From positions 37,330 through 101,329 of the forward strand of contig JBBDOS010000004.1 in assembly GCA_040876925.1 (NCBI GenBank): 64,000 bases of DNA, given 5' to 3'. The DNA is from Candidatus Saccharimonadales bacterium (GTDB taxonomy: Bacteria > Patescibacteriota > Saccharimonadia > QS-5-54-17). The position numbers and the translations under genes are program-made. The notes under the pieces are model-generated. The model was not told where the DNA came from, ran no database searches, and saw nothing but the letters and a program-made list of their open reading frames with translations. Shown one piece after another: positions 1 through 64,000 of this stretch; position 1 is the first letter of the stretch, and the number at the start of each line of letters is the position of its first letter.

Positions 1-2799
1 AAATCTATTCAGCAACGCTCTGCTGATGATGCTTATGTATTCTATGATGGTCCACCGTTTATCACTGGTGAACCTCACCACGGCACGCTGCTATCATCCA
101 TTGTTAAAGACGCTATGCCTAGATACCAAACCATGAAAGGCAAGCGAGTAGAGCGTAAGTGGGGCTGGGATTGTCACGGCTTACCGGCAGAAGTTTTTAC
201 TGAGAAAAAGCTAGGCATAAAAGACAAGCGAGATATTGGCACCAAAATATCTCTAGAGGAATATATTACTACCTGTAGAGATAATATGGTGGCTACTGGT
301 GACTTATGGGAAGATACCATCGATAGGATAGGTCGCTGGGTAGACTTTAAAGGTGCCTATAAGACTATGGATAGAGACTATATGGAGTCGGTTTGGTGGG
401 CTTTTAAGCAGCTTTATGAAGATGGCAAGATTTATGAAGGTGAGAAAGTGCTGCTATATTGCACACGCGATGCTACGCCGATATCTAAAGCCGAAGTGGC
501 TATGGATAATTCTTACCAAGAAGTTACTGACCCCAGTGTATATGTGAAGTTTAAGCTAAGTGGTGAGGATAAATACCTATTAGCTTGGACAACTACACCA
601 TGGACACTACCCGCTAATACCGCCGTAGCTGTTAATGAGTCTATTGAATATAGTGAAATTATCGTAGATAGTGAACACCTGATATTAGCGAGCGAGCTAC
701 TAGATACAGTTTTAACAGACGAGAAGCATCAAGTACTTGATTATAGAATAGTTAATACTTTTAAGGGCAAAGATCTAATAGGTAAGAGCTATGTACCTAT
801 ATTTGAGGATAGAGGTACCAAAGCCCATCAGATATGGCATGCTGATTATGTTGGTGTAGACGAGGGCACTGGTATAGTTCATCTAGCCCCTGCTTATGGT
901 GAAGAGGACTTTGAGTTAGCTAAAGAAGAAGGCTTTCCGGTAGTTAGTATGGTGGATGAAAACGGCTTTTACGATAGTGGCAGATGGAAAGATCAACAGG
1001 TGTGGGATGTTAATAAAGAAATAGCCAAAACTCTACATCAAGAAGGTGTAATCTGGAAGATAGACTATATCAAACATAGCTATCCGCACTGTCATCGTTG
1101 TGGCACTAAGTTAATGTATAGAGCTCATCCCAGCTGGTTTATGGATATTGACGGTCAAAGGCAAGAGATGATTGAGCAAAACCAGGATATCTACTGGTTC
1201 CCTGAGCATATTAAGCATGGTCGTTGGCAGAAAACTATAGAGTCAGCACCGGACTGGAACCTATCTCGTGATCGTTTCTGGGCTACGGCTATGCCAGTAT
1301 GGAAAGGGGTAGATGATAAAGGCAAGGAGCATATCAAGGTTGTAGGTAGCTATGAAGAACTTAAAAGTTTAAGTGGTCAAGAGCTGGATGATTATCATCG
1401 TCCTTGGGTAGATGATATTACTTTTGAAGTTGATGGGGTTAAATATCACCGCATAGACAAGGTCTTGGATTGCTGGTTTGAATCAGGCTCAATGCCATTT
1501 GCTCAGTTCCACTATCCATTTGAGAATAAAGGTAAGTTCGAAGCTAGTTTCCCCGGAGACTTCATAGTCGAATATGTTGGACAGGTCAGAGCCTGGTTTT
1601 ACTACATGCATGCCGTATCTGTAGGGCTTTTTGGTAAAAATGCCTTCAAAAATGTCATAGTCACCGGTACTTTAGCGGGTAATGATGGCCGTAAGATGAG
1701 TAAGAGTTATAGCAACTATACTAACCCTAACGAATTAATGGATAGTTTTAGTGCGGATGCGCTGAGGTTCTTATTGCTATCATCACCAGTACTTGCCGGT
1801 GAAGACTTTTCGCTAATAGAAAAAGATGTTGGTGATGTGCAGCGTAAGTTAAATATGCTTTGGAATGTTTACGACTTCTTTACAATGTACGCCTCTGTAG
1901 ATGGCTGGGAGTGGAACGGTGACTTAGGCGATCCAACAGATTCTATGACTAACCCGCTTGATCGGTGGGTGCTAAGTAGAGTTCATCAGACTAATAAAAT
2001 AGTTGATGAGAATATGAGTCGGTATGATTTACCATCTGCTACTAAACCATTACTGGGCCTAGTTGAAGATATCAGCAACTGGTACGTACGTCGTTCTCGT
2101 AAACGGTTTTGGAAGAGTGAAGATGATCAAGATAAGGCCGATGCCTATCAAACCTTGCATTATGTCTTAACCCAAACAGCTATGATATTTGCTCCTTTTA
2201 CGCCATTTCTATCAGAGGAGCTGTATCGCAATTTAACCGGTGAGGAGTCAGTGCATCTAATAGACTGGCCTAAGGCTGGAGAAGTTGATCAAGATCTTAT
2301 CAACCAGATGGTAGTTTTGCGTAATCTAATTAAACAAGGTCTAGAATCTAGAGCTAGTAGCGGTATCAAAGTGCGTCAGCCTTTGACTAAAGTTAAAGTA
2401 TCTCTATCTCAAGAAATCAGTGAAGGGCTAATTGAGATTATTAAAGATGAGCTCAATATTAAAAAAGTAGAGTTTGATTTAACAAAAACGGATGAAGATG
2501 GTGCTGCAGGAGCTATATCGTTAGATAAAAATATTACTCCAGAATTGCAGCGAGAAGGGTATATGCGAGAGATAGTACGTCACGTGCAACAGTTTAGAAA
2601 AGAGTCAGGCTTAGAGGTAGATGATCGCATTGATTTAGTATTAAATACTGATGATAAGCAATTATCTCAAGCAATTAGTGATTATCAGAATGTAATTAAA
2701 TCTGAGACTTTAGCAAAATCGATCAATAATCAAGGTGAAACCACTAAAAATGTTGACATAGATGGTAAAGGTTTAGGGATAGGTTTAGGCAAGGTCTAG
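1..2799 (+). CDS. ileS: isoleucyl-tRNA synthetase (5' partial, continues upstream of window)
   Basis: Frame 1 is open from nt 1. The class I HIGH motif (PHHG) is encoded at 73-84, upstream of the first ATG at 115. KMSKS is at about 1693-1707. The 894-aa ORF has clear IleRS architecture (WCxRC editing/Zn region). Confidence 0.93.
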   Translation, partial: KSIQQRSADDAYVFYDGPPFITGEPHHGTLLSSIVKDAMPRYQTMKGKRVERKWGWDCHGLPAEVFTEKKLGIKDKRDIGTKISLEEYITTCRDNMVATGDLWEDTIDRIGRWVDFKGAYKTMDRDYMESVWWAFKQLYEDGKIYEGEKVLLYCTRDATPISKAEVAMDNSYQEVTDPSVYVKFKLSGEDKYLLAWTTTPWTLPANTAVAVNESIEYSEIIVDSEHLILASELLDTVLTDEKHQVLDYRIVNTFKGKDLIGKSYVPIFEDRGTKAHQIWHADYVGVDEGTGIVHLAPAYGEEDFELAKEEGFPVVSMVDENGFYDSGRWKDQQVWDVNKEIAKTLHQEGVIWKIDYIKHSYPHCHRCGTKLMYRAHPSWFMDIDGQRQEMIEQNQDIYWFPEHIKHGRWQKTIESAPDWNLSRDRFWATAMPVWKGVDDKGKEHIKVVGSYEELKSLSGQELDDYHRPWVDDITFEVDGVKYHRIDKVLDCWFESGSMPFAQFHYPFENKGKFEASFPGDFIVEYVGQVRAWFYYMHAVSVGLFGKNAFKNVIVTGTLAGNDGRKMSKSYSNYTNPNELMDSFSADALRFLLLSSPVLAGEDFSLIEKDVGDVQRKLNMLWNVYDFFTMYASVDGWEWNGDLGDPTDSMTNPLDRWVLSRVHQTNKIVDENMSRYDLPSATKPLLGLVEDISNWYVRRSRKRFWKSEDDQDKADAYQTLHYVLTQTAMIFAPFTPFLSEELYRNLTGEESVHLIDWPKAGEVDQDLINQMVVLRNLIKQGLESRASSGIKVRQPLTKVKVSLSQEISEGLIEIIKDELNIKKVEFDLTKTDEDGAAGAISLDKNITPELQREGYMREIVRHVQQFRKESGLEVDDRIDLVLNTDDKQLSQAISDYQNVIKSETLAKSINNQGETTKNVDIDGKGLGIGLGKV

Positions 2800-2835
2800 A
2801 AGTTATTATCCTGAACCTATAAACTAAAATCTATA

Positions 2836-3921
2836 ATGCCAGCTAGATTAGACTACATACTATTATTTAGTACTTTAATTCTTTGCTTGATAGGGGTTAT
2901 AGTGCTGCATTCTATCAATGTACGCGATCCCAGCCTGCTACAAGGGTTTAATCCATCATGGCAACTAATAGCCCTGTTGATAGGTTCAATAGGTCTCATA
3001 TTATTTATGAGGATGGATTATCATATATTAGCTAGAATAGCTCCTTTGTGGTATGGAGTTGGTGTTTTATTGTTAGTCTTGGTGTTATTTTTTGGTGAAG
3101 CAGTTAGTGGATCAACTAGAGCTCTAAGCTTCGGTGTAGTAGAGTTTCAGCCGGCTGAAATTGCCAAAATGGGCATGATATTATTATTGGCTAGTTACTA
3201 CAATAAAAACTCCAATAAATTACATAAATTAAATACTTTATTTATATCAATGATTATTACAGCAGCGGTGGTGATCTTAGTATTTTTACAACCAGATCTA
3301 GGTACCGCTATAGTACTGTTGATTATCTGGGCTATGATAAGTTTTATGGCTGGTATTAGACGTAGCTTTCTAGTGGGGTTGGCTTTAATTGGTTTAATAG
3401 CTCTACCAGTTGCTATTCAAGTACTAGAACCTTATCAGCAAGCCAGACTAGAAACGTTTTTTGATCCCACCGCTGATTCTCAGGGCCAGGGATATAACGT
3501 TGATCAATCAATGATAGCTATAGGCTCTGGTCAGTTATTTGGTAGAGGCTTGGGTGGAGGAACTCAGAGTACTCTCAACTTCTTACCGTCTCAACACACT
3601 GACTTCATATTTGCTGTTATAGCTGAAAAGCTAGGGTTGATAGGAGCATCTTCAGTACTAATACTCTTCGGATTATTACTGTGGCGAGGGTTTGTGATAG
3701 CTTGGAGGGCTAGAGATAGCTTCGGGGCTTTACTAGCTTCGGGTATAACCACTATGTTTTTGGTCCAAATAGTTATTACTATCGGTATGAATCTAGGTAT
3801 AGCTCCTGTAACTGGTCTGCCGTTACCTTTTTTAGCATACGGTGGCACCAACTTAATAATCAGCCTTCTAGCTGTTGGTATATTGCTAAATATATCCAAA
3901 AACTCATTATCTAATGCTTAA
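2836..3921 (+). CDS. rodA: SEDS family peptidoglycan glycosyltransferase (RodA/FtsW family)
   Basis: 361-aa polytopic membrane protein with the conserved SEDS C-terminal region (...GGTQSTLNFLP...PFLAYGGTNLII). A second SEDS gene lies in the dcw cluster (ftsW), so this copy is probably RodA. The RodA/FtsW assignment is an inference. Confidence 0.6.
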   Translation: MPARLDYILLFSTLILCLIGVIVLHSINVRDPSLLQGFNPSWQLIALLIGSIGLILFMRMDYHILARIAPLWYGVGVLLLVLVLFFGEAVSGSTRALSFGVVEFQPAEIAKMGMILLLASYYNKNSNKLHKLNTLFISMIITAAVVILVFLQPDLGTAIVLLIIWAMISFMAGIRRSFLVGLALIGLIALPVAIQVLEPYQQARLETFFDPTADSQGQGYNVDQSMIAIGSGQLFGRGLGGGTQSTLNFLPSQHTDFIFAVIAEKLGLIGASSVLILFGLLLWRGFVIAWRARDSFGALLASGITTMFLVQIVITIGMNLGIAPVTGLPLPFLAYGGTNLIISLLAVGILLNISKNSLSNA

Positions 3922-3939
3922 TGAAAAGTATCTTAGGAA

Positions 3940-4257
3940 TTAAGATTTGATATCAGTTATCTTGATAGTGCTATAGTTTTGCCTGTGACCGGTTTTCTTA
4001 GATACTCGTTTCTTAGCTTTGAACTTAAAGATAGTTATTTTATCACCCTTAACTCTTGGTTCAACAACTTTAGCTGTGACTTTCACGCCTTTAACTGTAG
4101 GGGTGCCAATTTGCACGCTTTTATCGTCCTTATCATCAAAAACCAATAGAGGGTCAAAGCTTAGTTGTTTCTTCACATCTACTAGCTCTATATTGAATTC
4201 TTGGTTTTTGGCAACCAAATATTGTTTGCCACCAGTTTCTATAACTGCTTGCTTCAT
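3940..4257 (-). CDS. rplU: 50S ribosomal protein L21 with basic C-terminal extension
   Basis: MKQAVIETGGKQYLV... matches the L21 N-terminus (AVIxTGGKQY). C-terminal KKRVSKKTGHRQNYSTIKITDI is the L21 hallmark. Confidence 0.9.
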   Translation of the reverse strand: MKQAVIETGGKQYLVAKNQEFNIELVDVKKQLSFDPLLVFDDKDDKSVQIGTPTVKGVKVTAKVVEPRVKGDKITIFKFKAKKRVSKKTGHRQNYSTIKITDIKS

Positions 4258-4464
4258 AATTTATTGATTCTCTTTCTTATAAACAATCGTATCATATCCT
4301 AACAGTATTACTTAGCGGTGTAAAGACCACACCAGTATTTTACTGCTTGCTATGATGATCTGTAGTTTGTTCCTGAGGTTTTTAACATTAACTACTAGTG
4401 CTTAGCCTATGCTAAAATATCAAAGAGCAATAACTTATAAAGAGAGGTTAGTAGAAATATAAAA

Positions 4465-5256
4465 ATGGCAACTAATATCATTGCTATAGCCAATCAAAAA
4501 GGTGGAGTAGGCAAGACCACTACCACTATTAATACTGCTCATTACTTAGCTATGGCTGGTAAGTCGGTGTTAGTAGTGGATTTGGATCCTCAAGGTAATA
4601 CTACTAGCGGTATGGGGCTAGATAAGCATAATCTAGACAAAGATTTGTATCACGCCCTACATGATTTTAGTGTGACTCATCAGATTCTAAAAACTACACC
4701 CCATAACGTATCCATCTTACCAGCCTCGCCGGTATTAGCTGCTGCAGAGGTGGAGCTAGTTAACCTTGATTCTAGAGAATACCGCTTAAAAAGCGTTCTT
4801 AACCAGTTAGATTTTGATTATGTGTTAATAGATTGTCCACCATCGCTAGGATTACTAACTATTAATGGTCTAAGTGCAGCTGAGCATGTACTAATACCTG
4901 TACAAGCAGAGTATTTTGCCCTAGAGGGCTTGGGGCAACTACTGCAGACTATAGAGATGGTTAAAAAAGGCCTTAATCCAAACCTAGATTTACTAGGTGT
5001 AGTACTGACTATGCACGCTGGTAGGACAACATTGTCAAACCAGGTACACGCAGAGGTTCACAAACATTTCCCGGGCCAGGTTTTTGACGAATTTATACCG
5101 AGAAATGTACGCTTAGCTGAAGCACCCAGCTATGGTCAGCCTATACATCTATATGATAAGCGCAGTAAGGGGGCCAAGGCGTATAAGAAGTTTTCTAAAG
5201 AGCTAATGAAACGAGTTGATAGTAAAAAAGGAGGCAAGAAGAATGGTGGCAAATAG
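4465..5256 (+). CDS. parA: chromosome partitioning ATPase ParA/Soj
   Basis: Deviant Walker A (KGGVGKTTT); ParA/MinD fold; directly upstream of parB. Confidence 0.9.
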   Translation: MATNIIAIANQKGGVGKTTTTINTAHYLAMAGKSVLVVDLDPQGNTTSGMGLDKHNLDKDLYHALHDFSVTHQILKTTPHNVSILPASPVLAAAEVELVNLDSREYRLKSVLNQLDFDYVLIDCPPSLGLLTINGLSAAEHVLIPVQAEYFALEGLGQLLQTIEMVKKGLNPNLDLLGVVLTMHAGRTTLSNQVHAEVHKHFPGQVFDEFIPRNVRLAEAPSYGQPIHLYDKRSKGAKAYKKFSKELMKRVDSKKGGKKNGGK

Positions 5257-6088
5257 AGGCTTAGGCAGGGGTTTTGACTCACTGATACCAACTACTACTG
5301 AAGAGGAGTTTGATCCGATACCAGCAGATAAATCGGCAATTGCTGAGATAGATCCTAAGCTAATAGATCCTAACCCGCACCAACCTAGGACTAATTTTGC
5401 TAAAGAAACTATAGATGCTTTAGCTAGCTCCATTAAAGAGCACGGCATCTTGCAGCCACTAGTAGCTCAGGCCAGAGGAGATAGGTATGAGTTAATAGCC
5501 GGTGAGAGGCGCCTGCGAGCGGCTAAACAGCTGAAATTAAAGTCTGTCCCAGTTATAGTGCGTAGTTTTGATGAGCAGCAGTCCTTAGAACTAGCTTTAG
5601 TAGAGAACATCCAACGAGAACAGCTAAACGCTGTAGAGACAGCAGCAGCTTACCAGAAATTAATCGACCAGTTTAATCTAACAGCTGCTGAAGTAGCCAA
5701 GAAAATAGGCCGAGATGCTAGTACTATCAAAAACACTATACGTTTATTGCGACTACCCCTGGAAGCAAAAAGAGCTCTAGCGGAAGGCTTAATCAGTGAA
5801 GGTCATGCTAGGTCAATTTTAAGTACTCCTGAGGAGCAACAACAGACTCTATTAGACTCAGTTATAAAAAATAACTGGACGGTACGTATGGCTGAGGAAT
5901 TTGCTAGAGATTCTAAAAAATCTAAAGTATCACCGTCGCAAGTTACCTCAGAAGATGTTCGGACCAAAGCTCTTAGTAAACAGCTCAAAACTACTGTGCA
6001 GATACAAAAAAGAGCTAAGGGTGGTAGGTTATTAATTCATTACAAAGACGATAAGGATTTAGATAGAATTCTTAAAAAGCTAAATTAA
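5243..6088 (+). CDS. parB: chromosome partitioning protein ParB/Spo0J
   Basis: GLGRGFDSL N-terminal box, GERRLRAA motif and HTH region. Start placed at ATG 5243 (AAAGGAGG RBS at 5227-5234) rather than the track start 5216, which overlaps parA. Confidence 0.88.
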   Translation: MVANRGLGRGFDSLIPTTTEEEFDPIPADKSAIAEIDPKLIDPNPHQPRTNFAKETIDALASSIKEHGILQPLVAQARGDRYELIAGERRLRAAKQLKLKSVPVIVRSFDEQQSLELALVENIQREQLNAVETAAAYQKLIDQFNLTAAEVAKKIGRDASTIKNTIRLLRLPLEAKRALAEGLISEGHARSILSTPEEQQQTLLDSVIKNNWTVRMAEEFARDSKKSKVSPSQVTSEDVRTKALSKQLKTTVQIQKRAKGGRLLIHYKDDKDLDRILKKLN

Positions 6089-6098
6089 GGCATTATAA

Positions 6099-6707
6099 TT
6101 AAAAAGCCTGCATATCTGAGACAGGCCAAAGCTTTAATGTCAGAGAACCAATTATATCCTCAGCTTTAACGGAGCCTAGTTGATTGCGTGAATCTAGCGA
6201 ATGGCCATTTTCGCGGTTATCTCCTATTAGGAATATTTCTCCTTCTGGTACGACAACATTAAGTTCTCCAGATATATCTACAGTAGGCAAATCTAACTCT
6301 TCGTAAGGATCAAACCCCGTTGGGTTGGAGTTATTATAGATAGTTACCTTACCCTCAGAGATATTAATATTATCATTAGGCAAGCCTATAACTCTTTTAA
6401 TTAAGCGATTATTATTGCCATTAACTACCACTATAGAGCCTCTTTCTGGTAGATACTCATTCCCCCTTAGTTCTGATAGCGAAGGACCTAGTTTAGAAAT
6501 TATTAGGTAGTCACCCTGACTTAATGTAGGCTCCATGCTAGCACCAAACACCTGATATGACTGAAACACAAACTGTTGCAAGCCGATAGCTATAGTAATA
6601 GCTACTATCCAAGAGATAACAATCTTAATGAAAGCCAGGTTGTGTTTAGTTTCGCTAGTCTTTGCCGCGTCTGTTTCGGTTTGGTAGTTTAGTTCGTTAT
6701 TATCCAT
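6099..6707 (-). CDS. lepB: signal peptidase I (S26)
   Basis: GASMEPTL catalytic Ser box and GDNRENGHSLDSR box; N-terminal TM anchor. Confidence 0.9.
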   Translation of the reverse strand: MDNNELNYQTETDAAKTSETKHNLAFIKIVISWIVAITIAIGLQQFVFQSYQVFGASMEPTLSQGDYLIISKLGPSLSELRGNEYLPERGSIVVVNGNNNRLIKRVIGLPNDNINISEGKVTIYNNSNPTGFDPYEELDLPTVDISGELNVVVPEGEIFLIGDNRENGHSLDSRNQLGSVKAEDIIGSLTLKLWPVSDMQAF

Positions 6708-6841
6708 ACTTCACATACAGTATAACAGGGTCTTTTAGTCTTAGGCGGAATAATTTCCTTGATCTAAGTAAACATAACCTAAATAACCCTAGAAAGAGAT
6801 AGACTTCGAAGGTTTAAATTCGTATAATATAACCTATTGTC

Positions 6842-8236
6842 ATGAGTAAGAAACAACCAAAAATAAGTAGCGACAGCCAAGAGGATATGCTTACATATGG
6901 ACTGCCAGATCCAGACATAGATGAACCATCTAAACGCCGGCGAAGACCGAGGAGTAAGAGGTTCTTCACTAAAAAACGCGTAGTAATAGGTATTAGCAGT
7001 TTCTCGGCTGTATTTGTAATAGTAGGGGCTATAACTGCTTGGTTTCTTTATTCAAATGTAATTTTCACTAATCTAGGGGATGATATATTTCAAGGAGAAG
7101 CTGATCCTAGCACATTGCGTGGTGAGGGGGATGGGCGAATTAATATTATGTTGCTTGGTATAGATAATGCTGCAGATCTAAGCGACAGTATTATGGTAGC
7201 CTCCTTGGACCCTATAGCTAAAGATGTAGCTTTATTGTCTATTCCCAGGGATCTATGGGTGGATATACCTGGGTTCGGGTCTGCCAAGATCAATGCAGCC
7301 CATGCTTTTGGAGAACGTTATGGTTATGAGGGCGGCGGTCCAGCTCTGACCAAGGAAGTGCTAGAAGATATTCTAGATATACCGATTCATTATTATGGCA
7401 CAGCTAATTTTGAAGGCTTTAATGAGGCCATAGACTTTATAGGTGGTATAGAAGTGGAGGTTGAAGAGGATATAGTGGATTATTCTTATCCAGCTGAAAA
7501 TAATGGCGGGTTTGATCCTTTCATAATACGTAAGGGAGTTCATCAAATGGATGGAGAAACAGCTCTAAAATATGCTCGCTCCAGATACTCTACTAGTGAT
7601 TTTGACAGAAGTAAGAGACAGCAGTATATCTTAGCAGCTCTTAAGGATAAGGTTTTATCTCTAGGAACTCTATCGAATCCTATTAAAGTAGCTAATTTGC
7701 TTCGATCTTTTAGTCGCAATACTGATACCGACCTAAAGCTAGAAGAGATCATGAGGTTGGTTGAGATTGCCAGAGAAATAGATACAGAAGATATGACCCA
7801 AGCCCGATTAGACGCCTCAGAAGATAATTTCTTAACATTTAGTAATATATACGGACAATCAGCCTTAGTTCCATCTGCAGGAGATTTCTCAAATATACAA
7901 GAATATGTCAGAGGGCTATTAATTGATAGTTATATCAAAGATGAGGCAGCCTCTCTAAGCATTCTTAATGGCACCCTTCAGGAAGGTCTAGCTACGGAGA
8001 CAGCAGCCTTACTTAGAAGTTTCGGTTATGGTGTAGATAATATTAACAATGCCTCTGCTCGTGACTATGAACAAACTGTTATCTTTGATTATAGTGGTGA
8101 TAAACCTTATACACTAAGGTACTTAGAGAAGCGTTTTGGAGTGAAGGCATTACGACGCGACCCTCCTATCGGTGATGAGCAGACATATGATATAGAGATT
8201 GTAATAGGAAGCGATTATGCCTCTACTATTAACTGA
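6842..8236 (+). CDS. LytR-CpsA-Psr (LCP) family cell-envelope phosphotransferase
   Basis: N-terminal TM anchor, then LCP domain motifs (MLLGIDN...SDSIMVASLDP...LSIPRDLWVDIPG...KINAAHAFG, YARSRY). Confidence 0.85.
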   Translation: MSKKQPKISSDSQEDMLTYGLPDPDIDEPSKRRRRPRSKRFFTKKRVVIGISSFSAVFVIVGAITAWFLYSNVIFTNLGDDIFQGEADPSTLRGEGDGRINIMLLGIDNAADLSDSIMVASLDPIAKDVALLSIPRDLWVDIPGFGSAKINAAHAFGERYGYEGGGPALTKEVLEDILDIPIHYYGTANFEGFNEAIDFIGGIEVEVEEDIVDYSYPAENNGGFDPFIIRKGVHQMDGETALKYARSRYSTSDFDRSKRQQYILAALKDKVLSLGTLSNPIKVANLLRSFSRNTDTDLKLEEIMRLVEIAREIDTEDMTQARLDASEDNFLTFSNIYGQSALVPSAGDFSNIQEYVRGLLIDSYIKDEAASLSILNGTLQEGLATETAALLRSFGYGVDNINNASARDYEQTVIFDYSGDKPYTLRYLEKRFGVKALRRDPPIGDEQTYDIEIVIGSDYASTIN

Positions 8237-8987
8237 TTTACGATCACAAATGTCATCAAAGAGACAAGCTATAAGGGGGGCTATTAGTATTGGTTTGGCT
8301 CTATCGTTACTGCTCTTAGTTAGAGCTGATCTAGTATTATTGGCCGCACTATTAGCGGTCGCTAGCAAATGGCAGTTAATATTAGGCGGTCCAAAGTTGT
8401 GGCTACTTAATATCTGGGACAACGCGGCTGATATTATAGTTCTAATCAGTTATATAGTCTTGCTAGTAATTTATAACATTGACCCTACTTTGCAGTGGAT
8501 GATCATGGCTATTTATCTGTTATGGCAAGTAGTTATTAAGCCTTTGAGTGGGATAGGCGGTAAGGGCTTACAAGCCTTATTCGCTCTAGGTATTAGTATA
8601 GGTACCATATTCTTACTTAAGTCCACGCTGGGTATAGGTGGAGTTATAATTTTATCTTGGGTAGTAGGATATATATCGGCTAGTCACTTCTTATCTAGCA
8701 GTGATGATAATGTGCGCAGATTACTACCTCTAATATGGGCGTTAATTGTTGCTCAGTTTGCCTGGATAATGTCCCATTGGCTAATATTTTATCCATTGCT
8801 TAATGGACGCTTGCTGATACCTCAAGCTATAGTGGTTTTAGTGCCGCTAGCCTATATCTTCGGCAATATATATTACGATCATTTAAACAAAAGGCTGAAA
8901 AAGAAGCGCCTATTTGGATACTTGGGTATCATGGCTTTTATACTACTAGTAGTTATTAGTGGTAGCGAATGGGTGATAGAGATATAG
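8217..8987 (+). CDS. polytopic membrane protein, unknown function
   Basis: 256 aa with 7-8 predicted hydrophobic helices; no recognisable motif. Overlaps the LCP gene end by 20 nt (possibly co-transcribed). Confidence 0.55.
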   Translation: MPLLLTDLRSQMSSKRQAIRGAISIGLALSLLLLVRADLVLLAALLAVASKWQLILGGPKLWLLNIWDNAADIIVLISYIVLLVIYNIDPTLQWMIMAIYLLWQVVIKPLSGIGGKGLQALFALGISIGTIFLLKSTLGIGGVIILSWVVGYISASHFLSSSDDNVRRLLPLIWALIVAQFAWIMSHWLIFYPLLNGRLLIPQAIVVLVPLAYIFGNIYYDHLNKRLKKKRLFGYLGIMAFILLVVISGSEWVIEI

Positions 8988-9010
8988 CTAGTAAATAGAA
9001 AATATTTAAG

Positions 9011-10168
9011 ATGGGCTTGTTGCGATATAACCCCCAAAACTGCTACGCTTATATTATGATTAAAAGTAAGATGGTCTGGCTAGGAGTATCTTTGGTTATT
9101 GTAGTGTCGTTCATCGGCGGCATTATCGGTGGTTTCTTGGGTGTGGGGGTTTTAGACGAGATACTGTTTGACACAGACCGCTCCAGGGATGTCATATTAC
9201 AAGAGAGTTCAGCTATTATTGATGTAGTTAATCAATTAGAACCTAGTGTAGTTAATATTACATCCGAAGGAGTTCCTAGGTATGATATTTTTGGGCATGA
9301 ATTTGAAGGTAGGGGTGGTGCAGGAACAGGGATTATTATATCTGAAGACGGCTTAATTATTACCAATAAACACGTTGCACCAGAGAATAGTAGCATAGCG
9401 GTAACTTTACATGATGATACTTTCTATGAAGATGTTGAAGTAGTAGCACGTGATCCATTTAATGATATAGCCTATTTGCGCATCGATAGCGACAAAGACT
9501 TAATACCAGCTGAATTAGCCGACTCTGATAAGGTTATAGTGGGCCAGAAAGCGGTGGCTATAGGTAATGTATTAGGTAGGTTTAGCAACACTGTTACTAC
9601 TGGTATTATATCGGCCATTGGTCGTCCAGTTGTAGCTGCTGGTGACGGCATAGAAGCAGAGAGTCTGGAAGGACTATTTCAGACAGATGCAGCTATTAAC
9701 CCCGGCAACTCTGGAGGTCCGTTAGTTAATGTTCAGGGGCAGGTTATCGGTATTAATACTGCCGTAGCTGGTGGAGTAGACAACATAGGGTTTGCTATAC
9801 CAATCAACCAAGCTAAAGGTGGTATTGCCAGTATTTTAGAAAATGGCAGGTTAATAAAACCTTTCTTAGGTGTTAGATATATAACCCTTAACGCTCAAAC
9901 AGCTCGCAGCCAAGGTATAGATATCGACAAGGGAGCTCTTTTAGTAGGCGATGATGAGGCCGGCGCTATTGTTGAAGATTCTCCCGCAGAAGCAGCTGGT
10001 TTGGAGGCTGGTGATGTAATAGTTAAAGTTGATGATGTTGACGTCAATAGGCAGCAACCTCTATCAGTTATATTGGGTAGATATAAGGCTGGAGATAGTT
10101 TAGAACTAGTAGTTATCAGAAATGATCAAGAGTTAAATATTGAGGTTGTTTTAGCAGAATTTAAGTAA
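9011..10168 (+). CDS. htrA: HtrA/DegP family serine protease with C-terminal PDZ domain
   Basis: TNKHV (His), D (Asp) and GNSGGPLVN (Ser) catalytic triad boxes; PDZ-like C-terminus. The true start may be the internal Met (MIKSKMVWLG...). Confidence 0.88.
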   Translation: MGLLRYNPQNCYAYIMIKSKMVWLGVSLVIVVSFIGGIIGGFLGVGVLDEILFDTDRSRDVILQESSAIIDVVNQLEPSVVNITSEGVPRYDIFGHEFEGRGGAGTGIIISEDGLIITNKHVAPENSSIAVTLHDDTFYEDVEVVARDPFNDIAYLRIDSDKDLIPAELADSDKVIVGQKAVAIGNVLGRFSNTVTTGIISAIGRPVVAAGDGIEAESLEGLFQTDAAINPGNSGGPLVNVQGQVIGINTAVAGGVDNIGFAIPINQAKGGIASILENGRLIKPFLGVRYITLNAQTARSQGIDIDKGALLVGDDEAGAIVEDSPAEAAGLEAGDVIVKVDDVDVNRQQPLSVILGRYKAGDSLELVVIRNDQELNIEVVLAEFK

Positions 10169-10186
10169 CCCCCTAAAGACTAGAGG

Positions 10187-10999
10187 TTACTCCAGTACCT
10201 TAAATACCAAGATAAAGTTATCAGAGTATACTGCCTCTAACCTTTGTTTGATAGCCACCTTGGTAATACTTTGGCGTTGCTCTGGTAAAGCCTCTAAAAG
10301 CAGTAAACCTTCAACCTTAAGATTATTTCTAACTTGGCTTAATAATCTGAATATATGATCTAATCCGTCTTGATCAGAGAAAATAGCTTCTCCAGGCTCA
10401 AAGGCTACTTCTTCTGAACAGGGGTAGTCTTTGGGTATATAGGGTAAATTAGCGATAATGTAGTCCAGCTCACTAGTAATATTATCTAATAAGTCACTAT
10501 ATATAAATGATATATCTACTTGATTATCAGCAGCATTCTTCTCCGCAATTTCCAGAGCTTTATCTGATATATCACTAGCATATACTTCTATATCTGGTCG
10601 ATTCTTTTTGATAGCTATCGCTATAGCTCCACTGCCAGTACCCACATCTAATACCCTAGCTTTTTTAGGGGCATTATCTAAAACATATTCAACCAACTTT
10701 TCTGTTTCAGGACGTGGTGTCATTACATTTTCATCAACGAAGAAGCCAAGATCATAAAACTGCTTGTGATTTAAGATATAAGCTACCGGCTCAAAACTAC
10801 TTCTTCTAGATATAAGCTGGTTAAATTCACTTATCTGATTTTTATCTAAAATATCTTCAATGTCTTTGTCTTGATCTGCGAGTAGTTGAGCGCGATTTTT
10901 ACGAGAAACCTTCTCTAGTAGTATTAGTGCGTCTAATCGGGGGGTTGAAGATTTAGGTAGATCTTCAGTAGCTTGTTTTAAGATGTCTTTAACTGTCAC
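10187..10999 (-). CDS. prmC: release-factor glutamine N5-methyltransferase PrmC/HemK
   Basis: SAM motif I VLDVGTGSGAIAI and motif IV NLPYIP (NPPY class). Overlaps prfA by 4 nt, the classic prfA-prmC operon. Confidence 0.88.
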   Translation of the reverse strand: MTVKDILKQATEDLPKSSTPRLDALILLEKVSRKNRAQLLADQDKDIEDILDKNQISEFNQLISRRSSFEPVAYILNHKQFYDLGFFVDENVMTPRPETEKLVEYVLDNAPKKARVLDVGTGSGAIAIAIKKNRPDIEVYASDISDKALEIAEKNAADNQVDISFIYSDLLDNITSELDYIIANLPYIPKDYPCSEEVAFEPGEAIFSDQDGLDHIFRLLSQVRNNLKVEGLLLLEALPEQRQSITKVAIKQRLEAVYSDNFILVFKVLE

Positions 11000-12075
11000 G
11001 ATTGCTGTTTCTTAAGTTCTAAATCAGCAGACTTTAAGGCCTGAATTATTTCATCGATATTACCTTCCATAATCTTGGCTAAATCATGAGTAGTAAAGTT
11101 AATTCGGTGGTCGGTTAATCTATCTTGAGGGAAGTTATAGGTCCGTATTTTCTCTGATCTATCGCCAGAACCTATCTGATTTTTGCGTTGGTCAGCTCTG
11201 GATTTTTCTTCCTCTTCAATTTTCATAGCCAGTAAGCGAGAACGCAAGACACCTAGGGCTTTTTCTCGGTTCTTGTGCTGGCTTTTTTGGTCCTGGCAGC
11301 TAACTACCATCCCAGTTGGTATATGGGTAATACGTACTGCAGAATCGGTAGTGTTAACTGATTGCCCGCCTGGTCCAGAGGATCGGAAAACATCAACTCG
11401 TATATCAGACTCTTGGATCTCAATATCATGCTCCTCAGCCTCAGGCAATACCGCTACAGAGGCTGTAGAAGTATGCAGACGGCCGCTAGACTCTGTAGCG
11501 GGAACTCTTTGTACTCTATGAACACCTGATTCAAATTTAAGCTCACCATAAGCACCTTTGTGATCTATAGAGAAGCTAATTTCCTTAAACCCACCAGCAT
11601 CAGAATGGCTTTCATTGATTAGTTCTATTTTCCAGTTTTTCATTTCGCAGTATTTGATATACATACGATAAAGCTCACCAGCAAATAGGGAGGCTTCATC
11701 GCCACCAGCTCCTGCTCGGATCTCTACTACAGCTGCTTTATCATCATTAGGGTCTTTGGGTATTAGAGCTGCTTCCAACTTTATTTCATACTTATCTAAT
11801 TCAGCTTCAAGCTCAGCCAGCTCAGCTTCTGCTAGTTCGGCTAACTCCTCGTCATCCCCATCAACCATAGCCCTAGTACTATCAATACTGCTATTTAACT
11901 CATCTATCTGTTTAAAAATATCTAGTACTTCTCCTATATCACTATGTTTTTTAGCCACTTGTTGTCCTTCATCAGTGGTATAGATACTAGGATCTTCTAG
12001 CCTTTTGCTAAGAAGATCGTATTCAGCTTGTAGTTTGTCTCTCTTGTCTTCCATTAGTTTATAAGTATAACGCAT
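10996..12075 (-). CDS. prfA: peptide chain release factor 1
   Basis: GGQ motif (GPGGQSVNTTDSAVRITHIPTG) and the RF1-specific PAT tripeptide (RVPATE). Confidence 0.93.
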   Translation of the reverse strand: MRYTYKLMEDKRDKLQAEYDLLSKRLEDPSIYTTDEGQQVAKKHSDIGEVLDIFKQIDELNSSIDSTRAMVDGDDEELAELAEAELAELEAELDKYEIKLEAALIPKDPNDDKAAVVEIRAGAGGDEASLFAGELYRMYIKYCEMKNWKIELINESHSDAGGFKEISFSIDHKGAYGELKFESGVHRVQRVPATESSGRLHTSTASVAVLPEAEEHDIEIQESDIRVDVFRSSGPGGQSVNTTDSAVRITHIPTGMVVSCQDQKSQHKNREKALGVLRSRLLAMKIEEEEKSRADQRKNQIGSGDRSEKIRTYNFPQDRLTDHRINFTTHDLAKIMEGNIDEIIQALKSADLELKKQQS

Positions 12076-12168
12076 AAAACCTTCTAAGAGCAGCCACTCA
12101 GATAATCAAGGAACTATCTTAATGATTAGTAGCTATAAACAATCTAAGTTTATCTTAAGGGTTTATCT

Positions 12169-12486
12169 CTAGTTTTTTAGGTCTGCTAAGCTTTTTTTAG
12201 AGTTGGACTTCTTGCCGGTTTTCTTATTAGTATTGTCGCCTTGCTTTTTCGTAGCTTGCTTACTTTTGGATTTGGCTTTTTTACCAGCAGCAGCTTGTTT
12301 AGCGCGAAACCTATCAACACGCCCAGCTACATCAACTAATTTTTGCTTACCTGTATAAAATGGGTGGCAGTTAGAGCATATCTCTACCTCTATTTTGCTG
12401 GTTGTAGCACGAGTATTAAAGCTGTTACCACAACCATTGCAGGTGATGGTGGCATCAACATATTCTGGATGTATATCTTTCTTCAT
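12169..12486 (-). CDS. rpmE: 50S ribosomal protein L31 with about 40-aa Lys-rich C-terminal extension
   Basis: MKKDIHPEY..., CxxC...CxxCHPFYTG zinc ribbon, then a [13 protein letters not shown]... tail. Confidence 0.88.
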
Positions 12487-12601
12487 GACAAACCACCATT
12501 ATATTACACAGCATGACATAGTCAATACGTAAATAAAATATCTTTGACATATTGTAATTTTTATGCTAATAATTAACAAAATATAAAAATAAGGCAAAAA
12601 C

Positions 12602-12988
12602 ATGTCGGTTGAACAAAATAATTATAATAATTCTGAAAAAAGAATAAATAAAACTAGAAATGCTCTAGCAGCAGGGGTCTTAGCGGTGGCTGCCTGGACC
12701 GGATTAGAGATTAGAAATGAACTATATGGTGATCCTCCCGAGCCGGTAAGTGTAGAAAGAGTGGAGGGTGATGATGGCGAAGTATACTATGCTGATGAAG
12801 AGGGTAATCAATATCAGAGTATTAGTACATGGCGAGCTGATCCAGATTCTCAACCGAAAACCCTAATAGGTGAAGGGGTACCTCAACGTCACGTCCAAGA
12901 CGTATTGCGGGATAACGGTCTAAAGTCAGTACCATCTGAAGCTAGGTCTTATTTAGTTAATGTTGAATATATGAATAGCAGTGACTAA
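12602..12988 (+). CDS. hypothetical protein (N-terminal TM/signal anchor, acidic)
   Basis: 128-aa ORF with an AT-rich promoter region upstream; no recognisable motif. Confidence 0.45.
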   Translation: MSVEQNNYNNSEKRINKTRNALAAGVLAVAAWTGLEIRNELYGDPPEPVSVERVEGDDGEVYYADEEGNQYQSISTWRADPDSQPKTLIGEGVPQRHVQDVLRDNGLKSVPSEARSYLVNVEYMNSSD

Positions 12989-13173
12989 GGAAGAATACTT
13001 TTTCATACTTGCGCTACAAGTAATCTATCTGTTAATCTAACTACATTACAAATTAATCAGCGTGGATTGATATCCTGACCTATTTGGCGATGGCTATAAT
13101 AGGTTAATTAGTTCGCGTGTCGCTTCAAGCTAAGCGTTAAAAGAAGCAACTTGAGGGAAAGGATAAATATAAG

Positions 13174-14037
13174 ATGAGTGATAAAGTAGATATTAAGACG
13201 TTACTAGAAGCAGGGGCTCACTTCGGCCATAAGACCAGTCGCTGGAACCCTAAGATGGAAAAGTATATACACAGTAAGAGAGGTGGTATACACATTATCA
13301 ATTTAGAGCAGACTAAGGATCAACTAGAGAAGTCTGCCAAGTTCCTAAATAGCGTAGCGGCTAGTGGCAAACAAGTGCTCTTTGTCGGCACAAAGAAGCA
13401 TATAGCACCAACAATTAAAGAAATAGCCGAAAAAGTAAACATGCCTTATGTAGTTGAACGCTGGATGGGCGGTATGTTAACTAACTTTGCTACTATGTCA
13501 GAGAGAATTAAGAGGCTAAAGCAGCTCAACGAAGAGCTTGAGTCCGGCGAGCTATCAGAGACCTATAATAAGCGTGAGATATTAGAGTTTAGCGAAGAAA
13601 GAGATAAGTTAGCTCAGGATTTTGGCGGTATTATGGAGATGGATGAAGCTCCAGCAGCTATTTTCATCAGCGATGTTATTATAGAGAAGACTGCAATTCG
13701 TGAAGCTAGGCGACTCAAGATTCCTATAGTAGCTATTGTAGATAGTAACGGTGATCCAACAGTAGTTGATTATCCTATACCAGCTAATGATGACGCCCTC
13801 AAGACTATAGAGTTAATCACATCCGTATTAGCAGATGCTATTGCTGAAGGGGTGGCAGAGTACAGCTCTAAACCACGACCCAAAGAAGCTGATAAAACAT
13901 CAAGTCTCAAGAAGGCTGATACCAAAACTGATAATAAAACAGTTAAACCTGCTACTAAGAAACCAGCCACAACTAAGGCTAGCAGCACTAAGCCAAAGAC
14001 TACAGACACTAAGTCTAGTAAAAAGGAGGATAAGTAG
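13174..14037 (+). CDS. rpsB: 30S ribosomal protein S2 with about 55-aa Lys/Thr-rich C-terminal extension
   Basis: LLEAGAHFGHKTSRWNPKM N-terminus is diagnostic for S2. Tail is KPRPKEADKTSSLKKADTK... Confidence 0.93.
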   Translation: MSDKVDIKTLLEAGAHFGHKTSRWNPKMEKYIHSKRGGIHIINLEQTKDQLEKSAKFLNSVAASGKQVLFVGTKKHIAPTIKEIAEKVNMPYVVERWMGGMLTNFATMSERIKRLKQLNEELESGELSETYNKREILEFSEERDKLAQDFGGIMEMDEAPAAIFISDVIIEKTAIREARRLKIPIVAIVDSNGDPTVVDYPIPANDDALKTIELITSVLADAIAEGVAEYSSKPRPKEADKTSSLKKADTKTDNKTVKPATKKPATTKASSTKPKTTDTKSSKKEDK

Positions 14038-14622
14038 ATGGCGATTACACCAGCAGATATCAAGAAACTCAGAGATCATACAGGAGCTGGCATGATGGAT
14101 GCCAAAGCTGCACTAGAAGAAGCTAAGGGTGATGAAACTAAAGCTATAGATGTACTTCGTAAAAAAGGTCAATCCAAGGCAGCCAAAAGGGCAGATCGCT
14201 CAGCTGATGCTGGGTTGATAGATTCCTATATACATATGGGTAGAGTAGGATCAATGGTGGAGATTAATTGTGAGACTGATTTTGTAGCTAAGACTGATGA
14301 GTTTAAAACATTTATTAAAGACGTCACCATGCAAATAGCAGCTACTAACCCTGAGTACCTAAGTAGTGATGATGTACCTAAAGAGGTTATTGACAAAGAA
14401 AAAGATATATACAGCTCAGAACTAAAAGATAAACCTAAAGATGTACAGGATAAGATTATATCTGGTAAGTTAGAGAAATTTTATGAGCAAGTATGTCTAT
14501 ATAATCAGCCATTCATTAAAGATTCTGATAAAACTATAGCTGCATATCAGACAGAATTAATTGCCAAGATGGGGGAAAATATCAAGATTAAACGCTTTGC
14601 TCGTATGGAGCTAGGTGAATAG
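14038..14622 (+). CDS. tsf: elongation factor Ts (short form)
   Basis: N-terminal UBA-like signature (ITPADIKKLRDHTGAGMMDAKAAL); directly follows rpsB. Confidence 0.9.
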   Translation: MAITPADIKKLRDHTGAGMMDAKAALEEAKGDETKAIDVLRKKGQSKAAKRADRSADAGLIDSYIHMGRVGSMVEINCETDFVAKTDEFKTFIKDVTMQIAATNPEYLSSDDVPKEVIDKEKDIYSSELKDKPKDVQDKIISGKLEKFYEQVCLYNQPFIKDSDKTIAAYQTELIAKMGENIKIKRFARMELGE

Positions 14623-14707
14623 ACGTAGTTTTTAGCACAATATATAGTATATTGGTAAAAGTAGTTTTTAATTTGAGAGGAAGCTAATTAGAGCTTAAAC
14701 TATAATT

Positions 14708-15256
14708 ATGGATAAGGATATAGCTAAAAAAATGGAAAGTGCTTTAGAGTACTTCAGCGAAGAGTTAAAGTCAGTTAGAAGCGGTAGAGCCAATGCAGCC
14801 CTAGTAGAGAATTTAGAAGTAGAGTGTTATGGCCAAAATATGGCTTTGAAGGCGGTGGCATCTATTACAACTCCCGATGGTAAAACTATCGTTATAGCTC
14901 CATGGGACATAAATAATACCCCGGCTGTAGAAAGAGCCATTAGAGATGATAAGAACCTAGACCTTAACCCTATAAGTGATGGTAAAGTAATACATATCCA
15001 ACTACCACCACCAACTGCTGAACGCAGGCAGCAGCTGGCTAAGCAGGTTAATGAGATAGCCGAAGAGGCCAATATAGCTATTAGAAATATTAGGCATGAG
15101 GCTTTGAAGAATTTGCAAAACCAACTAAAAGATAAAGAGATTAGTGAAGACGATTTCGAATCAGGCAAGAAAAACCTGGATAAGTTAATAGCTGATTTTA
15201 GTGATAAAATTGATGGTATTGCTGAGCACAAACGTAAAGAAATAGAAGAGATCTAA
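14708..15256 (+). CDS. frr: ribosome recycling factor
   Basis: 182 aa with RRF signature (LKSVRSGRANAALVENLEV...PPPTAERRQ). Confidence 0.92.
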   Translation: MDKDIAKKMESALEYFSEELKSVRSGRANAALVENLEVECYGQNMALKAVASITTPDGKTIVIAPWDINNTPAVERAIRDDKNLDLNPISDGKVIHIQLPPPTAERRQQLAKQVNEIAEEANIAIRNIRHEALKNLQNQLKDKEISEDDFESGKKNLDKLIADFSDKIDGIAEHKRKEIEEI

Positions 15257-15263
15257 GGAGGTA

Positions 15264-16046
15264 GTTATTTCAAATTTACCTAACCACGTAGTTGTTATAC
15301 CTGATGGTAATACTCGTTGGGCTAAAGCCAATAATCTAGCGGTATTTGCAGGCTATAGAGAGGGAGTGGAGCGGGGATTAGAGATTATGCAAAGATCTAG
15401 AGAAGTAGGCATTAATACTCTGACTTTTTGGGGTCTCTCTACCGAGAACTGGCGTAATCGTCCAGAAGGAGAGCTAGACTTTCTAGTTAGTCTATTTATC
15501 GAAATGATTGATAGATATGCAGAAGAAGCCAAAGAGCATCAAGTTAGAGTGCGTCATCTAGGCAATAAGAACAATTTGCCTAAGAAATTAATAGATAAGA
15601 TATATGAAGTAGTAGATCTTACTAAGGATTATCAAAAACATAACTTAAACCTGGCTCTAGATTATGGTGGGCAAGACGAAATTATTAGAGCCACTAAAGC
15701 TATTGTTAAAGATGTATCTAGCGGCAAGATAAGTGTAGACGATTTGTCCAAACCCATAGACTCTGGGGGCGACTCGCCCATACCTCAAACCATATATTCA
15801 CAGTATCTTGACAGTAAAGATCAGCCATATCCTTATCCTGATTTCATTATCCGCACTAGTGGGGAGGTGCGCACTAGTGGTTTTATGCCTTGGCAAAGCG
15901 TCTACTCAGAGTTGTTTTTTGAACCAGCTTTTTGGCCTGACTTTACAGCTGATAAGTTTGATCAAGCGCTAGAGGTGTATACTAAGAGGCAGCGTCGTTT
16001 TGGTGGTGGACACAATGAAGAAGACTCAAGTGAAGGAGCTAATTAA
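15264..16046 (+). CDS. uppS: undecaprenyl-diphosphate synthase (cis-prenyltransferase); start is non-canonical or unresolved
   Basis: Track ORF starts at ATG 15366, but the essential N-terminal motif (HVVVIPDGNTRWA, matching the UPPS P-loop) is encoded in-frame at 15285-15323. The in-frame stop is TAG at 15243-15245, and no ATG/GTG/TTG follows it before the motif; ATT at 15267 sits 5 nt after the GGAGG RBS at 15257-15261. The 5' coordinate is approximate. Confidence 0.75.
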   Translation, partial: VISNLPNHVVVIPDGNTRWAKANNLAVFAGYREGVERGLEIMQRSREVGINTLTFWGLSTENWRNRPEGELDFLVSLFIEMIDRYAEEAKEHQVRVRHLGNKNNLPKKLIDKIYEVVDLTKDYQKHNLNLALDYGGQDEIIRATKAIVKDVSSGKISVDDLSKPIDSGGDSPIPQTIYSQYLDSKDQPYPYPDFIIRTSGEVRTSGFMPWQSVYSELFFEPAFWPDFTADKFDQALEVYTKRQRRFGGGHNEEDSSEGAN

Positions 16047-16049
16047 GAA

Positions 16050-17120
16050 ATGATGATATTTTTAGGGGTTTTGTTTTTTGCGCTACTGATAATTGTTCAT
16101 GAATATGGGCATTACAAAGTTGCCAAGCGTAACGGTGTAGAGGTGGAGGAATTCGGCATAGGCTTCCCGCCTAGACTATTTTCAAAACAAGTTGGTGATA
16201 CGCTGTATTCTTTCAACCTGATTCCTTTGGGCGGATTCGTCAAACTTAAAGGCGAGTCTAATAGTTCTGAAGAACCGGGAGGATTTGGAGCTAGTTCCTT
16301 ATGGGTTAAGGCAAAAATATTGCTAGCTGGGGTCGGTATGAATGTCATATCAGCTATTGTTATTGTGGCTGTTCTGGCTTTAATTGGGTTGCCTAAGATA
16401 TTGCCAAACCAATTCTCTATAGAATCTAATGAGACTATAAGCAGCTCTTATGTAGTAGCTGCTCAAGTTGTAGAAGACTCTGCAGCTGATGAGGCCGGTA
16501 TTGTAAATGGCGACAGAATTTTGGCTATTGATGATACCGATATTACTTCTGCTGAAGAATTAAGTGACACGACAGCCTCACTTTCAGGAGAGACAGTTAA
16601 TATTAGATTATTACGCGACGAGCAAGAAACAGTAGTAAATGTTGTTCTGGGGAATGATCCAGATGAAGGTTATCTAGGAGTATTGCCGGTTGATCTAGAG
16701 TCATCTAGATATACTTGGGCAGCGCCAATTGTAGCTGTTGGATTAACTTTTCAAATGATAGGCATGGTGTTAATAGCTTTGTGGGACATTCTATCAGGTC
16801 TATTTACAGCTACAGGTGGTGAAGCTGTTGATCAATTAGTGGGGCCAGTGGGTATAGTTTTCCTACTACAGAATCTAGGAGAGTTAGGTTTGAGTTATTT
16901 GATGATTTTAATAGCTTCTATATCAGTATCTCTAGCAGTTTTTAACGCATTACCTATACCAGCCCTTGATGGCGGTAGACTTTTCTTAATTCTAGCTGCT
17001 AAATCTTTACGCAAGAATCTAACTGAGAAAGTTGAAAATGCTGTGCATGGTTTGGGGTTCATACTACTGATGGGGTTATTTATATTAATTACCTATGTGG
17101 ACGTTCAAAGGTTCTTTTAG
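16050..17120 (+). CDS. rseP: site-2 protease RseP-like (M50 zinc metalloprotease with PDZ)
   Basis: HEYGHY (HExxH) in TM1, a PDZ segment, and LDGG (ALDGGRLF) in the C-terminal TM. Confidence 0.88.
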   Translation: MMIFLGVLFFALLIIVHEYGHYKVAKRNGVEVEEFGIGFPPRLFSKQVGDTLYSFNLIPLGGFVKLKGESNSSEEPGGFGASSLWVKAKILLAGVGMNVISAIVIVAVLALIGLPKILPNQFSIESNETISSSYVVAAQVVEDSAADEAGIVNGDRILAIDDTDITSAEELSDTTASLSGETVNIRLLRDEQETVVNVVLGNDPDEGYLGVLPVDLESSRYTWAAPIVAVGLTFQMIGMVLIALWDILSGLFTATGGEAVDQLVGPVGIVFLLQNLGELGLSYLMILIASISVSLAVFNALPIPALDGGRLFLILAAKSLRKNLTEKVENAVHGLGFILLMGLFILITYVDVQRFF

Positions 17121-17162
17121 TAACCGCAGAGTTTTACAAAAGAATAAGGAGCAGCTATCAAG

Positions 17163-17933
17163 ATGCAGGATTATGACATGAAAGAGGAAGGACAGGAGAA
17201 AGAACTCATAGAAAAACCAGCCGTTAAGTGGAAGGCATTACCAGCTCTATTTATAGCAGCTCTAGCAATAATAGGCTCACAAATCGTCGGCTTATTTGGT
17301 GTAGCGGCATATATTCTTCTGGTAGATGGTGTTAGTTTCTCAACTGCCATCATCAATGCCGAAGAGCAGTTAATTTACTACTTCAGTAGCTATTTAATAG
17401 CTGAAGTATTAGCAGTAACAGCAGTCTATTTGTATGTTAGAAACAAAGGAGGATCTTGGCTAGATTTAGGCTTTAGGTCTTTTAACTGGCTTAAGGCTGT
17501 AGGCTGGATAGGAGTTTTCACAATAGGTTTTCTAGTTCTAGCTTCCGTGGCTGTTGGTATAGGGGAGGTATTACTTCCCGGTGTTGATTTTGATCAAGAA
17601 CAAGAAATTAGCTTTTTAGCAGCTAGAGATTCTCTAGAAATGATTCTAGCTTTTTTGGCACTGGTAGTAATTGCTCCTATTTCTGAAGAGACTATTTTTA
17701 GAGGTTTCCTACTACCAGCTTTTACTAAATCTATAGGGGTTATTTGGGCTGTTATTATGACATCAGCTCTATTTGGCCTATTGCATCCTCCAATAGGTGC
17801 AATGATAGTTATTAGTCTATTTGCAGTGTTTTTGGCTCTAGCTTATATTCGCTTAAACAGCATCTGGCCTGCTATAATTTTGCATAGTGGGAAAAACTTA
17901 GTAGCTTTTATGCTTATATTCGGAGTAATTTAA
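17163..17933 (+). CDS. CPBP family intramembrane metalloprotease (CAAX protease / Abi-like)
   Basis: EExxxR (EETIFRGFLL) and FxxxH (FGLLH) motifs in a polytopic membrane protein. Confidence 0.75.
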   Translation: MQDYDMKEEGQEKELIEKPAVKWKALPALFIAALAIIGSQIVGLFGVAAYILLVDGVSFSTAIINAEEQLIYYFSSYLIAEVLAVTAVYLYVRNKGGSWLDLGFRSFNWLKAVGWIGVFTIGFLVLASVAVGIGEVLLPGVDFDQEQEISFLAARDSLEMILAFLALVVIAPISEETIFRGFLLPAFTKSIGVIWAVIMTSALFGLLHPPIGAMIVISLFAVFLALAYIRLNSIWPAIILHSGKNLVAFMLIFGVI

Positions 17934-19625
17934 ATGAGATTATCGCAACTTTTCGCCAAACCATCCAAAAACGAAGGTTTGGACTATAAAATTGATTCAC
18001 ATCGCTTATTAACTCAGGCTGGCTTTATTCGTGAATCTACAGCTGGGCGCTACTATATGTTGCCTTTAGGTATTAAAGTTCATCAAAACATAGAAAAGAT
18101 TATTAGAGATCACATGAATAAGGCTGGAGCACAAGAGCTCATTATGCCTGTTTTGCACCCTATTGATTTATGGGAAGAAACTAATCGAACTACTACTACC
18201 GGGTTTGAGTTAATGAAAGTTGAAGATCGTCGTGGTGCAGAGTTTGCTTTAGGCGGTACTGCTGAGGAGATGGCAGTTGATCTGGTGCGTAAGTTTAATA
18301 TTAGTTATCGAGATTTGCCGTTTAATATCTACCAGTTTTCTATGAAGTTTAGAGACGAACTGCGAGCTAGAGGCGGACTACTTAGGGTGAGAGAATTTGT
18401 TATGAAAGATGCTTACAGTTTTAGTACCGAGGAGCAGTTCCAAGATATTTATGAGCAGATGTGGGATGCGTACATTAATATATTTGCCGACATGGATTTG
18501 AAAGTTGATGTAGCTGCTGCTGATAACGGCTATATAGGCGGTGAGTACTGCCACGAGTTTATAGTAGAATCAGAGGTTGGAGAGAGTAGGTATTTAGTTA
18601 ATAGTAAGACTGGTGAGGCTTGGCATGAAGATGTAGCTGTGCAAGAGCACGGGGATAAGAACACAAACGAAAAGGAAGCCAAACTAGAAGAAGTTGATGC
18701 TCCTAGAGGTAAAACCATGGAAGACGGAGCTAAACACCACAATTTACCAATGTGGCAGCAGATTAAAGATGTTTTGTATTTTGACGAAGCAACAGATAGA
18801 TATGTACTAGCCATAATCAGGGGTGATTTAGATGTTAATGAGGCTAAATTGACTCATGTAGCTAAGGCCTGGGATCTAAGGGCAGCTAGTGATGAGGAGA
18901 TTATTGATGACCTCAACTCTGCTCCCGGCTTTATATCTCCAGTTGGTTTTGTGAAAAAAGGTGTTAAAAGCGGTAAAGAAGCAGTAATGGTAGCAGATAA
19001 GAGCTTACGCAGTATTAGGAATGCTTATGGCGGGGCTAATAAGAAGGATAAAGATTTACTTAATATCAACATAGATAGAGACTATCAGCCAGATATTGAG
19101 GGTGATATAGCTATGGCTGAACCAAATGAAGCAATGATTGAGAAGAGGGGTATAGAGGTAGGTAATATATTCCAGCTAGGTTATCATTATTCAAATCTTA
19201 TGGATTCTGCTGAATATACTTCAAAAGAGGGCAAAAGAGAGAAGTATTACATGGGTTGTTACGGTATAGGTTTAGGGCGAACTATGGCGGCAATAGTTGA
19301 AACACATCAGGATGAAAAAGGCATCATATGGCCAGCTTCTATATCACCAGCTAGTTTACATATAGTAGCAATGCGCGGCGGAGAAGATCAGGCAGAAAAA
19401 CTATACGAGTCATTGGTTAGTAGCGGGGTTGAAGTGATTTATGATGATCGTGACTTATCTGCTGGAGCTAAATTAGCAGATGCTGATTTAATAGGTGTGC
19501 CGCTGCGGGCAATCTGTTCTGAGAAGACATCAAAGAAAGATGTTATAGAAGTTACTAGCCGCAGTGACGGCGACACTCAGATGCTAAAGGCTGATGAATT
19601 GTTAAATACCTTAAAGAATTCTTAA
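17934..19625 (+). CDS. proS: prolyl-tRNA synthetase
   Basis: 563 aa with class II aaRS motifs. N-terminal MRLSQLF..K...DSHRLL..AG and the C-terminal anticodon-binding region are typical of ProRS. Confidence 0.88.
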   Translation: MRLSQLFAKPSKNEGLDYKIDSHRLLTQAGFIRESTAGRYYMLPLGIKVHQNIEKIIRDHMNKAGAQELIMPVLHPIDLWEETNRTTTTGFELMKVEDRRGAEFALGGTAEEMAVDLVRKFNISYRDLPFNIYQFSMKFRDELRARGGLLRVREFVMKDAYSFSTEEQFQDIYEQMWDAYINIFADMDLKVDVAAADNGYIGGEYCHEFIVESEVGESRYLVNSKTGEAWHEDVAVQEHGDKNTNEKEAKLEEVDAPRGKTMEDGAKHHNLPMWQQIKDVLYFDEATDRYVLAIIRGDLDVNEAKLTHVAKAWDLRAASDEEIIDDLNSAPGFISPVGFVKKGVKSGKEAVMVADKSLRSIRNAYGGANKKDKDLLNINIDRDYQPDIEGDIAMAEPNEAMIEKRGIEVGNIFQLGYHYSNLMDSAEYTSKEGKREKYYMGCYGIGLGRTMAAIVETHQDEKGIIWPASISPASLHIVAMRGGEDQAEKLYESLVSSGVEVIYDDRDLSAGAKLADADLIGVPLRAICSEKTSKKDVIEVTSRSDGDTQMLKADELLNTLKNS

Positions 19626-19660
19626 ATAAGCTAAAAAAGTCTTGGTATTTTAGCTTATTT
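19624..19660. terminator. AT-rich hairpin after proS (13-bp perfect stems AAATAAGCTAAAA / TTTTAGCTTATTT, 11-nt loop)
   Basis: Inverted repeat seen directly, overlapping the proS stop. A flanking T-run on one strand and A-run on the other gives a possible bidirectional terminator. Confidence 0.5.
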
Positions 19661-19710
19661 AAAGCTCTCATGCTTCGTTTTAGGTCACAACTTAAGCTAC
19701 TATTAGTAGT

Positions 19711-20742
19711 ATGGTAAAAGCTAATCGACTACTAGCTCATGATATAGGGATAGATTTGGGTACCGCCAACACCTTGGTTTATGTTCGTAGCCAAGGTGTT
19801 GTTATAGATGAGCCCAGCGTAGTATCAATAAATAAAAAAACCAAAGAACTTATCGCTATAGGTCATAAAGCTAAAGATATGGTAGGCAAAACTCCCGAGC
19901 AGATAATTTCTATGAGACCTTTGATAGATGGGGTGGTTAGTGACTTTGAAATTACAGAACAAATGTTACAATATTTCATCAAAAAAGTTCATAAGGATTA
20001 TCCAGTTTTATGGCAGAGACCTAGACTGGTGATTGGTATTCCTTCTGGTGTGACTGAGGTAGAGAAACGAGCTGTAGCTGGTGCTGGTACGGGAGCTGGT
20101 GCCAGGGAGACTTACCTTATTGAGGAGCCGATGGCAGCTGCTATAGGGTGTCGCTTGCCAGTTACGTCTTCTACAGGATCTATGATAGTAGATATTGGCG
20201 GTGGCACTACTGAAGTAGCAGTTATATCGTTAGGTGGCATAGTCTTATCTAGATCACTACGTACAGCCGGAGATGAACTTAATGAAGCGGTCATGCAGTA
20301 TATGCGCGATGAATTTGGTATGAGTGTTGGTGAGCGCACAGCGGAGAATATAAAGATCAACATTGGTAGTGCTCATCCACTAAAGACTGTTCAGACTATG
20401 CCAGTACGGGGCAGAGATTTAGTCACTGGCATGCCTAAAGAAATGACGATTTCCTCTGATCAGATAAGGTTATCACTAATGAAAACCTTACGTCAGATAG
20501 TAGAGGCTGTAAGTATAACTCTAGAAGAAACACCCCCTGAGCTAGTGGGAGATATTATGGATTCAGGCATAGTGCTAACTGGCGGTGGCGCTTTGCTGCA
20601 GCATCTAGATCAATTAATCGCTCAAGAAACTAAAGTTAAAACTATAGTAGCTGACGAGCCATTATCTAGCGTAGTCCATGGCACCGGCCTAGTTTTAGAA
20701 GATATTGACGAGTACCTGCAGATACTTATTCGTGAGGAATAA
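19711..20742 (+). CDS. mreB: rod shape-determining actin homologue MreB
   Basis: DIGIDLGTANTLVYV phosphate-1 motif, IDIGGGTTEVAV phosphate-2 and GIVLTGGGALL adenosine motif. Confidence 0.93.
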   Translation: MVKANRLLAHDIGIDLGTANTLVYVRSQGVVIDEPSVVSINKKTKELIAIGHKAKDMVGKTPEQIISMRPLIDGVVSDFEITEQMLQYFIKKVHKDYPVLWQRPRLVIGIPSGVTEVEKRAVAGAGTGAGARETYLIEEPMAAAIGCRLPVTSSTGSMIVDIGGGTTEVAVISLGGIVLSRSLRTAGDELNEAVMQYMRDEFGMSVGERTAENIKINIGSAHPLKTVQTMPVRGRDLVTGMPKEMTISSDQIRLSLMKTLRQIVEAVSITLEETPPELVGDIMDSGIVLTGGGALLQHLDQLIAQETKVKTIVADEPLSSVVHGTGLVLEDIDEYLQILIREE

Positions 20743-20817
20743 AAGCTAAAATTATGACCTCTTAACATGTAGAGAGCCTGGCTTCAAGGGTGGCTAAATA
20801 GTATAATTTTAAGCTAT

Positions 20818-21585
20818 ATGAACAAGACAAAAGTGATCGTACTATCAGCAATAGCAATAATGTCGTTACTGCTGTTTATGATAGGTGCAGAATTTAAGCC
20901 ATTAGCAAACATTATTAATCCATTAGGGCAGAGGCTGCACAATATTGGTGTTCGAATTAACTCTGCTTCTAGCGAGCTTTTTCAAATAGGTACGTTAAAT
21001 AGTGAAATTAACCAGCAACAGGATCAGATAATTAAACTGCAACAACAGTTAGTAGACCAGCAATTATTAGAGCTAGAAAACAAACAACTTAGAGAAGAAC
21101 TGGGATTTATCAAGCAATCTGATTTTAGTTTCATACCAGCAGATGTTATTAATAATCACCCGGATCAATCAAGAAGGATGATACGTATTAATCTAGGTAG
21201 CGATGACGGTGTAGAGACTGATATGAGTGTTGTTTCTCGAGGGGTCTTAGTCGGAGTTATTGATGATGTTAGCAGTAGTTACTCCAGGGTAGTATTAGTT
21301 AATGATATTGATTTCAGAGCCTTGGTAGATGTCGGTGAATTAGATGGGGTATTAAGAGGCTATCCTGGTGGAGGGTTGGTGGTAGATAGGCTACTTGCCA
21401 ATAACGATATAGCTCCTGGAGACTTAGTTTATACTAACGGTAGAGATGGGATTCATCCTAGGGGGTTGTTGGTGGGAGCTATCAATAGTATTAACTCTGA
21501 ATCAGGGGATATCTTTAGTAGCGCCACTATAGAATATGCCTTGCCTAGCCAAAGATTAACATCGGTACTAGTAATACATGAGTAA
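20818..21585 (+). CDS. mreC: rod shape-determining protein MreC
   Basis: N-terminal TM, coiled-coil (QQQDQIIKLQQQL...), C-terminal beta-domain. Lies between mreB and mreD. Confidence 0.7.
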   Translation: MNKTKVIVLSAIAIMSLLLFMIGAEFKPLANIINPLGQRLHNIGVRINSASSELFQIGTLNSEINQQQDQIIKLQQQLVDQQLLELENKQLREELGFIKQSDFSFIPADVINNHPDQSRRMIRINLGSDDGVETDMSVVSRGVLVGVIDDVSSSYSRVVLVNDIDFRALVDVGELDGVLRGYPGGGLVVDRLLANNDIAPGDLVYTNGRDGIHPRGLLVGAINSINSESGDIFSSATIEYALPSQRLTSVLVIHE

Positions 21586-22117
21586 ATACAAGGATAGCGA
21601 CCAATCTATAATTTCCATTTTGCTCAGCTCACATCTTGATCGCTATAAACAAATAGCTTGGGTAATAGTTGCCTTCTTGGCAGTCATGATAGAGGGATAC
21701 TTGCTGCCGGCACTAATATTAACGCCGCCATCTTTACTAATTGTAATTATTATCCTAACTGTTTATGGGTTAAAGATTAGTTTATGGCCAAATATTTTAG
21801 TTCTAGTTTTATTCTTAGGTCTTATTCTGGACTTATCATATCTGGAGCCAGTTGGGATTAATATGATAGTAGCTTTAGTGATAGTGGGTATGGTTCATCT
21901 CTGGGATAGAGTAGGCTTTTTAGCTCCTCAGCTAGCTCGCTTGTTAGTTGTTATATTAACTATTGTATTGGTTGAGGTCCTGATTAAGGCTGCTATTTTG
22001 TATCTGGCAGGCACTTTATTCTTCGATATAAGCCAAACTATCTATACTGTCTTGATTCGTACAACTTTAACTACTCTACTGACCTGGCTATCGCTAAAAT
22101 TTGTTTTACGCAAATAA
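21578..22117 (+). CDS. mreD: MreD-like small polytopic membrane protein
   Basis: 179 aa with 4-5 TM helices; overlaps the mreC stop by 8 nt and precedes PBP2. Assigned by operon context. Confidence 0.6.
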   Translation: MSKYKDSDQSIISILLSSHLDRYKQIAWVIVAFLAVMIEGYLLPALILTPPSLLIVIIILTVYGLKISLWPNILVLVLFLGLILDLSYLEPVGINMIVALVIVGMVHLWDRVGFLAPQLARLLVVILTIVLVEVLIKAAILYLAGTLFFDISQTIYTVLIRTTLTTLLTWLSLKFVLRK

Positions 22118-22176
22118 TTTATCTTAAATGAGCTAAGTTTTTAGGCAGTGTAGAGTGGGGGTATATAATATTAAAT

Positions 22177-24114
22177 ATGAGAAAGCTTAGACTAAAACAA
22201 AACCTAAGAATAGACGGCATATCTAGTAAAGCCCATCTAGATAGTGATATTAAACGTTCTAGTATCTGGGCAGATAGTTTAGTTGTAGGTGGTTATAATT
22301 CTCAGCAAGCTACTTCAGCACCCATAATCAATAAACCAGCTATCATCTCCATATTATTAGTAGCAGCTATTTTGCTCATGGCTCTATTCTGGCAACTATT
22401 TAATTTGCAAATAGTGGAAGGGGAGAGAATGTTAGGTATAGCTGAGGGTAATCGAGTACGTCAACATGTAGACTTGAGTCCTAGGGGTAGAATCGTTGAT
22501 CGTAATGGGGTTGTTCTAGCCAGCAATACTGCTAGCTTCCAATTGTCTATACTCCCTCATCTACTACCTGATAATTCCGATGAAAGACAGCAGCTGTATC
22601 AGGACGTAACCAAGTATCTAGATATTACCGTAGATGAGATAGAAGGTATCTTAGTAGAGAAGAGCGCGGATTACACAGGCATGATATTAATAGCTGAGCG
22701 TATTGATAGAGAAACTGCTTTGATACTAGAGAGCGTATTGCCTGAACATGGTGCTTTTAGTTTAAGTGCTATGCCTATTAGAGAATATAAATCAGATGCA
22801 GCTTTGTCGCACATATTAGGTTATGTTGGACGAGTTTCCCAAGCTGATTTAGATGCTAAAGCAGATTTATACCCACTAGATTTTATTGGTAAATCTGGGA
22901 TTGAAGCTCAGTATGATGATATTTTAAGAGGCTCAAATGGAGTCATAGAAACAGAAGTAGATTCTTCTGGTAGGCCACTTAGAACTATTCAAGAAGTATC
23001 GGGTGTTACTGGAAGGGACGTGGTCTTAAGTATTGATTATGAACTACAAAAACAGTTAAAAGAATCGTTAGAAAAATACATGAAGGAAGCAGATAGCAAC
23101 CAGGCTTCTGGTGTGGTTATGGATGTTAATAGCGGAGATATTTTAGCTAGCGTATCTTTGCCGGCTTATGATAATAACTTATTCGCTAAAGGCATTGAGC
23201 CTAATGAATATCAGGACTTAGTATCTAATTCTGGTATGCCAATGTTTAATCGAGTCATATCAGCTGGCTATCCTACTGGCTCTACTATCAAACCTATTAC
23301 ATTAACGGGGGCATTAGAAAATAATGTGGTTGATGAGAATACAATTATTAACGACGTAGGTAGAATAGTTTTAACTAGCCAATATGATCCGTCTGCGACT
23401 TTTGAGTTTGCTAGCTGGAACCCCAATGGCTTAGGCCCGATGGATGCCAGGAGCGCCATAGCTATGAGTTCTAATATATATTTCTATACTGTAGCCGGTG
23501 GATACCAGTCCTTTAACGGTATGGGTATAAGCGCACTAGAGAAAACATATCGGATGTTTGGACTGGGTGCCAGAACTAATATAGATATACCAGGAGAGTC
23601 TACCGGAATGGTGCCTTCGCCAGCATGGAAGGAAGACCAAATTGGAGAAGCTTGGTTCACAGGTGACACCTATAACCTAGCTATAGGACAAGGCTTTTTA
23701 TCAGTATCACCATTACAGTTAGCTAGAGCCTACGCAGCTATTGTAAATGGCGGCAAGTTAATTCAACCAAGATTGAATACGGGTACAGATACAGTAATAA
23801 GCGATAGATTAAATGTAGATCCTAAACATTTTAAAATAGTTCAAGAGGGAATGTTGCAGGTTCTTTCTTCTCAAGGCACTGCCTCACCAGCTATATTTGC
23901 TAATGTTAACGCTACAGTAGCTGGTAAAAGCGGTACAGCTGAGACTAATCCCGAAGAAGAGGATAGTAGGCCGCATGCTTGGTTTGGCGCTTACGCACCA
24001 TATGAGAATCCAGAGATTGTCTCAGTAGTTATGTTAGAAGAAGGAGAAAACGGTACTCTATATGCTGCACCAGTAATATCTGAAGTATTTGCCAAACATT
24101 TTGGCAGTTCTTAA
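22177..24114 (+). CDS. mrdA: penicillin-binding protein 2 (class B transpeptidase, elongasome)
   Basis: N-terminal TM plus dimerisation domain. Transpeptidase motifs STIKP (SxxK), SSN and KSGTAE (KTG-like). Context mreBCD-PBP2. Confidence 0.88.
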   Translation: MRKLRLKQNLRIDGISSKAHLDSDIKRSSIWADSLVVGGYNSQQATSAPIINKPAIISILLVAAILLMALFWQLFNLQIVEGERMLGIAEGNRVRQHVDLSPRGRIVDRNGVVLASNTASFQLSILPHLLPDNSDERQQLYQDVTKYLDITVDEIEGILVEKSADYTGMILIAERIDRETALILESVLPEHGAFSLSAMPIREYKSDAALSHILGYVGRVSQADLDAKADLYPLDFIGKSGIEAQYDDILRGSNGVIETEVDSSGRPLRTIQEVSGVTGRDVVLSIDYELQKQLKESLEKYMKEADSNQASGVVMDVNSGDILASVSLPAYDNNLFAKGIEPNEYQDLVSNSGMPMFNRVISAGYPTGSTIKPITLTGALENNVVDENTIINDVGRIVLTSQYDPSATFEFASWNPNGLGPMDARSAIAMSSNIYFYTVAGGYQSFNGMGISALEKTYRMFGLGARTNIDIPGESTGMVPSPAWKEDQIGEAWFTGDTYNLAIGQGFLSVSPLQLARAYAAIVNGGKLIQPRLNTGTDTVISDRLNVDPKHFKIVQEGMLQVLSSQGTASPAIFANVNATVAGKSGTAETNPEEEDSRPHAWFGAYAPYENPEIVSVVMLEEGENGTLYAAPVISEVFAKHFGSS

Positions 24115-24177
24115 GTAGACTCCAGCCTAGTAATAGTGGTTGCTCAGGTAGGGTTAACACTATAAATAATGTAGGGC

Positions 24178-24205
24178 TTGCTAAATGGTTTCTATGTGCT
24201 AGAAT
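24178..24205 (+). promoter_or_regulatory. sigma70-like promoter for greA (-35 TTGCTA, 16-nt spacer, extended -10 TGcTAGAAT)
   Basis: Motifs seen at 24178-24183 and 24197-24205, about 50 nt upstream of the greA ATG. Confidence 0.5.
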
Positions 24206-24255
24206 TTATCAACCAGTAATATTATGTAAGAGTTTAGATAAGGCAGGAGTTTGCC

Positions 24256-24714
24256 ATGGGAAGAGCACACCATTTAACTAGTATCGGTTTAGAAAAACTA
24301 GAAGAAGAGCTATCAAAGCTTAAAGCTAGACGTTCTCAAGTAGCTGCTAAGATTAAAGAAGCTAAAGCAGAAGGTGATTTAAGCGAAAACGCTGACTATA
24401 CTAGTGCTAGAGGAGAACAGGACTATGTTCTTAGTAGAATTGCTGAAATAGAGTCCATCTTACAAAACGCAATCATCATATCTGATCCTAAGAATAATAG
24501 CGCGGTAGAGCTAGGTAATAAAGTAGAACTAACTTGTGATGGCAAGAAGGTAATATACACAGTGGTTGGTTCTCTAGAGTCTGATCCAACTGCCGGTAAG
24601 ATATCGCATGAATCTCCGATAGGTAAGGCGCTATTAGGATCTAAGGTTGGCGATGCAGTAGAGATTGTAATACCTAGCGGCAAAAGAACTTGTAAAGTTA
24701 CCAAAATCAGTTAA
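24256..24714 (+). CDS. greA: transcription elongation factor GreA
   Basis: N-terminal coiled-coil (LTSIGLEKLEEELSKLK), acidic tip (GDLSENADY) and C-terminal FKBP-like domain. Confidence 0.92.
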   Translation: MGRAHHLTSIGLEKLEEELSKLKARRSQVAAKIKEAKAEGDLSENADYTSARGEQDYVLSRIAEIESILQNAIIISDPKNNSAVELGNKVELTCDGKKVIYTVVGSLESDPTAGKISHESPIGKALLGSKVGDAVEIVIPSGKRTCKVTKIS

Positions 24715-24752
24715 TATATACCACTTAAGTCCTGTATAATAGATATTTAAGT

Positions 24753-26012
24753 ATGTTAGATATTAACTTCATTAGAGAAAATAAAGAAGCAGTCGAGGAA
24801 AGCGCTAAAAGTAGAAATGTATCAGTAGATATCAATGAGCTTTTAGATCTTGATGAGCAGCGTAGGGATTTACATAGGCAAGTTGAAGATTTAAGATCTC
24901 AGCGCAATCAACTTTCATCGCATAATTCGTCTAAACCAACCAAAGAAGATATTAAATTAGCCTCAGATATTAAAACTAAGCTAGCCAAATTAGAACCTGA
25001 ACTCAAAAACGTAGAAGATAGTTACCTAGAACTTCTACTTCAAGTACCCAATATTAATGATAAGAGCGTGCCTATTGCTGATACTGAGGATGGCAATGAA
25101 GTTATTAGTAGTTGGGGTGAGGTAACGGAGTTTGATTTTGAACCCAAAAATCATTTAGAGTTAGGCGAATCACTTGATTTAATTGATACGAAAACAGCTA
25201 GTTTCACTAGCGGCTCAAGATTTTATTATCTTAAGAATGAGGCAGTGTTATTGGAGTTTGCTCTAGTTCAGTGGTTACTAGGTAAGTATGTAGATAAAGG
25301 GTTTATACCAGTTACAACGCCACAGCTAGTTAAAGAGCATATGATGGTAGCTACTGGGTTTTTCCCAGCTGAGGAGAACGAGATTTACCATGTCAATCCA
25401 GAAGACGACGACCTGTATCTGGTAGGCACTTCAGAAGTTCCTCTGGCTGGTCTCCATATGAAAGAGCCTATCATGGCAGCGGATTTACCCAAGAGATACG
25501 TCGGTTTTTCCACCTGTTTTCGTAGAGAAGCCGGTAGTTACGGCAAAGACACCCAAGGGATACTTAGAGTACACCAGTTTGATAAAATGGAGATGTACTC
25601 TTTCACTCATCCAGACAATTCTAAAGAAGAACACGATTTCTTGCTTAGCCTAGAAGAAGAGATTCTTCAAGAGCTTAAATTGCCATATCAAGTAGTTAAT
25701 ATCTGCAGTGGCGATCTTGGCTCTCCAGCCGCTAAGAAGTATGACTGCGAGGTATGGATTCCATCCCAGGGCAAATACAGAGAGCTAACTAGCTGCTCTA
25801 ACACTACAGACTATCAGTCACGTCGAGGCGGCATTAAATATCGCAATCAAGACGGCAAGCTAGAGCATGCACATACCCTAAATGGGACTGCTATGGCTTC
25901 AACCAGAACTATAATAGCTATTCTAGAGAATTATCAAACCAAAGATGGCAGCGTTAGGGTGCCAGAGGTGCTGCAGCCATATATAAATAAGAAGGAGATA
26001 AGTATAAAATGA
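24753..26012 (+). CDS. serS: seryl-tRNA synthetase
   Basis: N-terminal coiled-coil arm; class II motifs (FRRE..., GSxxRxxxAxLE-like). Confidence 0.9.
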   Translation: MLDINFIRENKEAVEESAKSRNVSVDINELLDLDEQRRDLHRQVEDLRSQRNQLSSHNSSKPTKEDIKLASDIKTKLAKLEPELKNVEDSYLELLLQVPNINDKSVPIADTEDGNEVISSWGEVTEFDFEPKNHLELGESLDLIDTKTASFTSGSRFYYLKNEAVLLEFALVQWLLGKYVDKGFIPVTTPQLVKEHMMVATGFFPAEENEIYHVNPEDDDLYLVGTSEVPLAGLHMKEPIMAADLPKRYVGFSTCFRREAGSYGKDTQGILRVHQFDKMEMYSFTHPDNSKEEHDFLLSLEEEILQELKLPYQVVNICSGDLGSPAAKKYDCEVWIPSQGKYRELTSCSNTTDYQSRRGGIKYRNQDGKLEHAHTLNGTAMASTRTIIAILENYQTKDGSVRVPEVLQPYINKKEISIK

Positions 26013-26374
26013 TTAATTTAGATATAGCCGGCGTACATATTGAAGTAACCGATCAAATGGAGAAATACGTGGGCAAAAAGATTGGTAAATTAGATAAGTA
26101 CATGCCCAAAAATTCTCGCATCCCAACTAATGGTAAAGTTATTCTAAGTTCTGAGCAGGGTAAGGCCAGTGATAAGTATAGCGCTGAAGTAATTATTACC
26201 TACCCAGGCGGCGAGGCAACTTCTAAAGAATCTACTGTCAGTATCTATGCGGCTATCGATATAGTCGAAGAGAAGCTAAAGGCTCAGATATTAAAACACA
26301 AAGATAAAGTTCAAGATAAGTCTAGAGCCCATAAGACCTTGCGTCGATTGAAGAACTTTAGACCAAGTAGGTAA
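26009..26374 (+). CDS. hpf: ribosome hibernation promoting factor (short HPF/RaiA family)
   Basis: MINLDIAGVHIEVTDQMEKYVGKKIGKLDKY is the RaiA/HPF signature. Overlaps serS by 4 nt. Confidence 0.85.
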   Translation: MINLDIAGVHIEVTDQMEKYVGKKIGKLDKYMPKNSRIPTNGKVILSSEQGKASDKYSAEVIITYPGGEATSKESTVSIYAAIDIVEEKLKAQILKHKDKVQDKSRAHKTLRRLKNFRPSR

Positions 26375-26432
26375 TTTCTAGGGTGTTTAACCCTATAAAC
26401 TAACCCTTAATTCCTATATAGTATACGATGTA

Positions 26433-29048
26433 ATGAAGAAGATATTGACGAAGATTTTTGACCCTGGCAGTAAACAGCTGAGGCAAATTCAACCACTAGT
26501 AGATCAGACTAATGACCTAGAAGCTGGAATCAAAAGCTTAAACGATAAAGACTTAGCGGCCAAGACAACTGAATTTAAAAATCGCTTAGAAAAAGATGAG
26601 ACTCTAGATGATATTTTGCCTGAAGCTTTTGCGGTAGTTAGAGAAGTAGCTAGACGTAAACTAGAACAAAGACATTTTGACGTACAGTTACTCGGCGGCA
26701 TAGTTTTGCATAAAGGTGATATTGCCGAGATGCGTACCGGTGAGGGTAAAACTTTAGTGGCTACATTACCAATTTATCTAAACGCTCTTAGTGGTAAAGG
26801 AGTGCATCTAGTCACCGTTAATGATTATCTAGCTCGTCGTGATGCTGGTTGGATGGCAGATATTTATGCTTTCCTAGGACTTAGCGTCGGTGTCCTTACT
26901 GGTGGTAATAAGGGTTTTATATATGATCCAGAGACAGTAGATGAATCTCATAGCGATCCTAGATTGCAACCATTTCGCGAAGTCCCCAAAAAAGAAACCT
27001 ATGCTTGCGATATTGTTTATGGTACCAATAACGAATTTGGTTTCGATTATCTGAGAGACAACATGGCGCCAAATAAAGACGCTATGGTGCAACGGGAATT
27101 AAGTTTTGCCATAGTTGATGAAGTTGACTCTATCTTAATCGATGAGGCTAGGACGCCTTTAATTATATCTGCCCCGGCTGATAAGAGCACCGATACCTAC
27201 CAGCAGTTTGCTACTATTGCCAAACAGCTAAAAGAGGGTGATCACTACAGTGTGGATGAGAAACAGCGGGCAGTTAGTTTAACTGATGATGGAGTCAGTA
27301 AAGTTGAACAGATATTAGGGGTTGATAATCTTTATGATCCAGAATTTGTCCAATCTATATTCCACTTAGAACAAGCTCTCAAAGCAAAGGTTTTATTTAA
27401 GAAGGATAAAAACTATGTAGTTAGAGACGGCGAAGTGATTATAGTCGATGAGTTTACCGGCAGACTAATGGCCGGTAGACGCTATAGCGAAGGGTTGCAT
27501 CAAGCTATTGAAGCTAAAGAAGGAGTTAGGGTATTACAGGAATCTGTCACCCTAGCTACTGTCAGTTTCCAGAACTACTTTCGTTTGTATGACAAATTAG
27601 CTGGTATGACCGGTACGGCTAAAACTGAGGAAGAAGAGTTTCAAAACATCTACAATCTAGATGTAGCAGAGGTGCCCACCAACCAACCAGCCATCAGAAC
27701 TGATTTATCAGATAGAATTTACAAAACTGAAGATGCTAAATTCAATGCTATCGTCAAAGACGTGACTGAGAGGCAGGCAAGAGGTCAGCCAGTCTTAATC
27801 GGTACAGTTTCAATCGAGAGAAACGAGATTATTTCCGAAAAGCTTAGCAAAGCTGGTATAAACCATGAAGTATTAAATGCTAAGAATAACGAACAAGAAG
27901 CCGATATTATTGAGCAGGCTGGCCAGCCAGGAGTTGTCACGTTAGCTACCAACATAGCTGGTCGTGGTACAGATATAGTCTTAGGCGAAGGGGTTGTAGA
28001 ACAGGGAGGTCTGCATGTTCTAGGTTCTGAAAGACATGAATCGAGAAGAATTGACAACCAGTTGAGAGGTCGTACCGGACGTCAAGGCAATCCTGGCAGT
28101 ACCCAGTTCTATGTCAGTTTGGAAGATGAAATTATGCGGATTTTTGGCGGTGAGAGAATATCTAATTTGATGGGTTCCTTAGGTGTAGATGAGGATACCC
28201 CTATAGAAAACAATATGGTTTCTAAAGCTATAGAAAATGCTCAAAAAAGAGTAGAATCACACAACTACGACATCAGAAAAAACGTGCTGCAGTATGACGA
28301 TGTTATGAATCGTCACCGTGAAGCTATTTATGCCAGGCGCCGCAACATACTAGAGGAAAAGCCACTTAAAGAAGATATATTAGCTATGGTTGATGGTGAG
28401 ATTCGTCACGCCATAGAAGTCCATAGTGACGTAGAGGATGAGGAGATTAAGCGACCAGATTTATTTAAATATCTAGGTGGTTTTATCCAAGTTAAGGAAT
28501 CAGAATTTAAGGACGTTGATGATAATGATCTAGTCGATAAGCTAACAGAAAAGGCCAGGAAACTATATGAAGCCAGAGAGAAAGAGTTTGACGAAGAAAT
28601 AATGCGCACTATTGAAAGGCATACCTACTTACAAGCTCTTGATAGATTATGGATGGATCATCTAGAAGCTATGGATCACTTGCGCCAAGGTATCCATTTA
28701 CGCAGTGTCGGTCAGCGCGACCCACTAGTAGAATACAAGAAAGAATCTCATATCATGTTTAACAATCTAGAAGCTAATATTGAGCGAGAAGTAGCTACTA
28801 CCATATACCGCATGGTGCCCAGGCAACAAACAGCAGAAGAGGCTCAGGAAACGGAGCTAACTAGAGCCGCTGAAAATGCTCAGATATTTAGGAGTAATAA
28901 TGGTGGTCAAGGCTCTTCACGAGGCAGCGGCACTGTCGCTACAGTTCGTAAGGGCGATAAGGTAGGGCGTAACGATCCTTGTCCGTGCGGTTCGGGGTTG
29001 AAATATAAGAAATGCGCTCTAATTAATGCGCCGGAACATAAAGGGTAA
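26433..29048 (+). CDS. secA: preprotein translocase ATPase SecA
   Basis: 871 aa with DEAD-like motor motifs (MRTGEGKTLV, DEVDSILIDEART, TNIAGRGTDIVLG) and a C-terminal zinc finger (CPCGSGLKYKKC). Confidence 0.95.
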   Translation: MKKILTKIFDPGSKQLRQIQPLVDQTNDLEAGIKSLNDKDLAAKTTEFKNRLEKDETLDDILPEAFAVVREVARRKLEQRHFDVQLLGGIVLHKGDIAEMRTGEGKTLVATLPIYLNALSGKGVHLVTVNDYLARRDAGWMADIYAFLGLSVGVLTGGNKGFIYDPETVDESHSDPRLQPFREVPKKETYACDIVYGTNNEFGFDYLRDNMAPNKDAMVQRELSFAIVDEVDSILIDEARTPLIISAPADKSTDTYQQFATIAKQLKEGDHYSVDEKQRAVSLTDDGVSKVEQILGVDNLYDPEFVQSIFHLEQALKAKVLFKKDKNYVVRDGEVIIVDEFTGRLMAGRRYSEGLHQAIEAKEGVRVLQESVTLATVSFQNYFRLYDKLAGMTGTAKTEEEEFQNIYNLDVAEVPTNQPAIRTDLSDRIYKTEDAKFNAIVKDVTERQARGQPVLIGTVSIERNEIISEKLSKAGINHEVLNAKNNEQEADIIEQAGQPGVVTLATNIAGRGTDIVLGEGVVEQGGLHVLGSERHESRRIDNQLRGRTGRQGNPGSTQFYVSLEDEIMRIFGGERISNLMGSLGVDEDTPIENNMVSKAIENAQKRVESHNYDIRKNVLQYDDVMNRHREAIYARRRNILEEKPLKEDILAMVDGEIRHAIEVHSDVEDEEIKRPDLFKYLGGFIQVKESEFKDVDDNDLVDKLTEKARKLYEAREKEFDEEIMRTIERHTYLQALDRLWMDHLEAMDHLRQGIHLRSVGQRDPLVEYKKESHIMFNNLEANIEREVATTIYRMVPRQQTAEEAQETELTRAAENAQIFRSNNGGQGSSRGSGTVATVRKGDKVGRNDPCPCGSGLKYKKCALINAPEHKG

Positions 29049-29060
29049 TTTTTAAATACT

Positions 29061-30386
29061 ATGAGCAAGGTAGCAATCCTAGGATTTGGCATAGAAGGTA
29101 AGTCTGCTTATCTCTATTTTAAGTCTTTAGATCATGAGATTACTATCTGTGATAACAATGAGGATTTAGAGTTGCCTGCAGGGGTCAACTCTCAATTAGG
29201 AGCTAACTATTTAGATAACTTAGACAAATTTGATTTAATCATCAGATCTCCAGGAGTGTTGCCATATAGTTTTGAGACTAAAACCGAAGTCACTACTGTT
29301 ATGAATGAGTTTTTAGCTAGAGCTAGAGCCAAAAAGATAATAGGTGTGACTGGCAGTAAGGGTAAAGGCACTACGACAGCTCTTATTGATGAGATACTAA
29401 AAACTGCTGATTTAAGCACTTTTCTTGGTGGCAATATCGGCACTCCACCACTAGATTTTATCAATCAAGTTACAGTAGATGATTATGTTGTCTTAGAGAT
29501 GAGTAATTTACAGCTTTGGGATATTAAACACAGTCCAGATATTGCAGTGCTATTAATGATAACTGCTGATCATATGGATTGGCACAGAGGCAATATGGAT
29601 GAGTACGTGGCTATTAAAGGTAATATTACTAAATTTCAAGATAGTAATGGCTTACTTATCCATCACCCCAGCAATGAATATGTTTTAAATATAGCTAGAA
29701 GTAGTAAAGCTAGAGCCAGGAAGTTTCTGGATGTTCAGTCTGCCTGGGTTGATAAGGGCATGATTATGTATCAGACTAAAGCGATTTGTAGCAGAGATGA
29801 AATTAACTTAATCGGTGATCACAATTTAGAGAATGTCTGTGCAGCTATAGCTGCTAGTTGGGATATATTAATGGATGAACTGGGAGATGAGACTAAGACG
29901 ATAGCAGTGCTAAAAGAAGCTCTCAAAAGCTATCAAGGATTACCTCATAGACTAGAGTTAATAACCCAAAAAGGCGAGATTAGATTCTATGATGATTCTA
30001 TCGGCACTACTCCCGAAGCTACCATAGCAGCAATTAGAGCTTTTAATGAAGATAAAGCTTTGATTATGGGTGGGTCAGATAAAGGAACAGACTTTGATGA
30101 ACTAGCTAAAGTTATCGCAGCTGATAAACAGATTAAATCAATATCACTAATTGGCAGTACGACTACTAAGATTAAAAAGTCTTTATTAGCAGCCAGTTAT
30201 AGTGGTGAGCTTCACGAGGTTGCCGGCAACGCTAATGAGGTGATGCTGAAGGCTGTATATCTAGCCAATTCATCCTTAGCAGGTAAGGGGGTAGTGCTAT
30301 TAGCGCCAGCCTGTGCTAGCTTTGATTTATTCAAGGACTATCAGGCAAGAGGCGAAGAATTTAAAAACGCTGTAGCCAGTATTTAG
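29061..30386 (+). CDS. murD: UDP-N-acetylmuramoyl-L-alanine--D-glutamate ligase
   Basis: MurD N-terminal Rossmann (VAILGFGIEGKS), Mur ligase P-loop (GVTGSKGKGTT) and C-terminal domain. Located outside the dcw cluster. Confidence 0.85.
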   Translation: MSKVAILGFGIEGKSAYLYFKSLDHEITICDNNEDLELPAGVNSQLGANYLDNLDKFDLIIRSPGVLPYSFETKTEVTTVMNEFLARARAKKIIGVTGSKGKGTTTALIDEILKTADLSTFLGGNIGTPPLDFINQVTVDDYVVLEMSNLQLWDIKHSPDIAVLLMITADHMDWHRGNMDEYVAIKGNITKFQDSNGLLIHHPSNEYVLNIARSSKARARKFLDVQSAWVDKGMIMYQTKAICSRDEINLIGDHNLENVCAAIAASWDILMDELGDETKTIAVLKEALKSYQGLPHRLELITQKGEIRFYDDSIGTTPEATIAAIRAFNEDKALIMGGSDKGTDFDELAKVIAADKQIKSISLIGSTTTKIKKSLLAASYSGELHEVAGNANEVMLKAVYLANSSLAGKGVVLLAPACASFDLFKDYQARGEEFKNAVASI

Positions 30387-30463
30387 ACGATGCTTTAGAA
30401 TGTATAAAACAGCTTAAAAATACCCCCTAGTATTTAATTAGGGGCAGGAGAGGTATTCTTTTC

Positions 30464-31723
30464 ATGAAACACAATATTAAAGAAATAACGCTCAAGAATG
30501 GAGCTAAGGGACTACTTATTAATGTGCCAGGAGCTTCGGTAGTGAGAATGTTAGTCGAGTTTCGGGCGGGATTTGATCTAGGCAGTCAAGATAAGTATGA
30601 GTTACCTCACGTTACAGAGCATATGATGTTTACTAATAAGGCTTATCCAAAGCCTAGAGCTTTTTCTAGAGAGATTGAAAAGAACGGCGCTATTAATAAC
30701 GCTTCCACAAGTTCTACTAGCCTAAAGTATTTTTATGAATGTGCTAACTTTGAAGCAGAAAGGATAGCAGATTTGCTATCTATTCAAATAGCTCAACCAC
30801 TTTTTGACGAGAAAGAACTAAAAACTGAACTAGGTAACGTAGCCGAAGAATTAAGTTCTTATATATCCAACCCAGCTTACGCTAGCGGCTATAACTTAAG
30901 GGTTGCTGCTGAAGGGGAGCCCACTTTAGAAACTAGAATAGAGCAACTATCTAGCGTTAAAGCTGAGGATCTATATAGCTATTATGATAAAACTCACTCA
31001 GCCGATAATATGCGCTTTATTATTGCAGGTGATCAAGGGTTAGAATCTATATCAAATCAGCTTGCTGAATCCGGCCTAAAATCAGGCAAGAGATTAGATC
31101 TGCCAGAGATTCCTACCAAGCATGTAGATAAACCAGTAGTTGAAATTAGGGATATACCGCAAATTTATTACCAGCTCTTTAGCGCTCACAACAAACCTTT
31201 GAGTTACAGGCAGTTAGTAGCTGCTAGGATACTATCAGGATTGTTATCCGATGGTTTCAGTTCTACTTTACTAGGTTTAGCTAGAGAGAAGGGTTTGGTG
31301 TATGGTATGTACACCGATATAGAGTCAAGTAACTATAACTCTGGATTTATGATGGGTGGCTCCGTATCGCCTAGTAATATCGATGAATATATTGATTTAG
31401 TTGTTGATGAGATAAGCAAGGTTCTAAGAGGCGAGGTAGATGCCGACCACTTTGAATCTACTAAGAAGCTATTACTAGGCCAGCGAGCTTTGCAGTATCA
31501 GAAACTAAGTAATTTAGTTAGTTATTACGATTCTTACTTTACTATAGGGTATCAGCCATTTAATGAATTTAATAAGCTTATAGAAGAAGTTAGTTTAGAG
31601 GAGGCGATCCAGGAGTTTAACAAACTGTTTGCTCAAAAAACCTGGGGGGTTAGCTTCTTAGGTAATATAGATGATAAGCAGGCTGCCAAACACTACAAGA
31701 AACTAGCTAGTATCTGGAGATAG
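30464..31723 (+). CDS. M16 family (pitrilysin/insulinase-like) zinc peptidase
   Basis: Inverted zinc motif HxxEH (HVTEHMMF) near the N-terminus; two-lobed M16 architecture. Confidence 0.75.
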   Translation: MKHNIKEITLKNGAKGLLINVPGASVVRMLVEFRAGFDLGSQDKYELPHVTEHMMFTNKAYPKPRAFSREIEKNGAINNASTSSTSLKYFYECANFEAERIADLLSIQIAQPLFDEKELKTELGNVAEELSSYISNPAYASGYNLRVAAEGEPTLETRIEQLSSVKAEDLYSYYDKTHSADNMRFIIAGDQGLESISNQLAESGLKSGKRLDLPEIPTKHVDKPVVEIRDIPQIYYQLFSAHNKPLSYRQLVAARILSGLLSDGFSSTLLGLAREKGLVYGMYTDIESSNYNSGFMMGGSVSPSNIDEYIDLVVDEISKVLRGEVDADHFESTKKLLLGQRALQYQKLSNLVSYYDSYFTIGYQPFNEFNKLIEEVSLEEAIQEFNKLFAQKTWGVSFLGNIDDKQAAKHYKKLASIWR

Positions 31724-31993
31724 AACACAATTTAATTAGCGTAATAAACCCCAGTGATTTATAAAAGTATTCAAATTATTATTTAGGGATAAAATACTTT
31801 ACTCAAATTATATATTATCCATACTTAGTTTACTTGACAGTATGGTATAAAAATGTTAATGTTTTAATATCTATTCGTAAAGTGTGAGGTGGAGACCAAA
31901 GCATTTACGACCCTAGAGGTCTTTGACAAGCTACATATTTGTAAATTATATCTGTTATATTAAGATATTGTTCGCTATTTAGTATATGTAGTT

Positions 31994-32046
31994 CAAAAGC
32001 AGAACACTGTAGGCTATTTAAGGTTGTCTTTAGTGTTCTGCTTTTG
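31994..32046. other. long hairpin in the 560-bp noncoding region (15-bp perfect stems CAAAAGCAGAACACT / AGTGTTCTGCTTTTG, 23-nt loop)
   Basis: Inverted repeat seen directly. Could be a terminator for the M16 gene or a structured RNA element. Confidence 0.4.
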
Positions 32047-32151
32047 GCTTATATGCTAAGAGCAATATTTAAGTGACCGATATGTATTTTTGTATTTTTC
32101 CATAACTTTAAATGTTTCTTCTTCTATAGAGGCAAGGAGCAGCACTGTATT

Positions 32152-32172
32152 GCAAACTATTAATTAGTTTGC
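32152..32172. promoter_or_regulatory. palindrome GCAAACTA-ttaat-TAGTTTGC (8-bp arms) at the left edge of the island
   Basis: Perfect inverted repeat seen directly; candidate operator or protein-binding site. Confidence 0.35.
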
Positions 32173-32238
32173 GGTATGTTGCTGTTCCTTACCCTGTGGG
32201 GGTCCGAGGAAAGGTAGTTAGAAAGCCTAACTACCCTT

Positions 32239-32258
32239 GATGCATTAACATGCATCAC
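32239..32258. promoter_or_regulatory. palindrome TGATGCAT-taac-ATGCATCA (8-bp perfect arms) 27 nt upstream of island ORF1
   Basis: Perfect inverted repeat immediately upstream of the GGGGGAG RBS and ATG at 32285; candidate operator. Confidence 0.4.
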
Positions 32259-32284
32259 AGCAGACTCCCAGAAGGGGGAGAGAC

Positions 32285-32731
32285 ATGACTGTCGAGAACA
32301 ACACCAGGCCAATCACCAACGCCGAGATGCGTGAGCGGTTCGATCACTTCGAGCAGATTCTTGAGCGCAGGAGTCGGTGGTATCGTTTGCGTAGCTGGTT
32401 CAGTACTCGTAATGAGGGTCGAGCCAGGCTCAACAAAACCAGTCTCCGTGAGAGACTGGCAAACAGAGATTCCGTTCAGCTGAACGGCAAGCTGCTTCCA
32501 TTGGCTGTTAGCGCAGTCCTTGGTTTGCTAGCTGGTTGGATCGCTGTCCGGATCGGTCTGAGTCTTTCCGACCGAGTTGCTGAAATTGCTGGTACCAGCC
32601 TTGGCTGGCTGGCTCTTCAGCAGATCGTCATCACGATTTTGGCGATACTCATCGGTATCTACACGTTTCGATGGGTGCTGAACTACTTCAAGGAAGACCA
32701 ACTCGAGGAATCTAACAACGATTCCTCCTGA
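32285..32731 (+). CDS. hypothetical 2-TM membrane protein encoded in the GC-rich island
   Basis: 148 aa with a basic N-terminal region (RRSRWYRLRSWFSTRNEGRARL) and two hydrophobic helices. Strong RBS. Confidence 0.6.
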   Translation: MTVENNTRPITNAEMRERFDHFEQILERRSRWYRLRSWFSTRNEGRARLNKTSLRERLANRDSVQLNGKLLPLAVSAVLGLLAGWIAVRIGLSLSDRVAEIAGTSLGWLALQQIVITILAILIGIYTFRWVLNYFKEDQLEESNNDSS

Positions 32732-32753
32732 AGATCACCAAGGAGGTGACAGC

Positions 32754-33845
32754 ATGAAGCGCATATTGGCGCTAGTCGGGGTGCTGCTGCTAGTTGCAGC
32801 CATCCCGCTCGTCACCATCTTTGGTGGTGACGATGAACCCGTCATTGATCAGGCTGAATCCGAAGTGGAGTCAGAGCCTGATCCCGAATCAGAACCCGAA
32901 CCAGAACCCGAACCAGCATCCGAATCAGGGTGTCTGACGTGGGAATCGGTTGAGGGTAACCACGACAACAACAGGTGGTTTGGTGATGGCATTGCAAGCA
33001 TTCTAGAAGCACAAACGCGTGAGGATGCTCGTAATGCAGCCGATGAATTCTTGGGGCTGGTTAAGCACCATCCCAACCTACTCGTGGCAACGACTCGTTA
33101 TTTCCTTGACCGTGAGGTTGAGGCAGTTGAGTTGTTCGATCGAGACGACTGTGCTACAAATGAGGCTGAAGTTCTCGTAGCTGAACTAGAGATAGTTCTG
33201 GCCGCGAGTGATATCTCAGTTGATGAAGCACCGTCTGATGGGTACAACTCTGGTGTAGATGAGCATGGAACGGCTGGTGTATCAACTCACCCCGGAATTA
33301 CTGGTAACCGTCAGGCTATCAAGATTGTGAAGCCTGATGGTACGGTGATTTGGATTATGGGTAGGTGCGGTAACATCGTCGTTACTGAGCCTCCGCCAGA
33401 TCTACCCGAGGTTCCAACAGATGAACCGCCTCCGAAGGAGGTCAAGGACCCAAGCGAGGATGTTTTGTTGAATCCAGACGTCCCAGATAGGGTTCGAGGT
33501 CCATCTGGAGGAAGTGGGTGCGGTGATAAGCCCTGTGAGGTTGATGCTCCTGAAGCTGATCCTGACAGGACGCCGCCGTCAACCGACTCTCCTGAACCAC
33601 CACCTCCAGAACCTGGCGGCTATGAGCAGCCAGACTCTTCTGATGGTGGAGGTTCTCCTGGCGGTGGAGACGATTCAGTCGTTTCTGAGCCAGATGATGA
33701 TGCAGATGACAACCCCGAGCAGGATGACTCTAAGGAGCCATCTCCAGGTACGTCATCTGACACTTCCAACGATGCTGATTCAGACGACGCAAAGACGCCT
33801 GAGTCAGACGAAACCAATCAGTCAGGAGATCCTGGAATGCCCTAG
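32754..33845 (+). CDS. secreted/anchored acidic Pro-Glu-Ser-Asp-rich protein encoded in the GC-rich island
   Basis: N-terminal signal/anchor (MKRILALVGVLLLVAAIPLV), then an (EPEP)n linker, a globular segment with Cys residues, and a long acidic/proline low-complexity tail. No LPxTG. Confidence 0.6.
   Translation: MKRILALVGVLLLVAAIPLVTIFGGDDEPVIDQAESEVESEPDPESEPEPEPEPASESGCLTWESVEGNHDNNRWFGDGIASILEAQTREDARNAADEFLGLVKHHPNLLVATTRYFLDREVEAVELFDRDDCATNEAEVLVAELEIVLAASDISVDEAPSDGYNSGVDEHGTAGVSTHPGITGNRQAIKIVKPDGTVIWIMGRCGNIVVTEPPPDLPEVPTDEPPPKEVKDPSEDVLLNPDVPDRVRGPSGGSGCGDKPCEVDAPEADPDRTPPSTDSPEPPPPEPGGYEQPDSSDGGGSPGGGDDSVVSEPDDDADDNPEQDDSKEPSPGTSSDTSNDADSDDAKTPESDETNQSGDPGMP
32852..32927 (+). repeat. 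tandem hexanucleotide-type repeats encoding the (S/E-P-E/D)n linker
   Basis: GAGTCAGAGCCTGATCCCGAATCAGAACCCGAACCAGAACCCGAACCAGCATCCGAATCA seen directly. Confidence 0.6.
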
Positions 33846-34131
33846 CGGCTCACCAGCGGTTTCCTATGAGTAATGGAGATACATGGATCATATCGGGTCA
33901 CTGCGTGCTACTGGGGCAATCTTTTGTTTTAAAGGGCTAACACCTCTTTGATAAAAAACAAAAGACCCCCAGTAGCCGCATTACCCTAAATAGTTTTCAA
34001 ATATGTAGTTTGTTGAAGTGTAAATCCTAGAGGGAAAGAGCACATTAATAAGCCAAACCTAGAGAAGAGATACATTAAACAATTAGAAACTTTTAGTATT
34101 TTAAGTAAATTCCCTATGAAAGGAGAATGAT

Positions 34132-35439
34132 ATGAATATAAGAAATATATTAAACTATATCAGCTATGTTCCTAAGTCATTTACAGCTATAGCCGCAGCA
34201 CTTGTGGTTACTGTAATGCCTATAGCAACTATGGCTGGTTTTGGTCCGGATAGACCAACTTTTAGCATTAACGATCCAGCAGATTACGTAACTTTCAACT
34301 CTATTACCGATAATCCAAATTATGGTGATGAGAGATACTTCTTTGATGGTAAGCCTGCTAGTGACACTAGTACAGGCGGCTTCTCTGACCCTATAGAAAT
34401 AGGTGATTTAGACGATGGTGATGAGCTATTGCTACGTGTATACGTACACAACAACGCCAAAGAAAGTCTAAACGATAGCGGTGAAGGTATTGCCAAGAAC
34501 ACTCATGTTAGAGTAGATCTACCTAACAATACCGATAGATCACTACGTGCTACTGCTAGCATTTCAGCTGATAATGCTAACCCAGGTACGGTATATGACA
34601 CATTAGACTTTACTAGTGCTAATAGACCATTCAACCTAGATTACGTTGCTGATTCAGCTGTGATTCATACTAATGCTGTGCCAAGCGGTATGAATCTAAG
34701 TGATGACATCATCACTTCTAACGGAGCTAAGATAGGATACGATAAACTTAATGGTGAAGTGCCTGGATGCTTTGAATTTACAGGTATAGTAACCTTAAAG
34801 GTTAAAGTTAACAAAGCGGACGTAGAAGTCGATAAGTTTGTTCGTAAGCTAGGTGAAACTGAGTGGAAAACTGAAAATAATGCTAAGCCTGGAGACACGC
34901 TTGAGTATTTGATACGCATGAAAAACTCAGGTAGCACTACTCTTAAAGATGTCATGGTAGGCGATAATCTACCTAAGTACACTTCATATGTAGAAGGCAC
35001 CACTATGTTGAAAAACATGAACAACCCTAACGGTATTAGTATCGACAACGATAATATTACCAAGGGAGGTATCAATATAGGTCACTATGAACCTGGATCT
35101 GTAGCGTATGTATGGTTCCAGGCCAAAGTCGATCCTGTAGGAGTATTCGATAAGTGTGGAGACTATACTATCCGCAATGTTGGCGTAGTACGTCCTGAGG
35201 ATATGAATGAGTTCTTCAACACTGCAGATACCAATGTCACTATTAAGTGTGAAGTGACTCCGACAGGTGCACCTCCTGAAGATGTTCCTGAAGATGTTCC
35301 AGAAGGCGTTCCAGAAGAATTGCCACAAACTGGTATAGGTGGCATCTTCGGTGGATTGATAGGTAGTGGAGCTCTAGGTATCGGCTTAAGAAGCTGGATA
35401 GGTTCCAGAAGGAAGTTTATCGACTCTTTAATGAGTTAA
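34132..35439 (+). CDS. cell-surface protein with DUF11-like repeat domain and C-terminal LPQTG sorting signal
   Basis: N-terminal signal region. A DUF11-like segment (KPGDTLEYLIRMKNSGSTTLKDVMVGDNLPKYTSYVEGTT) lies at about 34837-35122. A PEDVPEDVPEGVPEE linker precedes LPQTG (35320-35334), followed by the hydrophobic IGGIFGGLIGSGALGIGL and a basic RSWIGSRRKF tail. Confidence 0.8.
   Translation: MNIRNILNYISYVPKSFTAIAAALVVTVMPIATMAGFGPDRPTFSINDPADYVTFNSITDNPNYGDERYFFDGKPASDTSTGGFSDPIEIGDLDDGDELLLRVYVHNNAKESLNDSGEGIAKNTHVRVDLPNNTDRSLRATASISADNANPGTVYDTLDFTSANRPFNLDYVADSAVIHTNAVPSGMNLSDDIITSNGAKIGYDKLNGEVPGCFEFTGIVTLKVKVNKADVEVDKFVRKLGETEWKTENNAKPGDTLEYLIRMKNSGSTTLKDVMVGDNLPKYTSYVEGTTMLKNMNNPNGISIDNDNITKGGINIGHYEPGSVAYVWFQAKVDPVGVFDKCGDYTIRNVGVVRPEDMNEFFNTADTNVTIKCEVTPTGAPPEDVPEDVPEGVPEELPQTGIGGIFGGLIGSGALGIGLRSWIGSRRKFIDSLMS
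35275..35316 (+). repeat. tandem 12-mer repeats (CCTGAAGATGTT x2, CCAGAAGGCGTT, CCAGAAGAA) encoding the PEDV linker
   Basis: Seen directly in the coding sequence just before the LPQTG motif. Confidence 0.55.
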
Positions 35440-35460
35440 TAGATAAAGACTTCTAAAAGA

Positions 35461-35512
35461 CCTAGATCGGCTCTAGGTAAGCACCCCTGTTTTGCAGGGG
35501 TGCTTTTAATTT
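35461..35512 (+). terminator. rho-independent terminator (tandem hairpins: CCTAGA-tcggc-TCTAGG, then AAGCACCCCTG-ttttg-CAGGGGTGCTT followed by TTTTAATTT)
   Basis: GC-rich 11-bp stem with a T-tract 22 nt after the stop of the LPQTG protein. Confidence 0.8.
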
Positions 35513-35588
35513 AACTACATCTAGTTAAATATTTAGCAAGAATAGCCCAATAACAGGGTTAGAGATGATATACATGGAATGCATATAT

Positions 35589-35617
35589 TTGACAAAAGCA
35601 TAAGTAGATAGTATAAT
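35589..35617 (+). promoter_or_regulatory. consensus sigma70 promoter (-35 TTGACA, 17-nt spacer, -10 TATAAT) for the PKD/LAQTG surface-protein gene
   Basis: TTGACA at 35589-35594 and TATAAT at 35612-35617. The leader contains a small hairpin (GGTGT-gaaggagttt-ACACC) holding an SD-like AAGGAG in its loop, then the true AAGGAGG RBS. Confidence 0.7.
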
Positions 35618-35671
35618 ATAGAACATTAACCAAGGTGTGAAGGAGTTTACACCACAAGGAGGTTTTAAGAG

Positions 35672-36742
35672 ATGTTAAAGAATCTAAGAATTAAGAACTA
35701 CATTTTAGTTATAGCTTTGTTTCTAGCTGGTATATTAGGAGTTGTTAGTATAGGTAGCTCTTTTGCAGCTAGTGATAATGATATTGTTTATGGTGGTGTT
35801 TCTAATCAAACTGATCTACGCAACAAGTTTAATAATGGCGATGGACACAACTCAGCTGCTAATATCCAAGCCATCTATCGTGAAGCTATTGGCGTAAAGA
35901 AATCTACTGAAATGAGCGGTATGAGCTGGGGCTATGTTTACCGTGACGGTAGGGTGGTAGTTGATGGTAAGACGGTAGCCACTAATGCTAAAAGCTCAGG
36001 TAGATTAAACTTCCGCAACTCTAAACCATTGGGTGATACCGGTGCTTTCTACCATGATACCGATATTCGCTTCAGTTCAGGCACTAATAAGCTACGTGCA
36101 CTAATAAAGCTCGATAGTAATGGTAAGTATAAGTTTGCTGTTATAGCTAATTGTGGTAACCCAGTTATTGCTAAACCAGTTCCAGTTCCTGAGCCAGACC
36201 CAGAACCTGAGCCAGACCCTGAACCAGAACCAGAACCAGAACCTAAGCCTGAACCTAAGCCACAACCACAAGCTAGCTTCGTGTGCGATAGCTTAAGTAT
36301 TAATAAGCAACAGGTTAATCCTGGTGATAGAGTTGTCTTTACAGCTAGTTCTAGCAGGAATAACACTAGCCTAGAGGACTACAGCTACCATTTCGGTGAC
36401 GGTGAGGTTCTAACTACTAGACGTAATATGATTTCATATAGTTACAGCGAGCCAGGTACTTACACAGCTTATGTCATAGTTAATACTGATGCCGGCAGTA
36501 CTCAGCCAACCAGTATTTGTGAAGTAACCGTGCAGGTATTAGCTGAGGAAATACCAGAAACACCAGAAGAGTCTACATCTGAGCCAAAAGCACCAGAGAA
36601 GCTAGAAGAAGCTCCTGAAGAGCTAGCGCAAACAGGTGTTGGTAGTGGTTTACTAGGTCTAATGGGTAGCGGTATTCTAGGTGCTACTGTCCAAGGCTTT
36701 AGGATGACCCGCAAAAAGTTTCTAGACACTATATTGGGCTAG
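35672..36742 (+). CDS. cell-surface protein with PKD-like domain and C-terminal LAQTG sorting signal
   Basis: Signal peptide (ends ...SSFAASDN). A PVPVPEPDPEPEPDPEPEPEPEPKPEPKPQPQ linker is followed by a PKD-like segment (YHFGDGEV...EPGTYTAYVIVNTDAGS, about 36278-36542). The tail carries PEEL-AQTG (36623-36637), the hydrophobic VGSGLLGLMGSGILGATV and the basic RMTRKKF. Confidence 0.8.
   Translation: MLKNLRIKNYILVIALFLAGILGVVSIGSSFAASDNDIVYGGVSNQTDLRNKFNNGDGHNSAANIQAIYREAIGVKKSTEMSGMSWGYVYRDGRVVVDGKTVATNAKSSGRLNFRNSKPLGDTGAFYHDTDIRFSSGTNKLRALIKLDSNGKYKFAVIANCGNPVIAKPVPVPEPDPEPEPDPEPEPEPEPKPEPKPQPQASFVCDSLSINKQQVNPGDRVVFTASSSRNNTSLEDYSYHFGDGEVLTTRRNMISYSYSEPGTYTAYVIVNTDAGSTQPTSICEVTVQVLAEEIPETPEESTSEPKAPEKLEEAPEELAQTGVGSGLLGLMGSGILGATVQGFRMTRKKFLDTILG
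36170..36270 (+). repeat. tandem hexanucleotide repeats encoding the (PE/PD/PK)n linker
   Basis: GAGCCAGACCCAGAACCTGAGCCAGACCCTGAACCAGAACCAGAACCAGAACCTAAGCCTGAACCTAAGCCACAACCACAA seen directly. The opposite strand gives the spurious (GS)n ORF 36049-36366. Confidence 0.65.
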
Positions 36743-36762
36743 TTTAACTTAGCCCAATATAG
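36729..36762 (+). terminator. hairpin overlapping the stop codon (13-bp perfect stems CTATATTGGGCTA / TAGCCCAATATAG, 8-nt loop)
   Basis: Seen directly. No clear U-tract follows, so this may be a terminator or an mRNA-stabilising hairpin. Confidence 0.5.
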
Positions 36763-36818
36763 CTAGGGGCTACCTAAATTGTAGGTATCTAATATATACT
36801 GATATCTTAAGTAGTCTT

Positions 36819-37904
36819 ATGCATGAATTAAGTAAAGAACTAGAGATATTATTAGATCGGACTGATCAAGCTATGGATCAGTTGGATATTGCTGCTAAAA
36901 AACAAACAGTTGTTGATTTGGAAACAGAAATGGCTAGTCCTGATTTCTGGAATGATTCTGATCTAGCTGCTACAAAGTCCAAAGAACATGCCGATCTCAA
37001 AGACCAAGTCAATCAATGGCAAGATCTAAGAGATGATATAGCTGGTGCTATAGAGATGGCTGAACTGGAAGATCATTCATTACTCAAAGATTTAGAGGCG
37101 CAACATGAACAGCTTAAAGAGCGCTTCGAGAAGAAGGAGTTTGAAGTTAAGTTATCTGGTAAATATGATAAGAATGACGCTATCATTCATATTCATAGTG
37201 GTACTGGCGGTACCGATGCTCAGGACTGGGCGCAGATGTTAGAGAGAATGTATTTAAAGTACGGCGAAAAAACCAATCTTGAATCTGAAGTTATTAGTGA
37301 ATCAGTTGGAGACGAGGCCGGAATCAAAAGTGCTATCCTGCGTCTAAGCGGTCTATATGCCTATGGGCGTCTGCAGTCCGAGCACGGAGTCCATAGACTA
37401 GTCCGCTTATCTCCATTCAATGCTGATAACTTGCGTCAGACTAGCTTTGCTTTGGTGGAAGTTACTCCTGATATATCAGAGCCTAAAGACATAGAGATTG
37501 ACGAAAAGGACTTACGAGTTGATGTCTACCGTGCCGGTGGTAAAGGTGGCCAGTCAGTCAATACCACTGATTCTGCAGTACGTATTACCCATATACCTAC
37601 CAATATTACAGTAGCTATTCAGAACGAAAGATCTCAGCTTCAAAACAAAGAAGCTGCCATGAAAGTTTTACGAGCTAGATTAGCTCAGCTGCAGCATGAA
37701 CAGCACGAAGAGGCAATCAGTAAACTCAAAGGTCCTAGCCATACTCAGCAGTGGGGTCAGCAGATAAGGAACTATGTCTTACACCCCTATACATTAGTGA
37801 AAGACACTCGGACAAATTTTGAGACTAACAATGTCGATAGGGTGCTTGATGGTGACTTGGACGATTTTATAGACGCCTACTTAACTTATAATATATCGTC
37901 TTAA
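36819..37904 (+). CDS. prfB: peptide chain release factor 2 (single uninterrupted ORF, no programmed +1 frameshift)
   Basis: RF2-specific SPF tripeptide (RLSPFNADN) and GGQ (GKGGQSVNTTDSAVRITHIPT). The full-length 361-aa ORF starts at ATG 36819. Confidence 0.92.
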   Translation: MHELSKELEILLDRTDQAMDQLDIAAKKQTVVDLETEMASPDFWNDSDLAATKSKEHADLKDQVNQWQDLRDDIAGAIEMAELEDHSLLKDLEAQHEQLKERFEKKEFEVKLSGKYDKNDAIIHIHSGTGGTDAQDWAQMLERMYLKYGEKTNLESEVISESVGDEAGIKSAILRLSGLYAYGRLQSEHGVHRLVRLSPFNADNLRQTSFALVEVTPDISEPKDIEIDEKDLRVDVYRAGGKGGQSVNTTDSAVRITHIPTNITVAIQNERSQLQNKEAAMKVLRARLAQLQHEQHEEAISKLKGPSHTQQWGQQIRNYVLHPYTLVKDTRTNFETNNVDRVLDGDLDDFIDAYLTYNISS

Positions 37905-37938
37905 GGACACTTACTTATACCGCCCCGCCTATGCTAAT

Positions 37939-38625
37939 ATGATAGGCGTGATATTACTTGATAGATTATCAAAATCATATGGAAAATCCGTGGCTCTAGA
38001 ACGGGTAGATTTACATATCCATCCCAAAGAGTTTGTTACGGTAGTAGGCCGTAGTGGAGCTGGCAAATCGACCCTTATAAAGTTACTTATACAAGAAGAA
38101 AAACACAGCTCCGGCAAGATTATAGTTGGCGGGGTAGATTACGATAATTTGAAGCGTCGTGATATACCAAAATTGAGGCGTAAAATAGGGGTAGTATTTC
38201 AGGACTTTAAGCTACTTAACAATCGCAATATCTATGAAAATGTAGCTTTTGCATTAGAGATTACCGGTACTAGACCTAGTGTCATTAAACATACTGTACC
38301 AAAAGTAATTAAACTGGTCGGGCTAGAAGGTAAAGAGAGGAACTTTCCTCATGAGATATCTGGCGGAGAGAAACAGAGGGTAGCTATAGCTAGGGCGATT
38401 GTACGCCAACCCAATATATTAATAGCCGATGAACCAACCGGCAACTTAGACCCCAAGCATTCCTGGGATATTATAGAGCTGCTACTAAAGATTAATCGTT
38501 ATGGTACGACTGTAATTCTAACCACTCACAATCGTGATATTGTTAACGCTCTGCAGAGAAGGGTGGTAACTTTGCGTGACGGTAAAGTAGCTAACGATGA
38601 AGAAAGAGGTAGTTATGAAGTATAG
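37939..38625 (+). CDS. ftsE: cell-division ABC transporter ATP-binding protein FtsE
   Basis: Walker A GRSGAGKST, ABC signature ISGGEKQRVAIARA and Walker B ILIADEPT. Paired with ftsX. Confidence 0.9.
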   Translation: MIGVILLDRLSKSYGKSVALERVDLHIHPKEFVTVVGRSGAGKSTLIKLLIQEEKHSSGKIIVGGVDYDNLKRRDIPKLRRKIGVVFQDFKLLNNRNIYENVAFALEITGTRPSVIKHTVPKVIKLVGLEGKERNFPHEISGGEKQRVAIARAIVRQPNILIADEPTGNLDPKHSWDIIELLLKINRYGTTVILTTHNRDIVNALQRRVVTLRDGKVANDEERGSYEV

Positions 38626-38640
38626 GGGAGAGATTAAGCT

Positions 38641-39573
38641 ATGCTAAAGACCCTGCTTAGAAAATTACTAATGCTCTGGAGGGTGATTACCTCAGGTACA
38701 CGTAACTTCTTTCGTAACGCCTGGTTAAGCGTAGCGGCTACTACTGTCATGGTGATCACTCTCACTATTATATTAGGGGCCGTAGTTTTGAACATGGCTT
38801 TAGGAGATACTCTGGATAAGATTACTGAGTCGATCGATATAGCCATATTTTTTAATGACGATGCGCCGATGAGTATGGTTAATCAACTACAAAACGACTT
38901 AGAAGAGTTAGATAATGTTACCGGAACAGAGTATATATCTAAAGATGACGCTCTAAGACAGTATCGACTAGACAATATTGACAACCAAGATGTATTAGAT
39001 GCTGTCACTGAAGGGGACAATCCACTGCCTACCAGTTTAGAGGTGCAGGTTCAAGACTTACAGCTGATCGATGAAATTATCATGCTCACTCAGGAGGATC
39101 AATACTTAACTATTATTGAAGATACTTCATTAGGAGAAGATAGACGCAGAACTATAGAGAGGATAGCTGATACTAGGCAGTTCTTAATTACTGCCGGCAT
39201 AGCTGCCAGTCTGATATTTGCTAGCGTATCAGTATTAATTATCTTCAACACTATTCGTATGGCTATATTCGCTAGAGGGGATGAGATTAGTATTATGCGT
39301 TTAGTCGGTGCCACTAATGGATTTATTAGAGGGCCGTTCTTATTCGAAGCCATACTAGATGGATTAATCGCTGCTAGTATTAGTTTGGGGCTGGTTTACT
39401 TACTATTATTTAGGGGAGCTACCAGAATAGTTAATGACTTTATTAGTTTTGATGCTACCATTGCGTTCTTTAGCGATCAGTGGCTGCTAGTAGTGCTAGC
39501 TACCTTAGCAGCTGGAGCATTGATAGGTGTTATCTCCTCGATGATGGCCATGGTTAGGTATCTAAAGCTATAG
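38641..39573 (+). CDS. ftsX: cell-division permease-like protein FtsX
   Basis: 4-TM FtsX topology with a large extracellular loop between TM1 and TM2; directly follows ftsE. Confidence 0.85.
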   Translation: MLKTLLRKLLMLWRVITSGTRNFFRNAWLSVAATTVMVITLTIILGAVVLNMALGDTLDKITESIDIAIFFNDDAPMSMVNQLQNDLEELDNVTGTEYISKDDALRQYRLDNIDNQDVLDAVTEGDNPLPTSLEVQVQDLQLIDEIIMLTQEDQYLTIIEDTSLGEDRRRTIERIADTRQFLITAGIAASLIFASVSVLIIFNTIRMAIFARGDEISIMRLVGATNGFIRGPFLFEAILDGLIAASISLGLVYLLLFRGATRIVNDFISFDATIAFFSDQWLLVVLATLAAGALIGVISSMMAMVRYLKL

Positions 39574-39714
39574 CTTTAAGGGGCTTATAAAAAGCATACA
39601 AAGTTAGGCAGTTGTTTGTATTAGTGCTTATGCTATAATCTATGGCCTAGCCTTTACTAATTTGAATAAGTTTTTTAAACATAACCTAAGCTGGTTTATT
39701 TAGCGTAACAACTA

Positions 39715-39743
39715 TTGATTTGTTAGCAATAATTTGGTAATAT
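39715..39743 (+). promoter_or_regulatory. sigma70-like promoter (-35 TTGATT, 17-nt spacer, -10 TAATAT) for the CHAP hydrolase gene
   Basis: Motifs seen at 39715-39720 and 39738-39743. This implies that the TTG start at 39734 in the ORF track is upstream of the transcript start. Confidence 0.5.
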
Positions 39744-39760
39744 CTTGGAGTAATGTACTA

Positions 39761-40933
39761 ATGTTAATTAGTAAATATATGAAAACAAAAACTATCAAAC
39801 TCAAAAGTATTATTTCTATTGTGGCAATTTTCGCCCTACTTATAGGGTTTTATTCTGATGTGTTTGCGCAGAATCTGAGTAATATACATAGGCAAATAGA
39901 ATCTGTTAATAGAGAAATTAGCCAATCAGAGAGTCGCATAGAAGAATTAAGGCGGAGAGAGAATACGCTACAAAATCGGTTAGCTGTATTAGATGCCGAA
40001 GCCAGACAATTAGAGCAAGAGATAAGTCGTACCAAAACAGAAATAACTAAAACTCGAGCAGAGATTACAGAAAAAGAAAAGGAACTAGCTCGCACCAAAG
40101 AAATGATTCAAGAGAGTGCCAAGACTCTATACAAGCAGGGCGACCCATCGACAATAGAGATATTATTCTCTAGCGAAAACTTTACCGACTTTATTAATAA
40201 GCGAGAATATCTGGATAGGGTTAAAACTAGCTTGAATGAGGCAGCTAAGGAGGCAGTATTGCTTAAAGGAGAGTTGGAAGAAAAAGAGACAGAACTTAAC
40301 TTTAAGTCTCGTGAGCTCAGTGGACAACGAGTACAATTAACTAGTCGACAAGAAGAACAAAAACGACTAATAGAAGAAACACAAGGAGAAGAATCTCGCT
40401 ATCAAGAGATTGTAGAGAATCAACGCGGAGAGCTGCAAAGACTTGAAGAGGAGCAAAGGCGAGCATATGATCGGTTCTTAAATAATTTCAATCCAGAGAC
40501 TCGCCCTGGAGATCCCAGTAGGGGTAGCTATCCAGACAAATGGCACAATGCACCTATAAATTCTATGGCGGATGATTGGGGTATGTTTAACAGACAATGT
40601 ACAAGCTATGCTGCTTGGAGAGTAGCTAACGATGGCAAATTTATGCCTAGGTGGGGTAATATACACCCATTTCCGAGAGGTAATGCTCGTTACTGGCCAA
40701 CACATGCCATTAGCGACGATATACCAGTAAATAATACTCCAAAGATTGGAGCAATAGCAGTTTGGGGACCAAATCAGTTTGGTATGAGTAGTATGGGTCA
40801 CCTAGCTTATGTAGAACAAGTTAATGGTGACGGCTCCATCTGGGTGAGTCAGTATAATGTTATAGCTGGTCAATATAATGAAATGAGAGTTCCTAGTTCG
40901 CAGGCACCTAATCTAAGATATATTCATTTTTAG
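39761..40933 (+). CDS. PcsB-like secreted peptidoglycan hydrolase (N-terminal coiled-coil plus C-terminal CHAP domain)
   Basis: Signal peptide (MKTKTIKLKSIISIVAIFALLIGFYSDVFAQN). About 200 aa of coiled-coil follow (EELRRRENTLQNRLAVLDAEARQLEQEI...). The CHAP domain has catalytic Cys (NRQCTSYAAWRV) and His (GHLAYVEQV). Start placed at ATG 39761; ATG 39779 is an alternative. Confidence 0.8.
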   Translation: MLISKYMKTKTIKLKSIISIVAIFALLIGFYSDVFAQNLSNIHRQIESVNREISQSESRIEELRRRENTLQNRLAVLDAEARQLEQEISRTKTEITKTRAEITEKEKELARTKEMIQESAKTLYKQGDPSTIEILFSSENFTDFINKREYLDRVKTSLNEAAKEAVLLKGELEEKETELNFKSRELSGQRVQLTSRQEEQKRLIEETQGEESRYQEIVENQRGELQRLEEEQRRAYDRFLNNFNPETRPGDPSRGSYPDKWHNAPINSMADDWGMFNRQCTSYAAWRVANDGKFMPRWGNIHPFPRGNARYWPTHAISDDIPVNNTPKIGAIAVWGPNQFGMSSMGHLAYVEQVNGDGSIWVSQYNVIAGQYNEMRVPSSQAPNLRYIHF

Positions 40934-40988
40934 GTTGTTGGCCTAATTATATTTAAGCAACACATCCATAACGCTCATGCTACAATAG

Positions 40989-42224
40989 TTGCTAGTGGAA
41001 GAGAGATTAAACCAACTAGACGATAGAGATTCAAATAGAGGCAAGAAGCCAGGCTTTGGTTTAGCCTCAGTTATCGCTATAGCAGTACTTGTAGGGTCTT
41101 TAGGCTTTGTACTGGGTACGAATGTTGATCAGCTTGGTATAAGCAGGCAATACGAAACTCAGAATGAGGATTTACCAGAGAGCCTAGACTATAGCTCTAT
41201 AGATAGACTATATGACTTGTTGCGTGAAAACTATGCTGGTGACTTAAGTCTAGAAGATCTAATGCTAGGACTGAAGCAGGGCTTAATTAATGCTACTGGC
41301 GATCCTTTTACGGAATATTTAACGGCCGAAGAAGCTAAGGAGTTTCATAATAGCTTGAACGGTGAATTTAGTGGTGTAGGCATAGAGATAGGCATTAGAG
41401 ATGACCGTTTAGTAGTAATTGCTCCTATAGCAGACACACCGGCTGATAAGGCGGGTCTAAGAGCAGGAGACGCTATAGTAGCTATTGGTGAGGAAGATGC
41501 TACTGATATGGGCTTACAAACAGCCGTAAGTAAAATTAGGGGTGAAGATGGTACTGAGGTGACTTTAACTATCAGTCGAGAAGGTGAAGAGCTGCAAGAT
41601 ATAACAATAACCAGGGGTTTGATAGAGGTTCCTAGTGTAGATTCAGAGGTGTTAGCCAGTAATATCGGCTATATTAAGCTAAGTAGGTTTGGTAGCGATA
41701 CTGCCAGTGACTTCCGTAAGGCGGCTCAAGAGCTAGTAGATCAAGGAGCTAGCAGTATAGTTCTAGATATGCGCAATAACCCAGGGGGATACTTTGATGC
41801 AGCTATCGGTGTAGCTAGTGAGTTCCTTGAGACCGGTGAGGCAGTAGTAGAGGAGCGTCGCGGCGATGAAGTCATAGCTACTGAAAGAGCCAGAAATAGC
41901 GGTAGCCTCATAGGATTACCGGTAATAGTGCTAGTCAATGGTGGTTCAGCTAGCTCTAGTGAGATTGTCTCTGGAGCTCTGGGCGATCATGAAGTAGCAA
42001 CTATTGTTGGTGAGCAAACTTTTGGTAAGGGTAGTGTCCAGCAACTTATAGAGGTTGGGGATGGTAGTAGTCTAAGAGTTACTATAGCTAACTGGTATAC
42101 TCCCTCAGGTCTTAATATTAGCGATTCTGGTGTTACACCAGATGAGGTAGTAGAGATGAGCCAAGAAGATTTTGAATCTGGATTAGACCCCCAGCTTGAT
42201 AGAGCTATAGAAATACTTGAGTAA
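40989..42224 (+). CDS. ctpA: C-terminal processing (tail-specific) protease, S41 family, with PDZ domain
   Basis: PDZ segment (GVGIEIG...DTPADKAGLRAGDAIVAI), S41 catalytic Ser box (GGSASSSEIVSGAL) and Lys box (TFGKGSVQ). Confidence 0.85.
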   Translation: MLVEERLNQLDDRDSNRGKKPGFGLASVIAIAVLVGSLGFVLGTNVDQLGISRQYETQNEDLPESLDYSSIDRLYDLLRENYAGDLSLEDLMLGLKQGLINATGDPFTEYLTAEEAKEFHNSLNGEFSGVGIEIGIRDDRLVVIAPIADTPADKAGLRAGDAIVAIGEEDATDMGLQTAVSKIRGEDGTEVTLTISREGEELQDITITRGLIEVPSVDSEVLASNIGYIKLSRFGSDTASDFRKAAQELVDQGASSIVLDMRNNPGGYFDAAIGVASEFLETGEAVVEERRGDEVIATERARNSGSLIGLPVIVLVNGGSASSSEIVSGALGDHEVATIVGEQTFGKGSVQQLIEVGDGSSLRVTIANWYTPSGLNISDSGVTPDEVVEMSQEDFESGLDPQLDRAIEILE

Positions 42225-42299
42225 TTAATATTTAACTAGTTTTATGACAAACTTATTGTTAATATAGGGGCATAGAAATACAAGGAGTGGTGTTAAGTT

Positions 42300-43904
42300 T
42301 TGGCTAACAAAGATACGAAATACATATTCGTAACAGGTGGAGTGTTGTCTGGAGTAGGCAAAGGTATTACGGCTGCGTCTTTAGGTAAGATACTAAAGAG
42401 TCGGGGCTTGAGTGTTAATATCCAAAAATGTGATCCATATTTAAATACCGATGCTGGTACTCTAAACCCCGCTGAGCACGGTGAGGTATTTGTAACAGGT
42501 GATGGTGCGGAGACAGATCTAGACCTAGGTCACTACGAGAGATTTCTCGATCAAGAGTTAAATAAATATAGCTCACTAATGAGCGGTAGAATTTTAAGCA
42601 GAGTCATTAAAGCCGAGAGAGCTGGTGAGTATTTAGGCAAGACGGTTCAGATTATCCCCCATATTACTGATGCTATACAAGATGAGATAGCTAGATCAGC
42701 TAGTGGATATGATGTTCACATAGTAGAGATTGGCGGTACGGTAGGAGATTATGAGAGTTTAAGTTTCCTAGAAGCTATTCGTGAATTCAAACAACGTGCA
42801 GGGGTAGATAATGTAGCTTATGTACATGTGGTCTATATGCCTTACCTAGAAGCTAGCAAGGAAGTTAAGACTAAGCCAGCTCAAAGTGCTGTTAGGACTC
42901 TACGTGGGTATGGTATTAGCCCCGATATATTAGTAGCCAGAACAGAAAGGGAAGTTAACAGCAATATCTTAGATAAGCTCAGCATGTTTGCTGATGTGCC
43001 TAAAGAAGGTATATGCATAGCTCCAACTGTAGATAGTGTTTATGAAGTTCCTCTCATAATGAGCGATATAGCTAATTATGCTATAGACAAACTATCCCTG
43101 AAGGTAGGAAAAGAAGATCTCAAATCCTGGGAAAAGCTAGTTGCCACTGCTAAGAATCAAGATTTACCTAAAGTAAAAGTCGGCGTAGTGGCTAAGTATA
43201 TGGATCATGAAGACACCTATATGAGCGTCTTTGAGGCTATTAAGGCAGCAGCTTGGCATTATGACCTGCAACCAGAAATTATCTGGATTGATGCCGAAAA
43301 AGCCGCCGAGAAACTACCAGTTGAAGAACTAGAAGAGTTAGATGGTCTTATAGTACCCGGTGGTTTTGGTAGTCGTGGGGTAGAGGGAAAAATTAAAGTT
43401 GCTGCTTGGGCCAAAGAGAATAACAAGCCATACTTGGGTCTTTGTTTGGGTATGCAGGTAGCTGCTATCGTGATAGCTCGTGAGGCTATAGATCAATCAG
43501 CTAACTCTACAGAATTTGATAACAATACATCCTGTCCGGTTATTAGTCTAATGGCTGATCAGGAAGAAGTAGTAGATTTCGGTGGTACCATGAGACTAGG
43601 TAATTGGGAGTGTAGTTTGCAGAAAGGGTCTCTAGCTAGATCTCTGTATGGTCAAGATACCATCTTTGAGCGTCATAGGCATCGTTATGAATTTAATAAC
43701 ACCTATAGAGACCAGCTAGCAGAGGCTGGGGTAGTCTTTTCCGGCTTATCACCAGATGGCAAATTAGTCGAAGTTATGGAGCTCAAAAACCACCCATTCT
43801 TTATAGCTAGTCAATTCCACCCAGAATTCTCATCAAGACCCGGTAATCCCAATCCGCTATTTAAGGGCTTTATTCAGGCAGCCAGTAAACAGGCCAATAA
43901 CTGA
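42300..43904 (+). CDS. pyrG: CTP synthase (TTG start)
   Basis: N-terminal synthetase domain (KYIFVTGGVLSGVGKGITAASLG, GGTVGDYESLSFLEAIRE). C-terminal glutamine amidotransferase has catalytic Cys (LGLCLGMQ) and His (HRHRYEFN). TTG at 42300 follows an AAGGAG RBS. Confidence 0.93.
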   Translation: MANKDTKYIFVTGGVLSGVGKGITAASLGKILKSRGLSVNIQKCDPYLNTDAGTLNPAEHGEVFVTGDGAETDLDLGHYERFLDQELNKYSSLMSGRILSRVIKAERAGEYLGKTVQIIPHITDAIQDEIARSASGYDVHIVEIGGTVGDYESLSFLEAIREFKQRAGVDNVAYVHVVYMPYLEASKEVKTKPAQSAVRTLRGYGISPDILVARTEREVNSNILDKLSMFADVPKEGICIAPTVDSVYEVPLIMSDIANYAIDKLSLKVGKEDLKSWEKLVATAKNQDLPKVKVGVVAKYMDHEDTYMSVFEAIKAAAWHYDLQPEIIWIDAEKAAEKLPVEELEELDGLIVPGGFGSRGVEGKIKVAAWAKENNKPYLGLCLGMQVAAIVIAREAIDQSANSTEFDNNTSCPVISLMADQEEVVDFGGTMRLGNWECSLQKGSLARSLYGQDTIFERHRHRYEFNNTYRDQLAEAGVVFSGLSPDGKLVEVMELKNHPFFIASQFHPEFSSRPGNPNPLFKGFIQAASKQANN

Positions 43905-43942
43905 AGCCTCTTGCGCTAAAGAGTTTTAAGCGCTAGGATTAA

Positions 43943-44347
43943 ATGAAGATGGATATAGCAGGACCCCAAAAAACCAAAAAGAAGATTCTACTAGTAGAAG
44001 ACGATACTGGCCTGGCTTCTGTATATCAGGCTAGATTAGAGGCTGAAGGCTTTGAAGTTTATCATTGTGATAATGGTGAATCAGCTTTGAGTGACGCTAT
44101 TAAATACCAGCCAGATTTAATATTGCTAGATGTTATGATGCCTAAAATCAGCGGCTTTGATGTGTTAGATATACTGCACAATACCCCAGAGACTAGTGGC
44201 ATCAAGATAGTTATGTTAACGGCTCTTTCTCAGGATAGTGATAAAGAGCGCGCTGAGGAACTAGGGGCTGATGATTACCTAGTTAAGTCTCAGGTAGTTA
44301 TAGCTGATGTCATATCGCGTATTAAACACCATTTAGGGATGAGTTAA
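43943..44347 (+). CDS. single-domain response regulator (receiver only, CheY-like)
   Basis: ILLVEDD...LILLDVMMP...phospho-acceptor Asp and conserved Thr/Lys; no output domain. No cognate kinase adjacent. Confidence 0.8.
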   Translation: MKMDIAGPQKTKKKILLVEDDTGLASVYQARLEAEGFEVYHCDNGESALSDAIKYQPDLILLDVMMPKISGFDVLDILHNTPETSGIKIVMLTALSQDSDKERAEELGADDYLVKSQVVIADVISRIKHHLGMS

Positions 44348-44465
44348 GCAAAAACTTTCTATAGTTAGTCCAAAGCAATATTTACTTGACATTATGTAAA
44401 GCTTATGCTAATGTTATATCTATAAATAAGCTACAAAAACAAAAAATAAATAAGGATAATAAAAA

Positions 44466-44846
44466 ATGACAGAATTCAAACCAAAAGGCACAGAGTTAAG
44501 CGATACAGAGCAAGCAGCCATGGATCAACTCAAGAGTTTAGCTGAGGGTGCAGGCTCTAGTTTCGAAGGTGATGAATCTGTTATCAATGAAGCCATACAG
44601 GATGCTCAAGGGGAAGACCACACTGCTAATTTATGGGAACTAGCTGAGTCTAAACAAAGACCAGTCTCTACTGAGCAAGATAGAAAAATAGCAGAGCTAG
44701 ATGCCCGTTCAGAGTTAATAGATAAAACGGATGAGGAACTAGGTAAACTAGCAGCTAGAGTTAGAGCAGTCACTGAAGAAGGCGGCAGTATGATTCAAGC
44801 AGCTGCAGAAGCTGAACAAAGCGCTAAGCCGAGAACGAAGCGCTAA
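44466..44846 (+). CDS. hypothetical acidic protein (possibly truncated by a 19-bp tandem duplication)
   Basis: 126-aa ORF ending ...EQSAKPRTKR*. See the repeat at 44820-44857. Confidence 0.5.
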   Translation: MTEFKPKGTELSDTEQAAMDQLKSLAEGAGSSFEGDESVINEAIQDAQGEDHTANLWELAESKQRPVSTEQDRKIAELDARSELIDKTDEELGKLAARVRAVTEEGGSMIQAAAEAEQSAKPRTKR

Positions 44847-44857
44847 GCCGACCGAAA
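44820..44857 (+). repeat. imperfect 19-bp tandem duplication (AGCGCTAAGCCGAgaacga / AGCGCTAAGCCGAccgaaa)
   Basis: 13/13 identical core repeated with period 19 (a +1 frame shift) at the 3' end of the ORF. The frame entered after the second copy stays open to TAA at 44914-44916. Confidence 0.7.
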
Positions 44858-44962
44858 TCATTTCAGATCAGTCAGAGAGCGATCAACTGGTTACAGCTGA
44901 TGACGTATCTAAATAAAAAGCTGAATAAATACAGGCCAACAAGCTAGCCTAAAAAGAGCTTA

Positions 44963-45235
44963 CTAAACTATCTTAACCATAGTACGTGGTACTTTTTGTC
45001 CGCTGAAACGTATTTTTCTAGTTTTGACGAAATCTACTTTACCGTCCTGAGTAGCGTAGATAGTGTGATCTCGTCCATAAGCTGTGCCTGGTCCGGCTAT
45101 TTTACTGCTGCCTCTTTGGCGCACTAAAACAGCGCCAGATTTTACTTCTTGACCAGCAAATAACTTAACCCCCAGCCGTTGACCGGGAGAATCCTTTAGA
45201 TTAGAGGCTGAACCGCCTGATTTAGTCTTACTCAT
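44963..45235 (-). CDS. rpmA: 50S ribosomal protein L27
   Basis: SKTKSGGSASNLKDSPGQRLGVKLFAGQ... matches the L27 signature (KKGGGS.RNGRDS...RLGVK). Confidence 0.9.
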   Translation of the reverse strand: MSKTKSGGSASNLKDSPGQRLGVKLFAGQEVKSGAVLVRQRGSSKIAGPGTAYGRDHTIYATQDGKVDFVKTRKIRFSGQKVPRTMVKIV

Positions 45236-45236
45236 T

Positions 45237-46385
45237 TTACCTTGTCTCCAAAAGTATTATATATCTACCGACGAACTGATTGTCTCTACGATAAAGCAAG
45301 CCAGTGTCGGAATTGTTTAACAGTAGCCGATTATAGCCAAGCTCCTCTATATTGTCAATTATGTCTGGCAATATAGTATTGTCGTTGTTTTTCCAGGCCG
45401 GTAAGGCTAGACAAGCTCGAGAGCCTTTAGGTAGTTGAGGTTGTAAGTTTTTAAGAGTGGATTTCATGAGTTCTGATGATTGACTAGCTAGTTCTAATAA
45501 CTTATTTTTATCAGTTTCCTTATTGATTATAGGGCCCAAGTAGCCTTCACTGACAATAGTGTCTACTCCTTCTGGTAGCTGCAAATTTCTAGCATCAGCT
45601 ACTTCTAAATATTTAGGTTGCGATGTATTAAATTCCTTACTTAACCAACCAAGGTTTTCTCTAGAGCAATTAACCATCTTATCTGATATATCCGAGCCCC
45701 CCACGTCTTTATTCATTAGCAGTGCTTCTTGCAAGATAACTCCGCTGCCGCAGAATGGATCAAATATAAAATTATTATCATTACCGGTGATATTGATCAT
45801 GATTTGAGCTAATTTAGGCGGCAACATGCCGGTTTGCATATCTCTACAAGGCCTGCCGATGTCTCTATGTGTGTATTTATCAATATCTTGCACCCAAGTA
45901 GTTTTAGCAACTACAGTGCTTGAGTCGCCGATACTTATTAAGAGCTCATAACCACTGCCAATTAAATTATTATGTATGACTTGAGCTGAGGATAGTTCCT
46001 GATTTTTAGCTAGTATAATCCGAGGTTTCAAGCCGTTATTTCTAAGATGTTTTTTGAAAGTTAATGATATTTGCTGATAGTTATCTATGCTTTTGCCATA
46101 GAAACTAAGTCCAATATTGAACTTAGTTGCCTTTAGGTTAAGATCCTCTGCTGCTTTTTGATATAGATAATCTGCAATTGCATTGATATCTGCAGTGTTT
46201 AAAGTGGTGATTATTTCACCAATCTTACTAGTTCCTCCTAGATGGGGGTATATAGAGCCAGTAAATACAGCACTTTGAGTAGAATGTCTGCTGGTATCAG
46301 GATAGATAGCGCCAAGCTCGGCTAGTGATAATTTAGGATTAACTCCTAATGTAGCTAGATATTTCATCAAGCTTAATACTAGCAC
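45237..46385 (-). CDS. class I SAM-dependent (putative RNA) methyltransferase, RlmL/Trm11-like
   Basis: Motif I DPFCGSG preceded by a THUMP-like N-terminal region. The position expected for NPPY reads VSEGYLG (divergent). Confidence 0.5.
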   Translation of the reverse strand: MLVLSLMKYLATLGVNPKLSLAELGAIYPDTSRHSTQSAVFTGSIYPHLGGTSKIGEIITTLNTADINAIADYLYQKAAEDLNLKATKFNIGLSFYGKSIDNYQQISLTFKKHLRNNGLKPRIILAKNQELSSAQVIHNNLIGSGYELLISIGDSSTVVAKTTWVQDIDKYTHRDIGRPCRDMQTGMLPPKLAQIMINITGNDNNFIFDPFCGSGVILQEALLMNKDVGGSDISDKMVNCSRENLGWLSKEFNTSQPKYLEVADARNLQLPEGVDTIVSEGYLGPIINKETDKNKLLELASQSSELMKSTLKNLQPQLPKGSRACLALPAWKNNDNTILPDIIDNIEELGYNRLLLNNSDTGLLYRRDNQFVGRYIILLETR

Positions 46386-46471
46386 ATGAGTTTATCTAGG
46401 TTAGGTTTGAATTATCTGTCTTTAAATCTAACCTAGATTAACTTAACCTATAACCCAAAACGTCTGCATCT

Positions 46472-47503
46472 TTGTTGTATAATGAAGAGCAAGCTATGAA
46501 CACGAGAAGGGTTTTAGTATTAGTAGGAGTGGTGGGCATTAGCCTTTTTGTCTATCTATTTTGGACGGATTTAGTAGAGGCAACCCGCATAATAAGAGGC
46601 GTGCAGTGGCAGTATATCCTAGTGGCAGTACCGATTATATTCTTAGTCTACCTGCTGTATTCAGCCTTTTATCTATCCATCCTAAAGACATTAGATGCCT
46701 CGTTGGTTTCTATTTGGCGACTTTATGGGTTATCGCTAGCTTCGGCATTTGTTAATGCGATACTGCCTTCAGCTGGAGCATCTGGAGTTTCTTTTCTAGC
46801 AGCGGCACTCAAGAGAGATGGAGTTAGTAGTGGTCAAACTAGCTTTATGCAAATTGCTAGATATATGGCTATTTATACGTCTTACACACTGCTTTTAGTA
46901 GTAGCTATTATTAGCTTATATATGGGTGATATTGGTAGATTAGCTACTATTATAGCTATAGCTATAGCTATCAATATTATTATAGTTACTATCTTAGGTA
47001 TATATATTTTATATAACAAGCGAGCCTTCAACTGGTTCTTTAGGAAGCTAAGTAAATTAATTGACTCTATAGCTAGACGTCTTAGAAAGGGCAAAGATTT
47101 AATTGGTATCGATAGAATGGAAAGACTTTTAAACAGTTTTCATGACAGTGCCAGTGAGGCTATCAATCAAAAAATCTACCTTAAACAACCATTCTGGCTA
47201 GCTTTTGGTGTCAACCTTATAGAAGTCAGTCTCTTGTATTTAGTTTTTGTAGCTCTAGGCAGTCCGGTCAGCTTCGGAGTAGTTATCATCGCCTTTGCTG
47301 TAGCTAATGGCGCCGGCATAGTTACTGTTATACCAGGGGATGTAGGAATTTATGAGATAGCCATGGTGACTATATTGAGTATTTCCGGAGTTCCTCTAGC
47401 AGTCGGTATATCTGCTACCCTAGTGTATAGGGTATTACATAAAGGATTAGTATTACCGTTTGGATTCTATTTCTACAACAGATACTTAAGAGAGATTACT
47501 TAA
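46472..47503 (+). CDS. UPF0104 / flippase-like (MprF TM-region-like) membrane protein
   Basis: 343 aa, polytopic, with the Gly/Ala-rich helix pattern typical of the lysylphosphatidylglycerol-synthase TM region family. Inference from architecture. Confidence 0.45.
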   Translation: MLYNEEQAMNTRRVLVLVGVVGISLFVYLFWTDLVEATRIIRGVQWQYILVAVPIIFLVYLLYSAFYLSILKTLDASLVSIWRLYGLSLASAFVNAILPSAGASGVSFLAAALKRDGVSSGQTSFMQIARYMAIYTSYTLLLVVAIISLYMGDIGRLATIIAIAIAINIIIVTILGIYILYNKRAFNWFFRKLSKLIDSIARRLRKGKDLIGIDRMERLLNSFHDSASEAINQKIYLKQPFWLAFGVNLIEVSLLYLVFVALGSPVSFGVVIIAFAVANGAGIVTVIPGDVGIYEIAMVTILSISGVPLAVGISATLVYRVLHKGLVLPFGFYFYNRYLREIT

Positions 47504-47529
47504 ATAAGGAGATTGATAACAGAAATTTT

Positions 47530-48645
47530 ATGCAGCCAGTACTTAGCGTATCCGAACTAGTTGAAGTTATTAATAACACCCTAGAGGCGACGTTGCCTCA
47601 GGTGGTTGTAGAAGGGGAGGTGGCTGGGTATAAGGAGTGGAATTCTCGTTTGGCATTTTTTGATCTTAAAGACGAAGACTCAGTCATTAACTGTATGATC
47701 CCGCTAGGGCGTATATCTTCACCTATAGAAGATGGTATGAGAATTAAAGTCTATGCCGATCTTAAGTTAACTAAAAAAGGTCGCTTTAGTCTTAACGTGG
47801 TGCGTTTAGAACCGGTCGGTAAAGGAGCTATCAAGAAAGCTTTTGAGTTATTAAAGAGCAAGCTAGAAAAAGAAGGCTTACTAGCTGATGAGCGCAAAAG
47901 ACCTACTCCAGAGTACCCAGGTAGAGTAGGAGTGATTACTTCATTGGAATCAGCAGCTTATCAAGATTTTTTGAAAATCATTAATGCTCGTTGGGTTGGT
48001 ATGGAAGTACTTAGTTATCACGTCCAGGTTCAGGGTGATGTGGCTGAGGATCAGATTATTAAAGCTATAGATTACTTCAACCAAATGGCCAGCCCGGTTG
48101 ATATATTAGTATTAATTAGGGGTGGTGGTAGCCAAGAAGACCTCTTAGTTTTTAATAGCGAACTAGTGGCTAGGGCAGTGGCTGGTAGTCGCTCGGCGAC
48201 AGTTGTAGGTATAGGGCATGAAGTGGACATATCTTTAGCGGAGTTGGTAGCTGATATCAGGGCCGCTACTCCAACTGATGCAGCTAGATTAATTACTCCT
48301 GATAAAGATCATTTAGTAGCTAAGCTAGAGGAAATCGATAAAACTCTAGCTAAGTCTAGTCTTAATCTTATCGCTAGCCTAAAAGACCAACTTGATAACT
48401 ACCTAGAAATATTAGAGTCTAAACAACAAAGATTGCTTGGTGATTTATTGGATAAATTAGAATCTATGGCTAAGAGACTTATGAGCATGAATCCTGAAGT
48501 TATTCTGCGTCGTGGGTACGCTATATTGCGTAAGGAGGATATGATTATTCGCTCAATTGGTGAGATATCAGTAGGGGATAAGCTCATGCTACAATTGAGT
48601 GCAGGTAGCGTAGAAACAGAGGTATTAAATGTCAAAAAGCACTAA
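47530..48645 (+). CDS. xseA: exodeoxyribonuclease VII large subunit
   Basis: N-terminal OB-fold signature (VSELVEVINNTLEA...VVEGEVAG) and catalytic core. Overlaps xseB by 17 nt. Confidence 0.85.
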   Translation: MQPVLSVSELVEVINNTLEATLPQVVVEGEVAGYKEWNSRLAFFDLKDEDSVINCMIPLGRISSPIEDGMRIKVYADLKLTKKGRFSLNVVRLEPVGKGAIKKAFELLKSKLEKEGLLADERKRPTPEYPGRVGVITSLESAAYQDFLKIINARWVGMEVLSYHVQVQGDVAEDQIIKAIDYFNQMASPVDILVLIRGGGSQEDLLVFNSELVARAVAGSRSATVVGIGHEVDISLAELVADIRAATPTDAARLITPDKDHLVAKLEEIDKTLAKSSLNLIASLKDQLDNYLEILESKQQRLLGDLLDKLESMAKRLMSMNPEVILRRGYAILRKEDMIIRSIGEISVGDKLMLQLSAGSVETEVLNVKKH

Positions 48646-48838
48646 AACATTTCAGCAACAACTAGAGGAGTTAGAAGCTATCATAGAGTGGTTTGACTCT
48701 GAAGATGTCGATATAGATGAGGCAGTAACTAAGTTTGAACAAGGCACCAAACTCATAAATGACCTAAAAAAGCACTTAAGCGAGGTAGAGAATAAGGTGA
48801 CAGAAGTTAAGAATAAGAGCACTACATCAAAAGATTAA
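48629..48838 (+). CDS. xseB: exodeoxyribonuclease VII small subunit
   Basis: 69 aa with FQQQLEELEAIIEWFDSEDVDIDEAVTKFEQGTKLI, the XseB helical signature. Confidence 0.85.
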   Translation: MSKSTKTFQQQLEELEAIIEWFDSEDVDIDEAVTKFEQGTKLINDLKKHLSEVENKVTEVKNKSTTSKD

Positions 48839-48883
48839 CTACTGAGGTCAATCTTGCTAATTCGTTGCAGCTAATTTAATATA

Positions 48884-49537
48884 ATGCTTATGGCATTAGA
48901 AGAATCACACAACACTTCCGCTATTGTTATAGGAGTGCTTACTTTTACGACAGTTGCTTTCCTAGGCCTATCTATATGGGCAATATATAACTATCATCAA
49001 GAGCGAACTACCATTAATGAGCAGATAGATGAAGCGGTAGCTGAGGCTAGGGCTGATCAGACAGAGATAGAAAGAGCTCAGTTTGAAGAAGAGTTGCAGA
49101 ATCCATATAGAACCTATTCGGCTCCTAGTGTGTTTGGCGATATCAACTTAGAAGTTCCTAAGAACTGGAATATATATTCTGAAGATGATACATCTGGTAG
49201 TGTCCAAATAGACCTCTACATACACCCTGATATGGTTAGAAATAATAGTCGTGACACTAATGACCCTTATGCATTTAGGATGGAGCTTAGAGATGAACTA
49301 TACAACACCTCAATTAGAGGCTTCCAAAGAGATGTAGATAGAGGAGATTTACGTTCTAATACTGTAGAAGTTTCAGGAGTTGAAGGCTTAAGGTTTGAGG
49401 GCCAGATCACTAGAGACCAGACCGGTCATTTAGTGGCTTTACCATTTAGAGACAAAACTATCTGGATGTGGACTGAAGGGTCTAAGTATATGGATCAGTT
49501 TGACAAGATTTTAGAGCTAGCCGAGCTAGGTAGATAG
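48884..49537 (+). CDS. hypothetical membrane-anchored protein
   Basis: 217 aa with an N-terminal TM (VIGVLTFTTVAFLGLSIWAIY); no recognisable motif. Confidence 0.45.
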   Translation: MLMALEESHNTSAIVIGVLTFTTVAFLGLSIWAIYNYHQERTTINEQIDEAVAEARADQTEIERAQFEEELQNPYRTYSAPSVFGDINLEVPKNWNIYSEDDTSGSVQIDLYIHPDMVRNNSRDTNDPYAFRMELRDELYNTSIRGFQRDVDRGDLRSNTVEVSGVEGLRFEGQITRDQTGHLVALPFRDKTIWMWTEGSKYMDQFDKILELAELGR

Positions 49538-49657
49538 CAACTGTATTAACCCTCCAAAATATACTAGAGAGTCTCAAAGAGAAAGAGGGTGTAATGTCAC
49601 CATCCTTAATAGCTTAAGCTTTGGCTTTGTCTGCTTAGGCTATAGAATATATATAGG

Positions 49658-50395
49658 ATGGTGAAACAAAAGATTAAGCAAGTAATAAAGCAGCATAAAG
49701 ACGATAATGACTTAGAACTCATTGCAGCTACTGTCCATGAATTAAAAAGCCCTTTAACTCTGATACATGGTATGAGTTCGATGTTGGAAACTGAAAGCTA
49801 TGGTGAGCTCAATATTAAACAAAAAGAGCAAGTACGTCATATATCCAAAGCCTCTAAGAGGCTAGGTTTTTTGATAGAAAGCTTAATTCATATAGAAAAG
49901 CTACCTAGCTCACAGCGACTGCAGCCAGTGCAGCTGCAAAGTGAATTGCAATCAGTTATAGAGACTCACGAGGATAAGATAGGTGAGAAAGATTTAACTA
50001 TTAAATACACCCCCAAGAAGCTGCCTCCAGTGCTAGCTGATCCCAGCAGTGTCTACCAGCTTTTAATGCACATTGTTAGTTCATCAATTAAATATGCTCC
50101 AGTAGGTAGTAGTATAGATATATCAACAAAACTTACCGGTGAATTTGTAGCTATGCGGGTGAAAGATAGCGGAGGAGCAATCCTACCCAAAGAGGCCAGT
50201 AGTATCAGATCAAGGTTCGGCAAACATAGACAGCCGATTAGGTCCAGATCTGACTCGTCGGGCCTTAGTCTATACATTATTCAATCAATTGTAGAATTTT
50301 ATGGAGGGCTTTTAAGTGTATCTAGCTTATCCGGTGGCTCTTCAATAACCGTTAAATTACCTATTAGCAACCAATTAGACCTATTTGAAGAATAG
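49658..50395 (+). CDS. cytoplasmic histidine kinase (HisKA + HATPase_c, no sensor/TM domain)
   Basis: H-box ATVHELKSPLTLIHGMSSMLE, N/G boxes in the C-terminal half (GGLLSVSSLSGGSSITVKLP). Confidence 0.8.
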   Translation: MVKQKIKQVIKQHKDDNDLELIAATVHELKSPLTLIHGMSSMLETESYGELNIKQKEQVRHISKASKRLGFLIESLIHIEKLPSSQRLQPVQLQSELQSVIETHEDKIGEKDLTIKYTPKKLPPVLADPSSVYQLLMHIVSSSIKYAPVGSSIDISTKLTGEFVAMRVKDSGGAILPKEASSIRSRFGKHRQPIRSRSDSSGLSLYIIQSIVEFYGGLLSVSSLSGGSSITVKLPISNQLDLFEE

Positions 50396-50436
50396 ATGCT
50401 ATATTTAGTTAAGAAATAAGGAGAATCAAAAGCAAC

Positions 50437-50805
50437 ATGAGAATATTATTTGTAGAAGATGATGTAGAGATAGGTACTATGTATGCTACTCAGTTAGTTA
50501 TGGAAGAGAACGATGTCGTGCATGCTCGCAGTGCTCAGGAAGCCCTGGATATTCTAGATGAGTATGAGTTTGATCTAATAGTCTTAGATATACTGCTTCC
50601 TGGCAGTAACGGTATAGCGGTCTTACAAGAGCTTAGGAGTTACCGCGACTGGAGGCAGATACCGGTTATAGTCTTAAGTAACGTTAACCCCGAAGACTTA
50701 GAGGTGAGTGAGCAGCACTTGAAAGATTTAGGTATTAGAGAGTATTTAGTTAAGATGGATACTACGCCGCAGAATCTAGCCGCCGCAGTAGCTGCCTTTG
50801 CTTAA
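50437..50805 (+). CDS. single-domain response regulator (receiver only)
   Basis: MRILFVEDD...DLIVLDILLP... receiver motifs; 122 aa with no output domain. Adjacent to the kinase. Confidence 0.8.
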   Translation: MRILFVEDDVEIGTMYATQLVMEENDVVHARSAQEALDILDEYEFDLIVLDILLPGSNGIAVLQELRSYRDWRQIPVIVLSNVNPEDLEVSEQHLKDLGIREYLVKMDTTPQNLAAAVAAFA

Positions 50806-50843
50806 ATAGTGGCTTAAAGAGAAGAAAGAAGATATATCAAGCA

Positions 50844-51536
50844 ATGAGCTCAAGCTATAAAACTAATGGTATTATCCTAAGTAGACGCGATTACTTAGAA
50901 GCTGATCGAATCTATACCATTATCACTCCTGGGCAGAAAGTGTCTGCAATTGCTAAAGGCATTAGAAAAAGTAACGCCAAATTAGCTTCTCATTTAGATC
51001 TATTTGCTGAAATAGAGTTGATGTTTGTCAGGGGTAAAAGCCTAGATATTATAACTTCTGCTAGAACCATTACTCATGTAGATATATCTGATGATTACGA
51101 TAAGTTACAGGTGGGATTTTTGTTTTTAGAGATGGTCAATAAGCTAACTGATACTGAAGATATTGGCGGAGTCTATGACTTATTAGCCTCCCATATTCAA
51201 TTGTTAGAAGAACTGCCTTTATCGGTATGTGAACTAGGCTTTAAGCTCAAGCTACTAGCTGAGCTTGGGCATAAACCAGATATGATGACTCCCGAGGGTA
51301 TTTTAGGAGGTAATTTAGGGTTAGATATCGAGCATGGTAAGTTAGTTGATGTTAATTCACCTCTGGCTAATAGGCTAGACTCTGATCATATAAAGTTGTG
51401 GCGTTTATTACTAGATAAGCCAACTAGGCAAGTTGCTAGGGTCGGTGGAGCTATCACAGCAGCTGAAAAAAGCATGGCAGTTTGTGATCAGTTCATCAAA
51501 CAACAATTCGGAGTGAATTTTAGGGCCAAGAATTAG
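50844..51536 (+). CDS. recO: DNA repair protein RecO
   Basis: N-terminal OB-fold signature (GIILSRRDYLEADRIYTIIT...GKSLDIITSAR) and C-terminal helical domain. Confidence 0.8.
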   Translation: MSSSYKTNGIILSRRDYLEADRIYTIITPGQKVSAIAKGIRKSNAKLASHLDLFAEIELMFVRGKSLDIITSARTITHVDISDDYDKLQVGFLFLEMVNKLTDTEDIGGVYDLLASHIQLLEELPLSVCELGFKLKLLAELGHKPDMMTPEGILGGNLGLDIEHGKLVDVNSPLANRLDSDHIKLWRLLLDKPTRQVARVGGAITAAEKSMAVCDQFIKQQFGVNFRAKN

Positions 51537-51565
51537 AACGCATGAATCTGTTATACTAACTATTA

Positions 51566-52942
51566 ATGACCAAGAAGAAAACTGATGCTAGTTTAGAAAC
51601 CTTAACGTCTTTAGCTAAAAGACGCGGCTTTATATATCAAGGTAGTGATATATATGGTGGTTTAGCCGGTACCTGGGATTATGGGCCATTGGGTGTACAA
51701 CTCAAGCGTAATATGGCTAATTTATGGTGGCAGATGTTTGTTGAGAGTAGGGAAGATGTTTACGGTCTAGATTCGGCAGTATTAATGAGTCAGAAGGTTT
51801 GGGAAGCTAGTGGTCATACTGGAGCGGGGTTTGCTGATTTATTAGTTGAAGACGTAGTTACTAAACAGCGCTACAGAGCTGATCATTTACTAGAGGATAA
51901 CGGCATAGAAGACGCCGAATCTATGAGCCTAGAAGAGGTCAATAAGGCGATAAAAGATCAGGGGATTAAGAGCCCCGATGGTAATGACTTAAGTGAAGCT
52001 AGACAGTTTAATCTGATGTTTGAGACATCAATAGGTGCTACTTCTGATGACGTGAATAAGATCTACTTGCGTCCCGAGACTGCCCAGGGTATGTTTGTGA
52101 ATTTCAAGAATGTTGTTGATAGTATTTATCCGGACTTGCCATTTGGTCTAGCTCAAATTGGCAAGGCTTTTCGTAATGAAATTAGCCCCCGGGAGTTTAT
52201 ATTTAGAACCCGCGAATTTGAAATTATGGAGCTGGAATACTTTATATTGGAGAAGGACTGGGAGAAATATTTCGAAAACTGGCGCCTGGATTTCTATAAC
52301 TGGTGTGAGGCTATAGGCCTAGATAAGCAGCGTATTCATGAAGTTGAAGTGCCAGAAGCTGATAGAGCTCACTACTCAAAGCGGACTATAGATTTTGAAT
52401 ATGAGTTTGATTTTGGAGTTAAAGAGATAGCAGCTGTAGCTTATAGAACTGACTTTGATTTAAGTAATCATATGAGTCAATCAGGAGCTAACCTGCACTA
52501 CCCGATTAAGGGAACTAATGAAAAGGTTACACCGCACGTGATTGAGCCTACCTGGGGACTTGATCGTAACTTGCTAGCTGTACTAGCTGCTAGTTACTGT
52601 GAGGATGAGCAGGGTGGAGACAAGCGCTCTTTTCTTAAATTACCTAGCAATCTAGCTCCTATTAAAGTAGCTGTATTCCCATTACTCAAGAACAAGTCGG
52701 AACTAGTTGACAAAGCCAAACAAGTACATGAGCTGCTCCATAATCACTTTGGCTCAGTAGTTATAGATGATAACGGTAATATCGGTAAGCGGTATCGTCG
52801 CCAGGATGAGATAGGCACACCTTATTGTGTAACTATTGATTTCGACACCCTAGAGGATGGCACAGTTACTCTAAGGGATAGAGATAGTACAGAGCAGGTG
52901 CGAGTAAATGTCGATAAATTAATAGAAAAAATTGATATCTAG
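51566..52942 (+). CDS. glyQS: glycyl-tRNA synthetase (homodimeric alpha2 type)
   Basis: LAKRRGFIYQGSDIYGGLAGTWDYGPLG N-terminus is diagnostic for alpha2 GlyRS; class II motifs; C-terminal anticodon-binding domain. Confidence 0.9.
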   Translation: MTKKKTDASLETLTSLAKRRGFIYQGSDIYGGLAGTWDYGPLGVQLKRNMANLWWQMFVESREDVYGLDSAVLMSQKVWEASGHTGAGFADLLVEDVVTKQRYRADHLLEDNGIEDAESMSLEEVNKAIKDQGIKSPDGNDLSEARQFNLMFETSIGATSDDVNKIYLRPETAQGMFVNFKNVVDSIYPDLPFGLAQIGKAFRNEISPREFIFRTREFEIMELEYFILEKDWEKYFENWRLDFYNWCEAIGLDKQRIHEVEVPEADRAHYSKRTIDFEYEFDFGVKEIAAVAYRTDFDLSNHMSQSGANLHYPIKGTNEKVTPHVIEPTWGLDRNLLAVLAASYCEDEQGGDKRSFLKLPSNLAPIKVAVFPLLKNKSELVDKAKQVHELLHNHFGSVVIDDNGNIGKRYRRQDEIGTPYCVTIDFDTLEDGTVTLRDRDSTEQVRVNVDKLIEKIDI

Positions 52943-52963
52943 ATTTTAAAAGAGAGGATAAAT

Positions 52964-53545
52964 ATGCCCAAACTAAACCAACAAAACCAACAAAATAATC
53001 AAAAAACACCAGCTAATAACTATGCCTTCATAGATGGTCAAAATCTTAATATGGGAGTGCAATCTCTAGGCTGGAAACTAGACTACAAGAAGTTTCGAGA
53101 CTACTTGCAAAACAAGCTTGGCGTCTCAAGAGCCTATATGTTTATAGGGTTCTTAGAGGAGCAGCAAGCTCTATACAATGCTTTGCAAGAAGCAGGCTTT
53201 ATCCTGGTATTTAAACCATTAATTCGCCACGGAGGCGATAGTGAGATCAAGGGCAATGTCGATGCCGAGTTAGTATTGCAAACCATGATAGATATAGACA
53301 GATATGATCAGGCGGTAATCGTTACTGGAGACGGTGATTTCGCTGGGCTGATTAGGCATTTAATGAGCATTAATAAGCTTAGTCAGATTATTATCCCCAA
53401 TAAAGACAAATACTCTTCACTGTTTGATAGATTAGAAGAGTTTGATAATAAACACGCTACCTATATGAGTGATATACGCAAATCAGTAGAGTATCCAAGT
53501 AGGAGAAGAAACTACAAAAAATCTCAAAAATCTTCTAGCAATTGA
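52964..53545 (+). CDS. NYN-domain (LabA-like, PIN-related) protein with basic C-terminal tail
   Basis: AFIDGQNL, DAEL and VTGDGDF acidic boxes typical of NYN/LabA nucleases. Confidence 0.7.
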   Translation: MPKLNQQNQQNNQKTPANNYAFIDGQNLNMGVQSLGWKLDYKKFRDYLQNKLGVSRAYMFIGFLEEQQALYNALQEAGFILVFKPLIRHGGDSEIKGNVDAELVLQTMIDIDRYDQAVIVTGDGDFAGLIRHLMSINKLSQIIIPNKDKYSSLFDRLEEFDNKHATYMSDIRKSVEYPSRRRNYKKSQKSSSN

Positions 53546-53577
53546 TATACTAAAAAAGCCTAAGGAGAAAAAATATT

Positions 53578-54054
53578 ATGACAGACACTCAAAAACTATA
53601 TAGGATTCCTGAAGAGGGCGTTATAGCTGGTGTTTGTGCGGGTCTAGCTGATTATTTTGATATAGATGTTACTCTCATCAGAGTAATCTTTGTGGTGCTG
53701 ACTTTCGCTGGTGCCGGTTTCGGAGTCTTACTCTATATATTACTAGCCATACTAACACCAACTAAAGGGTCAAAGGGTGCAGCCGAATTCGCAAGTAGTG
53801 AGGATTTTCAAGATGGCAAGGATTCCTTACGTGAGACAGGTGAGAACCTGCAAAAAACAGCAGCCGATATTAAGGAAAATCTATCTGGTAGCAAAATTAA
53901 ACTACGCAACTACCTAGGTATTGGGTTAGTGCTATTTGGTATATGGTTACTATTAGAACAGTTCATGCCAGATCTATTTATTGTCGACTGGAATTATGTC
54001 TGGCCAGTGTTTTTAGTATTGCTAGGACTAATGATACTATCGAAGCGTAAGTAA
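53578..54054 (+). CDS. PspC-domain membrane protein
   Basis: LYRIPEEGVIAGVCAGLADYFDIDVTLIRVIFVV is the PspC domain signature, followed by TM helices. Confidence 0.8.
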   Translation: MTDTQKLYRIPEEGVIAGVCAGLADYFDIDVTLIRVIFVVLTFAGAGFGVLLYILLAILTPTKGSKGAAEFASSEDFQDGKDSLRETGENLQKTAADIKENLSGSKIKLRNYLGIGLVLFGIWLLLEQFMPDLFIVDWNYVWPVFLVLLGLMILSKRK

Positions 54055-54103
54055 CTTAGGAATAAGAGTAAGTAAACAGAAGGAAAGTAGAGTAGGTAAA
54101 TAT

Positions 54104-55057
54104 ATGGATGAACAAAATCAAAATCAGAAACCACAAGCAAGCTTTATGGCTAAAGTAGCTGGTTTCATACTAAATATAAGAGTAGGTAAGTTGTTTTGGG
54201 GTGGATTGCTGCTAATCATTGGATTATTAGCCTTGCTCAATAATTTCGGTATAGTAGAGGCTCGTTTCGGTAACTTATGGCGTTTATGGCCGCTAATTAT
54301 AGTGGCAGTAGGATTATCGGTACTATCTCTGAAAGGATTAGTTAGTCGGCTAATTACAATCCTATTCGTACTAGCCGCGTTAGCTGGCGTACTGATTATG
54401 AGTATTAGTGATGCCCAGACTAGAGAAGATAAGTTGACTTATGCATCAGTTGAAGTATTTGAGGACGTTACAAACGCTACAGTGTCTTTTAGCGGTGGGG
54501 CTGGCCCGATAAATATTACTAGCCAGCCCCAAGGCAATTTGGTAGAAGCTAGCTTAGATAGTAATTTTGCTGAGCTAGAATATGCTGCTTCTCGAGACAA
54601 CACAATTCAATTAGTAGATCTTAAAGCTAGAGGATCTGAGCGTTGGTGGCTAGGGGACTTTAGTAGTGAGTTTGATATGCGCCTACTAGAAGGTATGCCG
54701 ATTAACTTAACCCTAGATGTCGGGGCTACTAATATATCAGCAGATTTTAGTGAACTAGTATTGGAGGATCTAAGGATTAACGCCGGGGCTAGTTCTTTGG
54801 ATTTACGGTTTAGTGATATTGTAGACCTACTTAATGTCAGTCTAAATGTCGGCGCTAGCTCTATGGATATTTATGTACCAGAGGAGGCGGGTCTAAGGGT
54901 ATCTATTTCTAGTAGTTTAAGCGAGTTTAAATTACCAGATAGTTTAGTAGAGGTAAGCGATGGGGTATATGAGAGCCGTGGATATACTAATGCAGTAAAA
55001 AAGATTAATATTTCTGGCAGTACAGGGGTTTCGAGTCTAAATATTGAGTATTATTAA
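54104..55057 (+). CDS. LiaF-like membrane protein with C-terminal 'toastrack' (DUF4097/DUF2154-like) beta-repeat domain
   Basis: N-terminal TM helices, then repetitive beta-strand modules (LTLDVGATNISADF..., LDLRFSDIV..., LNVSLNVGASSMDIYVP...). Partnering with PspC is the classic context. Confidence 0.6.
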   Translation: MDEQNQNQKPQASFMAKVAGFILNIRVGKLFWGGLLLIIGLLALLNNFGIVEARFGNLWRLWPLIIVAVGLSVLSLKGLVSRLITILFVLAALAGVLIMSISDAQTREDKLTYASVEVFEDVTNATVSFSGGAGPINITSQPQGNLVEASLDSNFAELEYAASRDNTIQLVDLKARGSERWWLGDFSSEFDMRLLEGMPINLTLDVGATNISADFSELVLEDLRINAGASSLDLRFSDIVDLLNVSLNVGASSMDIYVPEEAGLRVSISSSLSEFKLPDSLVEVSDGVYESRGYTNAVKKINISGSTGVSSLNIEYY

Positions 55058-55149
55058 CCCATGCAATCAGGCTCTACATAATATATGATTTGCAATTTAA
55101 TAGCCCTTGTTGCTAATATAAACGTAAGTTAAAAATTTAAGGATAAACA

Positions 55150-55425
55150 ATGTCAGTTATAAAAGTAGTCGGTCTACAACACCCAAATGCTAGTGAACCA
55201 CAGATTACTATGGGTGCTGATGGCAGTGTTAATATTGAGGGTTTAGATAGTGTAGGTGGTGTTCATGCTACCTTTACTGACTGGTCAAAATATTATGATG
55301 ATAACAAACCAGCAATTGATTTTGGCACCCTAAGTCAAAACGTAGATTTTTCTAGTGAATACTTTCCTGCCAACAAGATAGATTTCGCCATAGGAACTGC
55401 TCAAACAGACTTCGGCGTATTTTAG
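55150..55425 (+). CDS. hypothetical small protein (91 aa)
   Basis: ORF with upstream AAGGAT RBS; no recognisable motif. Confidence 0.4.
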   Translation: MSVIKVVGLQHPNASEPQITMGADGSVNIEGLDSVGGVHATFTDWSKYYDDNKPAIDFGTLSQNVDFSSEYFPANKIDFAIGTAQTDFGVF

Positions 55426-55624
55426 AGACTTAAAAGTTCTCTTCTCAAATAGTTTTTAGTAGTTCTTAAGAAAATATTTAGCATCTTTGTGTTAATTAGT
55501 TGCTTTAGTGCGCGTAGTTTTTAATACGCAAGAATCCACATATAGCGTGAGTGATATATAAGCCTACTCCATATAATCAATACTTGCTCGTGTTCGGTAA
55601 AAATTCGCCTACATCTGTGTAGAC

Positions 55625-55672
55625 GTGGGTAATATATAGATGTATATTGAGTTTAGTGGGTAGCAGTGGGTA
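55625..55672 (+). promoter_or_regulatory. three direct GTGGGTA repeats (MraZ-box-like) in the dcw promoter region
   Basis: GTGGGTA at 55625, 55656 and 55666. Spacings of 31 nt and 10 nt keep all three on the same helical face; the 3'-most repeat is 36 nt upstream of the mraZ ATG. Confidence 0.6.
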
Positions 55673-55708
55673 AACCCCATAATAGCAACTCAAGGGAAAT
55701 TAAAATCT

Positions 55709-56071
55709 ATGACACGACTCGATTACTTCCAACGCAAGCTCGATGAGAAGAACCGGTTAACCATACCGGCTGAAGCTCGTAGTGAGTTTGAAGATGGGGA
55801 AGTGGTCATAACCCGAGGCTTTGGTAAGTACCTGCACCTTTATAGTAAAAGTGTATGGGAGGACTCCATGGAATCAGCCTTAGCAGGTGACATATTAGAT
55901 GAGCGTATAGCTGATTTAAATGTAAAATTCCGCACCGGGAAACAAAACACCAAGCTAGATTCTAAGCAAGGTCGCATAACTATCGACCAGGAGCTTCTAG
56001 ATTATGCAGGTATGGATAAGACCATAGTTGCGGTAAGAGTCGGTAAATACTGGAGATTAACGAGACCCTAA
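55709..56071 (+). CDS. mraZ: division/cell-wall cluster transcriptional regulator MraZ (short form)
   Basis: Two DxxxR boxes (DEKNRLTIP and DSKQGRITI). Position at the head of the dcw cluster. Confidence 0.8.
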   Translation: MTRLDYFQRKLDEKNRLTIPAEARSEFEDGEVVITRGFGKYLHLYSKSVWEDSMESALAGDILDERIADLNVKFRTGKQNTKLDSKQGRITIDQELLDYAGMDKTIVAVRVGKYWRLTRP

Positions 56072-56419
56072 ATAAATACCTTAATTTCACCAAATCGTAT
56101 TAGTAATCAAACTTTGATTGGTACCTTTAAAAACAAAAACAAAAACAAGCACGAGATCATCTATGTGGCAGTCAGCGGGTGATTTTAGGGTTATTATCAC
56201 CCTTATCAATAAACCCTCGCACTTCAAATCTCCAAAAACAACAACTCCACCTCACACGTCTCTCTTTTTGAAGGAATTATTCTAATTCCTTACTATTACG
56301 ACCCTCCCCTAATTTTTTAGGAGACGGGGCTTAGTTCTTTAGCATTTCTTGCTAAAAAACATCTAAAACAAAAACAACGAGAAAAACAAAAAGCTGGCTG
56401 CTACTTAGGTGATCTTGAT

Positions 56420-57295
56420 ATGCAAAACAAAAACACAACAAACCAATCTATATACCATCAACCAGTACTGCTACACTCAGTACTGGAGCTTACTAGACCT
56501 CAACAGGGCGATACCTACCTAGATTTAACAGCTGGGTACGGTGGTCACGCTGAAAAGGTTATAGAGGCAATAGGTGGTGAGGCTCAGGCGACATTAGTTG
56601 ACCGTGATCCTTACGCTATAGAGTTCTTACAAAGTAAGTTCGGCTTAGCGAAAGTCATTCATAGTGATTTTCTATCAGCTCTAGACTCTATAGAGTCAGT
56701 GGATTTGGTTTTAGTGGATTTGGGTGTATCGTCACCGCAATTTGACAACGCCAATCGTGGTTTTAGCTTTAAGGAAGAAGCACCACTGGATATGCGGATG
56801 GATCCAGGTCAGTCTTTAACCGCTGCAGAGATAGTTAATAGCTACTCTAAAGAAGATTTAGCTGATTTGATCTACGCTTACGGGGAAGAACATCGTTCTA
56901 GGCAAATAGCTACAGCTATTATCGAATCTAGACCGATTACTACTACTAAGCATCTAGCAGATATAGTAGCTAGATCCTCCAGAGGCAAAAGCCGTATTCA
57001 TCCAGCTACGCTAACTTTTCAAGCTCTGCGTATAGCTGTTAACGATGAGTTAAATCAGCTTAAATCAGCCTTACCACAGATTGAGCAAGTGCTTAATCCC
57101 GGCGGTAGAGTAGCTATCATATCCTTCCATAGTCTGGAAGATAGAATAGTTAAGAACTACTTCCGAGATAGTGACTATCTTGAACCAATTAATAAGAAAG
57201 TGGTACAAGGTAGGGTAGAAGATGTATCAAACCCCAGAGCTCGTAGCGCCAAACTGCGAGTAGCTGTTAAAAATAAAAACAAAAAGGAGGTCTAA
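56420..57295 (+). CDS. rsmH: 16S rRNA (cytosine1402-N4)-methyltransferase RsmH/MraW
   Basis: LDLTAGYGGHAEKV SAM motif, DLGVSSPQFD and FHSLEDRIVK signatures. Confidence 0.92.
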   Translation: MQNKNTTNQSIYHQPVLLHSVLELTRPQQGDTYLDLTAGYGGHAEKVIEAIGGEAQATLVDRDPYAIEFLQSKFGLAKVIHSDFLSALDSIESVDLVLVDLGVSSPQFDNANRGFSFKEEAPLDMRMDPGQSLTAAEIVNSYSKEDLADLIYAYGEEHRSRQIATAIIESRPITTTKHLADIVARSSRGKSRIHPATLTFQALRIAVNDELNQLKSALPQIEQVLNPGGRVAIISFHSLEDRIVKNYFRDSDYLEPINKKVVQGRVEDVSNPRARSAKLRVAVKNKNKKEV

Positions 57296-57296
57296 A

Positions 57297-57380
57297 ATGG
57301 CTATTAAAGTAAAAGCATACGGCAGTAATGTACGTGCCCAGAAGATAGAAGTTAAGGTTCGTCAATTAGTGGCAGCCTAG
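57297..57380 (+). CDS. unannotated 27-aa basic peptide ORF (MAIKVKAYGSNVRAQKIEVKVRQLVAA) with a consensus Shine-Dalgarno
   Basis: AGGAGG at 57285-57290 (inside the last codons of rsmH), 6 nt before ATG 57297. The ORF ends at TAG 57378-57380 and is absent from the supplied track because of its size. Confidence 0.45.
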   Translation: MAIKVKAYGSNVRAQKIEVKVRQLVAA

Positions 57381-57459
57381 ATTTACTATTCTAGATCAGG
57401 GTGGGGGTTTAACAATAAGTATAAGCAAAAACAAAAATTTTAAGGAAATAAAAACAAAG

Positions 57460-57819
57460 ATGTATTACCAACAAACCATGGCTCAAAGCCGCACCAGCAG
57501 AAAGCGATCAGGGAGCGTTCATCGTAACCGCGAACTTAGAAGCTGGAAAGCTACTGCCAATATGGGTCCAGTAACTTCTACGCTATTTCTAGTGGTCATA
57601 GCTTCTGTTTTAGCTCTTTTATACCTAACACAGATAACCAAAACTAGTGTTTATGGTTATCAAATCAACGAGCTCAATACAGAACAAGCTGCTCTGATTG
57701 AAGAACAGCAAGAACTACGTGTAGAAGCCGCCCGGTTGCAGTCAGTTGCACGTATTGAAGGTTCAGAGGTTACTGCTGGGCTAGAGCCAGAGACGAGTGT
57801 CTCTTATGATAGCCGCTAG
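57460..57819 (+). CDS. ftsL: FtsL-like cell-division protein
   Basis: Basic N-terminus, single TM (VTSTLFLVVIASVLALLYL) and a periplasmic coiled-coil. Sits between rsmH and ftsI and overlaps ftsI by 23 nt. Confidence 0.6.
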   Translation: MYYQQTMAQSRTSRKRSGSVHRNRELRSWKATANMGPVTSTLFLVVIASVLALLYLTQITKTSVYGYQINELNTEQAALIEEQQELRVEAARLQSVARIEGSEVTAGLEPETSVSYDSR

Positions 57820-59530
57820 ATTTACTAGAATTAGTATATTAGCCATAGCTTTTGTTGCTATGGCTGCTCTAGTTTTGGGTAGATTAGTCTATTTACAGAT
57901 CATTCAACATGATTATTTCAGTGTTTTAGCGGCGCAGACTCATAGCCGTAAGTTTGAGATAGAACCACAAAGAGGTCAGATATATATACATGATCGTGGT
58001 GAATTAGTACCTATTGCTATGAATCGTAATCTCAATCTGCTTTATGCTGATACTCGCTATATTTATGATACAGAAGCCGCAGTAGACGGCCTCAAACAAG
58101 TGCTAGGAGAGGACTATAGCGACAAATTAGCTACTGCAGATGGTTACGTAGTTTTAGAAGACGAGATTGATTACAATACTGCCCAGGAAATATTATCTCT
58201 AGAAGTTTCGGGTATAGGTCTAAGCGACCAATATAGAAGAGTTTATCCAGAAGGATCATTAGCGGCTCAGGTATTAGGCTTTGTTAACCATGATGGCCAG
58301 GGTCAGTATGGTATAGAAGGAGAGTTTGATGAGCTACTTAAAGGCTCTCCTGGTATGTATGATATTGAGACAGATGCTAACGGCGTACCGATAGCAACTA
58401 GTGATAATATTCAGCTAGAACCTACACATGGTGATGATATTGTCTTAACGATTGATCGCAATATCCAAGCTAAAGTAGAGTCTGTCTTAGAGAGTAGTGT
58501 AGATGATATGGATGCTCGCTCAGGTCATGCAGTAATTATGGATCCAAACAGTGGTCGGATACTAGCTATGGCCAACTATCCAACTTATGACCCCAACAAC
58601 TACACCGAAGTGGATGATTACCACCGCTTTATTAACGTAACTTCCTCGGATCTATTTGAGCCAGGTTCTGGTTTTAAGGTATTCACTATGGCAGCCGGAC
58701 TAGAGGCTGGTGTCGTTGATAAAGATGAGACATTTGATGATAGTAGCGGATTAGTTAGGGTAGCTGATGCTGTAATACGCAATGTCGGCATACCACATAG
58801 TAGCAGTAGGTCTATGACCGATATTATTACCAACTCAGTTAACACTGGAGCTGTTTATGTACTAGAGAAGTTTGGTGGGGGAGAGATTAATGTAGAAGCT
58901 AGAAGAGGGCTGTATAACTACTTTGCGAATAGATTTAGGTTGACAGAAGCTACTGGTATAGAGCAGCCGGCAGAGCCCAATATGTCTATGGTAGATCCAG
59001 ACAGTGTAGGACCGGTTAATTATGCCAATATTGCCTTTGGTCAAGGTATAGCTACTACTATGGTACGCATGGTGGCTTCTATGGCCGGCATTATTAATGG
59101 CGGCGATATCTACAAGCCTTATCTAGTTGATTACCGCTTAGGCAATAATGGGGAGGTTGCAGCTACTGAGCCGGAAATGATGGCAGAGAATATAGTCTCT
59201 CAAGAGACGTCTGAGACCATCAAGGAAATGATGGCCACTGTAGTTACCGATGGGGGAGGTTATACTATCAACTGGGCACTGCCCAATCACACTGTAGCTG
59301 GCAAGACCGGTACGGCAGAAATACCTAGTGCTGATGGCGGGTATTTATCAGGACAATATATCGGCTCATTTATAGGGTTTGCACCGGTAGAGGAGCCCAA
59401 ATATCTAATGATGGTGCGAGTAGATGATCCTAGGACTCCAGGCTATGCTGGTTCGGCAGCAGCAGCACCAATCTTTGCTGAAATTATGGAGTGGTTAGTG
59501 CGTTATGGCGGGGTAGAGCGTGATAGGTAG
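57797..59530 (+). CDS. ftsI: penicillin-binding protein 3 / FtsI (class B transpeptidase, divisome)
   Basis: N-terminal TM. Transpeptidase motifs SGFK (SxxK), SxN region and KTGTAE (KTG). dcw context. Confidence 0.88.
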   Translation: MSLMIAARFTRISILAIAFVAMAALVLGRLVYLQIIQHDYFSVLAAQTHSRKFEIEPQRGQIYIHDRGELVPIAMNRNLNLLYADTRYIYDTEAAVDGLKQVLGEDYSDKLATADGYVVLEDEIDYNTAQEILSLEVSGIGLSDQYRRVYPEGSLAAQVLGFVNHDGQGQYGIEGEFDELLKGSPGMYDIETDANGVPIATSDNIQLEPTHGDDIVLTIDRNIQAKVESVLESSVDDMDARSGHAVIMDPNSGRILAMANYPTYDPNNYTEVDDYHRFINVTSSDLFEPGSGFKVFTMAAGLEAGVVDKDETFDDSSGLVRVADAVIRNVGIPHSSSRSMTDIITNSVNTGAVYVLEKFGGGEINVEARRGLYNYFANRFRLTEATGIEQPAEPNMSMVDPDSVGPVNYANIAFGQGIATTMVRMVASMAGIINGGDIYKPYLVDYRLGNNGEVAATEPEMMAENIVSQETSETIKEMMATVVTDGGGYTINWALPNHTVAGKTGTAEIPSADGGYLSGQYIGSFIGFAPVEEPKYLMMVRVDDPRTPGYAGSAAAAPIFAEIMEWLVRYGGVERDR

Positions 59531-59557
59531 AAGTAAGAGTATTTGCTATTCTTACTT
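59531..59557 (+). terminator. hairpin immediately after the ftsI stop (8-bp stems AAGTAAGA / TCTTACTT, 11-nt loop), then TCAAAATT
   Basis: Inverted repeat seen directly; a weak, AT-rich candidate terminator. Confidence 0.4.
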
Positions 59558-59659
59558 TCAAAATTCGACACACATTAATAGAGGGTAGCATAAGAGTAAC
59601 TAGATATAGTAAGATAGTGATTATAGAGTAAGTATTTATTTAAAAAGAGTAACAAAACT

Positions 59660-60628
59660 ATGGCTGATGAAGTACAACTACGCGGTGGATCAGAATCAGA
59701 GAATGATGCTTTCACTGGCTTAGATCGTGAAGTTACAGTCGATACTACTAATAAGACACTTAGAATACATGATGGTACAACAGCTGGAGGGTCTAAACTA
59801 CCTGCCTATGATGAATGGGGTAGGTTACAAGTAGCTGATCCGGTAAATGATACTGATGCTGCAAGTAAAGGGTATATAGATGATAATACTGCTTCTTTCA
59901 ATACAGGTACTGAAGCAGAGCGTGACGCCGCCGACCCTAAACCTGAATACTGGTGGAATACAGATACTTCAAAGCTAGAGCGATGGAACGGTTCGACGTG
60001 GGACGTGATTGGACCCGCTGGCGGCGTAGACGTGCAGACGTTCGCCGCGTCCGGCACCTGGACCAAGCCCGAAGGTGCGACCGACGCAAGCCTGGTAGTG
60101 GTCGAGCTAGTTGCGGGCGGTGCAGGCGGCAGCACCGACGGAGGAGGCAGCTATTCAGGCGGTGACGGTGGTTCCGCTATTCACGGAACTTTTCGCGCAG
60201 GTGAACTATCGGCTACCGAAAGCGTTACCATTGGAAGCGGCGGAAACGGCGCGGTGACCGGAATAGGTGCGGCCGGTGGGGACACAACGTTTTCCAACCT
60301 GCTACGCGCCTTCGGCGGACTAGGAAACGCTAGCAACGGCGGCGGCGCTGGCGGTGCTGGAGACGGAAGCAAGGGCGGAAATAACTGGCCGAAAGTCAGC
60401 GACGGCGGCGCTGGAAGTTCTATTGGCGGCGGCGGCGGCGGCCGAAATGGCGGCGGCGCGGGCGGCACATCCTACAGCGCAGGTAACGGCGGCGCAGGCA
60501 ACAACGCCGGAAGCGGTGCAGACGACGGATCGATCCCTGGTGGCGGCGGCGGTGGCTCTGACGCAGCTGGCGGCGGTAACGGCGGCGACGGCGCACGCGG
60601 CGAGGTCCGCGTCATCACCTACCTCTAG
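59660..60628 (+). CDS. phage tail-fibre-like protein with glycine-rich C-terminal domain (compositionally chimeric ORF)
   Basis: 322-aa ORF. The N-terminal motif (VQLRGG...FTGLDREVTVDTTNKTLRIHDGTTAGGSKLP, at 59672-59795) resembles the conserved N-terminal box of phage tail fibre / hyaluronidase-like proteins. GC switches from about 40% to 65-70% near 59990. The C-terminal 210 aa are Gly/Ala/Ser/Asn/Asp-rich (GGAGGSTDGGGSYSGGDGGS...GGGGGGRNGGGAGG) and end GEVRVITYL. Confidence 0.65.
   Translation: MADEVQLRGGSESENDAFTGLDREVTVDTTNKTLRIHDGTTAGGSKLPAYDEWGRLQVADPVNDTDAASKGYIDDNTASFNTGTEAERDAADPKPEYWWNTDTSKLERWNGSTWDVIGPAGGVDVQTFAASGTWTKPEGATDASLVVVELVAGGAGGSTDGGGSYSGGDGGSAIHGTFRAGELSATESVTIGSGGNGAVTGIGAAGGDTTFSNLLRAFGGLGNASNGGGAGGAGDGSKGGNNWPKVSDGGAGSSIGGGGGGRNGGGAGGTSYSAGNGGAGNNAGSGADDGSIPGGGGGGSDAAGGGNGGDGARGEVRVITYL
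60425..60442 (+). repeat. (GGC)6 trinucleotide microsatellite within the Gly-rich coding region
   Basis: GGCGGCGGCGGCGGCGGC seen directly; further imperfect GGC/GGT runs lie at 60536-60560. Confidence 0.7.
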
Positions 60629-60794
60629 GAGGCTGACTATAGCACGCGCAGCACTACTGATTAGTAAGTAGCTCGTATTAGTTATATCCTACTTATTTTC
60701 TACCAGTGTACTCAGATGAAACTATAATACTTTAAAACTAATAGGAACTTGATAGATTTTAGATTATTTTAGCTGTTTAAAATAGTTACTTTTA

Positions 60795-60803
60795 TGGTAT
60801 AAT
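60795..60803 (+). promoter_or_regulatory. extended -10 promoter element TGgTATAAT upstream of mraY
   Basis: TG at 60795-60796 and TATAAT at 60798-60803, about 37 nt before the mraY ATG. A weak -35 lies in the A/T-rich region upstream. Confidence 0.5.
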
Positions 60804-60839
60804 TTCACCTGTAACGATATATCTTATAAAATAAAAAAT

Positions 60840-61883
60840 ATGAATAATTTAGAACTTACTCAACTGGAACCGATAATGCTAGATATTACTCTAGCAGCAG
60901 CTATGGCTTTTGCGGTATCTATCTTAATTACACCTATATATACTCATCTAGCCTATAAGTATCAAGCTTGGAAGCGAGTTAAAGATACGGCTATTACCGG
61001 AGAAAAGGCTAAGATATTCCATAAACTACACGCCGAGAAGCATAAACGTAATATTCCTACTATGGCTGGTGTTATTATGATAGCGGCTATTACTTTTGTG
61101 ACCGTATTATTCAACTTTTCTACCGCACAAACCCTACTACCTTTAGCAGCGCTGATTGCTGCTGGCGGAGTGGGCTTAATTGATGACTTTATTAATATCC
61201 GGGCACCTTCTCAAGGGATAGCCGGTATGAGGTCACAGATTAAGTTTACTTTGATATTAATCATTGCTTTATCTATTAGTTGGTGGGCTTATTCTAAGCT
61301 AGGGTATACATCCCTATCGGTACCTTTCTTTGAATCTCTACCTCTAGGCTTGTTTATCATACCCCTATTTACCTTTGTAATAGTGGCTATTGCTAATGCT
61401 GTTAATATCACTGATGGTTTAGATGGTTTGGCTGGTGGATTACTATCAATAGTCTTTGGTGTTTATACTGTTATAGCTTTAATGCAAGGTAACTTCGGTA
61501 TAGCTATTTACTGTGGTACGGTGGTTGGTTCCATGCTAGCTTATACCTGGTTTAATATCTTTCCAGCTAGGTTCTTTATGGGCGATACTGGCTCTTTTGC
61601 TTTGGGTGCATCTTTAGGTGTAGTGGCACTTCTAACAGATACAGTATTATTGCTACCTATTATTGCTGGAATGTTTGTTATAGAGGTCAGTTCATCAAGT
61701 ATTCAAATACTATCCAAGAAATATTTAGGCCGTAAAATATTCATATCAGCCCCTTTACATCACCATTTTGAAGCTAAGGGTTGGCCTGAGACTAAAGTAA
61801 CCATGAGATTTTGGATATTAGGCGCCATGATGGCTATATCGGGCCTAATCATAGCGGTACTAGGTGGTCAACTTCAGTTTTAG
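60840..61883 (+). CDS. mraY: phospho-N-acetylmuramoyl-pentapeptide transferase MraY
   Basis: PTMAGVIMI (PTMGG-like) and NAVNITDGLDGLA aspartate-rich boxes in a 10-TM protein. dcw context. Confidence 0.9.
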   Translation: MNNLELTQLEPIMLDITLAAAMAFAVSILITPIYTHLAYKYQAWKRVKDTAITGEKAKIFHKLHAEKHKRNIPTMAGVIMIAAITFVTVLFNFSTAQTLLPLAALIAAGGVGLIDDFINIRAPSQGIAGMRSQIKFTLILIIALSISWWAYSKLGYTSLSVPFFESLPLGLFIIPLFTFVIVAIANAVNITDGLDGLAGGLLSIVFGVYTVIALMQGNFGIAIYCGTVVGSMLAYTWFNIFPARFFMGDTGSFALGASLGVVALLTDTVLLLPIIAGMFVIEVSSSSIQILSKKYLGRKIFISAPLHHHFEAKGWPETKVTMRFWILGAMMAISGLIIAVLGGQLQF

Positions 61884-61926
61884 ATAGAAGCCATTTTTAT
61901 ACAAGTCCATAAACAAAAACAAATAT

Positions 61927-63159
61927 ATGAGTACAAATAAAAACAAAAGCACCAGGAGATTTACAGAATCTAATAAAGTTCGTCGTCATCGCAGTGACGT
62001 TAGTATTATCCTAATCACTATGGCCCTAGTAGCTTTTGGGTTAATTGTTATATATGCAATTAGTCCAATATTAAGCCATAGAATATCGGGGGATGTAGAT
62101 CGTAACTATTTTGTTTATGGTCAACTTAGGAATATCGGAGTTGCCCTAGTAGCTTTTATATTTGCTAGTAAGATACATTGGCGGAATTGGCAGTATAAGT
62201 TTCTATCTCTGTTAATTATAGCTTCTTCTATATCACTGGCTATGACTTTCGTACCGGGACTAGCTATCACCCAGGGTGGAGCTACTAGATGGGTTGGTAT
62301 AGGCGGGCTTAGCTTTCAGCCGGCAGAGTTAGTCAAGCTGACAGTTCTAGTCGGTTTAGCGGCTTGGTTCGCTAAACTCCAGGCAGCTGATTTTAAAAAC
62401 TACAAGATGACCTTATTGCCGGTAATCATCATCAGTGTTTTGGTAGCTGGCTTTATACTAATTCACCAGCGAGATATGGGTACCATGGTAGTAATTGTCG
62501 GTATTATTATGTCTATATTCTATGCTAGCGGAGTTAGCTTGTATCAATTCGGTGTTTTAATGGCTGCGGGTATAGCCTTCTTCGTGGCTAATATTGTCTT
62601 ATTCCCTCACCGTATGGAAAGGGTTAGAACTTTTTTTGATCCATCATCAAACTTAGCTGAAAGCGGTTATCATTTGCACCAGTCCTTAATAGCGGTAGGA
62701 TCAGGCGGTATGCTTGGCCTTGGTCTGGGTAAAAGTATCCAAGTTTATGGCTATCTACCAGAGGCAGTCAACGACTCTATATTTGCCATCATTGCTGAAA
62801 TGTTTGGCTTCGTCGGGGCTTTGTTTGTCGTTATATTGTTTGGATTGCTAGTATATAGAGTCTTAATTGTGGCCAGAGACGCACCAGATAGCTTCTCACA
62901 GCTTTTTGTGGTAGGAGTAGCAGCCTGGATAGGTATTCAAGCTAGCGTTAATATGATGGCTATGATAGGCATCATTCCTTTAACTGGCATTCCTTTGCCG
63001 TTTGTTAGCTATGGAGGTAGTAGCTTAGTGTTTATGATGATAGCATTAGGTATAGTAGTAAATATATCTCGTTATACTGAAAGGAGTATGGTTAATGCGA
63101 ATAGTACTAGCCGGCGGCGGCAGCGGCGGCCATCTAACACCCGTAGTAGCCGTAGCTAA
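61927..63159 (+). CDS. ftsW: SEDS family cell-division protein FtsW (Arg/Ser-rich C-terminal tail overlapping murG)
   Basis: Polytopic SEDS protein with the conserved C-terminal region (PLPFVSYGGSSLV). Located between mraY and murG. Its last 65 nt overlap the murG start in another frame. Confidence 0.85.
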   Translation: MSTNKNKSTRRFTESNKVRRHRSDVSIILITMALVAFGLIVIYAISPILSHRISGDVDRNYFVYGQLRNIGVALVAFIFASKIHWRNWQYKFLSLLIIASSISLAMTFVPGLAITQGGATRWVGIGGLSFQPAELVKLTVLVGLAAWFAKLQAADFKNYKMTLLPVIIISVLVAGFILIHQRDMGTMVVIVGIIMSIFYASGVSLYQFGVLMAAGIAFFVANIVLFPHRMERVRTFFDPSSNLAESGYHLHQSLIAVGSGGMLGLGLGKSIQVYGYLPEAVNDSIFAIIAEMFGFVGALFVVILFGLLVYRVLIVARDAPDSFSQLFVVGVAAWIGIQASVNMMAMIGIIPLTGIPLPFVSYGGSSLVFMMIALGIVVNISRYTERSMVNANSTSRRRQRRPSNTRSSRS

Positions 63160-64000
63160 AGCACTCGTTAAGTCCAATCCTGATATTAACCTGCACTTTG
63201 TAGGTTTAGGTCATCAGATGGAAAAAGATTTAATAGGGCCACTAGATATCAAGATGCATAAAATAGTATCTGGTAAGATGCGTCGTTACAGTGGTAGACC
63301 TTTCTGGGAGAACTTACTTGATCTGAAGGTAAAACTGCTTAATATTTGGGACTTTTTCAAGCTAATAGTCGGTATTATATTAAGCATTTGGCTATTACTT
63401 AAGCTGAGACCTGATAGAGTCTTTTGTAAGGGTGGTTATGCTTCATTGCCAGTCGGTATAGCTGCTTGGTTGCTCAGGAAACCACTTATTATACATGAAT
63501 CGGATGCTCATATAGGTTTGAGTAACCGTATATTAGCTAGACTTACCCCATATCGGATTAGCGGCTTTGATGTTAGTGGTTTTTTAAATCTAGGCAATCC
63601 GATCAGAGAAGATATTACTCATCCTAGCTCTTTAGGTAAGAGTGACTTTGGCATAACTACTGATAAACCGGTAGTTATAGTAGTTGGTGGCAGCCTTGGC
63701 TCTAGTAGTATTAATAGCGTTGTAAGTCATTTAGCTGAGGAAACAGATGGTTTTGAGATTATTCATGTAGCTGGAGAGGGTAAAGAGGAAAAAAATCACC
63801 TTAACCACTACCATAGCTACAGCTTCTTAGGTCCAGAATTAGCCGGAGCATTGCAGCTAGCAGATGTAGTTGTAGCTAGAGCTGGGGCAAATACCCTGCT
63901 AGAGCTAGCTGCTTTAGGTAAAGCAGCCATTATCGTACCTCATCCTAGATTAAGCGGTAATCACCAGTATGAAAATGCTAAGATTATGGCTGATAAGCAG
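63095..64000 (+). CDS. murG: UDP-GlcNAc:lipid I N-acetylglucosaminyltransferase MurG (3' partial, runs off window)
   Basis: Not in the supplied track (no stop in window). ATG 63095 follows an AAGGAG RBS at 63081-63086. Translation gives MRIVLAGGGSGGHLTPVVAVAKAL... (the MurG G-loop). Later segments read ...GGSLGSSSIN... and ...GANTLLELAALGKAAIIVPHP. Confidence 0.88.
   Translation, partial: MRIVLAGGGSGGHLTPVVAVAKALVKSNPDINLHFVGLGHQMEKDLIGPLDIKMHKIVSGKMRRYSGRPFWENLLDLKVKLLNIWDFFKLIVGIILSIWLLLKLRPDRVFCKGGYASLPVGIAAWLLRKPLIIHESDAHIGLSNRILARLTPYRISGFDVSGFLNLGNPIREDITHPSSLGKSDFGITTDKPVVIVVGGSLGSSSINSVVSHLAEETDGFEIIHVAGEGKEEKNHLNHYHSYSFLGPELAGALQLADVVVARAGANTLLELAALGKAAIIVPHPRLSGNHQYENAKIMADKQ

Follow-up and report, generated by a model that had tools for sequence, protein, structure and literature searches.

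A coiled-coil CHAP hydrolase encoded between ftsEX and ctpA in an uncultured Saccharimonadales bacterium

Introduction

Wall hydrolases controlled by FtsEX have been described in several bacteria. To our knowledge, pneumococcal pcsB does not adjoin ftsEX, and the gene of the Mycobacterium tuberculosis hydrolase RipC is unlinked to it. In Listeria the genes have consecutive locus tags, from ftsE (lmo2507) through ftsX (lmo2506) and cwlO (lmo2505) to the gene of the LytM protein Lmo2504, and mutations in ftsE, ftsX and cwlO each suppressed the same eslB defect and were alike in growth assays, genetic evidence for joint action of the three (PMC9593813). The FtsEX-CwlO system of Bacillus subtilis requires the cofactors SweC and SweD (PMC6705773). 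The specificity of PcsB has been reported as that of a D-iGln-Lys endopeptidase (bioRxiv 10.1101/2025.05.23.655736). S41 proteases degrade wall hydrolases in Pseudomonas, Acinetobacter and Escherichia coli (PMC12772221).

Here we describe a probable four-gene wall module (37939-42224) from an uncultured Saccharimonadales (TM7) bacterium. The window, the whole stretch of DNA that we analysed, spans 64,000 nucleotides of contig JBBDOS010000004.1 (assembly GCA_040876925.1). All genes and features given below are on its + strand.

Results

The module starts with ftsE (37939-38625), which encodes the ATPase of the FtsEX ABC system. Its product passes the TIGR02673 FtsE equivalog (271.4 bits, cut-off 264.85), and its translation contains Walker A (GRSGAGKST), signature (ISGGEKQR), Walker B (ILIADEPTG) and H-loop (TTHN) motifs. 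The gene of the membrane subunit, ftsX (38641-39573), encodes a protein with Pfam matches to FtsX_ECD (5.5e-16) and FtsX (7.1e-13), whose extracellular domain lies between TM1 and TM2 (around aa 52-172). The best NCBIfam model, FtsX_Gpos, scores 200.9 bits, under its cut-off of 225, and FtsX matches over its full length the corresponding chains of solved FtsEX complexes (8hd0_C, 1.1e-16; 8tzj_C, 2.3e-15). The part of FtsX that lines up with the E. coli X-lobe ranks among the most variable segments of the protein across the class, and key E. coli contact residues are not retained. A spacer of 205 nt (39574-39778) separates ftsX from the hydrolase gene. The latter is followed, as an earlier note on this DNA had proposed, by ctpA (40989-42224), encoding an S41 C-terminal processing protease that passes TIGR00225 (319.1 bits, cut-off 218.6) and matches Pfam Peptidase_S41 (4.1e-49), PDZ and CtpB_N-like models. 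CtpA has an N-terminal membrane anchor, a PDZ domain, and Ser (GGSASSSE, aa 318) and Lys (TFGKG, aa 344) motifs.

The linkage of ftsEX, hydrolase and ctpA is conserved across the class. Among species-level Saccharibacteria genomes, with hydrolases 29-46% identical to that of the window, 69 of 71 loci have ftsX upstream of the hydrolase gene, and 67 of 69 have ctpA downstream of it. Outside the module, prfB (release factor 2; 36819-37904; Pfam PCRF 1.4e-47, RF-1 2.9e-38) lies upstream of ftsE here and in most related loci, and pyrG (42300-43904) follows ctpA. The block running from prfB through ftsEX and ctpA to pyrG and a response regulator is syntenic as a whole. Because this housekeeping order is broadly kept, adjacency is weaker evidence than it seems at first sight. 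The base composition of the locus is nothing unusual.

The longest reading of the hydrolase ORF is 39734-40933, and in-frame starts are available at TTG 39734, ATG 39761 and ATG 39779. The earlier note had placed the gene at 39761-40933; its end stands, whereas ATG 39779 (MKTKT...) is the likelier start, because the N-termini of the homologues align there and the resulting signal peptide ends in VFA before Q. The gene (39779-40933) then encodes a secreted protein of 384 aa. Its signal peptide, read from the sequence, covers aa 1-30 (39779-39868; MKTKTIKLKSIISIVAIFALLIGFYSDVFA, with predicted cleavage before Q), and a hydrophobic stretch followed by A-Q or A-D is kept in most homologues. The suggestion that the gene has its own sigma70-like promoter at 39715-39743 is not supported: this site agrees with the consensus at just 8 of 12 positions, and the region holds no more promoter-like sites than shuffled sequences do (17 found, 20.1 expected). 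A better extended -10 element occurs within the spacer (TGCTATAAT, 39631-39639). The spacer has no + strand terminator and no Rfam match, and its RNA structure is nothing unusual (z 0.30). Given its 205 nt, the hydrolase gene may or may not be co-transcribed with ftsEX.

The mature protein is built as had been proposed, with about 200 aa of coiled coil at the N-terminus and a CHAP domain at the C-terminus. AlphaFold2 models it (pLDDT 82) as a two-helix hairpin, a short linker helix and the CHAP domain. The antiparallel coiled-coil hairpin (aa 31-235; 39869-40483) belongs to helices 6-119 and 135-235, with a short helix at 125-131 between them, and pLDDT values reach 97. The pTM of 0.48 leaves the relative placement of the domains undefined by the model, and any autoinhibition is consequently undefined by it as well. 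Two segments of the coiled coil stand out as the best conserved, the hairpin tip (aa 121-145) and the last part of helix II (aa 221-230), which in relatives is Ala-rich (AQQAAA). The tip scores 26.4 bits with Pfam CC_PcsB, just under the gathering score of 27, and the region around it (about aa 115-150; 40121-40228) is a putative docking site for FtsX.

We found 33 homologues of the hydrolase, the best of them from Saccharimonadales. When the family profile was compared with the PDB, the top match among solved structures was full-length PcsB (4cgk, 1.6e-25), and the coiled coils of EnvC (8hd0_E, 3.4e-11) and RipA (4.9e-6) aligned in register. A profile of the coiled coil alone gave weak scores for EnvC (22 bits) and PcsB (20 bits), among generic coiled-coil matches. 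Foldseek agreed on PcsB (4cgk; 367 columns, E 1.3e-8, about 16% identity), and also retrieved the coiled coil of the RipA N-domain (6ewy, TM 0.64) and, more weakly, FtsEX-RipC (8idc_E) and FtsEX-EnvC chains.

The CHAP domain (aa 246-384; 40514-40930) matches Pfam CHAP at 3.5e-16 (59.9 bits, cut-off 26). The Cys and His that had been picked out as catalytic, in NRQCTSYAAW and GHLAYVEQV, are Cys274 (40598-40600) and His341 (40799-40801). Together with Asn360 (40856-40858), they are invariant in 27 homologues and again in a second set of 32, and a conserved GGYPxxW motif (Y251, P252) precedes the triad. Matches in the PDB include 2k3a, 2lrj, 5t1q (Foldseek E 4e-9) and the CHAP domain of PcsB (9r6w), and staphylococcal SsaA-type CHAP domains score above that of PcsB. 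The likeness to PcsB seen in the earlier note stands for the architecture, but the hydrolase is not a PcsB orthologue: it reaches 50.9 bits on the NCBIfam PcsB equivalog, against a cut-off of 450, and its CHAP domain scores higher with the SsaA type.

Discussion

Our results suggest that the four genes probably serve as a single module for cell-wall remodelling in a monoderm Saccharimonadales bacterium, in which FtsEX would activate the CHAP hydrolase. FtsE and FtsX would act together as a type VII ABC mechanotransducer, with the conserved tip of the hairpin docking on the extracellular domains of the FtsX dimer. The variability of the FtsX segment aligned with the X-lobe and the weak scores of the coiled-coil-only profile speak against this reading. 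Binding and hydrolysis of ATP by FtsE would be transmitted through the coiled coil and free the CHAP domain (Cys274-His341-Asn360) from a putative autoinhibition. The hydrolase, with its intact active site, presumably cuts the wall itself, and its cleavage of peptidoglycan would be confined in place and time to FtsEX activity, with the division septum as the likeliest site. The membrane-anchored CtpA encoded next door probably trims or degrades the hydrolase and so limits its activity, as adjacency and analogy suggest.

The hydrolase could also be controlled by FtsEX and yet be CwlO-like, expanding the wall for growth rather than splitting the septum. The nearest genomic precedent, ftsE-ftsX-cwlO of Listeria, involves an elongation hydrolase (PMC9593813), the JGI label of one relative (P0014) is "CwlO-like", and nothing in the sequence specifies septal action. 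However, the protein carries a CHAP and not an NlpC/P60 catalytic domain, and CHAP is what the division enzyme PcsB has; we regard the growth role as unlikely, if still the best of the alternatives.

A somewhat smaller chance goes to a hydrolase independent of FtsEX, either a general autolysin or a weapon against the wall of the host in the epibiotic life of Saccharibacteria, with adjacency being a frozen housekeeping order. This would fit the synteny of the entire block from prfB to the response regulator, the 205-nt spacer with its promoter-like elements, and a CHAP domain closest to staphylococcal secreted or phage-tail lysins. Yet, EnvC, PcsB and RipA all bind FtsX, and their coiled coils align in register with the one encoded here, in which conservation is highest at the hairpin tip. 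In addition, the gene stays beside ftsX regardless of whether it encodes a CHAP domain, an M23 domain or tandem copies, and loci lacking ftsX are exceptional (2 of 71).

It is very improbable that the protein is, like E. coli EnvC, a catalytically inactive activator of another hydrolase: its coiled coil resembles that of EnvC, but the CHAP triad is invariant, and the M23 relatives also retain their Zn ligands and catalytic His residues. Finally, an endolysin of a phage or mobile element present here by chance is effectively refuted, since, common as CHAP is in phage lysins, the 79 matching phage records cover the CHAP part only (aa 230-384, at most 40% of the protein, about 30-34% identity), none covers at least 80% of the protein, and the gene sits among housekeeping neighbours of ordinary base composition in a position conserved in nearly all genomes.

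Relatives in the same slot have the same coiled coil and tip motif fused to M23 domains. The coiled coil of the window's protein is 60% identical to that of such an M23 protein from a neighbouring lineage, and its PcsB-like architecture was therefore probably built up within its own lineage. Coiled-coil identity tracks lineage rather than catalytic domain, consistent with an adaptor tailored to the FtsX encoded nearby. The M23 domain is circularly permuted in all M23-type relatives.

How does the locus compare with known systems? PcsB of Streptococcus pneumoniae is built like the hydrolase of the window, from a signal peptide, some 200 aa of coiled coil and, at the C-terminus, a CHAP domain whose Cys and His are catalytic; PcsB is an active enzyme rather than an activator, and so, presumably, is the window's hydrolase. 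The window's hydrolase differs in sharing its coiled coil with M23 proteins of its own lineage, and its gene, unlike the pneumococcal one, adjoins ftsEX and ctpA. Listeria monocytogenes has the same order of ftsE, ftsX and a coiled-coil hydrolase gene (cwlO), followed by that of an M23/LytM protein, as at some Saccharimonadia loci. In Bacillus subtilis an S41 protease gene (ctpB) comes after ftsEX (PMC5072692), much as ctpA does here. The CwlO proteins of both have NlpC/P60 catalytic domains instead of CHAP and serve elongation, in contrast with the septal role favoured here. EnvC of E. coli and Vibrio cholerae has the same antiparallel hairpin with a short linker helix, and the two conservation peaks of our protein fall where EnvC has its FtsX-binding tip and, beyond helix II, its restraining arm (PMC7668044). 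The LytM domain of EnvC is inactive and activates the amidases AmiA and AmiB, whereas the CHAP active site of the window's protein is intact. In Mycobacterium tuberculosis, a non-Firmicute, FtsEX directly activates a coiled-coil hydrolase, RipC (8IDC); the RipA and, more weakly, the RipC coiled coils are structurally similar to the present one, and their catalytic domains are NlpC/P60 rather than CHAP. The role proposed for CtpA is modelled on CtpA-LbcA of Pseudomonas aeruginosa and Prc-NlpI of E. coli, where an S41 protease controls the levels of peptidoglycan endopeptidases (PMC12772221). Both rely on a TPR lipoprotein adaptor and belong to diderm envelopes; no adaptor was seen here. Overall, the FtsEX-hydrolase-ctpA locus adds one more ordinary case to the known FtsEX-controlled hydrolase systems and is not of a new kind.

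Results

Every gene between positions 36819 and 44347 of the window lies on the + strand. The row starts with prfB (36819-37904, +) and continues with ftsE (37939-38625, +), ftsX (38641-39573, +), the gene of a secreted protein with a coiled coil and a CHAP domain (hereafter, the hydrolase; reading frame 39734-40933, +, 399 aa as opened), the S41 protease gene ctpA (40989-42224, +), pyrG and a response regulator gene. The gaps between them are, in this order, 34, 15, 205, 55, 75 and 38 nt. Family scans bear out the labels that the earlier note had given to these genes (FtsE, FtsX, CHAP and S41 protease). FtsE passes the TIGR02673 equivalog model (271.4 bits, cut-off 264.85) and CtpA passes TIGR00225 (319.1 bits, cut-off 218.6). 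CtpA also has PDZ and Peptidase_S41 domains (Pfam), an N-terminal membrane anchor, and the Ser/Lys dyad motifs GGSASSSE and TFGKG. FtsX has the four transmembrane helices and the extracellular domain expected of its family, with Pfam matches to FtsX_ECD (59.4 bits, cut-off 23.5) and FtsX (49.1 bits, cut-off 25.5), and its residues 35-308 align with the FtsX chains of solved complexes. Its top NCBIfam model is the Gram-positive type, FtsX_Gpos, at 200.9 bits, under the cut-off of 225.

Across a broader region (window 26433-43904) the order is secA, a Mur ligase gene, an M16 peptidase gene and, further along, prfB, ftsE and ftsX, and then ctp and pyrG. It resembles the Bacillus/Listeria region, which we take to run secA-prfB ... 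ftsEX-ctpB; the resemblance points to an arrangement that is old and Firmicute-like. The window (1-64000) contained no tRNA genes and no match to an Rfam family at the gathering score.

The start of the hydrolase had been placed at 39761, but the ATG at 39779 is more likely because the N-termini of homologues align on its MKTKT. The resulting protein of 384 aa has a predicted signal peptide ending at VFA|Q. NCBI lists an identical protein for a Candidatus Saccharimonadales MAG, in agreement with a TM7/CPR origin of the window. Its CHAP domain is recognized with 59.9 bits (Pfam PF05257, gathering score 26), and the Cys and His proposed as catalytic from NRQCTSYAAW and GHLAYVEQV, C274 and H341, are unchanged together with N360 in 27 homologues and in a second set of 32 CHAP domains. 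Directly before this domain lies a GGYPxxW motif (aa 248-254, window 40520-40540), of which Y251 and P252 are invariant in the 27 homologues. The motif occupies the position of a short regulatory helix that PcsB has beside its CHAP domain (bioRxiv 10.1101/2025.05.23.655736).

An AlphaFold2 model (mean pLDDT 82, pTM 0.48), a profile search of the PDB and Foldseek concur that a coiled coil precedes the CHAP domain. In the model, helices 6-119 and 135-235 are joined by a linker helix (125-131) and followed by a linker and the CHAP domain. The antiparallel two-helix hairpin N-terminal to a catalytic domain, characteristic of the EnvC/PcsB/CwlO/RipC class, is thus present in the model, and profile matches to EnvC (3.4e-11) and RipA (4.9e-6) cover the coiled-coil part. 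The top solved structure for the family profile is PcsB itself (4cgk), over the full length, with E 1.6e-25. Foldseek ranked CHAP domains first, followed by PcsB 4cgk (E 1.3e-8 over 367 columns); its match to the coiled coil of RipA had a TM of 0.64, and chains of RipC and EnvC from FtsEX complexes matched more weakly. A phage endolysin, the unrelated and coiled-coil-free family that might have supplied such a gene, can be dismissed: phage records match the CHAP part only, at most 40% of the protein.

Is the hydrolase, whose architecture the earlier note had likened to PcsB, then a PcsB? The architecture matches over the full length, but orthology does not hold, since the hydrolase scores 50.9 bits with the NCBIfam equivalog NF046104, whose cut-off is 450. 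With the Pfam family CC_PcsB (PF24568) it reaches 26.4 bits, where the gathering score is 27 (aa 102-154 of a 390-aa reading), and a relative with an M23 instead of a CHAP domain, P0015, passes it with 28.4 bits. When searched separately, the CHAP domain matched staphylococcal SsaA-type CHAP domains (65 and 61 bits) better than that of PcsB (53 bits). The coiled-coil profile found EnvC (22 bits) and PcsB (20 bits) amid generic coiled coils, and does not separate the two.

The gene order is conserved in relatives. We looked up six diverged homologues, and each is flanked by ftsX and ctpA as far as its contig extends. Scanning a single genome of each species gave at least 592 relatives, and nearly all of the top 80 are Saccharibacteria. 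Among loci with enough flanking DNA (71 for ftsX, 69 for ctpA), 69 of 71 have ftsX on the same strand no more than 2 kb upstream, and 67 of 69 have ctpA downstream, so that the linkage to ftsEX, previously noted in one genome, is a conserved one. The hydrolases of these relatives are 29-46% identical to that of the window; the arrangement must therefore be old and maintained. The coupling to ftsEX that marks FtsEX-governed hydrolases is in this case a genomic coupling (69/71). Several genomes fill the interval from ftsX to ctpA with a tandem pair of coiled-coil hydrolase genes, CHAP+CHAP or M23+CHAP (L003/L004, 3733-4923 and 5001-6197; L008, 238-2719; also L022, L060, L062, L067 and L078, all loci of relatives). 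The window has a single copy, and a tblastn search of it for an M23 paralogue, with the M23 relatives P0032 and P0015, matched solely the coiled coil of the CHAP gene.

Several M23 relatives occupy the same position between ftsX and ctpA, either as the sole gene (locus L006) or next to a CHAP paralogue in tandem (L008), and have the coiled coil of the window protein followed by M23 in place of CHAP. Their family comprises 2245 proteins at E <=1e-10. In all 115 members in which both motifs were located, HxH precedes HxxxD and the protein ends just after YxHL. In the alignment of P0032 with the canonical M23 peptidase 3slu, domain residues 94-144 correspond to chain positions 245-295 and residues 11-49 to positions 302-340; the M23 domain is therefore circularly permuted. 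This applies to P0032 (L006, 5001-6134), P0015 (L008, 238-1446), P0026-P0028 and P0034-P0152. The zinc ligands and the catalytic His residues are invariant or nearly so, and most pLDDT values of the modelled domain are 86-96 (blocks from about residue 240 onward). The best structural matches of a whole M23 relative are EnvC chains in FtsEX complexes. Our literature search for a permuted M23 domain found no description of one.

Identity between coiled coils tracks lineage, not the catalytic domain. That of the window protein (39869-40483) is 60% identical to that of P0015, which has M23, versus 29-33% to those of P0011 and P0020, which have CHAP. Likewise, the coiled coil of P0014 (CHAP) is 51-55% identical to those of P0032 and P0034 (M23).

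Across 71 paired sequences, conservation within the coiled coil has two maxima, one at the hairpin tip (aa 121-145, LYK.G..ST.E.L.SS..F.DF...QEYL) and one at the end of helix II (aa 221-230), which in relatives is rich in Ala. EnvC is bound by FtsX at two places, the C-terminal end of helix I and the N-terminal end of helix II, and its coiled coil is followed by a restraining helix; for PcsB, the same study predicted sites of equivalent position and a helix rich in Ala (PMC7668044). The two maxima in the coiled coil of the hydrolase correspond to the FtsX-binding ends and the restraining helix of EnvC (PMC7668044). On the side of FtsX, the extracellular domain by itself gives marginal matches in the PDB (E about 0.6). 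Its YISKDDALRQYRLDN...NPLP segment aligns weakly with the E. coli X-lobe (E 0.59), and the E. coli contact residues F158 and W155 are not kept. The X-lobe-aligned segment (aa 101-125, window 38941-39015) is one of the most variable stretches of FtsX in Saccharimonadia.

An RNA element in the spacer of 205 nt between ftsX and the hydrolase gene was rejected, with 0 Rfam matches and ordinary folding (z 0.30), and no terminator was found there. The promoter proposed at 39715-39743 (TTGATT, 17 nt, TAATAT) fits 8 of 12 consensus positions, under the threshold of our scan, which showed no enrichment of promoter-like sites in the region (17 versus 20.1 in shuffled sequence). The spacer does include a perfect extended -10 element, TGCTATAAT, at 39631-39639, some 140 nt ahead of the start codon, which is a better match than the site at 39715-39743.

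Upstream of prfB, two genes (34132-35439 and 35672-36742) encode secreted surface proteins with DUF11/CLIPPER-like and PKD domains, the second with a long PEPEPK-type repeat. Each closes with a sorting signal (LPQTG or LAQTG) that precedes a hydrophobic segment and a basic tail. By these endings they are probably sortase substrates, which would fit a monoderm, sortase-using envelope. A further secreted product (32754-33845) is very acidic, rich in Pro, Asp, Ser and Glu, and without a Pfam match; it accounts for a local GC content of 0.50 in a window otherwise at about 0.39.

Discussion

We assign the hydrolase locus to an already known class, that of coiled-coil wall hydrolases governed by FtsEX, which had no prior study in this phylum. 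The observation of the earlier note is confirmed, and its interpretation, a PcsB-like module, is supported in outline; the mechanism by which FtsEX would act on the hydrolase we infer from homology and synteny. The main argument for this mechanism from within the protein is the correspondence of its conserved sites with those of EnvC. The variable X-lobe-aligned segment does not fit with the well-conserved coiled-coil tip that is supposed to bind it. The tip may instead contact a membrane-proximal site, as described for RipC (PMC11627006). What speaks for the predicted contact with FtsX is synteny and the conservation of the coiled coil.

The distribution of coiled-coil identity by lineage means that either the catalytic domain was exchanged within the class or the tandem paralogues evolve in concert. 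In either case, the likeness to PcsB is most simply the convergent use of a common design. A fuller scheme, to which we give slightly less than even chances, is that the position between ftsX and ctpA acts as a cassette. A lineage-matched, FtsX-docking coiled coil would have been re-fused repeatedly to CHAP or to a permuted, catalytically intact M23, sometimes in tandem. The PcsB-like architecture would then have an origin independent of streptococcal PcsB, and one FtsEX would drive two chemically different cleavages of the wall under the control of CtpA.

In most model bacteria the partner of FtsEX is encoded elsewhere and so had to be found genetically. In Saccharibacteria, the partner gene adjoins ftsEX across a whole class of uncultured bacteria with reduced genomes, and the division hydrolase can therefore be named from sequence alone. 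The conserved gene order around it is unusually informative. A constant coiled-coil adaptor with a swapped catalytic domain, CHAP or permuted M23, is a natural experiment that could help to define recognition by FtsX, and the constant CtpA neighbour suggests a testable tie between FtsEX-driven hydrolysis and proteolytic control.

Automated annotation already labels relatives 'CwlO-like' or 'EnvC'. In the literature on Saccharibacteria or Patescibacteria, our searches for FtsEX, PcsB or CHAP gave only passing mentions of FtsX and no paper on the locus. Precedents come from other bacteria. In Listeria, ftsE (lmo2507), ftsX (lmo2506), cwlO (lmo2505) and the gene of the LytM protein Lmo2504 stand side by side, and mutations in ftsE, ftsX or cwlO each suppress one eslB defect and are alike in growth assays (PMC9593813). 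In B. subtilis, ftsEX and ctpB are adjacent (PMC5072692), and Pseudomonas, Acinetobacter and E. coli have S41 proteases that break down wall endopeptidases (PMC12772221). Set beside these systems, the locus leaves the known FtsEX mechanism unchanged and extends its reach to the Candidate Phyla Radiation.

What the first reader, a model, noticed from the sequence alone, without database searches (positions are those of the whole stretch)
59660..60640. Compositionally chimeric, phage-tail-fibre-like glycine-rich gene inserted between ftsI and mraY in the dcw cluster
An insertion inside the mraZ...murG cluster is rare, because this is one of the most syntenically conserved loci in bacteria. Here a 322-aa ORF sits between ftsI and mraY. 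It lies between a terminator-like hairpin after ftsI (59531-59557) and an extended -10 promoter (TGgTATAAT, 60795-60803) before mraY.

The ORF is chimeric at the DNA level. Nucleotides 59660-59990 are native AT-rich composition. From 59990 to 60640 GC jumps to about 65-70%, with an in-frame junction. The hand-counted windows at 60361 and 60421 give 60% and 75% GC.

The native-composition N-terminus carries a box (VQLRGGSESENDAFTGLDREVTVDTTNKTLRIHDGTTAGG) that resembles the conserved N-terminal module of phage tail fibres, the LRRG...GE.G.ETDT.K.KIGDG.T pattern. The GC-rich part encodes a Gly/Ala/Ser-rich low-complexity domain containing a (GGC)6 slippage-prone microsatellite. Gly-rich minor tail proteins are typical of phages of high-GC actinobacteria.

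Three interpretations fit. A foreign C-terminal receptor-binding or adhesin domain may have been captured. A defective phage remnant may have become an attachment factor. Or the gene may be contingency-variable. If the organism is an epibiont of high-GC Actinobacteria, host-derived DNA is an obvious source.
Basis: partly seen in the sequence, partly recalled or inferred. Interest (0 to 1): 0.85.

Follow-up and report, generated by a model that had tools for sequence, protein, structure and literature searches.

The report
Solo phage tail-fibre gene in dcw cluster
A small uncultivated Saccharimonadales bacterium carries, between two cell-wall genes, an intact stand-alone copy of a phage receptor-binding (tail-fibre tip) gene; its front half belongs to a gene family of this lineage, its back half came from a much more GC-rich source, and what the cell does with it is unknown.

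Summary
ORF 59660-60628 (322 aa) lies between ftsI and mraY. Third-codon-position GC (GC3) steps from 0.16 to 0.62 at codon 86, against 0.33 +/- 0.03 for 49 other ORFs in the window. A second MAG carries this ORF base for base, so it is not an assembly chimera.

It is one member of a dispersed Saccharimonadales family: at least 3 copies here and at least 9 in a sister genome. The family shares a 75-aa N-module under purifying selection, joined to unrelated phage-tip C-domains. Copies sit alone inside core operons (ftsI|mraY, secY|infA, pgk|tpiA). In about 15 relatives ftsI and mraY are adjacent.

The GC-rich half points to a donor of about 65% GC, but no close donor exists among 1.84 billion representative proteins. 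There is no signal peptide, anchor, chaperone gene or phage neighbour, so its role in the cell is unresolved. The contingency-locus reading is not supported.

The parts
57797..59530 (+). ftsI (PBP_dimer + Transpeptidase), upstream neighbour in the dcw cluster
   Evidence: ORF. Pfam domains of the identical gene in L001.
59530..59558 (+). AT-rich hairpin just after the ftsI stop codon; a weak terminator-like element
   Evidence: 12-bp stem, dG about -12 kcal/mol, z -2.35. Not called by the terminator scan: too few G-C pairs and a poor T-run.
59652..59659 (+). Start of the duplicated unit, within the 5' leader. The family-wide leader motif AAGAG/AAGG..AAC.CT lies just before the ATG.
   Evidence: The alignment with the paralogue begins about 8 nt before the ATG. 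Leader alignment of 7 family members.
59660..60628 (+). ORF322: stand-alone phage-type receptor-binding protein (Mtd_N head + TNF-like/polyglycine-rich domain)
59660..59917 (+). N-module (codons 1-86), low GC3 (0.16). Mtd_N beta-prism at aa 5-41 (nt 59672-59782), followed by the linker conserved across the Saccharimonadales family.
   Evidence: Pfam Mtd_N 42.4 bits against a cutoff of 26.3. BPP-1 Mtd E 3.3e-8. 41 of 80 columns invariant in the family alignment A4. dN/dS 0.12-0.3. Change point.
59918..60628 (+). GC-rich module (codons 87-322, GC3 0.62): 'GTEAER..YWWNTDT..WNG..W' linker, TNF-like beta-sandwich and polyglycine-rich domain (37% Gly in aa 141-322). The inferred ligand-binding tip includes the low-confidence loop at aa 230-250.
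60425..60442 (+). (GGC)6 tract, in frame, encoding GGGGGG
   Evidence: TRF. Identical in the second MAG.
60626..60640 (+). Stop codon overlapping GGAGG, then a decayed start codon. Probably a relic of the ribosome-binding site and start of a lost downstream gene; a fibre chaperone is a guess.
   Evidence: The paralogue has TAGGAGGCTGAAATG followed by 3 further codons and a stop; the window copy lacks the ATG. In phage homologues a small gene starts 3-12 nt after the stop. Pam3 gp24 needs the chaperone gp25 (PMC9608196).
60629..60775 (+). 3' flank shared with the paralogue (about 85-90% identical; 60712-60772 is 97% identical). Contains a hairpin followed by a T-run at about 60662-60700. Marks the end of the duplicated or inserted unit.
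   Evidence: Fold; the fold is not significant against shuffles.
60776..60803 (+). mraY promoter-like site: TTTAAA, 16 nt, TG-n-TATAAT
   Evidence: 10 of 12 matches with TG. TGGTATAAT is also present upstream of mraY in sister genome L002.
60840..61883 (+). mraY (Glycos_transf_4), downstream neighbour

Best explanation
What it is (shown). ORF322 is an intact, stand-alone gene for a siphophage-type receptor-binding protein. Residues 1-86 are an Mtd-type N-terminal head. In phage fibres this head trimerises and docks the fibre onto a partner. Residues 87-322 are a TNF-like beta-sandwich from which a polyglycine-rich lattice projects. In solved relatives the variable loops at the distal tip of that lattice bind the receptor.

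How it arose (inferred from composition, paralogues and synteny). A clade of Saccharimonadales maintains a dispersed family of such genes. They share a 75-aa N-module that is kept by purifying selection. Their C-terminal tips are unrelated to one another and resemble the ends of different phage tail proteins. In the ancestor of ORF322 and its inverted paralogue, a tip module from a genome of about 65% GC was joined to the family N-module. The join is at a natural module boundary, codon 86. A unit of about 1.1 kb (window 59652-60775 in this copy) was later duplicated. One copy sits in the ftsI|mraY spacer. There it is bracketed by a hairpin after ftsI and by mraY's own promoter, and mraY keeps that promoter. 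The glycine-rich cores of the two copies have since diverged or been replaced. Their ends remain similar, which suggests gene conversion.

What it does (inferred, least certain). I commit to a role for the cell rather than for a virus. The protein would be a trimeric ligand-binding fibre, and the shared N-module would plug interchangeable tips onto one conserved cellular partner. The likely purpose is recognition of another cell's surface, which fits the epibiotic lifestyle known from cultivated Saccharibacteria. Export would have to be non-classical.

The confidence of 0.5 is for the whole statement. On its own, the identity as a phage-type receptor-binding protein is about 0.9, the foreign high-GC origin of the C-module about 0.8, and the cellular targeting role about 0.35-0.4.
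For: Identity:
- Pfam Mtd_N (E 6.5e-11) and Gly_rich_2 (1.6e-6; 1e-8 for the C-part alone). PHROG 863, tail category, E 1.6e-19.
- Profile against PDB sequences: Mtd 4.5e-10 and Pam3 fibre 8.6e-10.
- AlphaFold2 model with mean pLDDT 80.
- 253 hits at E <= 1e-3 among predicted viral structures (BFVD).
- The same architecture sits between the tail hub and the lysis genes in phage-like contigs L231 and L232.
- The polyglycine-rich domain is described as receptor-binding in Pam3 gp24 and S16 gp38 (PMC9608196; PMC11806420).

Foreign C-module:
- GC3 0.16 to 0.62 at codon 86, LLR 28.6, about 5.6 sd above the window.
- The step precedes the Gly-rich stretch.
- In four phage-context Gly_rich_2 genes the Gly-rich part has GC3 equal to or lower than the gene's own N-part: 0.46 to 0.44, 0.61 to 0.39, 0.28 to 0.12, 0.92 to 0.65. 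So the rise here runs against the domain's own trend. A 65% GC contig gives 0.65, close to ORF322.
- The change point coincides with the start of the module shared with P0241 and P0243, whose N-termini are unrelated.

Family and selection:
- P0002-P0016 share the N-module and differ completely in their C-termini.
- Those C-termini match the C-ends of different phage tail PHROGs, E 1e-12 to 1e-19.
- dN/dS of the N-module is 0.12-0.3, with dS mostly between 0.75 and 1.6 for pairs that include ORF322 or its paralogue.
- All 10 members examined show an N-to-C rise in GC3.
- Copies are solitary among core genes, with no phage genes in the 13-21 kb loci examined around them.

Insertion and duplication:
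- Empty ftsI|mraY site in about 15 relatives.
- The paralogue has the same junction. Its ends are 85-99% identical to the window copy, while the core has dN about 0.75.

Real sequence: identical in a second MAG.
Against: - No signal peptide, transmembrane segment or LPxTG motif (max Kyte-Doolittle 19-residue mean 1.11). A surface protein in the same window has both a signal peptide and LPQTG. A cell-surface role therefore needs an unknown export route. Lack of export signals is what one expects of a virion protein.
- No docking partner was identified.
- No donor was found. The best relative of the C-module among 1.84 billion representatives scores 87 bits at about 50% identity. There was no blastn or tblastn hit to 50,697 phage records for the GC-rich DNA or for its best relative P0012.
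- No chaperone gene follows the ORF, although Pam3 gp24 needs one.
- No expression data, and no clear promoter upstream.
- The two MAGs may come from one study, so the independence of the assemblies rests on 3 SNPs and different contig ends.
- Host association of this environmental lineage is assumed from cultivated Saccharibacteria.
Confidence: 0.5

Rival explanations
1. Virus-side role. The dispersed genes are alternative receptor-binding proteins, or dominant-negative decoys, for a phage or phage-like particle of this bacterium. The shared N-module would fit that particle's tail. Chromosomal copies would either extend its target range or poison the assembly of an invading phage.
For: Absence of a signal peptide or anchor is typical of virion proteins. 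The N-module is strongly conserved, as phage fibre heads are when they must fit one baseplate. Every C-domain matches a phage tail protein end. An HNH gene lies next to one copy. GC3 of the N-module is below the host mean, as is common for mobile DNA.
Against: No phage structural gene lies in any of the seven loci examined, each 13-21 kb, around family members. No viral contig in IMG/VR carries the 75-aa module; only the generic first 47-59 residues match, at 50-68% identity. No hit in the PADLOC defence models. Chromosomally scattered fibre genes serving a phage are, to my knowledge, unprecedented apart from gene transfer agents.
Confidence: 0.22
2. Inert remnant of a degraded prophage that happens to lie between ftsI and mraY.
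For: Phage-derived gene with no partner genes. A relic ribosome-binding site and start codon of a lost downstream gene follows the stop codon. No chaperone gene.
Against: The 322-codon frame is intact in both MAGs, and the paralogue's 346-codon frame is also intact. dN/dS is 0.14 in the N-module and about 0.04 in codons 87-140 against the paralogue. At least 12 intact family members occur in two genomes of a reduced-genome lineage. There are no flanking phage genes or att-like repeats.
Confidence: 0.08
3. No transfer. The GC step is produced by amino-acid content or by codon or mRNA selection peculiar to glycine-rich domains, for example GGC slippage and expansion.
For: Gly and Ala codons raise GC at codon positions 1 and 2. 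Short GGC-type repeats are present. All family members show some N-to-C rise in GC3.
Against: The step begins 55 codons before the Gly-rich stretch, in a segment with 11% Gly. Asp, Asn, Thr and Ser codons switch as well. A low-GC phage-like contig encodes the same domain with GC3 0.08-0.15, and all four control genes show lower GC3, not higher, in the Gly-rich part.
Confidence: 0.05
4. Contingency (phase- or length-variable) gene driven by the (GGC)6 tract.
For: A perfect 18-nt trinucleotide repeat lies inside the ligand-binding domain.
Against: Unit length is 3, so slippage only adds or removes Gly and cannot switch the gene on or off. The tract is identical in two MAGs that differ by SNPs elsewhere. 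Six units is short.
Confidence: 0.03
5. Assembly chimera joining low-GC Saccharimonadales reads to high-GC reads from another organism.
For: Sharp GC change inside a MAG contig. The Logan contig that covers the first part of the window ends before this region, near window 56.2 kb (my arithmetic from the coordinates).
Against: The sequence is identical in a second MAG on a contig with different ends. The reading frame is continuous across both junctions and runs through a domain architecture known from phages. The paralogue has the same junction, embedded in 83% identical DNA. Low-GC flanks return on both sides.
Confidence: 0.02

Closest known systems
Cyanophage Pam3 tail fibre gp24 (PDB 7YPX/7YFW)
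   Different: Pam3 gp24 has an alpha-helical N-domain, is encoded in a myophage tail module, and needs the downstream chaperone gp25. ORF322 has an Mtd_N head, no chaperone gene and cellular neighbours.
Mycobacteriophage Bxb1 gp33 'tail wing brush' and gp29 tail spike (PDB 9D93)
   Different: No significant sequence similarity by composition-adjusted BLASTP. gp33 is a 267-aa accessory protein without an Mtd_N head and lies inside a phage tail gene cluster.
Bordetella phage BPP-1 Mtd (major tropism determinant; PDB 1YU0-4)
   Same: The N-terminal approximately 45 residues are clearly homologous: phmmer E 3.3e-8, 50% identity over 48 aligned columns in Foldseek.
   Different: Mtd's receptor-binding part is a C-type-lectin fold diversified by a diversity-generating retroelement (DGR). 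ORF322 has a polyglycine-rich domain, and no template-repeat-like copy of its 3' part exists in the window. The gene at the same ftsI|mraY site in the sister genome is closer to real Mtd, with a weak FGE-sulfatase/CLec match.
Mtd_N + Gly_rich_2 proteins in the receptor-binding-protein slot of uncultivated siphophage-like contigs (P0023 in L231, P0111 in L232)
   Same: Same two-domain architecture and similar size (370-376 aa), about 30% identity over 67-72% of ORF322. They show that the fusion is a normal phage design.
   Different: They lie between the tail hub and the lysis genes of a phage. GC3 does not rise from the N-part to the Gly-rich part within these genes. ORF322 is solitary in a dcw cluster and is compositionally mosaic.
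Salmonella phage S16 gp38 adhesin and the ALK/LTK glycine-rich domain
   Different: Distant. gp38 is a separate tip adhesin attached to gp37. It did not appear among my fold-search hits.

Membership tests
Pfam Mtd_N (PF18454) tail-fibre head | Match to the family HMM above the gathering score | tested here: met
   42.4 bits against a cutoff of 26.3, aa 5-41, full model length.
Pfam Mtd_N (PF18454) tail-fibre head | Structural match to the N-terminal domain of solved Mtd | tested here: met
Pfam Mtd_N (PF18454) tail-fibre head | Forms a trimer and docks on a tail or fibre partner | not testable with these tools
   Only a monomer was modelled. No partner was identified.
DGR variable protein (Mtd proper) | C-terminal C-type-lectin/FGE-sulfatase fold carrying the variable repeat | tested here: not met
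   The C-part is Gly_rich_2 / Pam3-like. No FGE-sulfatase hit.
DGR variable protein (Mtd proper) | Template repeat copy of the 3' end nearby | tested here: not met
   blastn of 59900-60700 against the whole window gives only short GGC-type self matches. A reverse transcriptase gene was not searched for specifically.
Polyglycine-rich-domain phage fibre (Pfam Gly_rich_2, Pam3 gp24 type) | HMM match above the gathering score | tested here: met
   28.8 bits (35.9 for the C-part alone) against a cutoff of 24.3, profile positions 6-223 of 226.
Polyglycine-rich-domain phage fibre (Pfam Gly_rich_2, Pam3 gp24 type) | TNF-like sandwich plus glycine lattice fold | tested here: met
Polyglycine-rich-domain phage fibre (Pfam Gly_rich_2, Pam3 gp24 type) | Dedicated chaperone gene immediately downstream | tested here: not met
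   No ORF of 50 aa or more lies wholly within 60629-60839. Only a relic SD-ATG remains.
Polyglycine-rich-domain phage fibre (Pfam Gly_rich_2, Pam3 gp24 type) | Binds a host-cell receptor through distal loops | not testable with these tools
   Inferred from homologues (PMC9608196, PMC11806420).
Prophage or phage tail module | Neighbouring tail, baseplate, lysis or integrase genes | tested here: not met
   The 20-kb locus holds only cellular genes: mraZ, rsmH, ftsL-like, ftsI, mraY, ftsW, murG and others. The rest of the window is core genes.
Simple-sequence contingency locus | Repeat whose slippage shifts the frame or alters a promoter, and which is polymorphic between isolates | tested here: not met
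   The unit is 3 nt and in frame. The two MAGs are identical here. Read-level variation is not testable.
Sec/sortase-dependent surface adhesin | N-terminal signal peptide and LPxTG or another anchor | tested here: not met
   The first 30 residues are polar (mean Kyte-Doolittle -0.7) and the maximum 19-residue mean is 1.11. The gene at 34132-35439 in the same window has both features.
Known anti-phage defence systems (PADLOC) | Match to a defence-system protein model | tested here: not met
   No hit for ORF322 or five other family members.

The most novel reading that the evidence does not exclude
A clade of Saccharimonadales epibionts keeps a chromosomal repertoire of phage-derived receptor-binding proteins and uses them for its own targeting of other cells. 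A conserved 75-aa adaptor would plug interchangeable tips onto one cellular structure. New tips, including this high-GC polyglycine-rich one, would be captured from phages that infect the epibiont's host bacteria. The parasite would thereby borrow ready-made host-recognition modules from its host's viruses. The genes would spread as 1-kb solo cassettes into spacers of core operons (ftsI|mraY, secY|infA, pgk|tpiA).
Probability: 0.2. Interest if true: 0.8.

Novelty: new member of a known kind. Interest (0 to 1): 0.5.

Why it matters
How ultrasmall Patescibacteria recognise and hold on to particular host cells is largely unknown. Type IV pili and a few adhesins are the only handles so far (PMC10633639, PMC12206443).

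A lineage-specific family of intact phage-type receptor-binding proteins, kept by selection, would be a concrete set of candidate specificity determinants to test. The family has one conserved adaptor and swappable tips, and it makes up a visible share of a genome of about 1 Mb.

If the proteins instead serve or sabotage a phage, they would point to an unrecognised phage-host interplay in this group.

For annotation, the locus is a clean example of modular tail-fibre shuffling caught by composition. It also shows that even the ftsI|mraY junction tolerates a 1-kb insertion when mraY has its own promoter.

On present evidence the gene itself is an ordinary member of a known protein kind in an unusual place.

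Tried and rejected
- Searched IMG/VR with the whole protein: no relative.
- Searched IMG/VR and JGI metagenomes with the N-module profile. Only the generic Mtd_N head (aa 1-47 to 1-59, 50-70% identity) was found, with no phage carrying the 75-aa module.
- tblastn and blastn against 50,697 phage records:
  - the whole protein gave only N-terminal hits (BPP-1 mtd and others);
  - the GC-rich DNA gave none;
  - P0012 and the L082 lysin-like gene gave none.
- A second protein-database search, with the N-module profile, returned only short generic fragments and was uninformative.
- Exhaustive phmmer of aa 86-322: no close donor. The source tables for the best hits carry no organism names.
- Looked for a DGR template repeat near the sister-genome gene and near ORF322: none.
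- Looked for the conserved 3' flank in 235 fetched loci: present only in the two paralogues of this genome, so it is not a family-wide recombination site.
- Rfam and tRNA scans of the window: nothing. There is therefore no tRNA-type integration site.
- PADLOC and NCBIfam: no hits.
- Literature searches for this family in Saccharibacteria or Patescibacteria found nothing relevant. A search by Pfam identifiers was swamped by 'mtDNA'.
- The Bxb1 Cell paper is not held in the library.
- I considered that the roughly 1.3-kb ftsI-mraY gaps in more distant Patescibacteria were similar insertions; they encode murF.
- I considered that the GC-elevated 32-34 kb stretch was rRNA; it is protein-coding.
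Full report
**1. The observation**

It lies between ftsI (57797..59530) and mraY (60840..61883). The wider order is mraZ, rsmH, a 119-aa ftsL-like gene, ftsI, ORF322, mraY, ftsW, murG.

GC in 200-nt windows runs 0.36-0.45 up to 59999. It is 0.59-0.74 across 59900-60699 and falls back to 0.26-0.36. No other protein-coding stretch of the 64-kb window comes near this.

The step is synonymous.
- GC3 is 0.17-0.20 in codons 1-90 and 0.6-0.8 from about 59975.
- Asp codons switch from GAT 11: GAC 2 to 1: 12. Asn codons switch from AAT 6: AAC 0 to 2: 10.
- Forty-nine other ORFs have GC3 0.328 +/- 0.032. None of their 271 windows of 100 codons exceeds 0.49. The C-part, at 0.64, is about 5.6 sd high.
- The N-part, at 0.16-0.19, is about 2.5 sd low, so it is not 'native' either.
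- The maximum-likelihood change point is codon 86, nt 59918 (LLR 28.6).
- Residues 87-140 contain only 11% Gly and already have high GC3. Glycine codons therefore do not explain the step.

The smaller features were checked as follows.
- (GGC)6 at 60425-60442 is confirmed.
- The TGGTATAAT box at 60795-60803 is confirmed, with TTTAAA 16 nt upstream.
- The hairpin after ftsI is confirmed, but it is AT-rich and not a canonical terminator.

**2. Not an artefact**

The exact protein occurs on two NCBI MAG contigs, of 126 kb and 49 kb. The second contig matches window 49660-64000 with three mismatches. All three lie in 56813-57610, and the ORF and both junctions are identical.

A paralogue (P0002, 346 aa) lies about 6 kb downstream in inverted orientation, beyond the window end. 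It has the same GC3 step at the same place, embedded in DNA that is 83% identical. The reading frame runs straight through a domain architecture that also exists in phages (section 3).

**3. What the protein is**

*Sequence evidence*
- Pfam gives Mtd_N (aa 5-41, E 6.5e-11) and Gly_rich_2 (aa 132-318).
- PHROGs gives tail families.
- The N-terminus aligns to Bordetella phage BPP-1 Mtd: E 3.3e-8 by phmmer and 39% identity by tblastn.
- A profile of 66 homologues hits Mtd (E 4.5e-10) and the cyanophage Pam3 fibre gp24 over positions 87-319 (E 8.6e-10).

*Structure evidence*
- An AlphaFold2 model has mean pLDDT 80, with block-mean pLDDT 82-98 across residues 121-220 and 251-322.
- Foldseek agrees.
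- 253 predicted viral proteins match at E <= 1e-3. They come from phages of mycobacteria, Gordonia, cyanobacteria, enterobacteria and haloarchaea.

*What the homologues do.* The Pam3 paper describes this module as a TNF-like sandwich with a glycine-rich lattice of 12 glycine-rich motifs. The hypervariable distal tip of the lattice is proposed to bind the receptor. The fold resembles the S16 gp38 adhesin and needs a downstream chaperone, gp25 (PMC9608196). Polyglycine-rich domains are also noted in mycobacteriophage minor tail proteins (PMC13252515; PMC11806420).

*The architecture is a normal phage design.* In two phage-like contigs an Mtd_N + Gly_rich_2 protein of 370-376 aa occupies the classical receptor-binding-protein slot. 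It follows the tape-measure and hub genes and precedes the lysis genes. The two best relatives of the C-part found in the first search, P0012 and P0014, also sit among phage genes: HNH and amidase for one, tail tube and laminin-G fibre genes for the other.

ORF322 is therefore a complete phage-type receptor-binding protein. The 'fusion' is a normal phage design, not an invention of this genome.

**4. Where the GC-rich half came from**

I tested whether the domain itself demands GC-rich codons. It does not. In a 34% GC phage-like contig the homologous gene has GC3 0.08-0.15. In all four phage-context genes the Gly-rich part has GC3 equal to or lower than the gene's own N-part: 0.46 to 0.44, 0.61 to 0.39, 0.28 to 0.12 and 0.92 to 0.65. 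The rise in ORF322 runs against that trend. Its value of 0.64 equals what the 65% GC contig shows in this domain.

The change point coincides with a natural module boundary. Two of the closest relatives of the C-part found by the exhaustive search, P0241 and P0243, start to align at 'GT(E/T)A(E/Q)R...YWW.TD..L..W.G..W' and have unrelated N-termini. This is ordinary tail-fibre module shuffling with a high-GC donor.

The donor itself is unknown.
- An exhaustive phmmer run against 1.84 billion representatives finds nothing better than 87 bits at about 50% identity.
- Phage-database searches with the DNA and with P0012 find nothing.
- Bxb1 gp33 is similar in fold and composition (GC3 0.76) but not significantly in sequence.

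'Actinophage-derived' therefore remains a reasonable guess, not a result.

**5. The gene is one of a family**

Proteins P0002-P0016 come from a few Saccharimonadales MAGs. They all begin MPDQVQLRGG..REVTVDTTNKTLRVHDG.TAGG..LAAYDEWGRLQVADP.ND.DVANK.YVDG and then diverge completely. Forty-one of 80 columns are invariant.

Their C-parts match the extreme C-termini of different phage tail PHROGs:
- P0004 matches phrog_8780, E 1.6e-16.
- P0013 matches phrog_7565, E 1.4e-19.
- P0007 matches phrog_13989 and phrog_11660.

The N-module is under purifying selection. dN/dS is 0.12-0.3, with dS mostly between 0.75 and 1.6 for pairs that include ORF322 or its paralogue. All ten members I could read show lower GC3 in the first 75 codons (0.17-0.40) than in the rest (0.39-0.76).

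This genome has at least three copies: ORF322, P0002, and P0013 next to a sortase gene. The sister genome (MraY 92% identical) has at least nine, all solitary or paired among core genes. Their positions are:
- between secY and infA;
- next to rpmG;
- near secE and nusG;
- upstream of hisS;
- between pgk and tpiA;
- between ftsI and mraY.

No phage structural gene lies in any of these loci.

The sister genome's ftsI|mraY gene has an Mtd_N head and a weak FGE-sulfatase/C-type-lectin match, so it resembles real Mtd. Its N-module is the most divergent of the family. The two occupants of this site are thus not simple orthologues.

**6. The insertion and the unit**

In about 15 Saccharimonadia genomes ftsI and mraY are less than 200 nt apart. 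In more distant Patescibacteria the 1.3-kb gap holds murF.

Alignment with the paralogue defines a unit from about 8 nt before the ATG to about 150 nt after the stop codon, roughly 59652-60775. Identity along the unit is uneven:
- about 99% in the first 90 nt;
- high as far as about 60085;
- lost through the glycine-rich core (dN about 0.75);
- regained in the last 60 nt and in the 3' flank, where a 61-nt stretch is 97% identical.

This pattern fits replacement or fast divergence of the ligand-binding core, with gene conversion at the ends.

Directly after the stop codon the paralogue keeps a perfect GGAGG-N6-ATG followed by three further codons and a stop. The window copy has lost the ATG. 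In phage homologues a small gene starts there. I read this as the relic of a lost downstream gene, possibly the chaperone.

The mraY promoter-like site begins right after the unit and is also present in the sister genome.

**7. How it probably works, and what is not known**

*Molecular level (homology-based, fairly secure).* The protein is a trimeric fibre. Its Mtd-type head docks on a partner, and the loops of its polyglycine lattice bind a ligand.

*Organism level (inference).* For a cellular role:
- at least 12 intact, selected copies occur in two small genomes;
- no phage genes lie nearby;
- cultivated relatives live by attaching to other bacteria (PMC10633639).

Against a classical surface role:
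- there is no signal peptide, membrane segment or LPxTG, whereas a surface protein in the same window has them;
- no partner is known;
- no chaperone gene is present.

The main rival is a virus-side role: spare or decoy receptor-binding proteins for a phage or phage-like particle. I give it about 0.2. The remaining rivals are all weak, for the reasons listed under the rival explanations. They are an inert remnant, codon selection without transfer, a contingency locus and an assembly chimera.

**8. Novelty and verdict**

The protein is a new member of a known kind, a phage receptor-binding protein with an Mtd_N head and a polyglycine-rich tip. It sits in an unusual place and has a clear mosaic origin.

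What may be new is the family-level pattern: solo phage-fibre genes with a common adaptor, scattered through the core operons of an epibiont lineage. I found no literature on this.

Interest 0.5. The biological role is untested, and the gene on its own is explicable by ordinary tail-fibre mosaicism.

Noticed in passing
L001:16330-17370 (-), about 6 kb beyond ORF322 and past the window end (would be about 65989-67029): Inverted paralogue (346 aa, Mtd_N + Gly_rich_2) next to an 884-aa VirD4/TraG-like ATPase. The two copies form inverted repeats that bracket mraY-ftsW-murG and a 273-aa gene: 249 nt at 88% and 61 nt at 97%. Recombination between the repeats could invert that block. Both assemblies show the same orientation.
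   Followed up: partly
L086:17301-17960, L086:8364-9068, L086:10001-10681, L086:1553-2101, L085:9118-10720, L234:10001-10756 (sister genome GCA_050486185.1): Family members sit alone inside very conserved gene neighbourhoods: secY|infA, next to rpmG, near secE/nusG, a tandem pair upstream of hisS, and pgk|tpiA. An HNH gene lies between two of them. No flanking repeats or shared 3' element were found.
   Followed up: partly
L002:8782-9885 (+): At the same ftsI|mraY site the sister genome has a 367-aa Mtd_N protein with a weak FGE-sulfatase/C-type-lectin match, which is the architecture of true DGR target proteins. No template-repeat-like copy lies within 12 kb. A reverse transcriptase gene was not searched for.
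   Followed up: partly
L086:693-1553 (-): A stand-alone 285-aa Gly_rich_2 protein (Pfam E 3.6e-17) starts at the stop codon of an Mtd_N gene (P0004). Judged from P0004's C-part (GC 0.65, GC3 0.76) and the first 120 nt of the downstream gene, the pair forms another GC-rich island in a 43% GC genome. It is not closely related to the C-part of ORF322.
   Followed up: partly
window 60626-60640: GGAGG overlaps the stop codon and is followed by a decayed ATG; the ATG is intact in the paralogue, where 3 further codons and a stop follow it. This looks like the relic of a lost downstream gene, possibly a fibre chaperone.
   Followed up: partly
window 32285-33845: Second GC-elevated stretch (0.51-0.53), which is not rRNA. 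It encodes a 148-aa membrane protein and a 363-aa secreted protein with a long acidic, Pro/Glu/Asp/Ser-rich low-complexity tail. GC3 is only 0.44, so the elevation is mostly due to amino-acid composition.
   Followed up: partly
window 34132-35439: 435-aa protein with a signal peptide and a C-terminal LPQTG sorting motif followed by a hydrophobic tail. This is a classical sortase-anchored surface protein and a useful contrast to ORF322.
   Followed up: no
window 55150-55425: 91-aa ORF between a LiaF-like gene and mraZ. It is called as a gene in the second MAG but has no Pfam or PHROG match.
   Followed up: partly
window 1-64000: No tRNA gene and no Rfam family at gathering threshold in 64 kb. 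This is unusual for a stretch of this length but was not pursued.
   Followed up: yes
window 59806-60671, alternative frames and minus strand: Several overlapping ORFs of 50-109 aa (for example 60354-60671 +, 59806-60135 - and 60181-60468 -) lie within, or largely within, the GC-rich segment. They are most likely stop-codon-poor artefacts of high GC rather than genes.
   Followed up: no
L005, L006, L009, L014, L016, L017 and others, between ftsI and mraY: More distant Patescibacteria keep murF between ftsI and mraY, whereas the close Saccharimonadia have lost it from this position. In the window a Mur-ligase gene lies elsewhere (29061-30386).
   Followed up: partly
L084:176-1129: A 317-aa protein (P0021) has the Saccharimonadales-type N-module plus Gly_rich_2 on a 3-kb contig of 55-57% GC seen in four samples. 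Its N-module has GC3 0.40 against 0.67 for the rest. The organism or phage of origin is unknown.
   Followed up: no
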